This document shows positions 1 through 64,000 of a stretch of DNA of 64,000 nt, piece after piece. The stretch's first letter is position 1. Every line of letters begins with the position of its first letter. Origin of the DNA: Mobula hypostoma (Eukaryota); contig NC_086108.1 in assembly GCF_963921235.1 (NCBI RefSeq), positions 68,574,001-68,638,000 on the forward strand, read 5' to 3'. Under the pieces are notes generated by a model, which saw only the letters and a program-made list of their open reading frames with translations, was not told where the DNA came from and ran no database searches. The position numbers and the translations under genes are program-made.

Positions 1-1899
1 GTGTGTAGGGGAACACTTTGGTTCCAGTGATCATAACACCATTAGTTTCAACTTGATCATGGATAAAGATAGATCTGGTCCTTGGGTTGAGGTTCTAAAC
101 AGGAAAAAGGCCAAAATTGAAGAAATGAGAAAGGATCTAGAAAGTGTGGATTGGGACAGGTTGTTCTCTGGCAAGAATGTGATTGGTAAGTAGGAGGCCT
201 TCAAAGGAGAAATTTTGAGAGTGCAGAGTTTGTATGTTCCTGTCAGGATTAAAGGCAAAGTGAATAAGAATAAGGAACCTTGGTTCTCAAGGGATATTGG
301 AACTCTGATAAAGAAGAAGAAAGAGATGTATGACATGTATAAGAAACAGGGAGCAAATAAGGTGCTTGAGGAGTATAAAAAGTGCAAAAAAATACTTAAC
401 AAAGAAATCAGGAGGGCTAAAAGAAGACATGAGGTTGCTTTGGCAGACAAGGTGAAGGATAATCCAAAGAGCTTCTACAGGTATATTAAGAGCAAAAGGA
501 TAGTAAGGGATAAAATTGGTCCTCTTGAAGATCAGCGTGGTCGGCTATGTATGGAATCAAAAGAAATGGGGGAGATTTTAAATAGATTTTCTGCGTCTGT
601 ATTTACTAAGGAAACTGGTATGGAGTCAATGGAAATAAAGCAAACAAGTGGTGAGGTCATGGAACCTATACAAATTGAGGAGGAGGAGGTGCTTGCTATC
701 TTGAGGGAAATCAGAGTAGATAAATCCCCAGGACCTGACCGGATAATCCCTTGGACTTTGAAATTGCAGGGGCCCTGGCAGATATATTTAAAATGTCAGT
801 ATCTACGGGTGAGGTGCTGGAGGATTGGAGAGTGGCTCATGTTGTTCCGTTATTTAAAAAAGGCTCTAAAAGTAATCCGGGAAATTATAGGCCAGTAAAT
901 TTGACGGCAGTAGTAGATAAATTATTGCAAGGCGTACTGAGAGATAAGATCTACAGGTATTTGGATAGACAGGGACTTATTAGGGAGAGTCAACGTGGCT
1001 TTGTGTGTGATAGGTCATGTTTGACCAATCTATTGGAGTTTTTCGAGGAGGTTACCAGGAAAGTGGATGAAGGGAAGGCAGTGGATATTGTCTACATGGA
1101 CTTCAGTAAGGCCTTTGACAAGGTTCCGCATGGGAGGTTAGTTAGGAAAATTCATTCGCTAGGTATACATGGAGAGGTGGTAAATTGGATTAGACATTGG
1201 CTCAATGGAAGAAGCCAAAGAGTGATAGTAGAGAATTGCTTCTCCGAGTGGAGGCCTGTGACTAGTGGTATGCCACAGGGATCAGTGCTGGGTCCATTGT
1301 TATTTGTCATCTATATCAATGATCTGGATGATAATGTGGTAAATTGGATCAGCAAATTTGCTGATGATACAAAGATTAGAGGTGTAGTAGACAGTGAGGA
1401 AGGTTTTCAGAGCCTGCAGAGGGACTTGGACCAGCTGGAAAAATGGGCTGAAAAATGGCAGATGGAGTTTAATACAGACAAGTGTGAGGTATTGCACGTT
1501 GGAAGGACAAACCAAGGTAGAACATACAGGGTAAATGGTAAGGCACTGAAAAATGCAGTAGAACAGAGGTATCTGGGAATACAGATACAAAATACCCTAA
1601 AAGTGGCATCACAGGTACATAGGGTCGTAAAGAGAGTTTTTGGTACATTGGCCTTTACACAATACTCCAAATTCGGCCTCACTAATGCCTTATACAACCT
1701 CACCATAACATTCCAACTCTTATACTCAATACTTTGATTTTTGGTCACCAAATTACAGTAAGGATATTAATAAGGTTGAAAGAGTGCAGAGAAGGTTTAC
1801 AAGGATGTTGCCGGGACTTAAGAAACTGAGTTACAGAGAAAGGTTGAATAGGTTAGGACTTTATTCCCTGGAGCGTAGAAGAATGAGGGAAGATTTGAT

Positions 1900-2368
1900 C
1901 AGTCAATCGGTGGGTGCTGTCCCGAATCCAGGGTTGGTGGCTGTACACCTCCATCTTCTTTGATCTTGCGACTGCACTGAGTACAGCCTCTCCTCCAGTT
2001 TGTTCTCGCTGGCCACCTTGGCACCGCCTACCGCTGCCCCCACCGACCTCGAGCCCGAGGCCGTCTTGGCCTCCAGCCGCGGCTGCTTCTTCAAGCTCGT
2101 CCCTTCCTTAGGCAGCGGCCTTGGGCAGATCCAGGCACACGGTGCAGCGCCCAAGTCATCATCTCTTCTAACCAGGTGCATAGCATACAACTCGAGGTGA
2201 GGCTTTAGCCTCTTCCACGGAAGATGGCTTTTGGCTCACAAGGAGCTCATCCACCCTTTGTCAGGTCTTGTTTTTTTTAGCCCTGCTGGGTGTCCTCACA
2301 CCCTCCTCACCAGACTAAGTCTGGTGGGGGAACCGGCCCAAGTCGCCGACCACTCGACCACGGCCCCC
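1900..2368 (-). mobile_element. Short non-autonomous retroelement (RTE-like bipartite/SINE-like) inserted in CR1 and carrying a host exon fragment
   Basis: Flanked by an 11-bp near-perfect direct repeat: GAAGATTTGAT (1889-1899) and GAAGATCTGAT (2369-2379). Minus-strand head starts GGGGGCCGTGGTCGAGTGG and has several hairpins. The 3' part encodes SQDQRRWRCTATN..., resembling RTE ORF C-termini, and ends in a GATT/GACT-type tail. Confidence 0.6.
1974..2148 (-). pseudogene. ZFTRAF1: Captured fragment of a ZFTRAF1/CYHR1-like (cysteine/histidine-rich protein 1) coding exon, segments in permuted order
   Basis: Minus strand gives [11 protein letters not shown] (2146-2114) and ...KKQPRLEA...[11 protein letters not shown] (to ~1975). 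Together these match the conserved [21 protein letters not shown] motif I recognise from CYHR1/ZFTRAF1. The segment is GC- and CpG-rich, unlike its flanks. Confidence 0.8.
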
Positions 2369-2758
2369 GAAGATCTGATGGAGGTAAATAAAATGATGAT
2401 GGGTATTGACAGAGTGAATGCAAGCAGGCTTTTTCCACTGAGGCTAGGGAAGAGAAAAAACAGAGGACATGGGTTAAGGGTGAAGGGGGAAAAGTTTAAA
2501 GGGAACATTAGCGGGGGCTTCTTCACACAGAGAGTGGTGCGAGTGTGGCCTCATCACAACAGTAGGAGGCCATGGACTGACATGTCGGAATAGGAAGGGG
2601 AAGCAGTTTGAAAAGCTCAAACGAATAAATAGAGGAGTAGCTCAAGCAGAGCAGCCTGTGGAAAGCGACCAGTGAAGGAGTGGAGCTTTGAGGCTTTGAC
2701 TTGAGAGGCTTCGATGAGAAGAGGCGGAGGACAAGCTTGTTCCCAGTTAGTCTTTACA

Positions 2759-3644
2759 ATGCCTCCTGAGATGGTGATGTGCCTCTCATGTCAGATGTGG
2801 CAGTCTTGGGGGAACTCCCCTCTCCCGCAGAATCACATCTGCCAGAAGTGCATGCGGCTGGGCGACATGGAAGACCGTGTAAGGAATCTGGAGCAGCAGC
2901 TGGATGACGTTCCACTCATAAGGGAGAATGAGGCAGTCATAGATGAGAGCTACAGGGAGGTAGTCACACCTAGGCTGTCGGAAGCAGGTCGTTGGGTGAC
3001 AGTCAGAGGTGTGAAAGCGAAGGTGAGCAGACAGGTAGTGCAGAGCACCCCTGTAGCCATTCCCTTGAATAATAAGTTTACCGTCCTGGATACTGTTGTC
3101 GGGGACGACCAACCAGGTGTGAGCCATGGAGGCAGGGAGAAGAGGAGCGCTGTCGTCATTGGAGAGGGGAGCAGACAGGAGATTTTGTGGACGTGAGAAA
3201 GACACCCACATGGTTTGTTGCCTCCCGGGTGCTAGGGTCCAGGATGTCTCTGACCGGGTGCACGACATCCTGGTACGAGAGGGAAAGCAACCAGAAGTCG
3301 TGGTACATGTTGGGACCAATGACATAGGCAGGAAGAGGGATGAGGTCCTGAAGTGTGAGTATCAGGAACTAGGCAGAAGGCTGAAGAACAGGACCTCAAG
3401 GGTGGCGTTCTCAGGATTGCTGTCAGTGCTACGTGACAGTGATGGTAAGAATTGGAGGAGATGGCAGTTGAATGCATGGCTGAGGAGTTGGTGCAGGGGG
3501 CAGGGTTTTTGATTTTTGGATCATTGGGATCTCTTCTGGGGAAGGTGGGACCTGTACAGATTGGATGGGTTACACCTGAACTCGAGGGAGAGCAATATCC
3601 TTGCAGGTAGGTTTGCTAGCATGGTTCGGGAGGGTTTAAACTAA
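2759..3644 (+). pseudogene. CR1 ORF1 (zinc-finger/coiled-coil + SGNH esterase), frameshifted
   Basis: CLSC...ICQKC, VCCLPGARVQDV, HVGTND and DGLHLN motifs are spread over ORFs 2714..3196, 3126..3512 and the downstream frame. Confidence 0.88.
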
Positions 3645-3769
3645 TTTGCAAGGGGGATAGGACCCAGAGCGATAGAGTAGTGAAAGAAGTGCATGGAGTA
3701 AAGCCAGATCTAACATATTGAGAGGCTTTGAGGAAAGAGAAACAGAATAAACAGTGTAAAGACAGTAAG

Positions 3770-6562
3770 GTAGAAGGGCTAAAGTGTGTGTACTTCAATG
3801 CAAGAAGCATCAGGAACAAAGGTGATGAACCGAGAGCTTGGATACATCCATGAAATTATAATGTAGTGGCCATTACAGAGACTTGGCTGGCACCAGGGCA
3901 GGAATGGATTCTCAATATTCCTGGATTTCAGTGCTTTAAAAGGGATAGAGAGGGAGGGGGAGGAGGGGTGGCATTACTGGTCAGGGATACCATTACAGCT
4001 ACAGAAAGGGTGGGTAATGTATCAGGATCCTCTTTTGAGTCAGTATGGGTGGAAGTCAGGAACAGGAACGGAGCAGTTACTCTATTGGGGGTATTCTATA
4101 GGCCCCCTGGTAGCAGCAGAGATACAGAGGAGCAGATTGGGAGGCAGATTTTGGAAAGGTGCAAAAATAACAGGGCTGTTATCATGGGTGACTTTAACTT
4201 CCCTAATATTGATTGGCACCTGATTAGTTCCAAGAGTTTAGATGGGGCAGAGTTTGTTAAGTGTGCCCAGGACGGATTCCTGTCACAGTATGTTGACAGG
4301 CCGACAAGGAGGAATGCCATACTAGATCTAGTATTTGGTAACAAACCGGGTCAGGTCACAGATCTCTCAGTGGGTGAGCATCTGGGGGACAGTGACCACT
4401 GCTCCCTGGCCTTTAGCATTATCATGGAAAAGGATAGAATCAGAGAGGACAGGAAAATTTTTAATTGGGGAAGGGCAAATTATGAGGCTATAAGGCTAGA
4501 ACTTGTGGGTGTGAATTGGGATGATGTTTTTGCAGGGAAATGTACTATGGACATGTGGTTGATGTTTAGGGATCTCTTGCAGGATGTTAGGGATAAATTT
4601 GTCCCAGTGAGGAAGATAAAGAATGGTAGGGTGAAGGAACCATGGGTGAAAAGTGAGGTGGAAAATCTAGTCAGGCGGAAGAAGGCAGCATACATGAGGT
4701 TTAGGAAGCAAGGATCAGATGGGTCTATTGAGGAATATAGGGAAGCAAGAAAGGAGCTTAAGAAGGGGCTGAGAAGAGCAAGAAAGGGGCATGAGAAGGC
4801 CTTGGTGAGCAGGGTAAAGGAAAACCCCAAGGCATTCTTCAATTATGTGAAGAAGAAAAGGATGACAGGAGTGAAGGTAGGACTGATTAGAGATAAAGGT
4901 GGGAAGATGTGCCTGGAGGCTGTGGAAGTGAGCGAGGTCCTCAATGAATACTTCTCTTCGGTATTCACCAATGAGAGGGAACTTGATGATGGTGAGGACA
5001 ATATGAGTGAAGTTGATGTTCTGGAGCATGTTGATATTAAGGGAGAGGAGGTGTTGGAGTTGTTAAAATACATTAGGACGGATAAGTCCCTGGGTTCTGA
5101 CAGAATATTCCCCAGGCTGTCCACGAGGCAAGGGAGGAGATTGCTGAGCCTCTGGCTAGGATCTTTATCTCCTCATTGTCCACGGGAATGGTACTGGAGG
5201 ATTGGAGGGAGGCAAATTTTGTCTCATTTTGTCCCCTTGTTCAAAAAAGGTAGTAGGGATAGTCCGGGTAATTATAGAGCAGGAGCCTTACGTCTGTGGT
5301 GGGAAAGCTGTTGGAAAAGATTCTTAGAGATAGGATCTATGGGCATTTAGAGAAACAGGGTCTGATCAGGGACAGTCAGCATGGCTTTGTGAAGGGCACA
5401 TCGTACCTAACAAGCCTGATAGAGTTCTTTGAGGAGGTGACCAGGCATATAGATGAGGGTAGTGCAGTGGATGTGATCTACATCAATTTTAGTAAGGCAT
5501 TTGAAAAGGTTCCACACGGTAGGCTTATTCAGAAAGTCAGAAGGCATGGGATCCAGGGAAGTTTGGCCAGGTGGCTTCAGAATTGGCTTGCCTGCAGAAG
5601 GCAGAGGGTCGTGGTGGACGGAGTACATTCGGATTGGAGGGTTGTGACTAGTTGTGTCCCACAAGGATCGGTTCTGGGACCTCTATTTTTATTAATGACC
5701 TGGAAGTGCAGGTAGAAGGGTGGGTTGGCAAGTTTGCAGACGACACAAAGGTTGGTGGTGTTGTGGATTGTGTAGAGGATTGTCAAAGATTGCAGAGAGA
5801 CATTGATAGGATGCAGAAGTGGGCTGAGAAGTGGCAGATGGAGTTCAACCCGGAGAAGTGTGAGGTGGTACACATTGGAAGGACAAACTCCAAGGCAGAG
5901 TACAAAGTAAATGGCAGGATACTTGGTAGTGTGGAGGAGCAGAGGGATCTGGGGGTACATGTCCACAGATCCCTGAAAGTTGCCTCACAGGTAGATAGAG
6001 TAGTTAAGAAAACATGAGGTGTTAGCTTTCATAAGTCGAGGGATAGAGTTTAAGAGTCACGAGGTAATGATGCAGCTCTATAAAACTCTGGTTAGGCCAC
6101 ATTTTGGAGTACTGTATCCAGTTCTGGTCGCCTCACTATAGGAAGGATGTGGAAGCACTGGAAAGGGTACAGAGGAGATTTAGCAGGATGCTGCCTAGTT
6201 TAGAGAGCATGCATTATGATCAGAGATTAAGGGAGCTAGGGCTTTACTCTTTGGAGAGAAAGAGGATGAGAGGAGACATGATAGAAGTAAACAAGATATT
6301 AAGAGGAATAGGTAGTGTGGATAGCCATCGCCTCTTTCTCAGGGCACCACTGCTCAATATAAGGAGACATGGCTTTAAGGTAAGGGGTGGGAAGTTCAAG
6401 GGGGATATTAGAGGAAGGTTTTTTACTCAGAGAGTGGTTGGTGCGTGGAATGCACTGCCTGAGTCAGTGGTGGATGCAGGTACACTAGTGAAATTTAAGA
6501 GACTACTAGACAGGCATATGGAGGAATTTAAGGTGGGGAGTTATATGGGAGGCAGGGTTTGA
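3770..6562 (+). pseudogene. CR1 ORF2 (APE endonuclease + RT), multiple frameshifts/stops
   Basis: AITETW, FYRPP, MGDFNFP, SDH, QHGFVKG, PQGSVLG and KFADDTK across ORFs 3866..5350, 5296..5715, 5652..6017 and 6104..6562. Confidence 0.92.
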
Positions 6563-6900
6563 TGGTCGGCACAACATTGTGGGCCGAAGGGCCTGTACTG
6601 TGCCGTACTATTCTATGTTCTATATTCTATAAGTGAAATTAAAATGGGTAGCCACTGGGAGATCCCACTTTTTTCTGGTGAGTAGAGCAGTCTCCCAATC
6701 TGCATTGGGTCTCACCGATATACAGGAGGCCACACTGGGAGCAGTAGATAACAATGCATGATGGCCCCAAACAAACTCACAGGTGAAATACAACCTCACC
6801 TGGAAGGACTATTTGGAGCCCTGAATGGTAGTGAGAGAGTAGGTGTAGGGGCAGGTGTAGCACTTGTTCCACTTGCGAGGCTAAGTGCCAGGAGGAAGCA

Positions 6901-6972
6901 TCGACTGTTTACTCTTTTCCATTGATGCTGCCTGGCCTGCTGAGTTCCTCCAACATTTTGTGTGTGTTGCTT
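6901..6972 (+). mobile_element. Penelope-like terminal (pLTR) fragment
   Basis: TCGACTG...GATGCTGCCTGGCCTGCTGAGTTCCTCC..CATTTTGTGTGTGTTGCT, the same terminus as the ORF-bearing copy at 38427-38500. Confidence 0.75.
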
Positions 6973-7542
6973 AAACTCCTAAGCAAGCTGTACATCTTTC
7001 CATCTATTGCAGTCAGTAACACTGGCACCTGCTTTTCATTGGCCATTTCATTTGCTTCAAAATACAGCTCAATCCGTTCAGTGTACATCATCCCAATGTG
7101 CATGCAATCTTCCCAATGTAGCCCACCATTTCTGCCTTTTTAAAAATTTATTTTTATCACCCAGTACTCACTGTTTATAAACCCATGGCCGTGCCCATTG
7201 CTTGTTAACTCCGTCTGTCTTCTGCCTTATTTTTCACTCGAACCTCTCTCCCACCTTCTGAAGAAAAAAACGTGTTGCACTTCATTTTAAAAATACCCTG
7301 TTGCCACTGTTATACATTGTAACTCCAAAAGCTATTGAAGGAAAAATGCAGGAGCTGGGATATAGTTTCCTTTTCCCTTTTTTTTAGTGAAGCACTCACA
7401 TATGACGTGGTGATGTAATGATGTATACCATTCATGTACTTTTACATATAACCCACAATGAATTATGCAAACAAAGAATGTTTTTTCAAGCAATATACTT
7501 ACAATATTACTCAAATATTACTGAAATATTGAATATACTACA
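6973..7542 (-). mobile_element. Gypsy LTR retrotransposon 5' fragment: LTR (7308-7542), PBS-like GTGGCAACAGG, start of gag
   Basis: TG...CA LTR similar to 26881-27123 and 48033-48264. ORF 6909..7103 (YTERIELYFEANE...VPVLLTAIDGKMYSLLRSL) is homologous to the gag at ~36380. Confidence 0.85.
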
Positions 7543-7952
7543 GAAGGCTCTGGGCCTGTACTCACTGGGTTTTAGAAGAACAAGGGGAGATCTCATTGAA
7601 ACCTATTGAGCATTGAAAGGCCTAGACAGAGTGGATGTGAACAGGATGTTTCCTATGGGGCGTGAGTCTAGGACCAGAGGCCGCAACCTCAGAATAAAGG
7701 GACGTCAACTTAGAACAGGAATGATAAGGGATTTCTTTAGCCAGAGGATGGTGAATCTCTGGAATTCATTTCCACAGATGGCTGTAGAGGCCACATCACT
7801 GAGTATATTTAAAGCAGTGGTTGATAGGTTCTTGGTTAGTCAGGGTGTCAAATTTTACGGGGAAAAGGCAGGAAAATGGGTTTGAGAGGGGCAATGTTGG
7901 CGCAGACTCGATGGACAGTGGCAAAATTCTGCTCCTACATCTTATATTCTTA
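7543..7952 (+). mobile_element. CR1 3' fragment
   Basis: LGLYSLGFRRTRGDLIETY / KGLDRVDV..MFP / FFSQRMVNLWNS. Confidence 0.85.
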
Positions 7953-8299
7953 TGGAAATTTCTGTTGCAAGTCATCCATCTGTGATATTGTGCTCAGTTT
8001 TTCTTCTCACCATCACTATGGTCTGGTCTGCTTGGCCCGTCCCACAGGCCTGAATTTTGCAGCGTTCAACACTCCTTTGTTTGGATCCTGAGACTCCGAC
8101 TGCCCTTGTTTCATACTGTTTATTCTTTTCTTTATTTCAAACCACTGGCATTACCTCTGACTGGATGCCCTCACTAAATTAGGCCTGTGATGATCTCAGA
8201 CTCAAGATCTCAGAGAGGGTCTCTTCTCCCCGTCCATTCCATCCACCCTTGCCCACAACCTTTGCTCTTCTCTGCTACTTAAAACTTCCTGAAGACCCT

Positions 8300-8560
8300 T
8301 CCTGAAAGAGGGTCTCTGCCCAAAACGTCAACTCATTGCCTTTGATGCTGACTGACCCGCTGAGCTCCCCCAGCATTTTGTGTGGGTTGCTTTGAATTTC
8401 CAACATCCACAGACTCTCTTGCATTTATAATTTAAAACTAACTTGTTTTCCCTCGTTCTCAGTCCTGGTAAAGAGTCTTCAGCCTGAAACAATAACTGTT
8501 TCTTTTGTCATTGAAGCTGTGGGATCTGCTGACGGTTTTCAGTATTTTCTATTGTTTTTA
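8300..8560 (+). mobile_element. Two tandem degenerate Penelope-like termini (8300-8425, 8455-8560)
   Basis: Decayed CCTGA..AGGGTCTC.GCCC.AAACGTC core followed by GATGCTG..GACCCGCTGAG..CCAGCATTTTGTGT. Confidence 0.6.
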
Positions 8561-9387
8561 ATAACAGATCCCAGTTATTTATTCACATGTTTGACATTTT
8601 TCTAGCTTTTGTATATATAGTGGATTAGTTGGAAAAGAGAATAGAGGCCCAGAAAGTGGAGCTCACTCCCTTTTGATATGCTAAATATGTACTGTATATA
8701 GCATTAACATCCACTTTGATCTCCCAAAAGGATTTGCAAAATTGAGCAATCATTTGTGAAAAGTAGCAACACTGCATTTATCACTTAAAGTCGTGGATAC
8801 GATCAAAACTCTAAGCGAAGCTTGCTGTTGCTATGTCATTGCCTCACTGAGCACTAGCAAGTCAAATCTTAACAAACAGTCTCCACAGTAAACCAACAGA
8901 TGGACAGCCATGGAGGGGAGCGAAGACGCAGAGCTCTCCTGCAGGTCTGAGATCACAACCTCTGCCACAGTGTGAACTAGTCTGATCGAATCTCGTGCCT
9001 TAAGGTATGCCAGGAGCTGCAGACTGATCAACTGATCTCTGCAAGCAGGTCTCATGTGACTGTTAAACAAAGGCTGTGATCATGGAAGGATGCTCTGGTG
9101 AATAATTCATGCAGGCCACACAGCTGGGGGATGCTGTGCGGGAAATTGATGTTACTCACTGTCCTTCTAATTGCTGTCTCATTGCTGAACCCTGCCCGAT
9201 ATGCTCAATTTTTTCAGAGTTAATGACAAAGGTCGCAGGTTTTCAGAAGCTCCATTTTCTGCTGATATTGGTGGGCATGTGCATAGCCTTTTTGATGATG
9301 TCATTAACTGAGTGAATACACTGGGCAAACATCAGCCAGAAAATCCACGGCTGATGTATCAGTGAACTATACATGGAGGTGCTAATC

Positions 9388-9486
9388 AAAGTTCAAAGTA
9401 AATTTATTAACAAAGTACATATATATCACCATATACAACCCTGAGATTAATTTTCTTGTGAGCATACTCAATAAATCCATAATAGA
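9388..9486 (-). mobile_element. Rex1/Babar-type LINE 3' tail fragment
   Basis: Reverse complement matches the tail at 51260-51330 (AATCTCAGGGTTGTATATGGTGA...AATAAATTTACTTTGAACTTT). Confidence 0.55.
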
Positions 9487-12400
9487 ACCATAAAACTATA
9501 AGATATAGGAGCAGAAATAACCTATTTGGCCCATCGAGTCTGCTCCACCATTTCATCATGGATAATCCAATTTTCTTCTCAGCCCCAATCTCCTGCTTTC
9601 TCCCTGTATCCCTTCATGCCATGACCAGTCAAGAATCTATCAACCTCTGCCTTAAATATACATAAAGACATGGCCTCCACAGCTGCTTGTGGCAAAGTTT
9701 TTACGTAGATTAATCATTCTCTGGCTAAAGAAATTCTTCCTCACCTCCATTTTAAAAGGGCACCCCTCTAGTTTGAGGCTGTGTCCTCTGGTCTTAGACT
9801 CTCCCACCATAAGAAACATCCTTTCCATATCCACTCTATCAAGGCCTTTCACCATTCGATAGGTTTCAATGAGGTCACCCCTCATTCTTCTGAATTCTAG
9901 TGAATACAGGCTCAGAGCCATCAAACACACTTTATATGACAAGACATTCAATCCAGGAATAATTTTCATGAATCTCCTTTGAATCCTCTCCAGTTTCAGC
10001 ACATCCTTTCTAAGGTAAGGAGCCCAAACATATTCACAATACTCCAAGTGAGGCCCCACCAGTGCTGTAAAAAGTTTCAATGTTACATCCTTGCTTTTAT
10101 ATACTAGTCCTCGTGAAATGAATGCTAACATCGCATTCGCCTTCCTCACCACAGACTCAACCTGCAAATTAACCTTTATGGAATCCTGCACAAGGACTCC
10201 CAAATCCCTCTGCACCCTCTGTTTTTTGTATTTTCTCTCCATTTAGAAAATAGTCAACCTTTTCATTTCTTCTACCCGAAGTGCATGACCACACTCTTTC
10301 CAACGGTGAATGCCATCTGTCATTTCTTTGCCCATTTTCCTAATCTAAGTCCCTCTGTAGCCCCTCCACTTCCTCAAAGCTACCTGCTCCTCCACCCACC
10401 CTTCATACTGTCTGCAAACAAAGCCATCAATTCCATCATCCATATCAGTGACATGTAATGCAAAAAAGAATCAGTCCCAACGCAGACCCCAGTGGGACAC
10501 ACTAGTCACCGGCAGCCAGTTAGAAAAGGCTCTCTTTATTCCCACTCTTTACCTCCTACTAATCAGCCACTGCTTTATCCATGCCAGAACCTTTCCTGTA
10601 ATACCATGGGATCATAGCTTGTTAAGCAGCCTCACGTGTGGCACCTTGTCAAAGGTCTTCTGAAAATCCAAGCACACAACAACAACCAATTCACCCTTGT
10701 CTATCCTGCTCTTCATTTCTTCAAAGAATTCCAATAGATTTGTCAGGCAAGACTTTCCCTGCAGAAACCTGGATTGGAAAGCATTCCTTACGAGAATAGG
10801 TTGAATGAACTTGGCCTTTTCTCCTTGGAATGACGGAGGATGAGAGGTGACCTGATAGGGGTATACAAGATGATGAGAGGCATCAATTGTGTGGATAGCC
10901 AGAGGCCTTTTCCCAGGGCTGAAATGGCTCACATGAGGAGGCATAGTTTTAAGGTGCTTGGAAGTAGCTACAAAGGGGATGTCAGAGGTAAGTTTTTCAC
11001 ACAGAGAGTGGTAGGTGCGTGGAATGCACCGCCAGTGATAGTGGTAGAGGCGGATACAATAGGATCTTTTAAAATTCTTTTAGATAGGTACATGGAGCTT
11101 AGAAAAATATAGGGTTATGCGGTAGGGAAATTCTAGACAGCTTCTAGAGTGGGTTACATGGTCAGCACAATGTTGTGGACCGAAGGGCCTGTAACGTGCT
11201 GTAAATTTTCTATGTTCTATGAAAACATGCTGACTATGGCCTATTTTATAATGCGCCTCCTAGTACACTGAGACATCATCCTTAACAACCAACTCCAACA
11301 TCTTCTCAACCACTGAGGTCAGACTAACTGGCCTATAGTTTCCTTTCTTTTGCCTCCCTCCCTTCTTGAAGAGCGGAGTGACATTTGCAATTTTCCAAAA
11401 ACATTATAGAATCTCATGATTCTTGAAATGTCATTAATAATGCCTTCATGATCTCTTCAGCCACCTCTTTCAGAACTCTGGGGTGTACACCATCTGGTCT
11501 AGGTGATGTATCTACCTTCAGACCTTTCAGTTTCTCAAGAACCTTCTCTCTAGCAATGGTAACTTCACACACCTCAGGCTCCCTGACACCTGGAATTTCC
11601 ACCATTCTACTAGTGTCCTCCACAGTGCAAAATACTTACTCAGTTCAACTGCCATTTCCTTGTCCCCCATTATCACCTCTCCAGCAGCATTTTCCAATGG
11701 TCCGTTATCCACTCTCGCCTCTCTTTTACACTTTATGTATCTGAAGAAACTTTTGGTATCCTCTTTAATGTTATTGGCTAACTTATTTTTATGTTCCATC
11801 TTTACCTTCTTAATGACTTTTTAGTCCCTGTGTTGGAAAGTTTCCCAAGCCTCTAAGTTCCCACTAATTTTTGTTCTATTATATGCCCTCTCTTTGGCTT
11901 TTATGTTAGGTTTGACTTCTATTGTTAGCCACGGTTGTTTCACCTTTCCTTTGAAATACTCCTTTCTCTTTGGGATGTATATATCCTGTGCCTTCCAAAT
12001 TGATTCCAGAAATTCCCGCCATTACTGCCCTGCCGTCGTGCCTGCCAGTGTTCTTTTCCAATCAATTCTGGCCAACTCCTCTCTCATGCTTCTGTAATTC
12101 CCTTTACTCCACTATAATACTGATGCACATGATTGACGCTTCTCCTTTTTACATTTCAGGGTGTAATTCTATCATATTATGATCACCTGCTCCTCAGGTT
12201 TCTTTTACCTTAAGCTCTCTAATCAATTCTGGTTCATCGCACACTACACAATCCAGAGTAGCTGATCATCTTGTGGGCTCAACAACGAGCTGCTCTAAAA
12301 AACTATCTCGTAGGCATTCTAGAAGTTCCCCTTCCTGGAATCCAGCACCAACCTGATTTTCCCAATGTACCTGCATATTGAAGTCCCCCATGACTTTTGT

Positions 12401-13187
12401 AATATTGCCCTTCTGGTATGCATTTTCTATCTCCCATTGTAATTTGTAGACCACGTCCTTTCTACTGTTTGGAGGTCTGTTCCAACTCCCATCAGGGTCT
12501 TTTTCACCCTTACAGTTCCTTAGCCCTATCCACAGTGATTAAATACCTTCTGACCCTATGTCACCTCTTTCTAATGATTTGATTTCATTTTTTACCAACA
12601 GAACAATGCCTCTCCCTCTGCCTTCCTGTCTATCCTTTTGATACAGTATGTATTGGACATTAAGCTCCCAGCTATAATCTTTCAGCCATGATTCAGTGAT
12701 GCCTACAACATCATACCTGCCAATCTGCAAATGTGCTGCAGGTTCATCTACATTATTCCATACACAGCACACATTCAGATAAAACACCTTCGGTCCTGTA
12801 TTCGCCTTTTTCGATGTTGTCCGTCTTTTATTTTGCAACTCATCTTGCTGACTGCAATTTTGCCCAATCAACAGGTTCTCCTCACTACACATTGCCTCTG
12901 TTTGTAAACCAGCTACCTCATCTTCAGCATTATTATCTGCCTCTCCTACGATACTTCTTTAATCAAAATATACTGTAAGCAGCTTAGGACACTAGTCTCA
13001 ACCTTTTGATTCCTAGCCATGTCTGAGGTCTTACCAACATCTGCCCCCACAACCATTCCACCAACTGTTCTGGCACTCTGATTCCCATCCCCTGCAATTT
13101 TAGTTTGAACCCCACCATGTAGCATTAACAAATCTCCCACAAGGATATTAATTCCCCTCCAGTTCAGGTGCAAGCCGTTCCTTCTGA
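9487..13187 (-). mobile_element. CR1 LINE, 5'-truncated in ORF1, decayed; contains a nested CR1 fragment
   Basis: Minus ORFs 9652..10242 (RT C-terminus), 10612..10944 (CLDFQKTFDKVPH), 12266..12454 (MGDFN), 12539..12892 (GITESW) and 12946..13248 (GLHLNWRG of the esterase). Tail ACCATAA/TATAAG at 9487. Confidence 0.9.
10769..11220 (+). mobile_element. Nested CR1 3' fragment (antisense to host CR1)
   Basis: MRGDLIGVYKMMRG...FFTQRVVGAWN with a TTCTATGTTCTAT tail; the host CR1 resumes at GAAAACATGCTGAC. Confidence 0.88.
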
Positions 13188-13399
13188 GTGAAGCCTCTCT
13201 TCGCAGACGACTCGAAAGCCTTAAGATCAGCACTCTGACTATGCCCACTCAGGTGATGGCCCTGCCTTCCTTTAATTTGCTCATACTCATCAATCCCCAA
13301 CTCCGATTGACTGGCGGTCAAATTTCCATTATGCTAATAGAATCAGTGAAAGACAGCACTAACTTGTGTGCTCAACCTGTATAAACAAGTCAACAAACT

Positions 13400-13830
13400 G
13401 TGCCCTATCCACTTCTTTTTGTAAGGCATTGGTTCAAGAGCATTGGTGTTCCCATACCAGGCAGTGATGCAGCCAGGCAATAACCTCTCCACTACACATC
13501 TGCAGAAGTCTGTCAAAGTGTTAATTGTCATGCTGTCGCAAACTCCTGAGGAAGTAGAGGTACTGCCATGCTTCCTTTGTAATTGCACTTACATACTGAG
13601 CTCAAGGCAGATCCTCTGAAACGATAAGAATGAGGAACTTAAAGTTGCTGACCCTCTCCACCTCTGACCCCCTGATGAGGACTGGCTCATGGACCTCCGG
13701 CTTCCTCCTCCTGAGGTCAATAACCAGCTCCTTGGTCTTGCTGACACTGAGTGAGAGGTTGTAATTGTGACACCACTCAGCCAGATTTTCAATCTCCTTC
13801 CCATAAACTGATTCATCCCCCCCTTTGATT
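13400..13830 (-). mobile_element. Rex1/Babar-type LINE RT C-terminal fragment
   Basis: Minus strand encodes WCHNYNLSLSVSKTKELVIDLRR and LPGCITAWYGN. Confidence 0.75.
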
Positions 13831-15700
13831 CAGCCTTTGCTTTCAGTTGTTGATATTGTATCGCTGGGTGAATATCAGATGCCATTAATTCTCTGCATTT
13901 ATTGCAGCATCTCATTCAATACAAGAAACAAATTCAAGTATGGTTTCAGGTGTTTTAAAGAGAAAATAAATTAATGTGAATTGATTTGTAAATCTATTTT
14001 CAGATGAAGCAAAGTGAATATTATCAAGTAACTTAAACCAGCAATAAGTGCACCTGCTTTAGTATTCACTGTATGGAATATACTGACTAATACTCTTAAA
14101 CAGATACATTACAGACATCATGAGAAAGTTGGTTTTTTTAAACATACTTAGGACATAGCAATAGATAACATTAATGCATTTCCAGGTTACTGGAACTCAC
14201 TTAATCCTACTAATGTGACTTGATCCTCCTTCTGTCCCCGTCTCAATGATCCTCCACATCTTGAAGACTGGAATTTAACAACATTGAGTACCAGAGGCAT
14301 GGGTAAAATTGGAAGTGGGGGAGGTAGGAAGAAGGTGGCAGAATTAATCAATGCAATTAAGTTAGCTTTGAAGGCAGGATCAATTGTTTACGTTAAGGAC
14401 CATCACAATGCTTCAGATATAGTACAGGACATTGCACAGTAGAAACAAGACAGGGAAGCAATAAGCTACAGAAACCATAAAGGAAATGTTCAATTTCTAT
14501 CGTGTACAGCAGTAGGTAAAGGAAAATATGTTAAAGAAGTCTTGATATGCGGAAAAAAGAAAATTCTTCATCAGTATGATTCTCAAGGACAAAGGAACCA
14601 GTACGGAAATAACCAGAGGCAAGTGGAGCATATTTCCAAAGAAAAGCATTAATAAAGGTGAACTGGTAAATCTCACTTTTAGAATTAGAAAAGTAATTAC
14701 ATGGTGGAGGGAATTGAAAAGATATCTGGAAGTGTAATGAAAACTGAACTATACAACTAAAACATGTAACCTGCGCCATCAGAGAAGACAAGGCCAATGG
14801 GTGCATGTTCGCTTCCAACGCAGTTTATCATAACCTTCCTTCTGCCCTGGAACTCCTTTTCCACACACATTGAAAGTACTTAACCAGTGATTCAAGAAAA
14901 TACCTTATTGCAGCTTAGGGATGGGATGAGAATTTAAGCTGTAGAAGCAGGAGTACATTATTCATCTTGCTTGCTTTGCTATTCATAAAGATCAGTGCCA
15001 CCTTCTGCACTGACCCCAAATCCCTTGAATTCCTGAATATATAAAATTTCATTGACCTCAGTCTTGAGCTTCCACAGCCCTCCTCCGTAGAGAATTCCAA
15101 ACATTGAGAACCTGCTGGGCGGATATTTCTTCTCATCTGTCCTGAACAGATAACTGTTATTTTGAGAGTCTAATCCCTGGTTCTAGATACCTCAGCCATG
15201 GGAAACATTAACTCCATATCCAACCTGTCAAGCAATAAATGGTGGGCTCACCATTAATCCACAAATGAACACGAAGTTGTAAAACCTGCCCTGCCAATAC
15301 AGATAGCTACATCAATCAATGATATTTGTTGCAGCTTTTATCCGAAAATCACAAAGTAGAAAATAAAATTACACAGTCTGAACAGCACAGTACACACAAT
15401 TTTTAAAGGATTGAAGGAAGCTGATGACACTACTTTTGTTAGACGAATCACAAGTGGTGATGCGCCAGCTTATCAGAGTGTGATACAGCTCCTGGTTGAG
15501 TGGTGCACGGTATTTAAATATTCAATGATATTCAGTGATCAGTCTTGGCAATTTGAACACATCCTCACTGCTCCCTCTGCTGGCTGGTGCCCTGACTTTT
15601 TTTTAAAAATGGGTACATTAATAACAGAGCTTCCAGCTGAACTAACATCCTAAATCTATCGATTCCCACAATTACTCCAAAGGGAGAAATCACTACTTTC

Positions 15701-17843
15701 TTTCTTTCTTTTTAAATCTTTTTATTAAATAAGTATACAAAAAGGTAAGCCATATAGGCACTAATACACTGTTAGAATATAATAAAATTACAGAAGATAT
15801 TAATACAAAAAAAAACTACAAACAATGTAATTTAAACATAACGTACCAAGGTAACATAATAGTATACTAATTTTTATATATATATCAATAGAGAAAGGAA
15901 AAAAAAACCCCAAAAAAAACCCACCGTGCAACTAACTAAAAGCAAAGCAAAGCAATGGGCTAACTTGAAACCAAACAGAGTTAAAAAAACTTAAAATCAC
16001 GTCCTCAATCCCGACCTCCATTAAAAACAGTAAAAAAAACAACAAGGGTATATATTACATTAAATGAAAATATTGAATAAAAGATCTCCAGGTCTGTTCA
16101 AATTTAAATGAGGAGTCATAAAGATTGCTTCTAATTTTCTCCAAATTCAAGCATAATATCATCTGAGAAAACCAAAAAAAGGTAGATGGAGCATTGAGCT
16201 CTTTCCAATGTTGTAAGATACATCTTTTCGCCATTAAAGTAAGAAATACAATCATTCTACGGGCTGAAGGGGAGAGATTACTAGAAATTTTAGGTAGTCC
16301 AAAGATAGCAGTAATAGGGTGAGGAGAGATATCTATATTCAATACCTTGGAGATAATATTAAAAATGTCTCTCCAAAAAGTTTCCAGAGTAGGGCAAGAC
16401 CAAAACATATGAGTTAAAGAGGCTAGCTGCCCCGGACATCTATCACAAAAAGGATTAATATGAGAATAAAAGCGCGCTAATTTATCTTTGGACATATGTG
16501 CTCTATGAACAACTTTAAATTGAATCAGGGAATGTTTAGCACAGATAGAGGAAGTATTGACTAATTGTAAAATCTGCCCCCAGTCATCGACAGAAATGAT
16601 AAACCTTAATTCCTGTTCCTAATCTACCCTAATCTTATCAAATGGAGCTTTCCTAAGTTTCATAATAATATTATAAATCATAGCCGATGCACCTTTCTGA
16701 CATGGATTAAGGTTAATTATAGTATCTAAAATGTATGTAGGAGGAAGCATTGGAAAGGAAGAAAGTATAGTACTTAGGAAATTTCTAACTTGTAGATATC
16801 TAAAAAAATGTATTCTTGATAAGTTATATTTATTAGATAATTGTTCAAAAGACATAAGGGAACCATCTAAAAATAAATCCAAAAACCATGAAATACCCGT
16901 AGTCTTCCAAATTTGAAAAGCATGATCCGTAAAAGAGGGAGGAAAAAATATGTTACCTAAAATAGGAATCGCTAACCCAAATTGATTAAGATAAAAAAAC
17001 TTTCTGAATTGAAACCAAATACGTAAGGTGTATTTAACTATCGGGTTAGACACCTGTTTAAGGCGTTTCAAATCAAAAGGAAGAGAGGAACCCAAAATAG
17101 AGCCAAGTGTATAACCCTGAACAGATTGTAATTCCAATGCTACCCATTTAGAAATGGATAGTATATCCTGGTCAAGTAACCAGAATTTCATATGTCGAAT
17201 ACTAATTGCCCAATAATAAAATCTAAAATTAGGTAATGCTAAGCCTCCATCTCTCTTAGCTTTCTGTAAATGTATTTTACCCAGTCCCGGGTTTTTATTT
17301 TGCCAAATAAATGAAGAAATTTTAGAGTCGACTTTGTCAAAAAAAGATTTTGGAACAAAATTGGTAATGCTTGAAATATATATAAAAATTTTGGCAAAAA
17401 AAACATCTTAACTGCATTAATACGACCAATCAAAGTTAAATATAAAGGAAACCATTTAGATGAAAGTTGAATAATATGGTCTATTAATGGTAAAAAGTTA
17501 ATCTTAAATAAATCTTTGTATTTACAAGTAATTTTAATCCCAAGATATGAAAAATAATTATTAATCAATTTAAATGGAAAGTTATGATATAAGGGAAGTT
17601 GTTTATTAATCGGGAAAGGTTCACTCTTACTAAGATTTAATTTATAACCAGAAAAGAGACTAAATTGTGCTAATAACTCTAAAACAGCCGGGATGGATTT
17701 TTGGGGGTTAGAAATATATAAAAGTAAGTCATCAGCATAGAGTGATATTTTATGGGACTTTAAGCCCCGAGTTATCCCAGTAATATTTGGAGATTCTCGA
17801 ATGGCAATTGCAAGAGGTTCTAATGCAATATCAAATAATAAAG
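15701..17843 (-). mobile_element. L1-clade LINE, 5'-truncated (RT core to 3'UTR)
   Basis: 15-bp TSD GAAATCACTACTTTC (15686-15700 / 17844-17858). LYADD at ~17728-17742, FSYLGI, and C-terminal CDRC...HMFWSC zinc knuckle. AATAAAAAG followed by a (GAAA)n tail. Confidence 0.93.
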
Positions 17844-18259
17844 GAAATCACTACTTTCAATAATTTGAAATTGAAACAATATTGTGCAGGGTCATAAAGG
17901 AGTTTCTACAACTGATTTAAGCATCTTTTAAAATTTATTAATGTGACTTGGGTATTAGGAGCAAGCATAAGCTCCATGTATGAATTGTAATTTACCAGGC
18001 CATACTAGAATAATGTCCAGGAGTACCTGTCCAGAGAAGAACTGCTTTATTGTCTGATGAGCTGTACGTGGGCCTAGAGTCATCAGCGAATGTCCCATTT
18101 CTGATCTTCAGATGAAAGGAAGGGTACCGATGAAGCAGCTAAAGATGGCTGGCCAATGAAACTGACCTCGAGAACTCCTGCTCCGTTGAAGGAGGAGGAA
18201 TGAGGTAGGAAAAGAAAGGAGGCGGGAAGGCATCAGAAGGAAGGAGTATGGGGAAGAAG

Positions 18260-18417
18260 GCTGGCATGTGATGTAGCTGGTAGAGCTGCTTCCTATAATC
18301 TCCACAGGCCCAGACTCAATCAGGACCTCTGGTGTTGTTTGTGTGGAGATTACACACTCTCCCTGTAACTGCATGGATTTCCTCTGGTTACTCCAATTTC
18401 CCACCAGATCCAAAAGC
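18260..18417 (+). mobile_element. Degenerate tRNA-derived V-SINE/HE1-like SINE (5' part)
   Basis: A-box-like TAGCTGGTAGAGC and V-domain-like TGTGTGGAG..T.CAC..TCTCCCTGT.ACTGC.TGG.TTTCCTC.GG.T.CTCC..TTTCC. Confidence 0.6.
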
Positions 18418-18427
18418 AGATTGTTTC

Positions 18428-19200
18428 AACCATAAGACATGGGAGCAGAATTAGTCCATTCAGCCCATTAAGTCTGTTCGGCCATTTGATCATGGCTGAT
18501 TTATTTCCAGCTCAACTCCAGTCTCCTGGCTTCACCAATGACCTTTGACACGCTTACTAATCAAGACCTATCAACCTCTGCTCTAAAGGTACCCAATGAC
18601 TTGGCCTCCACAACCATCTATGGAAATAAATTCCACAGATTCACTATCTAAAGAAATTCCAACTCATCTCTGTTCTAAACCTCATCCAGTTCTAGGTGTT
18701 CCACAGCTCAGAGTTCTATTCTGGTGCCATCTGTAAGGAATTTGTACGTTTTCCCTGTGACCATGCCGGTTTCTTCCGGGTGCTCCAATTGCTTCCCACA
18801 ATCCAAGGAGATACCAATTAGCAGGTTAATTGTTCATTGTAAATTGTCCTGCAATTAGACTAGTGTTAAATGGGTGGGTTGCTGGGCGGTGTGACTTGTT
18901 GGGCTGAAAATGCCTGTTCTGAACTGCTTTTATAAAGAAGTAAAAATAAATAAAGGGCTATCCTGCTGTTCTGAGGCTGTGCCCTCTGGTTGTGGAATTT
19001 GTACTATTGAAAACACTCTCTCCACATCCACTCTGTCCTAAGCCTTTCAAGATAAGTTTCAATGAGATCCCCCCTCATTATTCTAAACTCCAGAGAGGAC
19101 AGGATAAGAGGTATCAACACTTCTCATATGTTAACCCTTTGATTCCTGGGAGCACTCTTGTGAACCTCCGCTGGACCCTCTCCAATGCCAACCCTTCCTT
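18428..19200 (-). mobile_element. CR1 3' end fragment, interrupted by a SINE
   Basis: ACCATAAGACATGGGAGCAGAATTAG tail, as at 9487 and 38806; continues after 18953. Confidence 0.75.
18690..18953 (+). mobile_element. V-SINE/HE1-like SINE
   Basis: TGTAAGGAATTTGTACGTTTTCCCTGTGACCATG..GGTTTCTTCCGGGTGCTCC core, GGTTAATTG.TCATTGTAAATTGTCC, CR1-like tail and (AAAT)n end. Confidence 0.72.
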
Positions 19201-19249
19201 TCACTCTCATGCAGAGGTAAGTGGCAGAATATTATTTAATTATTTACAA

Positions 19250-19435
19250 TTGATCAATTAACCTACTACCAGTATATGTTTGCATTGTGTGAGGAAACTG
19301 GAGCACCCAGAGAAAGCCCACGCATTCAACGTGGAGGACGTACAAACTCCTTACAGAGGACTCCGGGATTGAACTCCAAACTCCAACGCTCCAAGCTGTA
19401 ATAGTGTCACACTACCGCAATGCTACTGTGACACT
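19250..19435 (-). mobile_element. V-SINE/HE1-like SINE
   Basis: Reverse complement has GGAGTTCAATCCC (B-box-like) and the TGTAAGGAGTTTGTACGT core. Confidence 0.7.
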
Positions 19436-20073
19436 CCGAGGAAAATTGATGGAACTATAGAGAGAGTAAGTTTCACAGAAAACTAGTTGGGGAATAGGAT
19501 TGTCTACTGAACACGCATTGAAATGATAGGCCAAATAGACTCCTTCTACATCATTAATACTAAAATACAAATAAACTATATGGAGGATAGACAGAGGAGG
19601 AGAAAGAAAATCAGGAGGAGAAAATATGAATGTTTTTTTCACAGAAATAATTGGAGAACTATTTGAAGTGTAGATGGACACAACACAGGGTACTGACGAT
19701 GAGTTAAATAATCTTCAGCTCTACAAGTTGGTATTCTAGGATAAATGAAATAAGAAAAATCAATTAAAGAATGAAAGAGCACAAACAGGTCAGGCAGAAG
19801 TCAAGATGAAGGGTGAATAGGAAATCAAGAAGAAAATTAAATAAATAGGTGAGACTCTGGTTAGAGAACAGGAAAGAACAAAACCGTTACAATGCATGAT
19901 TCAGTAAGTTGGCAGTAATAGTCTGAATCAGGATTTTTAAAGTAAATAACAAATTAGCTTGTTAAAATACTTCCAGTTTAGTGACAAGGTTTTCTGTTCT
20001 CTTCTTTTTGATCGATGAATGGTTGCCCCAGTAAGGGAGGGCTGATCTTCAGAAAGCCTTGCTGGTATATTAC

Positions 20074-20815
20074 AGAATCAGAATCAGATTTAGTATCACC
20101 AGCATATGTCATGAAATTTGTTAACTTTACAGCAGCAGTACAATGAAATACATGATAAATAAATATACAGAAGAAAACTGAGTTACATTAAGTATATATG
20201 TCTATTAAATAGTTAATTTAAAAAAGTAGTGCCAAAAAACAGAAATAATAAAAGTAGTGAGGCAGTGTTCACGGGTTCAATGTCCATTTAGGAATCAGAT
20301 GGCAGAGGGGAAGAAGCTGTTCCTGAATCTCTGAGTGTGTGCCTTCAGGCTTCTGTACCTCCTCCCCGCAGATAACAGTGAGAAGAGGGTGGTGGGGATC
20401 CTTAAAGATGGATGCTTCCTTCTAAGGTACCACTCCTTGAAGATGTCTTGGGTGCTACAGAGGCTAGTACCCATGATGGAGCTGACTAATTTTACAAGTT
20501 TCTGCAACTTATTTCGATCCTATGCAGTAGTCCCCCATACCAGACGATGATGCAACCAGTCAGAATGCTCTCCATGGTACATTTGTAGAAGTTTTCTAAT
20601 GTTTTAGTTGACAAACCAAATCTCCTCAAACTCCTAATGAAATATTGCCACTGTCCTGTTTTCTTTATAGCTTATTACTATGTTGTGTCCAGACTAAGTC
20701 CTCAGAGATATTGACACCCAGGAGCTTGAAATTGCTCGTTCTCGCTTCTTCTGCTCCCTCTATGAAGATTGGTTTGTGCTCCCTTGTCTTACCCTTCCTG
20801 AAGTCCACAATCAGC
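20074..20815 (-). mobile_element. Rex1/Babar-type LINE 3' fragment
   Basis: (ATTCTG)n tail; ORF 20295..20507 SAGRRYRSLKAHTQRFRNSFFPSAI; IVDFRK...FKLLGVNISEDLVW. Confidence 0.82.
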
Positions 20816-22160
20816 AGGGGACGGGGATTGGAATTAAAGTGGTTGGCCACCAAGAAATCCTGCTTCTTGCAGATGGGGTGAAGGTGCTTGACAAAGAGGT
20901 CCCCCAATCCTTGCCAAATCTCACCAATGTAGAGGTGTCCACAATGGGAGCACCAGATACAGTAGATAACCCCAACAGACTCAGAGGTGAAATGTTGCCT
21001 CACCTAGAATGATTGGTTAGGGCCATAAGTGGAGGCAAATGGGCAGGTATAGCATTTCTTCTGATTACAGGGATAAGTACTAGGAGGAAGATTAGTGGGG
21101 AGGGATGAATGGACAAGGGAATCACCGAGAGCTATCCCTGGGGAAAGTGGAGAGTGGCGGGGGGGGGGAGGTAAAGGTGATCGGATCCTGGTGAAGATGC
21201 CAGAAGTTGCGGAAAAAGATGCACTGGATACAGAGGCTCATGGGCGGTACCCAAGGACAAGAGGAACTCTATTCCCGTCAAAATGGCGGGACGACAGGGT
21301 GAGGGCGATTATCTGAGAATTGGAGGAGATGCAGCGAGGGGCAGCCTCAGTGGTGGAGGAAAGGAACTCCCATTCTTTGAAGAACGAGGACATCACTAAT
21401 GTTCTAGAAAGGAAAGCCTCATACTGGGAGCAGATGTAGCGGAGACGGAGAATCTGAGAAATGGAATAGCACTTTTACAAGTGACAGGGTGGAAAGAAGT
21501 ATAGTCAGAGAGTCAGTAGTTTTATAAAAGATATCAGTAGACAGTTTGTCTCTAAAGATGGAAACATCAAGATCAAGAAAGAGGAGGGAGATGTCAGAAA
21601 TGGACCAAGTGAGCTTAAGGGTAGTGTGTAAGTTGGAGGCAAAATTGATGAACTTGACAAGCTCAGCATGGATGCATGAAGCAACACCAATGCTGTTGCC
21701 AATGTAGCACAGAAAGAGGTTAGGAGTGTTACCAAGCGAAGGCTTAGAATATGGACTGTTCTACATGGTCAACAAAAAGTCAGGCATAGCTGCGGCCTCT
21801 TGCTACCCCTTGGGTTTAGAGAAAATGGGAGAAATCAACATCATCTGATCTGTTTACAAGAAGACCTCTATAAATATTGCAATAAAAATTTTAAAGTGAA
21901 AAAAAAAGAGAAATTGTTCAGTGTGAGGACCAGTTCCGCCAGATAGAGGAGAGAGGTGGTAGAGTGGAATTGTCTGGATCTGTGATTGAAAAAGAAAGTG
22001 GAGAGTTTTAAGGCCTTCTTGATAGGGGATAGACGTGTATAGGGACTGGACACCCATAGTGAAAATGAGCTGATCAAGGCCAGGGAACTGAAAGCTGTTT
22101 AAGAGATTGAAAGCACGTGAAGCGTCATGGATGTTGGTGGGAAGGGACTGAACCAAGGAG
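20816..22160 (-). mobile_element. Penelope-like element fragment (RT + GIY-YIG), decayed
   Basis: VGVIYCIWCSHCGHLYIGE; FTMGVQSLYTSIP. Confidence 0.85.
21836..21907 (+). mobile_element. 72-bp polyadenylated retroposed tail (probably an L1 3' end) inside Penelope
   Basis: AATAAA plus A-tail, flanked by GAGAAAT (21829-21835 / 21908-21914). Confidence 0.55.
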
Positions 22161-22184
22161 GATAAAATGGTATTTTAACCCCAG

Positions 22185-22432
22185 AATGATCCCTAGCAAT
22201 CACCAAACCAGTTTTACATCCAATTAGCCAGTCCATATTGGATCCAATGTGCCTTAACCTTCTGGAGCAGCCTACCATACAGGACTTTGTCAAATGCCTT
22301 ACTGAAGTCTACGTAGATAATGTCTACTACCCTCCTTTCATCATTCTTCTTACTTACCTTCTCAACAAACTCATATCAAGTTACTGAGGTAGGATTTTGC
22401 CCACACAAAGTCATGCTGACTATCCCTGATCA
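22185..22432 (-). mobile_element. Old CR1 RT fragment
   Basis: Reverse complement encodes VYVDFSKAFDKV and a QHDFV-like segment. Confidence 0.7.
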
Positions 22433-25340
22433 GCCTCAACCATTCCTTTCTGCCTTGTTGTTGCATCATAAGGGTGAGAAATTATTCTGATGCAGCTGTA
22501 AAGATGAGAGCTGATATTTCTTATATCTCGCAAGTTGCATTGCACCAGATGTTCCTGTAAATGATTGCTCAACCCAAACAAACCATGGTCAGAGTCATAT
22601 AGATTTTCTAGGTCCGTTAATAGAAAAATAATAGTGACCATTATGGATGTACATTCCAAGCAGTCTGTTCCTACAGATACATATACAGCACAAGCTACTA
22701 TGTAGGAACCGGTTGAGGGATAAAAATTGGCCAGAGTAAAGAAAAATCTACTTTTAATAGTGTTGTGAGAGCTCTTATGTCAAATAAGAGGTTAAAAGAA
22801 AGACTACACTTCTGACACTGCAGCACTACATCAGCATAGACATTATAGTTCACAGATTTGACTGCAATGTGAATTCATGCCTTCTGACTCAGATACAAGT
22901 GCTCCAAAATCTGTTTCTTTCTCATGGTGTCTGCTGCTCTAAAATGCAGCCTATAGATTCAGAAACTATTGGATCTAATTGGATGCTAAACAGCATTATA
23001 ACAAATCTCAGATCATCCTCATTCCACAGATATCTAACTAGTACACTTCCAGAATCAGATAGCTAGGGGGATTGAGAACCACTGAGTTCACATTGTAATG
23101 CCATTTCTGTCACCATGGTTGCCATCTGACCGATTAAGTATTTCCATCATTTTCTATTTCATCTCTAGGCTTTCATCATGAGATTTAGATTTATATATGA
23201 GAGTATATTCATGAGATTGAGATAGAAACTTCAATCAAACTTTGAAAACCATATAAAAACAATTCTAAATCTAAAATATTTTGTATTATTAATCTGCAGG
23301 AATTATAATCCACATACATAAAATTGGTTTTTCAAGGCCATGCTGCTAAGTAATAATTATGGCTCAGGGTGCCATTACACTTCATGTAACAAAGCACACT
23401 CTGAGACAGGACCATAATATGACAAGCTCACAGATTTCTCAATATCGCATTAGGGAAAACTGCAAAACAACTCACCCTGTAGGGGAGCAAAGTGACAGTG
23501 ACAAGAATTTCTGAATTTTTAAAATGCAAATAGGTACTTCAGAGGTGGTTGTCAGTTTAAATGGTGAAATGATCGTAAATGTTTTCAATCCATCCCTGAC
23601 AATTACATCAATTTTAGTTTTTTTGAATAAATACATTTTAAATTGAGATTTTAATATACTTACTGGAACAAAAATATGCAAGAATTAAAAACAAAAATTC
23701 AAATGAAAATATCCAAGCAGAACCCCTTTGAGCTGGCTATATTGAAAAATATCAAGGAAATTTTCCTTGCAAAATAGAAATATACCCATTTGAGAATAAA
23801 AATGTGAATTATTTGCAAACATGGCCTTTTTATTGTTTAACTTCCTTGCATGTGTCAGTTTCTACCAATCACACACCTAAAAACTAAAGAAGAGTAAGTA
23901 TTCATAAGGTTATCTGAGGCTTTGATTTTATCTTTCTTGATGTTTTCTTTCATTAAGAAATCAAAAAGTACATAATTATATTGAATCAAATGCACATCTT
24001 CCACTCAACATGGAAGTCAATAGTTATGATAACTGTACCTCAATCTGGTATTTTCATTCATATTTAGCTCTACGACAAACACAATTTATCAATATCATTA
24101 ACAATTATTATAAAGCAGTGTTTGCTCAAGTTTACTCTCCCGAAAATATTTAACTCCTAGATATCACACATAGCACAATAATTGTATTTACCTTTTGAGA
24201 ATCAACTTACTTTACAATACTATTTACCTGGAAATTGGTTACCCTCATATATTTGATAACGAATGGATCTGCAAAATAACAGGCATTTTTAGGAATTTCA
24301 CATATATTCTTCAACTAAAACAACACATTTCCTCACATTCAAAATGTATAATACTAAAAATGAATAAAGCAATTAATTTGATTTTAAACCATAAATGAAT
24401 TCTGCAGGTGAATGAAGAATTTTGACTGGTAGAGATAAACAACAGAGACATTCCCTAGCACAGTCTTTTTCATTAGAATCTAGTTTGCAAATGTTCTTGG
24501 ATGTCAAGGCGCTCCAAAAATGAAACAAATAAATTAACATTCTGTATAGTCCACTTCAAATACACCATTTATTTTCCTGACCATATGAACAGCTACTCTT
24601 TGTTATTCCTTCCGCTGTTCAAATCAACTTTCTCCCTTCATCATTGTGCATGATCTCGGATGTTGTATTTCTCTCTCAGTATGTAACTCTGCTGGTCATG
24701 AAAATCAACAAGAGTAGACTAAATCATATCTTTTCATACACGCTACAAAGCTCTTAGTGTAAGATCAAAACAAACACAAGTCAAAGAAGTAAGCTACCAG
24801 AAGGCATACTAAGTAAATTTGGAGCAAGTATGATTAATGTGGACCTTTGGTATTTGTGCCTATGAATATGTTTTTACTTAATTATGTTACTTAATTCCAA
24901 GTTAATCTACCTTATCCCTGAAATTATCAATATTTCTATCACAGCAGTTGTTCCCTTAAAATTGCTTTAAACAGCTCATTTATTACAGAATATTTAACAA
25001 GTCAAAAGCTGCATTAATAAGAGTAAATTGCAATCATTGTCTAAGTGAATTACCTGGTTCAGCTGTATTTAAATCTGATGTACCAAATAATTCAAAGCAA
25101 CAAATGCCCTGTTTAGGACAAGTGCAATTCAATCCATATGTGAACAGACACACAATCAATTGTTAGAATTGCTTTTGTCAGGCAAAACAGTAAAATTTTG
25201 TGTATCTTCTGAAAGAAAAGCAAGAAGATGTCTGCCTTGAACATAGAAGAGGCCCAAGCATCACAATGGCCATGCCAATCAAGATGTGGATTTAGACTGC
25301 ACACCTGCCTGCACATGATCCATATCTCTGCATAAAAATA

Positions 25341-25665
25341 AAGATTAGCTTTATTTGTCACATGCACATTGAAACATCGAGGCACATGGTGAAATGAGTC
25401 ATTTGTGTCAAATCAAGTCAGCAAGAATTCTGCTGGACAGCTTTCAAGTGTTGTCACGCTACCCAGCACCATCATAGCATGCTCACAATTCACTAACCCT
25501 AACTCATACATCTTTGGTATGTGGGAGGAAACCAGAGCACCTGGAGGAAACCCACATGATTATGGAGAGAACGTAGCAACTCCTTACAGACAGTGGTAGG
25601 AATCAGAGTTTGACTGGTGGTTTCTTCCACTGTGAAGTGATTGCACCAATCGCTATACTATCTTG
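25341..25665 (-). mobile_element. V-SINE-like SINE with Rex1-type tail
   Basis: Plus strand reads GGGAGGAAACCAGAGCACCTGGAGGAAACCCAC...AACTCCTTACAGACAG (reverse complement of the SINE core); tail TGTGACAAATAAAGCTAATCTT on minus. Confidence 0.65.
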
Positions 25666-25679
25666 TCTCCATGCTGATG

Positions 25680-26000
25680 TGCCTGTCCAAATGCCTTTTA
25701 AACATTGCCATCATATCTGCTTCCACTACTTCCCTGGTAGCACTCTCTGGGCATTTATCACTCTGTGAAAAACTTACCAAGTAAATCTCTTCCAAACTTT
25801 CTCCTCTCTCTCCTTAAAGTTATACTCTCCAGCATTTGACATTTCCATCCTGAGCAAAAGACTTTGGCTATCTACCCATGCCTATGTTTCTCATCATTTT
25901 ATGTAATTTGATAAGGTCATCACTCAGCCTAAAGAAACAATCTAAGTTGTCCAGCCCCCCCCCACCCCTTTTAACTAATACTCTGAAATCTTGGCCAGCT
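25680..26000 (-). mobile_element. Old CR1 3' fragment
   Basis: Similar to the CR1 C-terminus at 40880-41200. Confidence 0.6.
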
Positions 26001-26880
26001 GTCTACAAACATCACCAAAACTCAAGATTACTGGGTCACTTGGCTCATTGTCATCTGTATGCAATAAGATTCATCCTATTTTAACATGTAAATCTGAAAG
26101 TTTTCATGCATCAACAATTCTAAAACAATTGAAGTTAAATTATTAATACTGGTAAAATTAAACATAGCTTCTTATTAACCTATGAAATAAACTTGTGATT
26201 TTTCAATTACCATAATCAATGGATCATTCACTCCTTCGCAGAATTTTATACAGATGGTTGTTTACTGGGGATATTAAACATATTCAAGTGGTAAATTGTA
26301 TATGTGACCTATAGTAAAATTTATTGATAAATAACAACCATGGGATATAACAAAATATTTCTTTCTCTCCAGCATGACTCATCCTGGGTGTCCTGTAATC
26401 ATCACCAATTTCCCAGTCCAATCATTCTTTCTGACATTTAATTATTACATTACATTCCAGTCCTTTCCTTCTCTTCCATTTGAGCCTCTTTCCATTTTCC
26501 AATTTTTGATCAAAGTTCACCGACTTTATTTTTCTTTCCATAGACAGTCCAAGTTGGCCACAACACCCCAAGCTCCATCACGGCGAGCACTGGTGCCTCC
26601 CAGGGTTGTGCACTTAGTCCACTGTCAGATTCATTTCAAACCGCATCATCATGTTTGCTGTTGATACTTGGTGGTCAGCATACAAGAGGAGGTAGAGAGG
26701 CTTGTCAAATGGTGTGAAAACAACAACCTGAGTCTCAACATAGGCTAAACCAAAGATATGACCGTGGACAACTCTCCCTTACATGTCAATGGCTGTGCAG
26801 AGAGTGAAGAGCACAAAGCTCCTTGGTGTGCACCAATTGGACAACCTAACCTGGATCCACAACATCTCCTCACTAGTCAA

Positions 26881-27123
26881 TGTTGTGTATTCAATCTTTG
26901 AGTAATATTGTAAATATATTATTTGATTACACTTTCTTTATTTGTTTTCATAAATCATTATGTGTTATATGTAAGAAGTAGTGAATGACACACTCGATTA
27001 CACCGCCACATCACATGCAAATAACTCACTAAGAAAAAGTAAAAAGAAAAACTAAGTAGACAGAACGTATCCCAGCTCCCATGTTTTTCTTTCAATTAGT
27101 TTCTGGAGTTATAAGACATAACA
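26881..27123 (+). mobile_element. Solo LTR of the Gypsy family
   Basis: TG...CA ends; perfect 5-bp TSD GTCAA (26876-26880 / 27124-27128); similar to the LTRs at 7308-7542, 35904-36140 and 48033-48264. Confidence 0.92.
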
Positions 27124-27301
27124 GTCAAGGAGGCACAGCAGCGTCTATGCTTTTTGAGGAGATTGAGACATGTAAAGTTCACCAGCCCCATTCTAACGAC
27201 TTTCTACAGGAGCACCATCAATAGTGACCTGTCTGGCTGCATCATTGTGTGCAAGGCGTCGGACCACAAGACCCTGCAGAGGATAGTAAAAACTGCCGAG
27301 A

Positions 27302-27614
27302 TTTATTATCATTTGAGTTAATTGATAGATTTCCTCCACGATCTAATTGTAAATTCTTGGAACATTTTTTTTTCTTGCTGGCAGTTTGATGTTTATCTTT
27401 AGAAGCTTTTTGTATGACTCATGGCTCCGGGGTCGAACACCTAATGGGGTTTTTTTTCCCACTTTTTCTTGCTTAGTAGGGTTTTTTTAATCACCAAAAT
27501 TTTTCACTCTTTAAAATAATGTTTTTTTCTTGAGACATTGTAAGTGTTGCCTACTTCAATGTACTCATGTTAATTTTGGATAATAATAATAATAAAAAGA
27601 TTTGAAAAGGAAAA
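27302..27614 (+). mobile_element. L1-clade 3'UTR fragment
   Basis: 14-bp TSD AAAAACTGCCGAGA (27288-27301 / 27615-27628); ends AATAAAAAGATTTGAAAAGG-A(n), like the L1 tails at 15701 and 43481. Confidence 0.82.
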
Positions 27615-28249
27615 AAAAACTGCCGAGAGCATCACCAGAGTCTCTCTCCCCTCTATTAGTGATATTTACTGGGAGCACTGCAGACAATTCACTGTTGAGG
27701 ATCCCTACCACCCATCCCACAATCTCGTTGACCCACTACTGTCAGGAAGGAGGTACAGCAACATCAGGACTAGGACTGCTACACTGGGTAAAGCTTCCTT
27801 CACCCAGCTGTGAGACAAATGAATACCCCGAGGTCTCGTCACTAGGGCAGTGAGCCCTATTTACTCTTTACCTGTGCTACGCACTACATATTTTTTTGAA
27901 TTATATTTTATTAAATTATTTATGGTAATATTTTGGCTTGTGTGCTGTGTGTGATACATGCTTAGTGGATGCACTGTGGTCCAGAGGAACATTGTTTCGT
28001 TTGGTTGCATACTGTATATGTACAGTTAGATGACAGTAAACCTGAACCTGAACTTGAACTGACCCCTGCTAAGTATTTCCCCCCTTTTCTGTTTTTGTTT
28101 CAGATTACTTAAATTCTTTGCTACTTTGCTGACAAGTTTTTCTTTTCTCTCTTGCGTCATTCATGTAGAGATTAAAGAGGGAATTTAAGAATCATTAAAT
28201 ATTACTAGGAACAACAATTTTCATTCAATATAAACAGATCCCTAAAATT

Positions 28250-29080
28250 GTTTTCCTAATTGCCATTAGAGGTTGGATATTGAATTAGAAAGGGAGGATT
28301 AGATCAAACCTGATTGAATTTTAAGAGGGGCTTTAAACACACGTGTGGTTTAATAAGATGGATCAGGTAGACGTGACATCAGAAGTTGAGGGTACAAATT
28401 ATGTAAATGCAGTTAAAATAAAAACAGTAAATAAAGTATAGCCTAATTAAGTGCAAAGGGTAAGGACCACAAATCTAGATTAAATGCATCCATGCATTTA
28501 AAAGATCTAGGAAAGACATAGTACAGGCACTTCTACATGCTTAATAATTTGAAATCAAAATAGCAGATCATCAGAAGTCTTCTAGGGTGCCAACATAATA
28601 ATTAAATTTAAAACAGGAGAGAAAGTATGACCAGGACATATAGCCATCAGTTTAACATTAATTTTAGCAAAAATAATAAAATTATTTTGAAATCATTTGA
28701 AAGCAGAATATCGTAATGAAAAGTTGGCACGGTTTTCTAAAGGAAATTTTTTGTTTGTCCACTCTCAAATAACAAACTACTAAAGTAACAGAGCATAGTC
28801 AATGGTAATGCTGTAGGCATAATTTATCAAGATTTTCCAAAAGTCCGTCAATATGGTGCTACATAATATGCTAATGATTTGTCATAGAGTGTGAATAGTC
28901 AGAAGAAGAACAGTTGGCTTTTTAAAAAAAAACAGTGAATAGAGGAAAGTTACTGGAATTTTCAGAGTTTCTTTTTAGTAAGTGAATTTGTATGAGAACC
29001 ACTATTATTTACAATTTTATGAAAATTTTGGAACCAAAACTACTCTTTCTAAATTTGCAGAGGGGCTATTCAGTAGTGAA
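28250..29080 (+). mobile_element. Highly decayed CR1-like RT remnant
   Basis: Residual similarity to the KSPGPD, NYRPVSLT, QHGF and DFQKAF regions. Confidence 0.4.
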
Positions 29081-30771
29081 GAGGAACACTACAAACAATG
29101 AAAACAACAATGGCCTGTGTTTGTCCCAGCAGCTGCCTTGCTTGCTTTATGGCCACAGCAGCCCTTTGAAGCCGTTTGGCTCCCAATTACCCCGAGATCT
29201 CTCTGCGAGAGCAATCTGCAAAACAAATAGACCAAGAGCGGCCAGGCCTTGGGCAATGAAAACCAAGGCCCCACCTATTCTACATGCTCACTGTTCACTG
29301 GGCCTCCTCACTGATTGTCAAAGACATTTAGAAGCAGTCGAATAAAATACATGAACACTGCAGCCACCTGATGGCTTTCTATGGAAAGAACACCTAATCA
29401 CTGTGAGATTCATCCGAATAATGAGTTTGCAGTTGTTGTAAGGGCAAAAGAATTTCAACATAAATATTACATTTTGATAAGAAAGAAAACAAGCATGTTT
29501 TACTTGATTAATAACCTCAATTTGGTCTTAAAAGGCATCTCACAGAATAAATCCACAAAACAATAAAAGTTTTAAAATATTTAAATCAAGCTCAAAGGTT
29601 TATTTCTACAAAGACAGTGATGAAAAAGAGGGAATTCATGCTAAATCCTTGTTAAAACATCAGGCTTGTACTATTGTAATAAACTTGTAATATTGATTCC
29701 AATTTGGTTGTGTTATATAAAACATGGAAATAGGCCCACTTGAGGTGATTTTCTAGGGCCGTTCCTACTCGCACCACAGAAATTGGATCCTACCCTACTA
29801 TCTCCAAGCTCTGTTTCAGACAAGGAGGTGCCTTGTCCTTGGCAATAAACATGGAAAGTCTTTGCAGGTTCAAAAGCTACCCCCTCCCAGGTGAGCAGCC
29901 ACTGTCTACACCAGCAGCAGGCATCAGAACGACTCTGCAGACTCTGCAGACTGTCATTCCCTGTAAGACAGCAGACCAGACAACATCCCAGGCAAGTACT
30001 CAGGAAATGTGCACACCAGCTCATTGACGTCTTCATGGACATCTTCAACATATCACTCATCCAGGCTGCTGACCCCCCCATGCTTCAAATCAGCCACCAT
30101 CATCCCCGTACCAAAGAACTCTACACCTTCAGAACTAAACGACTCCTGCCCGGTGGCACTGATATCAATCATCATGAAGTACCTTGAATGGCTGGTAATG
30201 GCACATATCAAAACACTCCATTCCTGCCACACTGGACAGTCACCAATATGCTTACCGACACAACCGCTCTACGACAGATGTCATTGTATCTGTCATGCAC
30301 CAGGTCCTGACACACCTGGAAAACAAGGACACATGTCAGAATGCAGGTTCTGGATTTCAGTTCGGCATTCATTACCATTGTCCCATTGACCTTGGTGAAC
30401 AAACTCCTACTCCTCAGCATAGTTCCCTCTAAGCTGTGTGCGTGTGTGCCTGCACACACGTTTTTCAACCAGCGCACAAAGGAAATTACTGTGCACACAA
30501 AAGGTTAATTACCTAACATAATGTAGTAGTTAATAATTATACTTATTGAATTAGCTAACTGTTTCTGTTAACTAGTTAGTCGGTTTTTCAAATACCACAA
30601 TGCACGTCACTAATTTACGTCACCTCACCTTTCCTGTTCCGGTTTGTACAGCTGCATCACAGCGGCAGCCATCTTTGGCAGACAGTGTTCATATCATAAA
30701 GGTTACAAAGGTCTGTTTCAAATCCTGTAGATGGATTACTAAGCTTTTATTGGAAAAAATATCGATTCATT

Positions 30772-31647
30772 ATGTCGAATTCAAAAGAAGCCAAGGGCGT
30801 GAAGTGCAAAAGAACTGCAAATTTGTTTAAAGTTGAATGGCTTAACAAAATAGTAGAAACTGTTACACCGAAAGCTCATGAGGTCATGAACGTTCAGCTA
30901 CGAGAAATATTTATGTATCATTCAGAAACTGGAGTTACCTGTTTGTATTGTCGAGATGTGAAAGTTGCTGGAGAATTTGCTAGTGGAAAGAAGTGGGATG
31001 ATATTTGCAAGCTTGACTTTTTGAAGCATCATTTGGCAAGTAAATCACATTTGGGCGGTATACAAAAGCTCAGGCAACAGAACCAGTCATTACCCGTTAC
31101 AGGAGTGCTACGCATGTTACGGTTGAGTGCAGATGAGCGAGAGCGAAAACGATCAAACCCAGAGGAGATCAAAGTTGAGGTACAAGAATGGTCAGCTTTT
31201 GATTTCTTCACAATTGCAGATTGTGACTTCACATTTGGCGATGAACAAGTTAATGCCTTATGTCTTAAATATCATGATTTTCTAGCTGAAAATATTGTAA
31301 TAGTTAGACAGTTTAATGATTTCAAATTTTCTGTGCAAGAAAAAATTAAATCCAAACCGATTTCAAACTTTGCTCAAATGGTGGCATTTGTACTTCAAAA
31401 TGAACAGTTTTGCAACCTTGCACAGTTGATGGACATTGGGGGAACCTTTCTTGCGTCTAGTGCAGACTGTGAATGAGGTTTTAGCATGATGAGTCAACTC
31501 AAAAACAAGCTGAGAAACCATTTAGGTGAATGTCATTTGGATCTGTTAATGAGAATCAAAAGCTATCAATGGAATGGAAGTTCTATTAGTCGAGATAGAG
31601 TTTACAAAGAATGGATAAATGCCAAAGACAGGAGAGAGAGAAAATAA
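30772..31647 (+). pseudogene. Deleted hAT transposase ORF: N-terminal zinc finger fused in frame to the hATC dimerisation domain; one premature TGA at 31474-31476
   Basis: FKVEWL...CLYC...LKHHLASKSH (ZNF862/TTF-type finger), then LASSADCE*GFSMMSQLKNKLRNHL...LDLLMRIK...EW..AKDRR. The DDE core is absent. Confidence 0.85.
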
Positions 31648-31679
31648 CTGAGTGACTTAAATATGATAAAAATTAAATA

Positions 31680-32160
31680 CCTCCAACCTGATGGCATGAA
31701 CATTGACTACTCCAACTTCCGTTAATGCCCCTCCTTCCCTTCGTACCCCATCCCTTGTTTATTTATTTGTTTGTTTGTTTGTTTGTCTGTTTATTTATTT
31801 ATTTATTGTGATTTTTTTTTTCTTTCCCCTCTTTTTCCTCTCTTTTTTTCTCCCTCTGTCCCTCTCACTATAACTCCTTGCCCATCCTCTGGGCTCCCCC
31901 CCCCTACTTTCTCCCTGGCCACCCGTCCCATGGTCCTCTCCCTTCTCCAATCTCGTATCCCTTTTGCCAATCAAGTTTCCAGGTCTTCGCTCTGTTCCTC
32001 CCCGTCCTGTCTTCTTCTATCATTTCAGATCTCCCCCTCCCCCTCCCACTTTCTCTTCTTTCAGTTAGTCCTGACGAAGGGTCTCAGCCCGAAATGCCGA
32101 CTGTACTTCTTTCTATAGATGCTGCCTGGCCTGCTGTGTTCACCAGCAATTTTTGTGTGT
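31680..32160 (+). mobile_element. Penelope-like 3' fragment (ORF end + pLTR with hammerhead motif) nested in the hAT element
   Basis: LQPDGMNIDYSNFR*, pyrimidine-rich pLTR; 12-bp flanking repeat GTGACTTAAATA (31652-31663 / 32161-32172). Confidence 0.88.
32067..32102 (+). ncRNA. Minimal type I hammerhead ribozyme motif (cleavage triplet mutated)
   Basis: AGTC-CTGACGA-AGGGTCTCAGCCC-GAAA-TGCC-GACT: stem I AGTC/GACT, CUGANGA and GAAA core intact, CGUC changed to UGCC. Confidence 0.7.
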
Positions 32161-33789
32161 GTGACTTAAATAGGTATGTTATTTTGTTGTTATTCTGTGC
32201 AGTTTTATGTCAAATATTTTGTAAACCTACATAAACTGCCCCATGTGTGCATTCAGTGCGCACATACTTTTATCACAGGAAAAAAATTTGCACAACATAA
32301 GATTTTTGCACACACTGATTACTAAAAATTAGAGGGAACATTGCTCCTCAGTCTAAATGCACCAATGTATAACTGGGTTTTAGACTTCCTAACCAACAGA
32401 CCTCAGGTAGTCAGGATGCACAACCCGCTCCTCCCCCTCCATCATCCTCAACATGGGTACACCCCAGAGCTGTGTACAGAGCCCATTGCTGTTTACACAT
32501 GACTGAGTGGCCAAACACCCGAGTATTCACACCGTCAAGTTCGCCAGTGACACAGCAGTGACGATGGGACAGCCTACAGAGAGGAAGTGGAAGAGCTCAA
32601 GGCCCTGTGCCAGGAAAACAACCTCTTCTTCACTGTTGACGGTTATTAACTTCAGGAAAACTCACACCACTCCCACCCCTCTTTACATCGGCAGCACAGC
32701 AACGGAAACTGCGAGCCGTCTCAAACTCCTGCGGTGCACGTCTCACACAAGGTCTTGTGGTCCCTGAGCACATTCTGCACAATCAGGAAGGCTCACCAAG
32801 GCCTCTACTTTCTGAGGAAGCTAAAAGAGAGTTGGATTATGTACATCTTTACACACATCACTCTACAGATATGCAGTAAAGAGCATCCGAACGAGCTGCG
32901 TCACTGCATGGTATGGAAAATTCACTGCAGTGGATAGGAAGATTCTACAATGGGTAGTCAAACTGCACCAGCCTATCTGCCATCAAGGGTATATATACAG
33001 AAAGGTGCTAGAAAAGGACCAGTAAATTCGTGAAGGATCCCACCCATCCTGCTCCTGGAATGTTTGACCCAGTCTCATTAGGGAGGAGGCTACATAGCAT
33101 CCTCGCCAAGACCACAGACTAAAAACACTTACTCTCCTCAAGCAGAAAGGTTGACCAACACCTCCACCCACAAACCCACCCCTCCACACCCCTAATCACC
33201 ACGACTTCATCATTTCCTGTCAGTCATTTTACCTGCAGATACTCCTGTGCCTGGCATGACTTTATAGATATCTAATCCATTTATGTATATAACCCATCTT
33301 ATGTATTTATATTTATTGTTTCATTAATTATGATTGTGTTCTTTATCGTATAGTGGATTTTGTGCTGTATTGGATTCAGAGTAACAATTATTTCATTTTC
33401 CTTTATACCTGTGAAAAGGAAATGACATTAACCGATCTTGAATGTTAAAACGTGAATATTTGAATAATGAATATTGCTGCAGAAAGAATATCTGCTCCCT
33501 ACATACATGTCCATCACCACTACCTCTTTCTTTAACACTCCACCCTCATGAATGGTCTTTTCTACCATAAATCAGATTTCAATCATTTCACCCTCAGCTT
33601 CTTATGTCTTAAATAAAACATCCTGGCTTATGTTAAGCTCAGGGGCAAATTTAACCATTAAAGCTGAAATGATGTACAACAGGGAATAGAGAAAACAAAA
33701 AGACTTCTGTTTCCCATCCTGCACCTTAGCTACATGTTCATTAAATTCTTAATATTCAACATATGTTTAAAGCCACATTCTCTGCCCTC

Positions 33790-34325
33790 AGCGTGATATA
33801 CCAACTAGTGGAGTGGTGTCACAGCAACAACCTGGCACTCAACGTCAGTAAGACGAAACAGCGGATTGTAGACTTCAGGAAGGGTAAGATGAAGGAGCAC
33901 ATACCAGTGCTCAGAGGAATCAGAAGTGGAGAGAGTGAGCAGCTTCATGTTGCTGGGCGTCAAGATCTGTGAGGACCTAACCTGGTCCCAACATATCGAT
34001 GCAGTTATAAAGAAGGCAAGGCAGTGGCTATAATTCATTAGGAGTTTGAAAGAGTTTTGGTATGTCAATAAATACACTCAAAAACTTCTATAGATGTACC
34101 GTGGACAGCATTCTGACAGGCTGCATCACTGTTTGGTATGGCGGGGGTGGGGGGGGGGCGCTACTGTGCAGGACTGAAGGAAGCTGCAGACGGTCATAAA
34201 TCTATTCAATAAACACGTACTATAATTGATCTTTTTTCTTCTATGTTATGTACTGCATTGAACTGCTGCTTCTAAGTTAACCAATTTCACGACACATGCC
34301 TGTTATAATAAACCTGATTCTGATC
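33790..34325 (+). mobile_element. Rex1/Babar-type LINE 3' fragment (internally deleted)
   Basis: WCHSNNLALNVSKTKQRIVDFRKG; LTGCITVWYG; AATAAACCTGATTCTGA tail. Confidence 0.82.
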
Positions 34326-34609
34326 ATTTCACATACGAGTTACTCTTTTTTACATTTTCTTAATCTATGTGTTGCTTAACATTCAGTCAGATCTACTTTA
34401 GTAAGCCCCAGACTCCTTTCTCCTTCTAATTTGTCTCAGATTTTCCTTCAATATGTTAGTCCCAGTTTGCCTATACTAAATTGGTTTTCATTCTCGTAAG
34501 ACTGACCTAACCAAATTGAGAACTTTCGCCCTGCTCTTTTTTTTCTTTTTTCATTCTCACATAAATGGAATCTAACTTACTTGCGATATCTTCCACCAAA
34601 GTTTTATCC

Positions 34610-35200
34610 ATCCTGTCAGGCAGCAACAATGGAGAGGAATAAGCAGTCGATGATTCAGGCTGAGATCTTTTGAAGACGAAAGGAGGGAGGAAGAAGCCAG
34701 AATAAGAAGGTGATGAGAGGGGAAGGAGTACAGGCTGGCAAGTGATAGGTGTAGCCAGGTGAGGAGGATGGGACATGAAGTGAGAAGTTGGGAGGTGATA
34801 GGTGAAGAGGATAGGAGAGGAGAGTGGACCATTGGAGAAAAGGAAGGAAGAGGGGCACCAGAGGGAGGAGATAGGTAGATGAGCAGAAGGGAAAGAGTAA
34901 GAGCAAAGCAGAGTGGGGAATAGAAAAAGAGAGGAGGGGGAGGGGGAAAATGATAAGATCAATGTTCATGCTGTCAGGTTGGAGGCCATCCAGACAGAAT
35001 ATGAGGAGGTTTTTCCCTCCAGCCTGAGGGTGGCCTCACTGTGGTAGTAGAGGATGCCATGGATCGACATGTTGGAATAGGAACAGGGAGTAGAATTTAA
35101 ATGGTTGGCCACTTGGAAATCCTGTCTGTTGTGGATGGAGCAAAGTTGCTCGACAAAGATGTCCATCTGTAAGACGTAGGCTTTGCCAGTGTCCGTCTGC
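34610..35200 (-). mobile_element. Penelope-like 3' fragment (GIY-YIG end + pLTR)
   Basis: VANHLNST..SYSNMSIHGILY; purine-rich strand of the pLTR; degenerate hammerhead at ~34645-34680. Confidence 0.8.
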
Positions 35201-35300
35201 AACAAGCAGGATTTCTAGCATCTGCAGAATCTCTTGTGTTTTTTTCCATTCTGCTTCTCCAGTCTCATTAACTGTAACTGAATCCAGAACTATTCCCATC

Positions 35301-35432
35301 ACAAACAAGAGAGAATCTGCAGATGCTGGAAATCCAAGCAACACATACAAAATGCTGGAGGAACTCAGCAGGCCAGGCAGCATCTGTGGAAAAAAGTACA
35401 GTCGACGTTTCGGGCTGAAACCCTTTGGCAGG
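35301..35432 (-). mobile_element. Short Penelope-like terminal element starting at the hammerhead core
   Basis: Minus strand CCTGCCAAAGGGTTTCAGCCCGAAACGTCGACTGT...CATCTGCAGATTCTCTCTTGTTTGT; ATTCCC repeated on both flanks. Confidence 0.8.
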
Positions 35433-37264
35433 ATTCCCTTACTCCTGGTTAGATTCCAAATTACAGATTGAGATATTCTGCACTTATGTAAACCTTTTAC
35501 ACTATTTGTTCACACTAAACGTTAAGTTGCTTGAAAATTCCCTGACACTACTTATCTATTGCTTTGCACTTTTCCAAGATTTGTTTACATATTGTCCTTT
35601 TCATCTCCTTTGGCTGCCCAATGCTCTGAACTGTGTAAATGCCATACATTTGTTCCTCAGTTCACCCCAGTCAGTCTCATTTGTTGATCATCCCAGCCTT
35701 TCATCCTTTTGCCCCATTTTGTACAACGTTTTATTTCTATTAATTTCTGTTTTTACCCACCAACAATCTTGACTGGAAACCCTGTGGCAGAAGCCACAAA
35801 AAAAACATAATTTAAAAACAATCAAACCAGTATAACAAAATCAAGTAAAAAGTCCAACATACATTTCTGCTGAGTTCATCTAGCGTCTTGAGGGTATTGC
35901 CAGTTTTGTATTTAATATTTCAGTAATATTTGAGTAATATTGTAAATACATTGTTTGATTAAGCATTCTTTCTTTGTTTTCAGAATTCATTACAGGTTAA
36001 GTGTAAGAAGTACATGAATGGTATACATCATTATGCCACCATGCCTCACTGAAAAAAATGAGAAAAAACAACTAAATAGATTAGTATCCAGGTTCCCATG
36101 TTTTTCTTTTAATCAGTTTCTAGAGTTACACAATGTAACAGTAACAATGAGGAAATTCTAAAGTGAACCAGAGTTGAATGCCTACCTGTTGAAGTGTCAC
36201 ATATTTTTCTTTCAAAGTGGAGAGAATGACATTCAAGTTTAAAAATAGGCAGAAAATGGACAAAATTAACAAGCAATGAGTACAGCCATGGGTTCATAAC
36301 AGTAAGTACCAGGTGATAACGTAAATAAATAAGTAAATAAGCAGACAAACAAACAGATAGATAAATAACTAAAGCAGAAGTGGTTGGCTACTTTGGAAAG
36401 ATAGATGCATTCGATTGCACAACAGATAACTGGATTATACATACTGAACGAATTGAGCAGTGTTTTGAAGAAAGTGAAATAGCCAATGAGAAATGAATGC
36501 CAGTGTTGCTGAGAGCAATGGGTAGGAAAGCATACAGTTTGCTTAGAAGCTTAGCTTCTCCAACCAAACTAGCCAAAATGAGCTTTGTTGATATCGTGAA
36601 GGAAATGCAGGAACACTTATAACCAAAACAATTGTTGATTGCAGAACACATTAGGTTTCATAAGCAGAATCAAGAGTGAGTCCATTATATGCGGCTGAAT
36701 TGAAGAAATTGTCCAAGTATTGTCAGTTCAGTGATGGTCTTAATGATTCACTGAGAGGTCAATGTGGAATCTTACATAAAGACGGCTCCTAATGGAAGCA
36801 CAACTCACATTTAAAAGAGCAATCGAAATCACTGTATCAAAGGAAAATGCAGCTGCAGACACAATTGAGTTGCAGTCACAAATGAAGGTGAGTGTGTGAC
36901 ATCTAAACAAAAACATGCCTGGTCAAACAAATTGTGTTACCATTGTGGCAGGGGCTCACATACACCCGACCCGTGCAGGTTTGAAGAAACACCTTGCAGA
37001 AAATGCAGCAAAGTAGGACACATACAAAGAGAATTCTAGGCAGACAAAAATAAATAGACTACACAGGGAAGAGAAGATGATAAAAACTCAAGTTGCAGAT
37101 TCAAAAAGAACACCAATCTGCATGTTATTGATGAAAAAACTAATAACGATTAGAGGAACACAGGTCTGTGTAGTCTTGAGATTTAAAATGTGAAAATTAA
37201 CAAGCAAGATGGCTTACACCAGAAGTAACTGACAAATTAATTAAAACAGAATTGAATACTGCCT

Positions 37265-38495
37265 ACAACAGTCCTCTGTCAAAATGCCATCCCCTTCTCG
37301 CAATTCCTCCATCTCCGCCGCATCTGCTCTCAGGATGAGGCTTTTCATTCCAGGACGAAGGAGATGTCCTCCTTTTTTAAAGAAAGGGGCTTCCCTTCCT
37401 CCACCATCAACTCTGCTCTCAAACGCATCTCCCCATTTCACGCACACCTGCTCTCACTCCATCCTCCCGCCACCCCACTAGGAATAGGGTTCCCCTGGTC
37501 CTCCCCTACCACCCCACCAGCCTCCGGGTCCAACATATTATTCTCCATAACTTCCGCCACCTCTAACGGGATCCCACCACTAAGCACATCTTTCCCTCCC
37601 CCCCCCCTACATTCCGCAGGGATCGCTCCCTACGCAACTCCCTTGTCCATTCGTCCCCCCCATCCCTCCCCACCGATCTCCCTCCTGGCACTTATCCTTG
37701 TAAGCAGAACAAGTGCTACACATGCCCTTACACTTCCTCCCTTACCACCATTCGGGGCCCCAGACAGTCCTTCGAGGTGAGGCAACACTTCACCTGTGAG
37801 TTGGCTGGAATGATATACTGCGTTCAGTGCTCCCGATGTGGCCTTCTATATATTGGCGAGACCCGACGCAGACTGGGAGACTGCTTTGCTGAATACCTAC
37901 ACTCTGTCCACCAGAGAAAGCAGGATCTCCCAGTGGCCACACGTTTTAATTCCACATCCCATTGCCATTCTGACATGTCTATCCATGGCCTCCTCTACTG
38001 TAAAGATGAAGGCACACTCAGGTTGGAGGAACAACACCTTATATTCCGTCTGGGTAGCCTCCAACCTGATGGCAGGAACATTGACTTCTCTAACTTCTGC
38101 TAATGCCCCACCTTCCCCTCGTACCCCATCCGTTATTTATTTTTATACACACATTCTTTCTCTTACTCTCCTTTTTCTCCCTCTGTCCCTCTAACTATAC
38201 CCCTTGCCCATCCTCTGGGTTCCCCTCCCCTTGTCTTTCTCCCTGGGCCTCCTGTCCCATGATCCTCTCATATCCCCTTTGCCAATCACCTGTCCAGCTC
38301 TTGGCTCCATCCCTCCCCCTCTTGTCTTCTCCTATCATTTTGGATCTCCCCCTCCCCCTCCCACTTTCAAATCTCTTACTAACTCTTTCTTCAGTTAGTC
38401 CTGACGAAGGGTCTCGGCCTGAAGTGTCGACTGTACCTCTTCCTAGAGATGCTGCCTGGCCTGCTGCGTTCACCAGCAACTTTGATGTGTGTTGC
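37265..38495 (+). mobile_element. Penelope-like element, 5'-truncated (RT thumb, Cys linker, GIY-YIG, pLTR)
   Basis: GMIYCVQCSRCGLLYIGETRRRLGDCFAE; perfect 13-bp TSD TTGAATACTGCCT (37252-37264 / 38496-38508). Confidence 0.93.
38397..38432 (+). ncRNA. Minimal hammerhead ribozyme motif in the Penelope pLTR (GAAA mutated)
   Basis: AGTC-CTGACGA-AGGGTCTCGGCCT-GAAG-TGTC-GACT. Confidence 0.65.
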
Positions 38496-40748
38496 TTGAA
38501 TACTGCCTCATCTGTTTCAGTCATTCCACAAAATGAGTTTGAACAATATTTCAAAGATACTGAACTGAAGCCTGAAGAAATCCAACAAAGAATTTATACT
38601 GGAGAAAAGTTAACTCCTGTGGGAATTTGTAACAATGAAATGCAACAAAAAACAGGTCACATTCAGCTTGTATGTGGTAATAACAGGAGGACCAGCAATG
38701 GCGGATATGATTGGTTAAGACAACTACAACTTGATTGGGGATCCATCCACCACTTGCTTGCTAAATCCCCTGCAGAAGACTCAAGTGAAAAGGAATTAAG
38801 GAAGACCACAAAACCATAAGATTTCGGAGCAGAATTAGGCCATTTGGCCCTTGGAGTCTGCTTTGCCATTTCATCATAGCTAATTGAATTCTCTCTCAAG
38901 CCCAGTCTCCTGCCCTCTACCCATTACCCTTCATTCCCTCACTAATCAAGAACTTATCAACCTCTGCCTTAAATATATCCAATGACTTGGTCTCCACAGC
39001 CACCTGTAGCAACAAATTCTACAGATTCACCACTCTCTTGCTAAAGAAATTCTTCCTCATCTCTATTCTAGATGAACATTCCTCTATTCTGAGGCTGTGT
39101 CCTCTGGGCCTAGACAATCCTACCACAGGAAACAACCTCTCATATCCACTCTATCTAAGCCTTTCAACATTCAATAGGTTTCACTGAGATCCTCCTCATT
39201 CTTCTGAATTCCATTGAGAACATGACCAGGTCTTCATATGGCAACCCTTTCATTCCCAGAATCATTCTTGTGAACCTCCTTTGAACCCTCTCCAATGTCA
39301 GCGCATCCTTCCTTCGATAAGGGGCCCAAAACTGCTCACAACACTCCATGTGATTCCTTACCAATTCCTTATAGAGCCTCAACATTACATACTTGCTTTT
39401 ATATTTCAGTCCTCTCGAAATGAATGCTAACATCACATTTGCCTTCCTGATCACCAACTCAACCTGCAATTTAGCCTTTAGGGAATCCTTTATGAGAACT
39501 TCTAAGCCCCTTTGCACCTCAGATTTTTTTAAATTTTCTTTCCATTTAGAAAATAGTTAATAGTTTTATTTCTTCTATCAAAGTGCATAACCATACACTT
39601 CCCAATACTATATTCCATCTGCCACTTCTTTGCCTTTTCTCCTAATCTGTCTAAGTCCTTCTGTAGCCTCTCTACTTCCTCAAAACTACCTGCCCCTCCA
39701 CCTATCTTCATATCATCTGCAAACTTGGCCGTAAAGTTATCAATTCCACTATCCAAATCATTGACATATAGCGTGAAGAATCAGTCCCAACACAGTACCC
39801 TGTGGAACACTAGTAGTCACCAACAGCCAGGCAGAGAAGGTTCCTTTTATTCCCACTCTTTGCCTCCTGGCAATCAGCCACTGCTTTATCCAAGCTAGAA
39901 TCTTCCCTGTAATACCATAGGCTTGTAGCTTGTTAAGCAGCCTCATGTGTGGCACCTTGTCAAAGGCCTTCTGAAAATTCAAGTGCACAACATCAACCAG
40001 TTCTCCCTTGTCTATCCTGATTGTTATTTCTACAAAGAATTCAAACAGATTTGCCAGGCAAGATTTTCCCTTTAGGAAACCATGCTGACTATGGCCTATT
40101 TTATCGTGTGCCTCCAAGTACCAAGAAACCACATCCTTAACAATCGACCCCAATATCTTCCGAACCACTGAAGTAAAATTAACTGGCCTATAATTTCCTT
40201 TCTTCTGCGTCTCTCCTTTCTTGAAGAGTGGAATGACATTTGCAATTTTCCAATCGTCCGGAAGCATGCAGAATCTATTGATTCTTGAAAGATCATTACT
40301 AATGCCTCCATTATGTCTTCAGCCATATTTTTTGGAAACCTGGTTGTGTAGTCCATCTGGTCCAGGTGATTTATCTATCTTCAGACCTTTTAGTTTCACA
40401 AGCACCTTCTCCCTAATAATGGCAACTTCATTCACTTCTGCCCCCGACACTCTCGAACTTCTAGCATACTGCTACTGTTTTTCACAGTGAAGACTGATGC
40501 AAAGTACTTATTGAGTTCATCTGCCATTTCCTTGTCTCCCATTACTACCTCTCTAGTATGATTTTACAGTGTATATTTGAAAAAACTTTGGTATATCCTT
40601 TAATGTTATTAGCTAGCTTACTTTTGTATTCCCTCTTTTCCCTCTTCATGATTTTTTTAGTTGCCATCTGTTGGTTTTTAAAAGCTTCCCAATCCTCTAA
40701 CTTCCCACTAAATTTTGCTCTATTATATGCTTTCTGTTTAGCTTTTAT

Positions 40749-43700
40749 AGAAACATAGAAACACAGAAAACCTACAGCACAATAGAGGCCCTTCGACCTA
40801 CAGAGTTGTGCCGAACATATCGCTACCTTAGAAATTACTAGGCTTACCTACAACCCTCTATTTTACTAAGCTCCATGTACCTACCTAGTAGTCTCTTAAA
40901 AGACCCTATCGTATCTGCCTCCACCACCATTGCCGGCAGCCCATTCCATGCACTCACCACTCTCTGAGTAAAAAACTTACCCCTGACATCTCCTCTGTAC
41001 CTACTCCCCAGCACCTTAAACCTGTGTCCTCTTGTGGCAACTATTTCAGCCCTGGGAAAAAGCCTCTGACTATCCACACGATCAATGCTTCTCATCATCT
41101 TGTACACCTCTATCAGGTCACCTCTCATCCTCTGTCGCTCCAAGGAGAAAAGGCCAAGTTCACACAACCTATTCTCATAAGGCATGCTCCCCAATCCAGG
41201 CAACATCCTTGTAAATCTCCTCTGCACCCTTTCTATGGTTTCCACATCCTTCCTATAGTGAGGCGACCAGAACTGAGCACAGTACTCCAAATGGGGTCTG
41301 ACCAGGGTCCTATATAGCTGCAACATTACCTCTCGGCTCCTAAGTTCAATTCCACGATTAATGAAGGCCAATACACCATATGCCTTCTTAACCATAGAGT
41401 CAACCTGCGCAGCTGTTTTGAGCGTTCTATGGACTCGGACCTCAAGATCCCTCTGATCCTCCACACTACCAAAAGTCTTACGATTAATACTATATTCTGC
41501 CATCATATTTGACCTACCAAAATGAACCACTTCACTCTTATCTGGGTTGAACTCCATCTGCCACTTCTCAGCCCACTTTTGCATCCTATCGATGTTCCGC
41601 TGTAACTTCTGACAGCCTCCACACTATCCACAACACCTCCAACCTTTGTATCATCAGCAAACTTTCTAACTCATCCAGGTCATTTATAAAAATCATGAAG
41701 AGTAAGGGTCCCAGAACAAATCCCTAAGGCACACCACTGGTCACCGACCTCCATGCAGAATATGACCCATCTACATCCACTCTTTGCCTTCTGTGGGCAA
41801 GCCAGTTCTGGATCCAAGCAATGTCCCCTTGGATCCCATGCTTCCTTATTTTCTCAATAAGCCTTGCATGGTGTACCTTATCAAATGCCTTGCTGAAATC
41901 CAGATACACTACATCTTCTGCTCTTTCTTCATCAATGTGTTTAGTCACATCTTCAAAAAATTCAATCAGGCTCGTAAGGCAAGAACTGCCCTTGACAAAG
42001 CCATGCTGACTACTCCTAATCATATTATGCCTCTCCAATTGTTCATAAGTCCTACCTCTCAGGATCTTCTCCATCAACTTACCAACCACTGAGGTAAGAC
42101 TCACTGGTCTACAATTTCCTGGGCTATATCTACTCCCTTTCTTGAATAAAGGAACAACATCCACAACCATCCAATCCTCCAGAACCTCTCCCATCCCCAT
42201 TGATGATGCAAAGATCATCGCCAGAGGCTCTGGAATCTCCTTCCTCACCTCCCACAGTAGCCTGGGGTACATCTCATCCAGTCCCGGTGACTTACCCAAC
42301 TTGATGCTTTCCAAAAGCTCCAGCACATCCTCTTTCTTAATATCTACATGGTCAAGCTTTTCAGTCTGCTGCAAGTCATCACTACAATCACCAAGATCCT
42401 TTTCCATAGTGAATACTGAAGTAAAGTATTCACTAAGTACTGCTATTTCCTTCAGTTCCATACATACTTTCCCACTGTCACACTTGATAGGTCCTATTCT
42501 TTCATGTCTTATCCTCTTGCTCCTCACACACTTGTAGAATGCCTTGGGGTTTTCCTTAATCCTACCCGCCAAGGCCTTCTCATGGCCCCTTCTGGCTCTC
42601 CTAATTTCCTTCTTAAGCTCCTTCTTATTAGCCTTATAATCTTCTAGATCTCTAACATTACCTAGCTCTCTGAACCTTTTGTAATCTTTTTTTTTCTTCT
42701 TGACTAGATTTATTACAGCCTTTGTACATCACAGTTCCTGTGCCCTCCCATAACTTCCCTGTCTCATTGGAACGTACCTGTGCAGAACTCCACATAAATA
42801 TCCTCTGAATATTTGCGTCATTTCTTCCATACTTTTCCCTGAGAACATCTGTTTCCAATTTAAGCCTCCAATTTCCTGCCTGATAGACTCATAATTCCCC
42901 TTACTCCAATTAAATGCTTTTCTAACTTGTCTGTTCCTATCTCTTTCCAATGCTATTGTAAAGGAAACAGAATTATGATCATTATCTCCAAAATGCTCTC
43001 CCATTGAGAGATCTGACACCTGATCAGGTTCATTTCCCAATACCAAATCAAGTACAGCCTCTCCTCTTGTAGGCTTATCTACATATTGTGTCAAGAAACT
43101 TTTCTGAGCACACGTAACAAACTCCACCCTATCTAAACCTCTAGCTCTAGGGAGATGCCAATCGATATTTGGGAAATTAAAATCTCCCATCACGACAACT
43201 CTGTTATTATTACACCTTTCCAGGATCTGTTTCCCTATCTGTTCCTCGATATCTCTGTTACTATTGGGTGGCCTATAAAAAACACCCAGTAAAGTTATTG
43301 ACCCCTTCCTGTTCCTAACCTCCACCCACAGAGACTCCGTAGACAATCCCTCCATGGCGCCCATCTTTTCTGCAGCCGTGACACTATCTCTGATCAACAG
43401 TGCCACGCCCCCACCTCTTTTGCCTCCCTCCCTGTCCTTTCTGAAATATCTAAAACCCGACACTTGAAGTAACCATTCCTTTCATTTTAAATCTTTTTAT
43501 TAATTTTCCAAAATTATAAATGGAATAACAATATTGATACAGAGAGATTGGAATAATCTTATTGTTGATAAACGTGTACAAAAAAGACTTCAAATAATAC
43601 AGGTGTAATAGACTTCCAAACTCTTAATATAGTTAATCATAGAGAAAATAGAAATAAAAAGAAAAAAAAGCAAAGAAAAACCCAAAAAGGCAAATGGAAC

Positions 43701-45539
43701 AAAACAAGGCTAGACCAATATCTTAAATCAAATACATTCAATAATGTTGTCAACTCCGCTCCTCTATTCATATATTTTAATTTAATAAGAAGGATTCGGA
43801 AAAGGTCAAATTACATCATATGAAAATGTTGAATTCAGGGTAAGTGGTTTTCAAGTCTCTTCAAATTTAACCGAAGGATCAAAAATGTCACTTCTAATTT
43901 TTTCTAAATTTAAACATGATATAGTTTGGGAAAATCATTGAAATGTGGTAGGAGGGTTGGTCTCCTTCCAGTTCAATAAAATGGATCTTCTGGCCGTTAA
44001 AGTAACAAATGTGATCATCTGACAGGCCGAAGATGATAAAGATCTATGTTCTGTCATTGGCAAACCAAAAATTGCCGTAATAGGATGGGTTTGTAAGTCA
44101 AAACGCGAAACTGTTGAAATAATATCAAAAGTATCTTTCCAGAATTTTTCCAAGAGAGGGCAGGACCAAAACATATGGGTCAAAGAAGCCACCTCAGAGT
44201 GACATCCATCACAGATAGGGTTTATATGGGAATAAAAATGAGCTAGTTTATCTTTAAACATATGGGTGAAGTAACCATTCCTGTCCCTGGGCCATCCAAG
44301 AGTCTGTAATGGCCACCACATTATATCTCCAACTATTGATCCACGCTCTAAGCTCATCCGCTTTGTTCACAACACTCCTTGCGTTAAAACAGACACATCT
44401 CAAACCTTCAGTCTGAGCGCGTCTCTTCTCTATCACCTGCCTATCCGCCCTCTCGCACTGTATACAAGCTTTCTCTGCTTGTGAGCCAACCTCCTCTTCC
44501 CCAGTCTCTTCAGTTCGGTTCCCAACCCCAACAATTGTAGTTTAAACTCTCCCCGGTAGCCTTACCAAACCTCCCCACCAGGATATTGGTCCCCCTGGGA
44601 TTCAAGTGCAACCCGTCCTTTTTGTACAGGTCACACCTGCCCCAGAAGAGGTCCCAATGATCCAGAAATCTAAATCCCTGCCCCCTGCTCCAATCCCTCA
44701 GCCACGCATTTATCCTCCACCTCATTCTATTCCTATTCTCACTGTCGTGTGGCACAGGCAGTAATCCCGAGATTACTACCTTTGTGGTCCTGCTTCTCAA
44801 CTTCCTCCCTAACTCCCTGCAGTCTTTTTTCAGGACCTCTTCCCTTTTCCTCCCTATGTCATTGGTACCAATATGTACCATGACCTCTGGCTGTTCTCCC
44901 TCCCACTGCAGGATATCTTGAACGCGATCTGAAATATCCTGGACCCTGGCACCTGGGAGGCAAACTACCATCTGAGTTTCTTTCCTGCATCCACAGAATC
45001 GCCTGCCTGACCCCCTAACTATAGAGTCCCCTATCACTGCTGCCATCCTCTTCCTTTCCCTACCCTTCTGAGCTACAGGGCCAGACTCTGTGCCAGAGGC
45101 GCAGCCACTGTTGCTTCCCCCAGGTAGGCCGTCTCCTCCAACAGTACTCAAACAAGAGTACTTATTGTCAAGGGGTACAGCCACAGGGGTACTCTCTGGT
45201 ACCTGAATCTTCCCCTTCACCCTCCTGACTGTGACCCACTTGTCTGTCTTCCGTGGCCCCGGTGTGACCACCTGCCTATAACTCCTTTCTATCACCTCCT
45301 CACTCTCCCTGACCGGGCGAAGGTCATCGAGCTGTATCTTCAGTTCCCTAACTCAGTCCCTCAGGAGCTGCAGCTCAACACACCTGGTGCAGATATGGCC
45401 ATCCGGGAAGCTGGGAGACTCCAGGACCTCCCACATCTGACACTGAGCACAGAAAACTGGCCTCACACTCATACTACTTCCTTTCCGCAGGCATAGGTAC
45501 ACCTACCTCGCATCTTCCCGTTACCACCTAAGCCCGTTG
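40749..45539 (-). mobile_element. Near full-length CR1 LINE nested in another CR1
   Basis: ORF1 44510..45295 with VIGDS, GTND and DGLHLN (SGNH). APE 42729..43463; RT 41724..42572 and 40844..41584. (TTCTATGT)-type tail; short TSD TTTAT (40744-40748 / 45540-45544). Confidence 0.94.
43481..44266 (-). mobile_element. L1-clade 3' fragment nested in the CR1 endonuclease region
   Basis: Perfect 16-bp TSD TGAAGTAACCATTCCT (43465-43480 / 44267-44282); CDGC...HMFWSC knuckle homologous to 16055..16495. Confidence 0.93.
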
Positions 45540-48500
45540 TTTATGTTGGCTTTGACTCCTTTATCAGACATGGTTGCATCATCCTGCCTTTAGAATACTT
45601 CCACTTCTTTGGGATGTATCTACTGTATATTGCACCTTCCAAATGGCTCCCAGAAATTCCAGCCACTGGTGCTCTGTGGTCATCCCTGTCAATGTCCCCC
45701 TCCAGTGAACCTGGGCCAGCTCCTTTCTCATGCCTCTGTAATGCCCTGCCCGTTCTTTGAATACAATGTGTATCCTTAGATGTTAAGCTTCCAGTCATAG
45801 TCTGGGAGGCACTGGATGATACCACAGCAGTGTTTAAGGACAGTATAGGAAAACTCAAACATATCAGAGGTAAGGTAGAGTTAAATGACAATGCCAAGCC
45901 CGAGTTTTACAAAGCCCATCTCATTCCTTATACCATCTGTGATAAAGTAGCCAGTGAGCTAGATCAGATGAAGATTGAAGGAATTCTTTCCAAGACTCAG
46001 GGGAGCCCAAGACCAACACCAGTGGTCTCAGTAGTCAAGAATCTGGCAGGATTTGTGGTGATTTAAACTCACCATTAACCCTGTATTGAAAGTAAATCAA
46101 TAACCACTGCCCAGGATAGACTATATCTTTGCAAACCTTTCTGGAGAGAAGGGAAAGGTCTGAGCTGAGGCCTACCTACGGATGGAGATAGAAGAAGATT
46201 CCAAACATAAGCACTATAAAAATGGCTTTATGGCTGTAATAGGCTTTGTTTTTGCACGTGCACTCTGGCAGAAAGCTGTGGACCAGGTGCTACAGGGTGT
46301 CCAGGCGCTCGGTGTTACCTGGATGACAGCATTGTCACCAGTGGGGATGACAAGGAATATCTCCAAAATTTCAAGACAGTGTTAAAAAGATTAGAAGCTT
46401 ATGGGCTCAAGCATGACACAACAAGCGTGAATTCTTTAAACCAAGCATCACTTACTGTGGTATCACTGACGCACAAGGATTACACAAGTGTGCTGAGAAA
46501 ATTCAATCAGTGCTGAATGCCCTAAAGCCAAAGGATGTGTTAGAGTTGCGGTCCTTCTTTGGAATTGTCACTCACTAAAAGAGGTTCCTGCCAAGCCTGG
46601 CTACTGTGCTCCACTCCTTGAATTCATGACTACAGATTGGGAAGAAATGGCAATGGACAAAGCAGTGGGAGAAGGCTTTCCAAAAGACAAAGGAAATGAT
46701 ATCAGACACTGTACTCACATATTATGATCCACATTGTCTGGTGAAGCTTGCCTGTGATGCCTCACCTTATGATAGAGGTGCAGTCATGTCTCATGCTAGG
46801 AGTGATGGAAGTGAAAGTTCCATAGCTTTTGCATCACATTCCCTTAGTGCTGCAGAGAAAAATTATGCACAGATTGACAGAGAGGCCTTGAGTCTAGTTT
46901 GGGATGTAAAACGTATCAACCAGTACCTGTATAGGAGAGAGTACCCTCATTACTGATCATCGACCACTGGTGTCCATTTTCACTCCTCAGAAGGGTGTTC
47001 CACTGACAGCAGCAGCACAAATGCAGAGATGGGCTCTGTTTCTTGGAGGACACAATTACAAGATTGAACGCAAGAGGACATAGAAATCATAGAAATGATA
47101 ATCAATTGTACTGTTTACCCCTGGAAAAGGAAATACCAGAAAAATACAAAAGAGGACACTCCTCTTGATGTGTTCTCCCTAATGCAAATTGAAAGTCTCC
47201 CTATTATGGCAGAGATGATCCAAAGGGAAACCTGAAAAGACCCCACACTGTCTCAGATCTACATAGCAACCCAAAATAGCTGGAATGCGCAGCAGAAATT
47301 CCAGTTCTCCCACTCACCTTCGCAGGGATGAACTTGCCCTTGATGGGGTTGCCTTTAACAGGGATTGAGAGTCTCTAGAATGCACTGTAAGGTCAGCAGA
47401 ACACACTACACTGACACTGAATCAGAAGATCAACAATTTCCTCCTTGCATATCGCAATGCAGCACACTCCAGAACCAACAACTCACCAGCAAAGCTGTTC
47501 CTCGGACATTTCTTGCATTCACACTTGGATCTCCTCAAATTCAATCTCAGAAGGAGTATGCAGGACAAACAGCTGAGATAAATTGAGGGCTTCTCAAACA
47601 ATGAGGTTCGATGTTTTAGTCCTGGACAAGCAGTCCTGGCGAGGGACTACAGAGATGATCAAAAGTGGCTACTTGGAAAGATAAAGGACAGAACTGGACC
47701 ACTCTCCTACACAGTGGAGATTGCATCTGATGTCTTCTGGAGATGACACATCGATCAGTTGAGGAGAACAGAGTCGATTGTTCATAAAGAAAGGTGTCTA
47801 GAGGCATCAGAACCACTTCCTGCCGTCCCAGAGTCAACTCCTGCAACCACCATGGAGGAGGGTCCAGAACCTGGATTGTTTCACAGTCACAAGTCTCGCC
47901 TGCCTAGCAGAGTGACCACACCACACACACACACACACTTGTCAGGAAAGATGTTATTCCGCTAGAATAAGAAATCCTTGAGTTGTGATGCATTCTGTGT
48001 TGAGTCAGAATTTATGGCTAAGCAAGGAGGAATGTGGTGTACATAAGTAATTTTTGAATCATATTGTAAAAATATTGTTTGATTAAACATTTGTTTGTTT
48101 ACATAATTCTGTATGAGTTATATGTATGTGAATGAGACACGCCGTTAATCCACCACGTCATCTGTGAGCACCTCACTAAAACAAGGGGAAAAAAGCTAAG
48201 GAGACCAGTATCCCAGCTCCTGTGTTTTGCTTTCAGTTAGTTTCTGGAATTACAAAGCATAACATTTCTCTGGGAAACCATTTGCTGAGAGCTGAGAAAT
48301 CTGTGGCTGGTTGTAGTGCATTGTTAGACTCTATGAGGGATCCTGGGCCTGGCATGACACACAACTCATGCTCATGCTTGGAAAAGGCTCGGCCAGGGGT
48401 TTGCCTGTTGACAGATCCAGGTAAATCCCACCAGAAGCTTCACTCTGTCTTTTTAAAGGTTAACCCATCTTCTCTACGCTCAGAGATTCAAATGTTCATT

Positions 48501-51064
48501 TATTTTTGTGATATCTTTGTGATATTGCTTGTTGGTAATCCTTAAATAACCTATTATAAAAGCAGTTACAATCAAAAGACCTTACAAATAGAACTGCTGC
48601 CATCTACAGACATTGCATCCATTTGCCTTTTTTTTCTTAATGTTAACCAAGAAATTCAAACATTTAAAAAGTACTTCATTTATTATTTATAGTGGTTTAT
48701 ATTCTAAGCATACAGGTATATTTTAAATTGTTTGCATATGAAAATGAAATAAACAAAGCTAATTGCAGTCTTTAAGTCATGTCATCCAAAAAAGAGCTAT
48801 TAAAATGTAACTATTCCCACAAAGGAGATAAGTACCTATGTAACTAGAAAAATATTGACTGTTCAAATAGTATTTAATCCTATGTTCGGATTCTACCAAC
48901 ATATAAGGGAAGCAATTGAGTGTTCAATAAATTAGTTTAAAAGCATGGAGAGCAGCACATATTCCAATTATTAATTAAATATGCACACTATTTCATTTAT
49001 GTTACATGCTTGTCGCACACATGGACATCACTTTGCTTCTTCATAGATTTGCTGCTGTATGATCGTAGCTTTATGTCAATCAGATTTTCTAAAGTTCCTG
49101 GCCAATATTTTTCTGATCTTTGCCCATCAGACACTCTCGCTGCATGACCTGAAATAAGATCCAACCCTCTGTCTCCACAGATGTTGCCTGAGCCACTGGG
49201 TTACTATGACTGTTTGCTTTTTTGTGCCAGATTACATCTCCTGCGTCTTGGGTCTTAAGGAGAGGCTTAAAGAAAGAAAGAAAGGGGTTTAGGGATGAAA
49301 TTACAAATTTGGGTCCTTGCAGCTGTAGGCTCTGCCATTGTTCAGATTGAGATGCCCAAGGTGACAAAGTTAGAAGTGGAAAGAGATCTCAGCCGGGCGT
49401 GTGGTGCGAGAGATTGCTGAGGTTGAGAGAGGCAAACAGAGGAACTTTAAAAGTAAATCATTTTATTCAACCAACAGCCAGCACTTGTCAGTGAAAGAAG
49501 CAGTAATGAGAAATGGAATTTGGTAAGAATTACAAGGCTGTAGAATTTTGGATAAACTTAAGTTTATGGTGGGGAAGATAAGAAGCCAGTTATTAATTCC
49601 CAAGTTTGAAATTAACAAAAGCACGGCTGAAGTAGACAGAGGATTTCTGTAATGGAAAACACCACATAAACATTCTAATATCCTAATGAATAAATGTAAT
49701 CATTCTTCAAATCTTGCACTATTCTGACACCTAAAATTCTGTAATCCACCACAAACTGTGGCTATCCGTATTGTCTTGGCAAAACATGCTTGTGGATTGT
49801 TGCATACTGCCTTTCACTGGAATGGGAACATTGATAACAGCACTCTCAATCTCAGCCAGGTCATTACAGAAAGGAAACTGATGGAAAAAGAGTACCACTA
49901 AAGAAGCTTGTGTGATATTCCTGTATATTCTCAAACTGAAAATACAAAAAAAACAATAATTTTTTATAGCTTTCCATTTGAAAATATTCAGGAAAACAAA
50001 ATATATGCCTTATGGGGCCAACTAGAAAGACAGAAAAGCACATCAGCATTGATGAAAGAAATACCTTACTTATACTAGTTTAGACATTATATTAACCAAT
50101 AAAATTGATCAAACAATTCACTATATTGATATCAGTTTGCTAAGTTTCAGATGGCCTTCGTTGAACTATATAGCCAAGTTTGTTCATATCAAAGGTAACT
50201 TCAGGTAAAACATAAAAAAAACAACAAAATTATGTTTCTAACTCATTTTGCTTGTGTCTATGAAAGATACTTTGCACTGCCTGTTTCTCCACCTGCTGGG
50301 GCCTGATTTTCTGAGAATTACAGCATTTCTGCTTTTATTTTAGATATCTAGCAAATGCAGAATAGTAATGCTCCTACAATCTGGTTTATAATTGTTCTGA
50401 AATTCTGCTGTTTTGGCACCAGATTCACCAAGTTCTGTTTCCCACTTTTCTTTGAAAGTCACTGGGACTTTGTTTTCTTTGCTCCTTTAAAACTCACACA
50501 TTTTTTTAGTTTACTGTAAAAAGTATTATGATGCAATGTAACAGCTAGAAAAAAAAGTGGCTTGAAAATGCGTTGTGGTATTAAGAGGAGTAACATCCAA
50601 TAATCTGAAAGTTTTACTCGGCCAGCACTCCAAAGTCCCAAGGATGGTGTATTATTGATGCTTAATCTTATTTGACTTTTGTACCATTGGAAACATCATT
50701 GCAATTACAATTATCATTAACTTTGACACGAGGAATTGTTCTTGACTCATCTCCTTGGATGAGTGGTTTGCCCTCATCACATGCCTCTCTGCCCATGAAA
50801 GAGCATGCAATTGTGATGATCTTGCATGCCTTAACATATTATGAAATATCATATTTCATTATTTCAATCTAAAACCAACAAACTGACAACTGCAAGGCTA
50901 CAATGAAGGTGAACAACACAAAAACTCTCATTGTTTTTCAACTAATTATAAAATAGAAAACTCGAGATGTGTTGAAAAATTAAAAGAGAAGCCTAAAAAT
51001 CTCAGAAGATACCCACTGGTAGCAAAATTTGAGTATCATTTGGTTTTATTTGTTTCAGAGAATA

Positions 51065-51330
51065 GACTTCACTCTCCATACTCTGAACTAATTCTACAAC
51101 CTACAGATTTACTTTCAAGAATGCTACAGCTCATGTTCTCAGTACTATTTTCTTTCATTTGCCCAATTTGTCTTCTTTTGCACATTGGTTCTTGTCTTTA
51201 TTTATCTATGTTTTTTCAAAAAATTCTATTGTATTCTTTTTTATCCTGTAAATGCCTGCAAAAAATGAATCTCAAGGTAGCATATGGAGACATACACATA
51301 ATTTGATAATAAATTTTGCTTCAACTTGCA
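51065..51330 (+). mobile_element. Rex1/Babar-type 3'UTR fragment
   Basis: AATGAATCTCAAGGTAGCATATGG...TTTGATAATAAATTT..CTTCAACTTG tail, matching 9388-9486. Confidence 0.55.
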
Positions 51331-53674
51331 CATTGAGAGGAGAGAATCAGAAATTGCACTCAGCTGGTACTGACAACCAAAACATCAGCAATTATGTTTT
51401 TCTTTCAAAAAGTGTGTATGCTTGGTTTCCGCAACTCGTTCTGGCATTTTCAGCCACCTGCTTGCCTGAAGGACATGCCTCAACTCATAAATGATACGTC
51501 CCAAAAATATAATATCAGATCTCTGCATGATTAAGTTGGGTGTGACAAAATCCATTGAATCATATTTATCAAAATCATAACAATGAATCATATTTCTCAA
51601 AAGAACAAAAAAGTTCACAGCTAAGTTATAATAATTAAGATGAAAATTGTTTTGCAACCTAACCGACCACCTTTGAGGAGAGTTAACAATGTAAAGCCTA
51701 GTTCCACAGCAGAGAAACAAGGCAGGCAGTAAATGCTGCTCAAAGGGGAAACAAGTAAGCAATTTTAAACAAATTATGTCCTAAAGAAATGATCCATGAT
51801 CTTCTTAGTCTTTATGGAGCATGGCCCAAAAACCAGGGGGAAAAAACAATGATATGATCTAAAACAAGAATTTGCTTGATGTCTGCCTCTGTTCAGTGGT
51901 AGTACTCTGATCCAAGTCAGGTAGAAGGCAAATTCCACATGATACAATACTAAAGGGAATGAGACATTTAAAAAAGACATATTCTTGGTTAATCCATTTA
52001 CTTTTCTTGGCAAAATTAATACTGTATATGTTTATCTGTTTCTGTATAGTTTCAGGAACCATCTGCAGTTTGTGTGCATACACAGAGGGCCCCATAGATG
52101 GCAGTGGCACTGATTCATAGACCGGCCTGCTTTAAATCAAGGGTCACAATTATAAACAACCAGCGCTTCAGTTTGTGCACAACTTCCTCTGGAAATCCAG
52201 ATTCAATTGACTGATGAAATAATCAATCTCGGGCTAGAAAGCACTTCATGGATTGTACATCCCTTGTTGCCACGACAAGGAATTTGGAAGTATGTTAAGG
52301 GAGTAACAACTTGAATGATTTCTTGGAGCACTAAAGATTTATCCACATTTCAATTTTCCCTTTCTAAAATAAAATTGTTGAACCTTATAACAAGGCATCA
52401 CTTTACTAATACTAACTCTTACTTCTAATCTTACATTTTCAGAGTCAGAATTATTGTTCCTAGAGGTGCCATGTACCTCAGCAAATTGGCAATATACTTA
52501 TACATAAACAATACTGTTAATTCTTTGCATTTTACATTTTGCTATACTGTTGCTCTGAAATTGTTGCAATGAAAATCGTAAACAGTTTGGAGTTGTACAA
52601 TGTGCAATTTTGCTGGAATATGCTGAACTCTGTGTGGACATAATTACGTTGTATTTTATATTGACATGAAGCACCTAATTAAAAGAAAGACATGTTTCTT
52701 TAAAGTCTCTTATTGTCTTTGTGTTTCTCAAAGGCTTAACAACTACTGGCACAACTGAAGTGTAGCAATGGTTGCAAATAAAACTCTGCAATATGTTCCA
52801 AAAATAAGGTCAGGATTTTAACAAGGAAACCATACTTAGATGATGAAAGAAGGTGAAAGTGATTCGATGCAAGAACTATTACAGCAGGAGGGAAGGGAGG
52901 GGTGATGGGGAAGTGAATGGAAGGGAGGTATGAAAGCCAGTAGGGTGATTAGGGAAGGTATAGAGGGGAGGGTAGGGAAGGAATAGTAGACAGGAGAGCA
53001 GCAAGGGTTAGAATAGGACAGAAAAAAAGAAGGGTGGGGAGGAAAGAGAAAGGAATTGTTGTATAATTTGTGGTGGTGGAGGTCTTTGATGTGAAGGCTG
53101 AGGTTGAAGAAGCTGGAGTAGTGTGGAGAAAAGAAAGCTGAGCTAATATTGCTTCAAAACAGGCCACTTCTCCCACCAAAAGGAAAAGTTAGTTACAGGC
53201 AGGTTTTGAATTCAAGAAAATCAAGAACTGTTTATTTGTTCCATTTAAGAAGGGAGTCGCTCGTTCTGACAGAAGCCAATGACCTGAAACACTCTCACCA
53301 CAGAGGCTGTCTGCCAAAAGTCTTTAAATATTTTCTTCTGATTTTCATTGCTGCAATCATTTGAGTTTGTTTCATAAATAAAGATGCTTGCTTACAGCTG
53401 TGCGTTACCCATTCATTTTTAGTCACTTAGCTATGGCCATTGGGGAAGTTCCTGCCTATGAACAGAGGATCACAAACACAGATCCTAATCTAGAGCTGTG
53501 ACCGACTGTACCCATTCTGTGCTGCAAAGTGAGAGCTAACTTTCCAGCTAAGACAGTAAACAAAGAGTTTATCCAATTACTCAGGTGGGTGGAAAAGTTC
53601 CCTTAGCACCATCTGAGAAAGAACAGGAGAGTTCTCACCATGATCCCAGTTCAGCTAAAGAACCTAAGCATTCA

Positions 53675-53904
53675 AGCAACACACACAGAATGCTGGAGGA
53701 ACTCAGCAGGCTGGGCAGCATCTGTAGAAAAAAGTATAGTTGACATTTTGGGCCAAAAACCCTTCGATCAGCCCTGCTGAAGGGTTTTGGCCTGAAACAT
53801 TGACTGTACTTTTTTCTATAGATGCTGCCTGACCTGTTGAGTTCATCCAGCATTTTGTGTGTGTTGCTTGGATTTCCAGCATCTGCAGATTTTCTCTTGT
53901 TTGT
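53675..53904. mobile_element. Palindromic mini Penelope-derived element (two inverted pLTR termini)
   Basis: Arms ~53673-53771 and 53774-53870 are inverted copies; 13-bp TSD ACCTAAGCATTCA / ACCTAAACATTCA (53662-53674 / 53905-53917). Confidence 0.85.
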
Positions 53905-54269
53905 ACCTAAACATTCATCTACCTGCAGTCTGATACACCTTGTATGAAAATTGGTTATTTAGTTTTCCTTGCTTTACTCTGATGAGTATGGTAGTTTACA
54001 TAATGGGCTGCTGCATTTTGGAAGCTCCTGAGCTTGGGAACGATGAGAACAGGTCTAAGCTCAGGGCTGACTTACACTAGTTGTTAAGGTGAGAGCTGTC
54101 ATGATTTTCCACTGAAGATATATCTGACATGCTCAGCACTTTTAAAGCAATATTGCGCTAACTGTGGGTGAAAAAGAAGGAAGTCACAGAGTAGTATCCA
54201 GTGAAGGGTTTACATGGAAATTCATTCTGAGATAATGGCTCAACTAAGACTGAACTATTATACAGACGA

Positions 54270-56885
54270 GTTCATTTTTACCATGGATATCCAATCCCTC
54301 TTCACCTCATCCCACACCAGGATGATCTAAGCAGCCCTTCACATTTTCCTTTAAAGGAGGCTCAATCAGTCTCCTCTACCATCACCTCATCCACCTACCT
54401 GAAATCATTCTTACATTGAACTATTTCTCTTTAAATCCACTCAGTTTCTCCAACTCAATAGCGAAGGTGCGGACTCGCATAGGCCCAACGTACGGTTGTC
54501 TCTTTGTGGGATAAGTAGAAGGGACTGTGTTTCACTCCCGCCTCTTCTAGTGCATCACTCACAACACGCTGGAGGAACTCAGCAGGTCGGGCAGCATCCG
54601 TGGAAATGATCAGTCAACGTTTTGGGCCGGAACCCTTCATTAGGACTGAAGAGGGAAGGGGCAGAGGCCCTATAAAGAAGGTGGGGAGAGGGTGGGAAGG
54701 AGAAGGCTGGTAGGTGCCAGGTGAAAAACCAGTAAGGGGAAAGATAAAAGGGTGGGGGAAGGGAAGCAGGAAGGTGATAGGCAGGAAAGGTGAAGAAGGA
54801 ATAGGGGAAAACACAATGAGTAGTAGAAGGAGGCGGAACCATGAGGCAGCTAGGGGAGGGGGCAGAGTGAAACTGGGATAGGGGAAGGGAGGGGGGAGGG
54901 AATTACCAGAAGTTGGAGAATTCAATGTTCATACCAAGGCGCTGGAGACTACTTAGACGGCATATGAGGTGTTGCTCCTCCAACCTGAGCCTCATCATGG
55001 CAGTAGAGGAGGCCATGTATGGACATATCCGAATGGGAATGTGAAGCAGAGTTGAAGTGGGTGGCAACCGGGAGATCCTGTCTATTGTGACGGATGGAGC
55101 GGAGGTGCTCAACGAAGCGGTCCCCCAATCTGCGTCGGGTTTCACCGATGTAGAGGAGGCCACACCGGGAGCACCGGATGCAATAGATGACCCCAACAGA
55201 CTCACAAGTGAAGTGTTGCCTCACCTGGAAGGACTGTTTGGGGCCCTGACTGGTGGCAAGAGAGGAGGTGTAGGGATAGGTGTAGCACTTACGCTTACAG
55301 GGATAAGTGCCGGGTGGGAGATCCATGGGGATGGACGTGTGGACTAGGGAGTCGCAGAGGGAACGATCCCTGCAGAAAGCGGAAAGGGGTGGAGAAGGAA
55401 AGATGTGCTTAGTGGTGGGGTCCTGTTGAAGGTGGCGGAAGTTGCGGAGGATAATGTGTTGGATCCGGAGGCTAGTGGGGTGGTAGGTGAGGACAAGGGG
55501 AACTCTGTCCCTGTTGTGGCGGCAGGAGGATGGGGTGAGAGCCAAAGTGCCGGAAATGGAGGAGATGCGGGTGAGGGCATCATTGATGACGGCAGAAGGG
55601 AAACGATGATCCGTAAAGAAAGACAACATTTGAGATGTCCTGGAACGGAAAGCCTGATCCCGGGAGAAAATGCGGCGGAGACGGAAAAACTGGGAATAGG
55701 GAATGGCATTTTTGCATGTGGCAGGGTGGGAAGAGGTATAGTTAAGGTAGTTATGAGAGTCAGTGGGCTTGTAGAAGATGTCAGTGGATAGTCTGTCTCC
55801 AGAGATGGAAACCAAGAGATCGAGAAAGGGGAGATAAGTGTCCAAGATAGACCAAGTGAATTTGAGGGCTGGGTGGAAGTTGGAAGTAAAGTTGATGAAA
55901 TTGACGAGCTCAGCGTGGGTGCAGGAAGCAGCACCAATGTAGTCGTCAATGTAGCAAAGGAAAAGTTGGGGAGCAGTACCAGTATAGGTTTGGAGCACAG
56001 ACTGTTCCACATAACCAATGAAGAGGCAGGCGTAGCTGGGGCTCATGCAAGTACCCATAAGTGGTCTCCTCCACATCGGTGAGACCAAAGGTAGACAGGA
56101 AACCAATTCACAGAGCACATGCATTCTATCTGCAGTGGTCATCCAGAGCTCCCCAACACATGCAATTTCAACTCCTCTTCCCATTCTGATCTGTCCATCC
56201 TCATCCTTCTCCACCTCCAGGACAGGGCCCAATACAAACAAGAAAAACAACACCTTTATATTTGGCTGGGATAGTTTACTACCCAAAGGTGTAAATATTG
56301 AATATTCCAATTTACTCTTGCATCCTGTGTTCTGTCCCAATCCAGCCCCAGTCCTCCCATCTTTGTTCCCTATCACATACTCTACTCTTCAGCTGCCCCC
56401 CTTCCATTGTAGTTCCATCCAACTACTATCTACAAATGTCAGCCACCATATCCCCTCCCTCCATCCAGTTCCATCTGACCTTTCCTGGTGGTACCCATTA
56501 ACACTTTCTTTATTATCACATTCCAGCACAGCTAGGCTTTGAGTGACCCTCCTCCATCTTCACCCCCACCCCCACAGCTCCCCAGGATGGAACCAACCTG
56601 GGCCCATCTGCCTTTTCTTTCTTTCCCTGCTTCTACATATCACCCACCTGCCAGTGTCTCTCAACTCTACCCCTCCCCTCTTCCACCTGACTCTATTTGA
56701 CCATCATCCCTCTCCCTTCCTCCATCCACCCACCACCTATTAATCCCTGTCTCATGCCTCTTCCTCTCCACTTTATCCAGCTATTGTCCTCCTCCAGGGT
56801 CTTGACCGAAACACCAGCAATTCCTCTCCCCATAGATATTGTTCAATCTGCTGCATCCCTCCAAAGTTTGATTTAGGCTGTGCTC
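54270..56885 (+). mobile_element. Old Penelope-like remnant (RT 54270-54530; GIY-YIG + pLTR 56059-56885) split by a younger antisense copy
   Basis: FTMDIQSLFTS..., GTRIGP..CLFVG..E; after the insertion, GLLHIGETK and a pyrimidine-rich pLTR. Confidence 0.68.
54561..56058 (-). mobile_element. Younger Penelope-like element, 5'-truncated (RT core, Cys linker, GIY-YIG endonuclease, pLTR with hammerhead)
   Basis: MGTCMSPSYACLF, YIDD, FLDL, KPTDSHNYL, SSHP and GVIYCIRCSRCGLLYIGETRRRLGDRFVEH lie in one open frame; hammerhead-like motif at 54611-54648. Confidence 0.93.
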
Positions 56886-57082
56886 TATTCCTTCTTAGGC
56901 CTGCTCTCCTAATTCTTATTCCGGCACACTGATGGCTTTCCTTGCACCCCTTCCTGCTCACATACACAACTCAAAAATGTCCCTCTCCTTGCTGCCAATT
57001 TTCGACCTGTTCTTATGATCACTTGTTCCATCTCTGGCCCTTCCCTCTCTTGATTTCTCTCTGCCTCTATCTCAGCCACAAG

Positions 57083-57718
57083 CATCAGAACCAGAATCAG
57101 GTCTGTTATCACTGACCTACATTGTGAAATCATTTCTGTGGCAGCAGTACAATGCAAAGACACAAAATTGACAAACTCGGGTTTTTTTCCTTGGAGTGAA
57201 GAAAGATGAGGTACTTGATAGAGGTGTATAAGGTGGCATAAGAAGACATAAATAGAGTGGGTACTTTTACGAGTGGCTAATGCAAAGGGGCATACTTTTA
57301 AGGTGATTGTAGTAAAGTATGGCAGAATGTCAGAGGAGTTTTTTTTCACACAGGAGGTGGTGGGTGTATGGAACGCTCTTTATGGGTCATGGTAGACACA
57401 GATACATTACAAACATTCAACAGATTCTTAGTTAAGCATATGGATGAAAGAAAAATGGAGAGCTATGTGGGAGGGAAGGGTTAGGTTGATCTGGGAGTAG
57501 GTTAAAAGGTCAGTACAACAACATGACCAAAGGGCCTGTACTGTGCTGTAGTGTTCTCCATTCGATATTCTATGTACTGTAAGTGAAAAGATAAAATAGT
57601 GTCAAAGAGGAAGAGTGAGGTAATGTTTATGGGTTCATGGATCATTCAGAAAGCTGATGGTGGAGGAGAAGTAGTTCCTAAAATGTTGAACGTAGGTCTT
57701 CAGGCTCCTGTCCCTTCA
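57083..57718 (-). mobile_element. Rex1/Babar tail fragment interrupted by a plus-strand CR1 3' fragment (~57170-57575)
   Basis: CATCAGAACCAGAATCAGG tail as at 20074; the CR1 part has GACTTGATAGAGGTGTATAAG-like sequence and a GGGCCTGTACTGTGCTG end. Confidence 0.7.
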
Positions 57719-57759
57719 TTGTAAATGCACACCCCCCCAAGTGTCCTGTCTACACCTCT

Positions 57760-58225
57760 TCACACGCTCCCTGGGGTAAGAACTCCATTGCATTCTGCTG
57801 GTTCCCCCATCTCTACGTTATCTGCACTGTTAATAGCACTCTGAACATGTGTGCTTTTGAAATGTCATCTTGTTTTCCTTAAGCGTGGCCTCCCCCCAAC
57901 ACAGCTGGCAGGGCACCTGACTGCATTGCATCTACTTCCCTCCAACCCTGAGTAAGCACTGGTTCCCTTTGTCCTCACCGTCCACATGACTGGTTTCTGC
58001 ACAGTGAATCATCCACCATCCTTTCCACTAACTTCAACAAGATTCCACCACCAGGGACATCTTGCCCTCCCCCTCTCTTCCAGCATTCAACCCGTCACTC
58101 CCAGTCTCACTCTTCCAGCCACCCTGCCGCACAACCACAGGATATGCACCTGTGGTTTTTAGCTAATCCCTTCCCACCATCCCAGGACACTAACATTCCT
58201 TTAAGGTGCAGCAGCAATTAACTTG
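57760..58225 (+). mobile_element. Decayed Penelope-like RT-thumb remnant
   Basis: Similar to 37280-37790 (AATGTCATCTTGTTTTCC..AAGCGTGGC, GGTTCCCTTTGTCCTCACC, GATTCCACCACCAG..ACATCTT). Confidence 0.6.
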
Positions 58226-58479
58226 AAGCAGCAAAGGAGCGGAGCACTCCTTGAATCAGCTCAGCACAATCAGGACCTGCCACTGGACTTGGTGGTGAGT
58301 CAAGCGGCAGATGCAATGATGTCCAAATTGTGATGTATCATAACGACAGTAATTAATCATGATAGCGCATTGCCATTCAGGTTATCTTAGAGGCTGCAAT
58401 ATGATTGCACCTGAAATGCAAAGTAGATTTCGTCAACATTAACCAATCACTAAGGTTTGGTTTCCTGCACTTTAGGGTT

Positions 58480-59490
58480 TAGAGACTAGACAACATTAAA
58501 AAGAACAGTACAGAACTTTGCTGTGATTTCTTCACAATTTGACTGTCTTCAACACCGAAATTACTTCTTCTGCAGAGAAGCTTCAAGCTGTTGACAGCTC
58601 AGTAAAGAAGATGTCTATCTAGATTAGCCAGTAGTTGTTATTTAAATCAACTCTGTTGTAAGTAGCAGTCAGGTCTATGAAACTAGCTCCTGTGTTTGAT
58701 TTCCTTTGGAAGTTATTTTTACTGAAGCTGGACAAAATCATGACCTGTTCCCTTGTGCAATGATAAACACAACAGATTCTGCAGATGCTGGTAATCTTGA
58801 GCAACACACACAAAATGCTGGAGGAACTGAGCAAAGTCAGGTGGATAGAAATCTGCCTTGCAGTCCTGGAGAGTTGAGTAGTGTTGAACAGAACCAAGGC
58901 TGTAGAAACATTTCCACCACTTCCTGCTTGTTCCAGCTGAATGACATGTACATTTTATTGCAGGGTCCATTATACATGTATCTGCAGATGCTCTAGACTG
59001 CTTCAGAGAGTCAGGTCTTCTCAAGATAGGCATGGTGCAGACACTGGATAGATTCCTCAAGAATATAGATGAGGTAGTGACTTTGAACAAGGCAGAACAA
59101 GGATTGTTGTAGGTGTCCTCAATGGGGAAAAGAGTCAAAAGGAAAAACACTGCAATGAAAGTGTTCCATTAAGTTTTCCAGAAAATCCATGTGAGCTGCC
59201 AAGATCCTCTGAGCAGTGGAAGTTCGATTTCAATCAAAGGAAATCAGTGTAGACTGTAGAGGAGGTCATGTATTGTATGGGATGCTACCTTGAACAGAGA
59301 TATCTTGGAAGTTATGCAGAATGAAATATGCCACTTTGTTAGGGGTTATGAATGAGATGGAAATTATTATTGGATACTTTGGTTTTAGATGCTGCTTGTG
59401 AGGTGGTGCCAAAAGAGACATCTGGGGAGTTAAGTCTTCGAGGAATATTTTGACATACTTAGAAGTTTGCAGATGCTGATGACATTGAAG
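58480..59490 (-). mobile_element. Old non-LTR RT remnant, possibly Vingi/Ingi-like; interrupted by a Penelope terminus at ~58765-58843
   Basis: Minus frame NNFQRKSNTGASFIDLTATYNRV resembles the TGAVFVDLTAAYDTV RT domain-3 signature. Boundaries uncertain. Confidence 0.42.
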
Positions 59491-61184
59491 TCCCAATACA
59501 AATTATATTAATGTGATTCCAAAAGCTCCACATTGTATAACCAAGCTCAGCTTTAATTAAAATATCTTCCAAATGCTTTATTTTCTTCAAAAATATAAAT
59601 ATATTTTTCCATTACAATTAAGCTTAACATAAAAAGATGTCTCTTTAACAATGTGATTATCCTGTCAGTCTGGTAAAAAGGAATAATAGTTTAACGATAC
59701 CTTTGTTCGTGTTAGAGCTTCTTAGTGATTTATTTTCTCTTTCAAAATGATTCAAATTCAGATTTGTTTGAATATTTACTTAATATTTGTGACAAAGTAG
59801 TAAAAGCATATAAAATATTCATAAATGATCCAAAAGGGACAAATCAAATTACATTACTAAATTGATAATTTTATACAATGCAATGGGAATTAATTGTAAC
59901 TGTTGTTTCTATTTACATTAAATATATGTGATTTCTTACAAAGATGTTTTGATGTTGATTGAATTTGCATGGATAACTTTTAAGCTATATGTTTAGGGGC
60001 TGAGTGTTTGGAAACGTTGATTACCCAGAGTAGGACCAATCTCCATAGATATCATAGTAAGTGGTGCTTTATGAACAAATGTACAACAGGAACGTGCAGT
60101 GCATTATTAAGGTATTCTAATAAATTGACAATACACGTCATTTTTGTGTCTTCCCTATTCAGACAGAATCCAATCACATTTAATCTTTCACAAGAAGTTT
60201 CCAAGTGAAGGTAAAATCAAAGGATAAGGCAAGGGCAGAGGATGAGGTAAACAGTGTGGATTTTGAATGCCAACCAGCTGTCAACAAAGAAGCTTTTTTG
60301 TCAGAGGTCTGGGAACAGGTCATGGGTGCATATTTCGAAGAATAGTGTTGGAATAAGAGGTCACAGTGAAAGTAGAAAATAACAAATACCATAGATGAAG
60401 ATGGGAAAACTACCCAGGTATTGCCAGCACTCCAAATAACCTCCTTATTTCAGCAAAACAATTTTACTTATGAATTATTTCCTTTTTAAAGTATGAAGTC
60501 CATGCAATTAGAAGAAAAAAGCAAGACAATAATTAATCTAAATGGTAAATGTGAAACTCAGTTTTAAACTATCAATACTTGTTATCAGGCATGATTTTTT
60601 TTCAGTCTACCAGGGAAAATGCACAGATCGTGGCTACAATAAAATCCAAAACAGAGCTGAGCATCACCCTTAAGGAGATGGACTCCGCTTCAGTCATTCC
60701 GCCCGCCTACACTTACGGCTGGGTTCAGATTAAAGCTCCAAAATTCTAGGGGCAGATTATTTGTCTGGCCCTTCTATTCGCCACCTTTACACAGTGCAGT
60801 TTGCCTTAAAATAATAGAAAAGGATTAAGCAGAGTGATTAATGCAGTAAAAAAGGGAAATCAAAGGAAGAAATCTAATCGATTGCATTGCATCAGACATC
60901 TCCAAGAAACAGTTTCAAATTCACCTTTCTGACTAAAGGAAGTCCTAAATTCCTTAGCGTAACTTTTGCTAACTCCTTACTCCGCGTGCGCTACCTGCGC
61001 TCCATGGAGGAGGGACTCCAGCATAAACATTTAGCAAACGAATTTCTTATGTCATACGAGCGGCACTTCAGCACCTCCTGATGAAATTCAGCTTTTCCCT
61101 TTGATCCATTTTAAGAGTTATCAATGATATGGCCTGATATTCACAAACATCAAAAAAAACCTGCAGATGCTGGAAGTCCAGAGC

Positions 61185-61186
<2 letters not shown>

Positions 61187-61213
<27 letters not shown>
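61187..61213. repeat. (CA)n microsatellite grown from the Penelope terminus
   Basis: About 13 CA units where other copies have 3-4. Confidence 0.9.
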
Positions 61214-61216
<3 letters not shown>

Positions 61217-61262
61217 GCTGGAGGAACCCAGTAGGGCAGGCAGCATCTATGAAAATGAGTAA

Positions 61263-61296
61263 ACTGTCGACGTTTCGGGCCGGGAGCCTTCATCAG
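61263..61296 (-). ncRNA. Hammerhead core with intact catalytic nucleotides but missing the 5' strand of stem I
   Basis: Minus strand CTGATGA-AGGCTCCCGGCCC-GAAA-CGTC-GACAG. Confidence 0.65.
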
Positions 61297-64000
61297 ATTC
61301 ATCCTTCATTCGATTCGTTGCAATTTCTGAAAGCGAATTCCAAGTGCCGATCTCCTTTTCTGAGAAATATTCATGTTGTTTTAATTGCATATTTTATATT
61401 TCATCAGTTTTGAGCTCAATTCGATGTACTGTGTATCGGTTTGCTCTTTACATTTCAGTATCTACTATGTTAGATCTTAATATTTAATATGCCTCATTTT
61501 GGTTTCCTTTCAATTTTAGAATGAAGTTTTACCAAAGCTCCATGTAATTCGTCCGCGGGAAGTTGGGGAATCAACATAACTCTACATAGTCTGGAATATT
61601 TCCACTGTGTCCTGATGATCCCAATTTTTAAAAAAAACGTTCAAGTTTTGGAATAATTTTGTCATAGTTGTGCTCCGAACATCACATACTTTAATATAAA
61701 TATTGATATAAACAATTGCAGTAATTTAGTGAGGTTGTATTTAAGTTACGTCTGTGTCCATTTTAACGTTAAGCGTTAAATTGACTTGTAATGTGCAAAA
61801 CGTGACAGGCTTCCACTCCACTGGCCTCCTAAGTAACAATAGCGGACTTGCGGCATAAGAGGGCGCTGGAGCCCAGAGCAAGTATAGGGAAGGGTTTTCG
61901 ATTCAATTCGTAATTCAAAATTTGGCACAAAGCATTTTTTTCTGCAGTAATTTGTAGTGGTGTTTAAAACTAAAATAACATTTGAGTAATCAATGGTGAT
62001 TTGCTTACAATGCTTATGCTGGAAGATAAAACAGAGATTGCAGCTTTGGCCCTAATTTAACACCGACTGTATCAGCTCACTTTTGCTTTTCAAGTTTTAA
62101 TTTCCAGTAAAAAATATCACTCCTGACGCCATCGTTATTACTCTGAACCCTCGCACCTACATCGACGCTCAGCCATTTGAAGTTCAACCATGCGCCCAGA
62201 TGTATTAAAAACGACCTTTGAGAATGAAAATCAATAACACACGTTCTGTTTCAAACTGAGATATGTTTGTCCACAATACTGTAGTTCATTTGAAATATAT
62301 GGCAGGTTTGGAATAGCAGATTATGTTTGTGACAAAGTAATTGACTAGTAGTTATGGAACTGATCAAATTAAATGTCCATTAAGCTCTGAGTGACAATTC
62401 ACTGGATTGAGGTCATTTGATAGGGCTGGTTGTGTTCCTTTTCCCTGTTTTACGTAGGAGTGGCAGATTGCCGAATTTAGATCGTTAAACACCTGGCATA
62501 CACCTTGAAATTAAACAATGAAGTTAATCATATTCTTCCAAGGCGTCGGGCACGTGATAGAATTGATGTTATTGTGAATTTGATAATGCAATTCTAATTT
62601 CTGTGTAAAAATTCTGCGGTCCAGTTTGAAAGTTATTCCACCGTCATCTCTTCTACTAGGGACCCTTGAAGCACGTTTGCACAGAGGGAAATTATACATT
62701 TAGGAAATCCTCCATTTGAAGAAATTAATTAAATCATATGCCATTTATTGATATTATTGAATTTTGCAAAGTCCTTTCTTGACAAAGAAGTTCACACGAT
62801 AGTAACACAATGCGACGTCTAACTTTTTTTAGTGATGAGATTCTAACTTCTCATTTGTACGCGGAAAAACTGATGCTAAGCTTTTTGCAATGAACACAAA
62901 ATACAAAAGCAAATCCGAGGCACGGATGCTGACTAAAATTTACTGAATTGCTATTATGTGTATTATTCGTCAACATTTTTAAAACTTTTCATTTTGTTCA
63001 CTATTTGAGAATAGAAGTTGCAATTAGTGAAGGCGCACGTTCACCCAAACATTGCTTTTTGTGGTAAATTTAATTATTTCTTGTACCTCTTTTCGTTAAT
63101 ATAAACGTTTGACACTGATTAATTAATTTAAAACATTTCATAAAATTGTTTTCAGAATCGTCAGCGAATTATTCCTATTTCCTGTTTTCGCTCGGACTGA
63201 AATGTTTCAAATTTCTTGATAAATAGCGGAAATAACCATAAATTCAAACTGCTCTAATGTGCTTTTTTTCCAAAATAAATATTAGTCTTCGTCTAGAATA
63301 TTCGTCATGTTATATTACAACCATCCAAGCCATCAGAAGAAAAGGTTATATCTGCCATGTGTTTATTTCTTATATTGGAGCTAATTCATTACTTTTAAAT
63401 ATTCTTCCTAAATGTTTATTTAGAACAATAGAAAGTGACATATATACCAGCAAGAATAAGTCCCTTCAATTAAAGTTAATACTTTCTTTACGAAGTTTTA
63501 AGATTCGAATATTTGCCTCTTTTTTTGTTTACTTTCGATTTTCATTTGGATTATTTGGAAAATTATTTTTGATTTTCTTGTTTCCTATGCTTTTTTTTAA
63601 CAGAACAAGTTTCAGATCTATTAAGAGACGACGTAAATGCCCAAAATTTTTTCAATTAAATAGAACAAGTTCTACATAACTGCGGGACACCGTTGTTAGA
63701 CATACTTGGCGAGTATATAATCATGTACAACAAATATTATATTTAAAATATTGCATAGTTAGAGGTGTAAAATATGTATATAACCTGTGAAATATAAAGC
63801 TAGCGAGATTGTAAACATTCAGTTGATTGGAAAGTTCTCAAAACAGTTTCACATTTTCGATAATGATTGGAATAATACTGCAGCCTGGTGGAGACCTAGC
63901 GAAGGACCAAATATTGTGACCCTTCATAACCATAGCGACAATCCTCTGGGTGCTAACGCCCGTAGTAGTATTCTCAAATATAGAAACCCTGAATTAATTC

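Follow-up and report, generated by a model that had tools for sequence, protein, structure and literature searches.

Bipartite non-autonomous LINEs of the RTE type, among them Bov-A, RTE-N2_Lch, WALLSI3 and RTESINE2, are short, lack an ORF and are flanked by target site duplications (TSDs). They consist of the 5' and 3' parts of a LINE which are joined directly (Kojima, 2018, PMC5786205; this and the other sources except Dong et al., 2016 are cited from excerpts). Within the excerpt used here, ORF-less bipartite derivatives are reported only for RTE, Ingi, Vingi and R2 elements. Host exons can be amplified by non-autonomous non-LTR retroposons as well, as in SVA_F1, which carries MAST2 exon 1, and in the chimpanzee STK40-SVA_D with 94 members. 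In both, a colinear first exon was gained at the 5' end by splicing (Damert, 2018, PMC6139936). Pack-TIR and Pack-MULE elements place transposon ends around GC-rich host fragments and are sometimes multicopy, but they are DNA transposons with terminal inverted repeats and reach few copies in animals (Tan, 2021, PMC8277862). Two further systems involve non-colinear gene fragments. The circRNA-derived pseudogenes of mouse include 33 circRFWD2 copies flanked by MMERVK10C LTR sequence; in these copies, which differ in length and accompany LTR elements, a true back-splice connects annotated exon 6 with exon 2 (Dong et al., 2016, PMC4897178). Germline insertions of eccDNA turn the order AB into BA, are single and lie mostly on the chromosome of origin (bioRxiv 10.64898/2026.09.03.749254, whose excerpt does not describe amplification within a retroposon).

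Here we describe a multicopy, TSD-making element that consists of a head, a cargo derived from the host gene ZFTRAF1 (CYHR1) and a LINE-like tail, and in which the cargo travels with the element. We are nearly certain of its anatomy, its multicopy status and the rotation of its cargo, taken together. Like the bipartite RTE elements it is short, ORF-less and TSD-flanked. The lengths of its ends (220 and 71 nt) are similar to those of RTE-N2_Lch (214 and 70 bp), and in both cases the 3' block finishes in a microsatellite (PMC5786205, excerpt). In contrast to these elements, 178 nt of ZFTRAF1 lie between the two ends, of which the tail alone resembles RTE, by motif. It works like a bipartite RTE derivative but, having extra cargo and unmatched ends, is not one in the strict sense. 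With SVA_F1 and STK40-SVA_D it shares the amplification of a host exon, yet the captured piece is internal and rotated, and with the Pack elements it shares the GC-rich fragment between element ends, which are of the LINE type here. Non-colinear order, absence of poly(A), multicopy status and association with a retroelement are common to the element and the circRFWD2 copies. Unlike these, the element contains a loop within one exon, of exactly one turn, inside a non-LTR element, and is far more abundant. The AB to BA order is shared with the eccDNA insertions. A published description of a family with ZFTRAF1 cargo was not found in the literature searched, although the family may already be deposited in Repbase or Dfam, and two cargo peptides did not occur in the paper text searched.

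Results

The element is inserted into a CR1 LINE

We analyzed a window of 64,000 nucleotides. The element occupies 469 bp on the minus strand (1900-2368) and is antiparallel to its CR1 host (Table 1). The best repeat around the insert is the 11-mer 1889-1899 / 2369-2379 with 10 of 11 positions identical, and an equally good match to the left copy was found at 8 of 20000 random positions of the window. Deleting the insert together with one TSD copy restored an open C-terminus of CR1 ORF2, which aligned over the insertion site with two CR1 copies of the window (41233-41055 and 10788-10913). CR1 copies lacking the insert were also present in all four sequencing runs analyzed, in which 6, 5, 8 and 1 contigs jump from 1895 to 2376 and thereby skip 480 bases, that is 469 plus 11. 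These data bear out the preliminary description of a 469-bp insert with a near-perfect duplication of 11 bp, which has one mismatch. It had also placed the split of the CR1 at the residues GDLI; the CR1 is indeed split, but it reads EDLI or EDLM at this point. The length of the TSD falls within the 7-20 bp expected of a non-autonomous non-LTR retroposon, the 3' end of the element is a simple repeat, and its GACT/GAT units extend 2 nt into the left TSD copy.

Table 1. Positions of the element, its parts and its host CR1 within the window.
Feature	Position	Strand	Basis or remark
Host CR1 LINE, left part (ORF2, RT region)	1..1899	+	sequence comparison
TSD, left copy, 11 bp; adjoins the 3' end of the element	1889..1899	.	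alignment of other copies extends through 1898/1899
3' tail (71 nt) with the terminal codons of a LINE-type ORF (QD[Q/R]RRWR...PTD*) and GATT/GACT units	1900..1970	-	RTE-like by motif only
Block A of the cargo, the upstream portion of the ZFTRAF1 exon piece (EG[T/P]S..KK.PRLE...)	1971..2108	-	follows block B in the element, precedes it in the gene
Block B of the cargo, the downstream portion, to ~4 nt short of the splice donor of the exon	2109..2148	-	precedes block A in the element, follows it in the gene
5' head, 220 nt; presumed LINE 5' UTR	2149..2368	-	other copies begin at 2367-2370
TSD, right copy	2369..2379	.	11-mer with one mismatch to the left copy
Host CR1 LINE, right part (end of ORF2)	2369..2540	+	CR1 copies of the window

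The window is dominated by remnants of various types of LINE. Long CR1-like copies with ORF1- and ORF2-like frames are located at ~2550-6630 (plus strand) and ~40750-45350 (minus strand) and are ~70% alike. Within the ORF2 of the host CR1, ~80 bp (1658-1737) are inverted relative to other CR1 copies while both flanks run forward, which resembles a small in-place inversion. An imperfect inverted repeat of 204 bp (53670-53873, 82% alike) is related to a short repeat of which the window contains many copies.

Head and tail

An RT or endonuclease ORF is absent from the 469 bp. A frame of 92 codons without a stop (2181-1903, minus strand) opens at an ATG of the head, includes block A and its basic KK.PR patch and continues in frame into the end of the LINE ORF; it is probably incidental.

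The ~220-nt head had been called hairpin-rich. Folding of the whole head gave z = -2.0 with 5 of 200 shuffles as good. The signal stems from two hairpins in the first 66 nt (z about -3.2, using a cruder doublet shuffle), and the remaining parts were unremarkable with z of -0.6 and -1.0. The hairpins are thus present at the 5' end, but the overall excess is modest. No tRNA was found, and a tRNA-type Pol III SINE head is not supported. An Rfam search of the element gave no match near threshold and no ribozyme at E up to 5 or 10. Likewise, twister L4, HDV L3 and hammerhead motifs were not detected on the element strand of this one decayed copy. We rejected a SINE with a Pol III head on the grounds of the missing tRNA, Rfam match and B box. 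For this copy a ribozyme-headed RTE (twister or HDV-like) was rejected as well, as a conserved catalytic core was not recognised at its 5' end; since the copy is decayed, this holds less firmly for the family. An 11-mer at 2360-2350 (minus strand), at +9 of the element, fits the Pol III A-box pattern and is not accompanied by a B box. It is possibly a tRNA-like relic at a LINE 5' end or may be due to chance.

The tail peptide SQDQRRWR and the GATT/GACT end were found as previously described. The majority of the family reads QDRRRWR...TD*, with the stop codon lying within the start of the microsatellite. The three-part layout also stood, with altered boundaries: the cargo, initially drawn as 175 nt (2148-1974) next to a tail of ~74 nt, comprises 178 nt (2148-1971) and leaves 71 nt for the tail (1970-1900). 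The tail peptide matched no Pfam family. Two hagfish RTE ORFs, inspected by eye in an excerpt of the supplement of PMC7245038, carry DRAKWR and NRAKWR near their ends, the stop following a few codons later. These ends conform to [DN]R-x-x-W-R and are followed by a short 3' end which finishes in a microsatellite. On the basis of this likeness, which is one of motif and not of sequence homology, the partner LINE is probably of the RTE type. An autonomous LINE carrying either end of the element was not found in sequence, motif and published supplementary-sequence searches. Against the latter sequences, including AviRTE and with long runs shortened there, short motifs of head and tail produced only scattered 7-9-mers. 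Sequence-pattern searches with head, tail and cargo gave no further matches, and 43 viral contigs sharing a 16-mer with the head were discarded as chance matches (best 21 nt). RTE identity and a single donor for both ends are therefore putative. The proposal that head and tail derive from one RTE was accordingly not confirmed: neither an autonomous partner nor a homologous RTE end emerged, and only the tail resembles RTE ORF ends, at the level of motifs.

The cargo is a piece of a ZFTRAF1 exon

The cargo is wholly exonic, lies in sense orientation and has a GC content of 65-68%. When the 46 residues of block A were searched alone, the parent was not reached (0 of 56 candidates in one search). 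The lone match of one search, an unrelated 696-aa repeat protein, was rejected, and two Ig-domain matches were regarded as chance. The parent was reached by a degenerate pattern for the CTVCLDLPK block, which returned 23 metagenome loci including one cluster named as ZFTRAF1/CYHR1 homolog, and then by a two-row profile built from block A and the fish-like locus L048. This profile retrieved 186 proteins. Among the 120 listed, sawfish ZFTRAF1 was the top match and only four proteins covered 98% of block A, all of them ZFTRAF1 of cartilaginous fish. The E-values of the profile owe much to the L048 row, and scores without the conserved core, BLASTP and shuffles served as independent checks. Without its core, block A scored 99, 84, 80 and 77 against the four cartilaginous-fish proteins and at most 47 against the other 115 of 119 proteins; none of 5000 shuffles reached 99. 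BLASTP against sawfish ZFTRAF1 gave 29/48 (E 1e-6). With letters of the family majority in place of those of this copy, 40 of 50 residues of block A were identical to sawfish, up from 34, and PKAS was restored in block B. The assignment of the cargo to CYHR1/ZFTRAF1 therefore holds, with sawfish as the closest match by profile and core-free scores, and the genome that carries the element is likely that of a batoid. Most likely the cargo is a passenger.

An intron after the residues YQ of ZFTRAF1/CYHR1 has the same position in 17 of the 23 animal loci (L044-L066), both fish-like and invertebrate-like. In these 17 a GT donor directly follows YQ, and 6 loci continue into C[TG]NGHLMC. Two loci (L054 and L058) read through the intron site though their upstream frames look genomic.

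The cargo is circularly permuted

Within the cargo, block B precedes block A, which is the opposite of the gene order. KLE.RL...L is found directly before CC[TA]VCLDLP in 22 of the 23 pattern loci, and all seven named proteins printed have block A before block B. Element nucleotides 221-251 match positions 835-865 of L048 and nucleotides 368-398 match positions 804-834 (28/31 each). Since these stretches adjoin in L048, the end of the cargo meets its start at gene position 834|835, and the two ends abut there with no gap and no overlap. The end pair 221/398 had the top joined score among 224 pairs (94; next 89), and the unrotated cargo scored 47. Judged by its outer ends in L048, the cargo was classed as rotated from AB to BA under limits of 95% for the minimum coverage and 5% for the maximum overlap; a DNA loop and an RNA loop give the same outcome. 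The cut at the outer ends lies within a codon of the gene (T|GC), and splice sites are present at neither of the two outer junctions. Closure and junction were judged against a teleost-like gene and shark and ray proteins as stand-ins for the host gene. The preliminary description had not noted this permutation, which is the feature that bears most on the capture route.

The inner junction between blocks B and A was placed at ~2109/2108, with an uncertainty of up to 10 nt. In L048 the coding stretch of block B is followed by GT. Past PKAS, the element fits the codon pattern of block B at 5 of 6 fixed positions and up to the TA of a Tyr codon, four bases before the donor. It then reads AG-GAA-GGG, corresponding to E-E-G of block A, the codons of which were deduced from proteins. 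Three readings fit this arrangement: a blunt join TA|AG; a donor joined to an AG acceptor with subsequent loss of 2 nt; or an earlier join at a shared AGGCC, ~10 nt before, at the cost of three mismatches in eight bases. The last is possible because the spacing of R-P-x-x-x-E-G equals that of the gene. Both the blunt and the donor-AG reading put the end of the loop at the splice donor and therefore favour an RNA template, and this splice-site argument would fall if the junction lay at AGGCC ~10 nt earlier. A clean back-splice at the inner junction would need the loss of 2 nt and one substitution; the donor lies within ~4 nt, and the deduced AG is adjacent. No majority indel or substitution was present at 2107-2115 among 40 of 163 and 12 of 28 rows listed, so the oddities of the junction are probably the founder's own.

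The element forms a family

Contigs from 4 of 24 listed runs were aligned to positions 1820-2450, CR1 flanks included, at 80% likeness: X2 and X18 (organism A), X5 (organism B) and X9 (organism C). None of the runs listed is recorded as RNA; X18 was taken as RNA by guess only and is not counted as evidence of transcription. Organisms D-G, with shares of 0.04-0.13, do not enter the evidence. The counts of bridging and inexact pieces below refer to 32 of 40,143 aligned pieces, and the joints considered are 15 of 310, crowded by the CR1 flanks. All 29 bins of the aligned region were covered in each of the four runs. At least six contigs cross the join of tail and cargo and have 31 nt or more on either side of it (X18 record 2; X2 records 9 and 10; X5 record 17; X9 records 25 and 26), and at least three bridge the join of cargo and head with differences (X18 record 4; X9 records 29 and 31). 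Eighteen inexact pieces covering the cargo were tallied, and they differ from this copy by 9.8-17.4%. Pieces of other copies stop at 1898-1899 and 2367-2370 and continue for up to 1.4 kb into sequence alien to this locus. From the coordinates of these records, we read the foreign flanks as probable other insertion sites. These data bear out the expectation that the element is multicopy together with its cargo, as diverged contigs of three organisms carry both joins with differing flanks. The co-occurrence of head, cargo and tail elsewhere was seen pairwise, as tail with cargo and as cargo with head.

Single variants were shared by up to 81 contigs. Among 40 of 163 rows, at least 27 majority differences are common to X2, X5 and X9, and this copy is ~6% away from the family majority. 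When majority letters were applied in cargo and tail, 12 of 20 restored a CpG. This copy has decayed after its insertion, largely at CpGs. The locus represents a full-length but ordinary decayed copy and is unusual at the level of the family.

The ratio of summed depth to the depth of the exact contig ranged from 97 to 3931 by bin, which is a ratio of depths and not a copy number; copies are many, probably hundreds or more. In X2 the depth was 20,000-28,000 in the cargo beside the tail and 14,000-16,000 in the tail. That the cargo reaches the depth of the tail here suggests that most tail-bearing copies carry it. At 2150-2193 the X2 depth falls to ~700-800 as compared to 16,000-29,000 in the head. 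This stretch (2194-2149) shows clustered indels relative to other copies, with insertions listed at 2155, 2160/2161 and 2192. The dip may reflect divergence of this copy, subfamilies or head-bearing copies with another middle.

Discussion

How did a rotated piece of exon enter a retroposon? The exact closure of the cargo calls for a topologically closed template. The reading which we favour, and to which we give about an even chance, is a single capture by a LINE reverse transcriptase that copied one turn around a looped ZFTRAF1 RNA, with spread since then by an RTE-type LINE acting in trans. Target-primed reverse transcription would begin at the 3' end of the LINE RNA, of which 71 nt would be copied, and the enzyme would then switch to ZFTRAF1 exon RNA at the ...YSVL|CCTV... 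point. It would copy block A to the 5' limit of the template, cross to the 3' limit, which is the splice donor or a point no more than ~4 nt from it, and copy block B. Either a circle formed by back-splicing might have served as template or a linear piece of the exon, with the enzyme jumping from one end to the other. R2-type enzymes jump end to end between templates. A stall at its own starting hybrid would confine the enzyme to exactly one turn, and a switch to the LINE 5' UTR would complete the product with loss of the ORF. The product would keep its cis signals, the 5' end for transcription and the 3' end for recognition, and amplify as a non-autonomous element. The copy at 1900-2368 would have landed later in a CR1. 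Three features point to mobilisation in trans by target-primed reverse transcription: the TSD, a tail of the LINE type and the 2 nt that tail repeat and target have in common.

We favour an RNA loop because a single reaction then explains the sense orientation, the exon-only content, the end near the splice donor and the missing ORF. Chimeras that arise by template switching are sense-oriented (PMC13174262, excerpt), and both circRNA and open RNAs with close ends have been named as sources of non-colinear retrocopies (Dong et al., 2016, PMC4897178). A back-splice within one exon would need a cryptic acceptor, and the upstream sequence, judged from the protein, appears purine- and GC-rich. It is conceivable, although improbable, that the family goes back to a tiny circular RNA, back-spliced within a single ZFTRAF1 exon, of which a non-LTR reverse transcriptase copied exactly one round and which was then amplified like a SINE, and that its CpG-rich copies, hundreds in number, now act on the parent gene through small RNAs or methylation or that the cargo boosts transcription of the element. 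Splice capture of the SVA_F1 type was rejected, given an internal, rotated cargo whose outer junctions are not splice sites.

A loop of DNA would leave the same order of blocks. A 178-bp DNA microcircle from the GC-rich ZFTRAF1 exon, cut once, ligated into a break in a LINE or an existing bipartite element and amplified afterwards, is a serious contender to which we assign about one chance in three. A single cut yields exact closure without any further assumption, so that this route is at least as simple as the RNA loop; the GC content of the cargo and the possible AGGCC microhomology at the inner junction also fit. The cargo is close to one nucleosome repeat in size, as would suit microDNA. 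According to the excerpt of a review, microDNAs arise preferentially from exons, 5' UTRs and CpG islands, but measure ~200-400 bp as compared to the 178 nt of the cargo (PMC8040306). AB to BA order serves as a mark of eccDNA-derived germline insertions; however, 80 of 82 such insertions lie on the source chromosome, and none is described inside a mobile element in the excerpt (bioRxiv 10.64898/2026.09.03.749254). For a microcircle, the sense orientation and the end within ~4 nt of a splice donor would moreover be coincidence.

The order B-A might also arise without any loop, if the enzyme switched template twice independently on a linear ZFTRAF1 mRNA or if the junction of a tandem duplication of the exon piece was captured. 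Repeated template switching and chimeras are documented for LINEs and RTE-derived SINEs, but only luck would then make the outer ends abut without gap or overlap, and we consider this origin quite improbable. A one-off capture at 1900-2368 or an assembly artefact would agree with the lack of a second copy within the 64-kb window and of a contig spanning the whole element among the pieces listed. It is contradicted by the diverged contigs of three organisms that carry both joins with differing flanks, which refute a one-off capture, and by a contig (X2 record 13; 2117-2251, 135 nt, depth 7.45) that matches this copy with 0 differences over the join of head and cargo. We regard this explanation as extremely improbable.

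The origin of the middle bodies of SINEs has been described as largely unknown (PMC5786205, excerpt). Here, the body of a retroposon traces to a named host exon, and the exact rotation records the route of capture. As many copies exist in several species, the three junctions of the founder should be readable at single-base resolution by comparison with parent gene and partner LINE. Such a reading could separate reverse transcription of an RNA loop from reintegration of a DNA microcircle, and there are few clean germline examples of either. For these fish, the many loci that closely resemble a piece of a ZFTRAF1 exon can also lead to errors in read mapping and in the calling of circRNA or eccDNA junctions.

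Follow-up and report, generated by a model that had tools for sequence, protein, structure and literature searches.

A circularly permuted ZFTRAF1 exon fragment inside a multi-copy, probably RTE-mobilised short element

Results

A permuted exon piece carried by a repeat family

The window, a 64,000-nucleotide stretch of the Mobula hypostoma genome, contains at 1900-2368 on the minus strand an interspersed repeat element of 469 bp, in the middle of which lies a piece of the first coding exon of ZFTRAF1 (CYHR1) with its downstream part (piece B) placed before its upstream part (piece A). This locus is one ordinary, decayed copy of an unusual multi-copy, non-coding 469-bp family, and we are highly confident that both the family and its permuted exon are real. 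The earlier note had taken the exon piece for a circle integrated at this very locus, a claim that does not hold: the site holds a retrotransposed copy, marked by its 11-bp target-site duplication and its RTE insertion signature, and the permuted piece is shared by the family. A one-off integration at 1900-2368 was rejected on the same ground, the exon piece being a module of a multi-copy element.

Ends and copies of the element

The element is bracketed on the minus strand by a target-site duplication of 11 bp, with one copy at 1889-1899 on its 3' side and the other at 2369-2379 on its 5' side, where the first base on the element's strand is A. The two copies agree at 10 of 11 bases, and such a flanking repeat was found around 16 of 20000 random spans of 469 bp. 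The insertion interrupts the reverse-transcriptase (RT) frame of a decayed host LINE on the plus strand (194-2540, with RT-like frames at 194-895 and 739-1734), which we take to be CR1-like. Organisms C-G, which had small shares of the sequence words, are not part of the survey of copies. Copies were surveyed by aligning contigs of four runs (X1, X5, X16 and X18, the last two possibly of RNA) from two related organisms to positions 1780-2480, and the statements that follow refer to the 15 of 222 joints, 40 of 129 substitution rows and 32 of 33632 pieces that were listed. Contigs of the uninterrupted host LINE carry joints that skip 480 bases, that is 469 + 11 (runs X16 and X18); the flanks of the host LINE reach a depth near 1e6, with other LINE copies showing joints across the insert. 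Contigs from other loci with long unrelated flanks depart from the stretch at 1899 (records 11 and 21) and terminate on the 5' side at 2367-2370 (records 8, 16, 24 and 28-32), and both ends of the element are therefore fixed.

The listed pieces from the two related organisms are ~86-95% identical to this copy. Majority letters at individual sites were carried in run X1 by 62 contigs at 1973, 76 at 2015, 70 at 2047 and 19 at 2116, and in run X5 by 49, 67, 52 and 14 contigs at the same four positions, the support per listed majority site ranging from 14 to 94 contigs across these two runs. Inside the element this copy departs from the X1 majority at no fewer than 24 sites (at least 24, counted among the 40 of 129 substitution rows listed). 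The junction between the 5' part and piece B and that between B and A are both bridged by X1 record 5 (2075-2311, 12 differences), and the junction between A and the 3' part by X1 records 1-3; at the B/A junction a single record passes the 31-letter bridging rule, with two more overhanging by ~18 letters. The exon piece reaches ~270-4900 times the depth of a single contig, a rough hint at a copy number of hundreds to thousands that gives the order of magnitude only, since depth is no copy number. No Pfam family reached its cutoff in the 10 of 19 listed frames of the element that were scanned, and with 469 bp and this Pfam result the element has no reverse-transcriptase coding capacity. One minus-strand frame of 110 codons (1903-2235) runs without interruption from the 5' part across piece A and on to the 3' tail.

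At a distance of 160 bp from the insertion, an 82-bp segment of the host LINE (1658-1739) runs in the opposite sense to its flanks when aligned to the copy at 41112-41458. A second, long LINE with ORF1-like, endonuclease and RT frames occupies 2541-6632 and is presumably CR1-like as well; it begins where the host LINE is cut off near 2540, and we therefore read the two as nested insertions. Long frames of other retroelement types lie at 16058-17847 (minus), 54952-56388 (minus) and 37256-38100 (plus), which on their motifs we take to be L1/Tx1-like and Penelope-like, and a frame of 258 codons at 30700-31473 (plus) resembles, as we presume, the N-terminus of a zinc-finger DNA transposase.

Geometry of the exon piece

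Read along the minus strand, piece B (2148 to ~2113; feature 2113-2148) precedes piece A (~2121 to 1971; feature 1971-2121), which ends in ...KLEERLYSV and corresponds to residues ~60-113 of the sawfish protein. Compared with the exon of the ZFTRAF1 locus L002, window positions 1971-2001 align to L002 834-804 and window positions 2118-2148 to L002 865-835 at the front of piece B, each with 28 of 31 bases identical and an E value of 5e-7. The outermost bases of the piece, 1971 and 2148, thus match the neighbouring L002 bases 834 and 835, and since its outer ends are neighbours in the gene, 1971-2148 constitutes a gap-free circular permutation of 178 bp. With L002 as the donor reference, the swapped order, same direction and donor-adjacent ends by which eccDNA-mediated duplications are recognised are all present. 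The piece has a GC content of 0.65-0.70 and derives entirely from ZFTRAF1 exon 1, which bears out the earlier proposal of a GC-rich, first-exon, single-gene origin; it lies in the sense strand of the element, the orientation that an RNA-level capture requires.

The earlier note had put the unit at ~178 bp with a span of 1974-2148 and three bases lost. The length stands, and the span has to be extended to 1971-2148, with the bases present. At 1973 all 62 differing X1 contigs, the whole depth at that position, carry the letter of the gene; one of the three supposedly missing bases was therefore substituted privately in this copy, and because the family majority at 1973 is the gene's letter, the three bases were not lost. 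Across piece A the majority letters of the family change nine codons, six of them towards the sawfish residue, none away from it and three neither way. The founder therefore held a near-native exon piece, which has since decayed copy by copy.

No additional copy of A or B was found beside the exon piece in the element, and in this copy the outer ends show no sign of a duplicated crossover repeat. Within the 5' part, 187 bp are bracketed by two identical 9-bp sequences in direct orientation (2149-2157 and 2336-2344), one of which abuts piece B; this repeat may be due to chance or be the trace of a switch back to the 5' end.

The source gene

The native order was sought by scanning metagenome contigs with a degenerate motif built from piece B only. 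The scan returned four loci, of which three are ZFTRAF1/CYHR1-like and have an A-like peptide directly upstream of B; the remaining one, L003, was dropped as a chance motif match. Two proposals of the earlier note are thereby upheld, namely that the element holds a ZFTRAF1 exon fragment with B before A, and that the two gene matches are adjacent in the gene and swapped here (at L002 834/835). In a separate protein search, a profile made from piece A and the L002 exon gave 188 proteins, the best 120 of which were listed, many of them named ZFTRAF1 or CYHR1. The A motif was found in 120 of 122 proteins and was directly followed by the B motif in 118 of those 120, and in none did B come before A (0 of 122), a count that is biased because the search profile itself held L002 in native order. 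Within this set, the possibility raised earlier that the native gene already has the permuted order finds no example.

Piece A shares 31 of 52 residues with sawfish ZFTRAF1 (P0069), and its variable upstream part scores 99 against that protein and at most 41 against all other proteins fetched, from which we conclude that the donor was a cartilaginous-fish gene. On these sequence comparisons the donor would most likely be ZFTRAF1 of the host lineage itself. The sawfish ZFTRAF1 protein contains no tandem duplication of the segment. With piece A alone as the query, none of 65 candidate proteins scored at E 10 or better, and phages gave no match. A beta-helix protein, the sole phmmer match among 1.84 billion representatives, is unrelated and was rejected as chance.

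The internal junction

Where B meets A there is a zone on the minus strand, 2109-2121, that both pieces fit. In the frame of A, codons from 2121 to 2103 lie at 0-1 nt each from the sawfish protein, compared with 2-3 nt upstream of 2121, and in the frame of B the fit to the native protein holds to a point between 2113 and 2109. The last bases of B, read in the frame of A, encode in exact register the pair of residues found just ahead of A in the sawfish sequence, and the RP dipeptide so matched occurs once in the 127-residue exon-1 peptide. The native gene therefore probably carries an imperfect direct repeat at the two ends of the 178-nt segment, of which the element has kept one copy; its length, ~5-9 nt, is deduced from the amino acids of a relative, the sawfish, and not from host DNA. 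A near-repeat at the junction had been pointed out before and taken as junction microhomology. That the junction lies in microhomology appears right, the likely homology being the overlap at 2121-2113 as judged from the protein, and the 10-mers originally named are not the recombined repeat, both of their copies remaining across the junction zone.

The position of the junction relative to splice sites bears on an origin from circular RNA, and no coincidence was found. In L002 the exon extends a few codons beyond B, up to a GT that follows the YQ codons, and the same border is seen in L001; against this border piece B stops 4-12 nt short of the exon-1 splice donor. The start of piece A falls within the first coding exon, near residue 60 of 127, and with codons deduced from the sawfish protein the junction matches no GT/AG pair. 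With B short of the donor and A starting in mid-exon, the piece does not derive from a back-spliced circular RNA.

Putatively RTE-like flanks and the target site

Judged by sequence features, the element would consist of a putative RTE 5' end, the permuted exon and a putative RTE 3' end. The 3' part (1900-1970, minus strand, 71 bp) is likely the 3' end of an RTE LINE: it has a LINE-ORF-like end with a stop at 1903-1905 and a very short tail of 4-base units, of which about two imperfect ones stand before the target-site duplication, and it has no poly(A), whereas an RTE-mobilised short retroposon would be expected to carry a microsatellite-like tail in place of poly(A). We take its peptide to be like RTE C-termini; protein and atlas searches with it gave no match, blanks that carry little weight, and no autonomous RTE partner for the flanks was found in the window. 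The 5' part (2149-2368, minus strand, 220 bp) is likely the 5' UTR of an RTE LINE, and its first 109 nt (2260-2368) are predicted to fold into three hairpins with z = -4.1, none of 200 shuffles being as stable. This modelled fold could possibly serve as a promoter, a ribozyme or a translation element. ARAGORN found no tRNA gene in the element, although it may overlook a degenerate head, and no Rfam family reached its gathering score, the one sub-threshold match being a snoRNA at E 0.61. The tRNA-, 5S- or 7SL-derived head of a classical SINE was thus not found with either program.

About one helical turn upstream of the duplication lies a T-rich stretch (2386-2393, minus strand), where seven of the eight bases from P-14 to P-7 are T, against a background of 406 of 127972 window positions and one of eight bases in the opposite orientation; the test covers one copy, with an 8-base frame chosen after looking. 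RTE-clade LINEs and their short dependants make target-site duplications of 7-15 bp, mostly 10-12, and insert with a T stretch ~10 nt upstream of a duplication whose first base is A or T, as described in the available part of PMC6007223. The insertion site of 1900-2368, with its 11-bp duplication, its first base A and its upstream T stretch, bears this published RTE-LINE signature as far as that excerpt describes it. Mobilisation of the element by an RTE-type LINE is likely, and is supported by this target-site signature. In the excerpts of PMC5786205 and PMC7245038, RTE is one of four clades known for two-ended non-autonomous derivatives, and the former describes bipartite derivatives of this kind as typical of RTE.

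Discussion

A probable single capture and possible routes to it

The permutation likely arose once, in the founder of the family, which makes it an old single capture by a jumping element, and likely not a fresh insertion of a DNA circle at this spot. For the founder event we favour, at a little under an even chance, a route in which the RTE reverse transcriptase took a looped or circular ZFTRAF1 RNA as its template and copied exactly one turn of it. The enzyme would have started on the 3' end of the RTE RNA and, after ~70 nt, moved to the ZFTRAF1 RNA at the end of A. It would have copied A back to the imperfect 5-9-nt repeat, where the cDNA could have re-annealed to the second copy of the repeat 178 nt downstream, or the enzyme could have read through a junction already closed there. 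Copying of B would have continued to the place where the enzyme had entered, marked either by a cut in the template or by the RNA:cDNA hybrid that the enzyme itself had made; from there it would have returned to the RTE 5' region, the coding interior being replaced in the process. Since both LINE ends are kept, such a product would be transcribed and copied in trans, with the exon piece most likely a passenger.

Copying round a looped RNA is preferred because the sense-strand piece sits between two putative LINE ends and because non-LTR reverse transcriptases jump between templates in vitro (PMC8857657, in excerpt). According to the same excerpt, such jumps may seldom happen in vivo, and L1 chimeras are products of prior RNA ligation. 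Further points count against the reverse-transcriptase route: three switches are needed in one reaction, a DNA mechanism would give the same-strand orientation half of the time anyway, and the size, GC content and first-exon origin of the piece fit microDNA equally well, according to the portion of PMC8194206 available. That portion gives microDNA as 100-400 bp long and derived from GC-rich exons or CpG islands. The principal alternative is a 178-bp microDNA circle that was excised from the CpG-rich first exon of ZFTRAF1 at a short direct repeat, was opened by a single cut and served as filler in a broken germ-line RTE copy, possibly one already shortened, which became the founder; we regard this as a real possibility that nevertheless falls well short of even. 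A circle opened by one cut should leave a permutation free of gaps and overlaps (PMC7188851, in excerpt), length, 65-70% GC, exon origin and the probable end repeat all match microDNA in the description of PMC8194206 cited above, neither junction uses a splice site, and the available text of PMC9132208 offers a precedent for retroelement-assisted integration of circles. Set against this, a rare circle must land inside a retroelement, at or together with an internal deletion; the outer ends lack a visible duplicated crossover repeat in this copy; the sense orientation goes unexplained, although it had a one-in-two chance; and the published cases, within the excerpt of PMC7188851, are segmental duplications of more than 1 kb. 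The retroelement context and the same-strand orientation tip the balance slightly from a free DNA circle towards template switching by reverse transcriptase, which the earlier note had itself named as the alternative.

The other explanations are all improbable to differing degrees. A tandem duplication of the 178-nt segment that arose in the gene, in a retrocopy or in a cDNA could, once trimmed or captured in part, mimic a circle, and it is the main false positive for circle-mediated duplication in the part of PMC7188851 at hand; the imperfect repeat at 2121-2109 could have seeded one. The captured length, however, equals the unit length to within ~1 base, a rare outcome of two independent breakpoints, A and B have no further copies beside the piece and the sawfish protein is unduplicated, so that we hold this origin unlikely. 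Quite unlikely, too, is the ligation of ZFTRAF1 message fragments, into a circle or to the ends of RTE RNA, before a reverse transcription that would then need no template jumping. One endonucleolytic cut would give exactly adjacent ends, and RNA ligation explains L1 chimeras in mobility assays (PMC8857657, excerpted text), but three ligations in the right order would be required and the B/A junction apparently lies in overlapping homology, which ligation does not need. Circular-RNA-derived pseudogenes do show reversed order without poly(A) (PMC4897178), and a retrocopy of a back-spliced ZFTRAF1 circular RNA would share these traits; the distance of B from the conserved donor (4-12 nt in L002 and L001), the start of A in the middle of the first coding exon and the lack of a GT/AG pair that fits the junction, with codons inferred from the sawfish protein, make it very unlikely. 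Least credible of all, to the point of being nearly negligible, is an assembly chimera or a chance resemblance. It is true that no listed contig, in a set that contains no long reads, spans the whole element with both flanks, but the junctions recur in colinear contigs from independent runs of two organisms, the target-site duplication is intact and both gene matches have E 5e-7; of the chimera that the earlier note had allowed for there is thus no sign.

Copying by the RTE reverse transcriptase, if it was responsible, would have left an in-vivo record of one round of looped-mRNA copying by an RTE enzyme. Involvement of a DNA circle would show that microDNA is able to reach the germ line and undergo amplification. 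In that case a germ-line microDNA from the first exon of a gene would have been captured by an RTE retroelement and have provided the permanent body of a SINE-like family numbering hundreds to thousands of copies, a history we consider possible and somewhat doubtful; were it true, the family would preserve a dated trace of the reintegration of a small circle and reveal a new origin for SINE 'bodies'. Under any route, an element body with a named source gene and a base-exact rotation by one turn narrows the ways in which it can have been captured, and with so many copies the junctions of the founder can be read precisely. The same copies will confuse ZFTRAF1 read mapping and annotation in these genomes. 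The locus at 1900-2368 is in itself one more copy of the family.

Comparison with known systems

Among RTE-related short elements, Bov-A, RTE-N2_Lch, WALLSI3 and the hagfish SINE2-10_EBu (PMC5786205 and PMC7245038, both in excerpt) come closest in kind. Like the bipartite RTE derivatives and RTE-mobilised SINEs described in those excerpts, the present element is short, non-coding and multi-copy, with fixed ends, an 11-bp target-site duplication with the RTE signature, a structured 5' part and a LINE-like 3' part. It differs from the bipartite derivatives, as they are portrayed there, in that its putative LINE ends are separated by a circularly permuted host exon piece, and from the RTE-mobilised SINEs of those excerpts in that no tRNA, 5S or 7SL head was found and the RTE kinship of its flanks is putative. 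With eccDNA-mediated duplications, as defined in the accessible part of PMC7188851 and exemplified by the cattle, tilapia and SVA/lcr16a cases cited in that of PMC9132208, it shares the swapped order, the same direction and the donor-adjacent cut ends; unlike the duplications of these excerpts, which exceed 1 kb, the piece is 178 bp long and lies inside a retroposon that has multiplied it.

The cartilaginous-fish SINEs CmiSINEs and SacSINE1, with tRNA heads, CORE or Deu bodies and L2 tails (PMC5499810, in excerpt), are likewise short retroposons of the same animal group. Compared by description and not by sequence, they differ from the present family in that no host exon is described in them in that excerpt. 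Circular-RNA-derived pseudogenes (PMC4897178) resemble the element as non-colinear, retro-type copies of host-gene sequence that have no poly(A) and occur in many copies. They differ in that the junction here lies within one exon and off splice sites, and in that the piece has spread within a mobile unit with LINE-like ends. SVA_F1 is a non-autonomous retroposon that carries a host exon, MAST2 exon 1, in colinear form at its 5' end, joined by splicing; as in SVA_F1, a GC-rich first-exon piece has become fixed in a spreading family, and in contrast to SVA_F1 the exon piece is internal, rotated and unspliced. In the literature we found no retroposon with a rotated host exon, a search that covered neither Repbase nor Dfam, so that the family may already be catalogued there. 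The parts of this element each have precedents, and their combination appears to be new.
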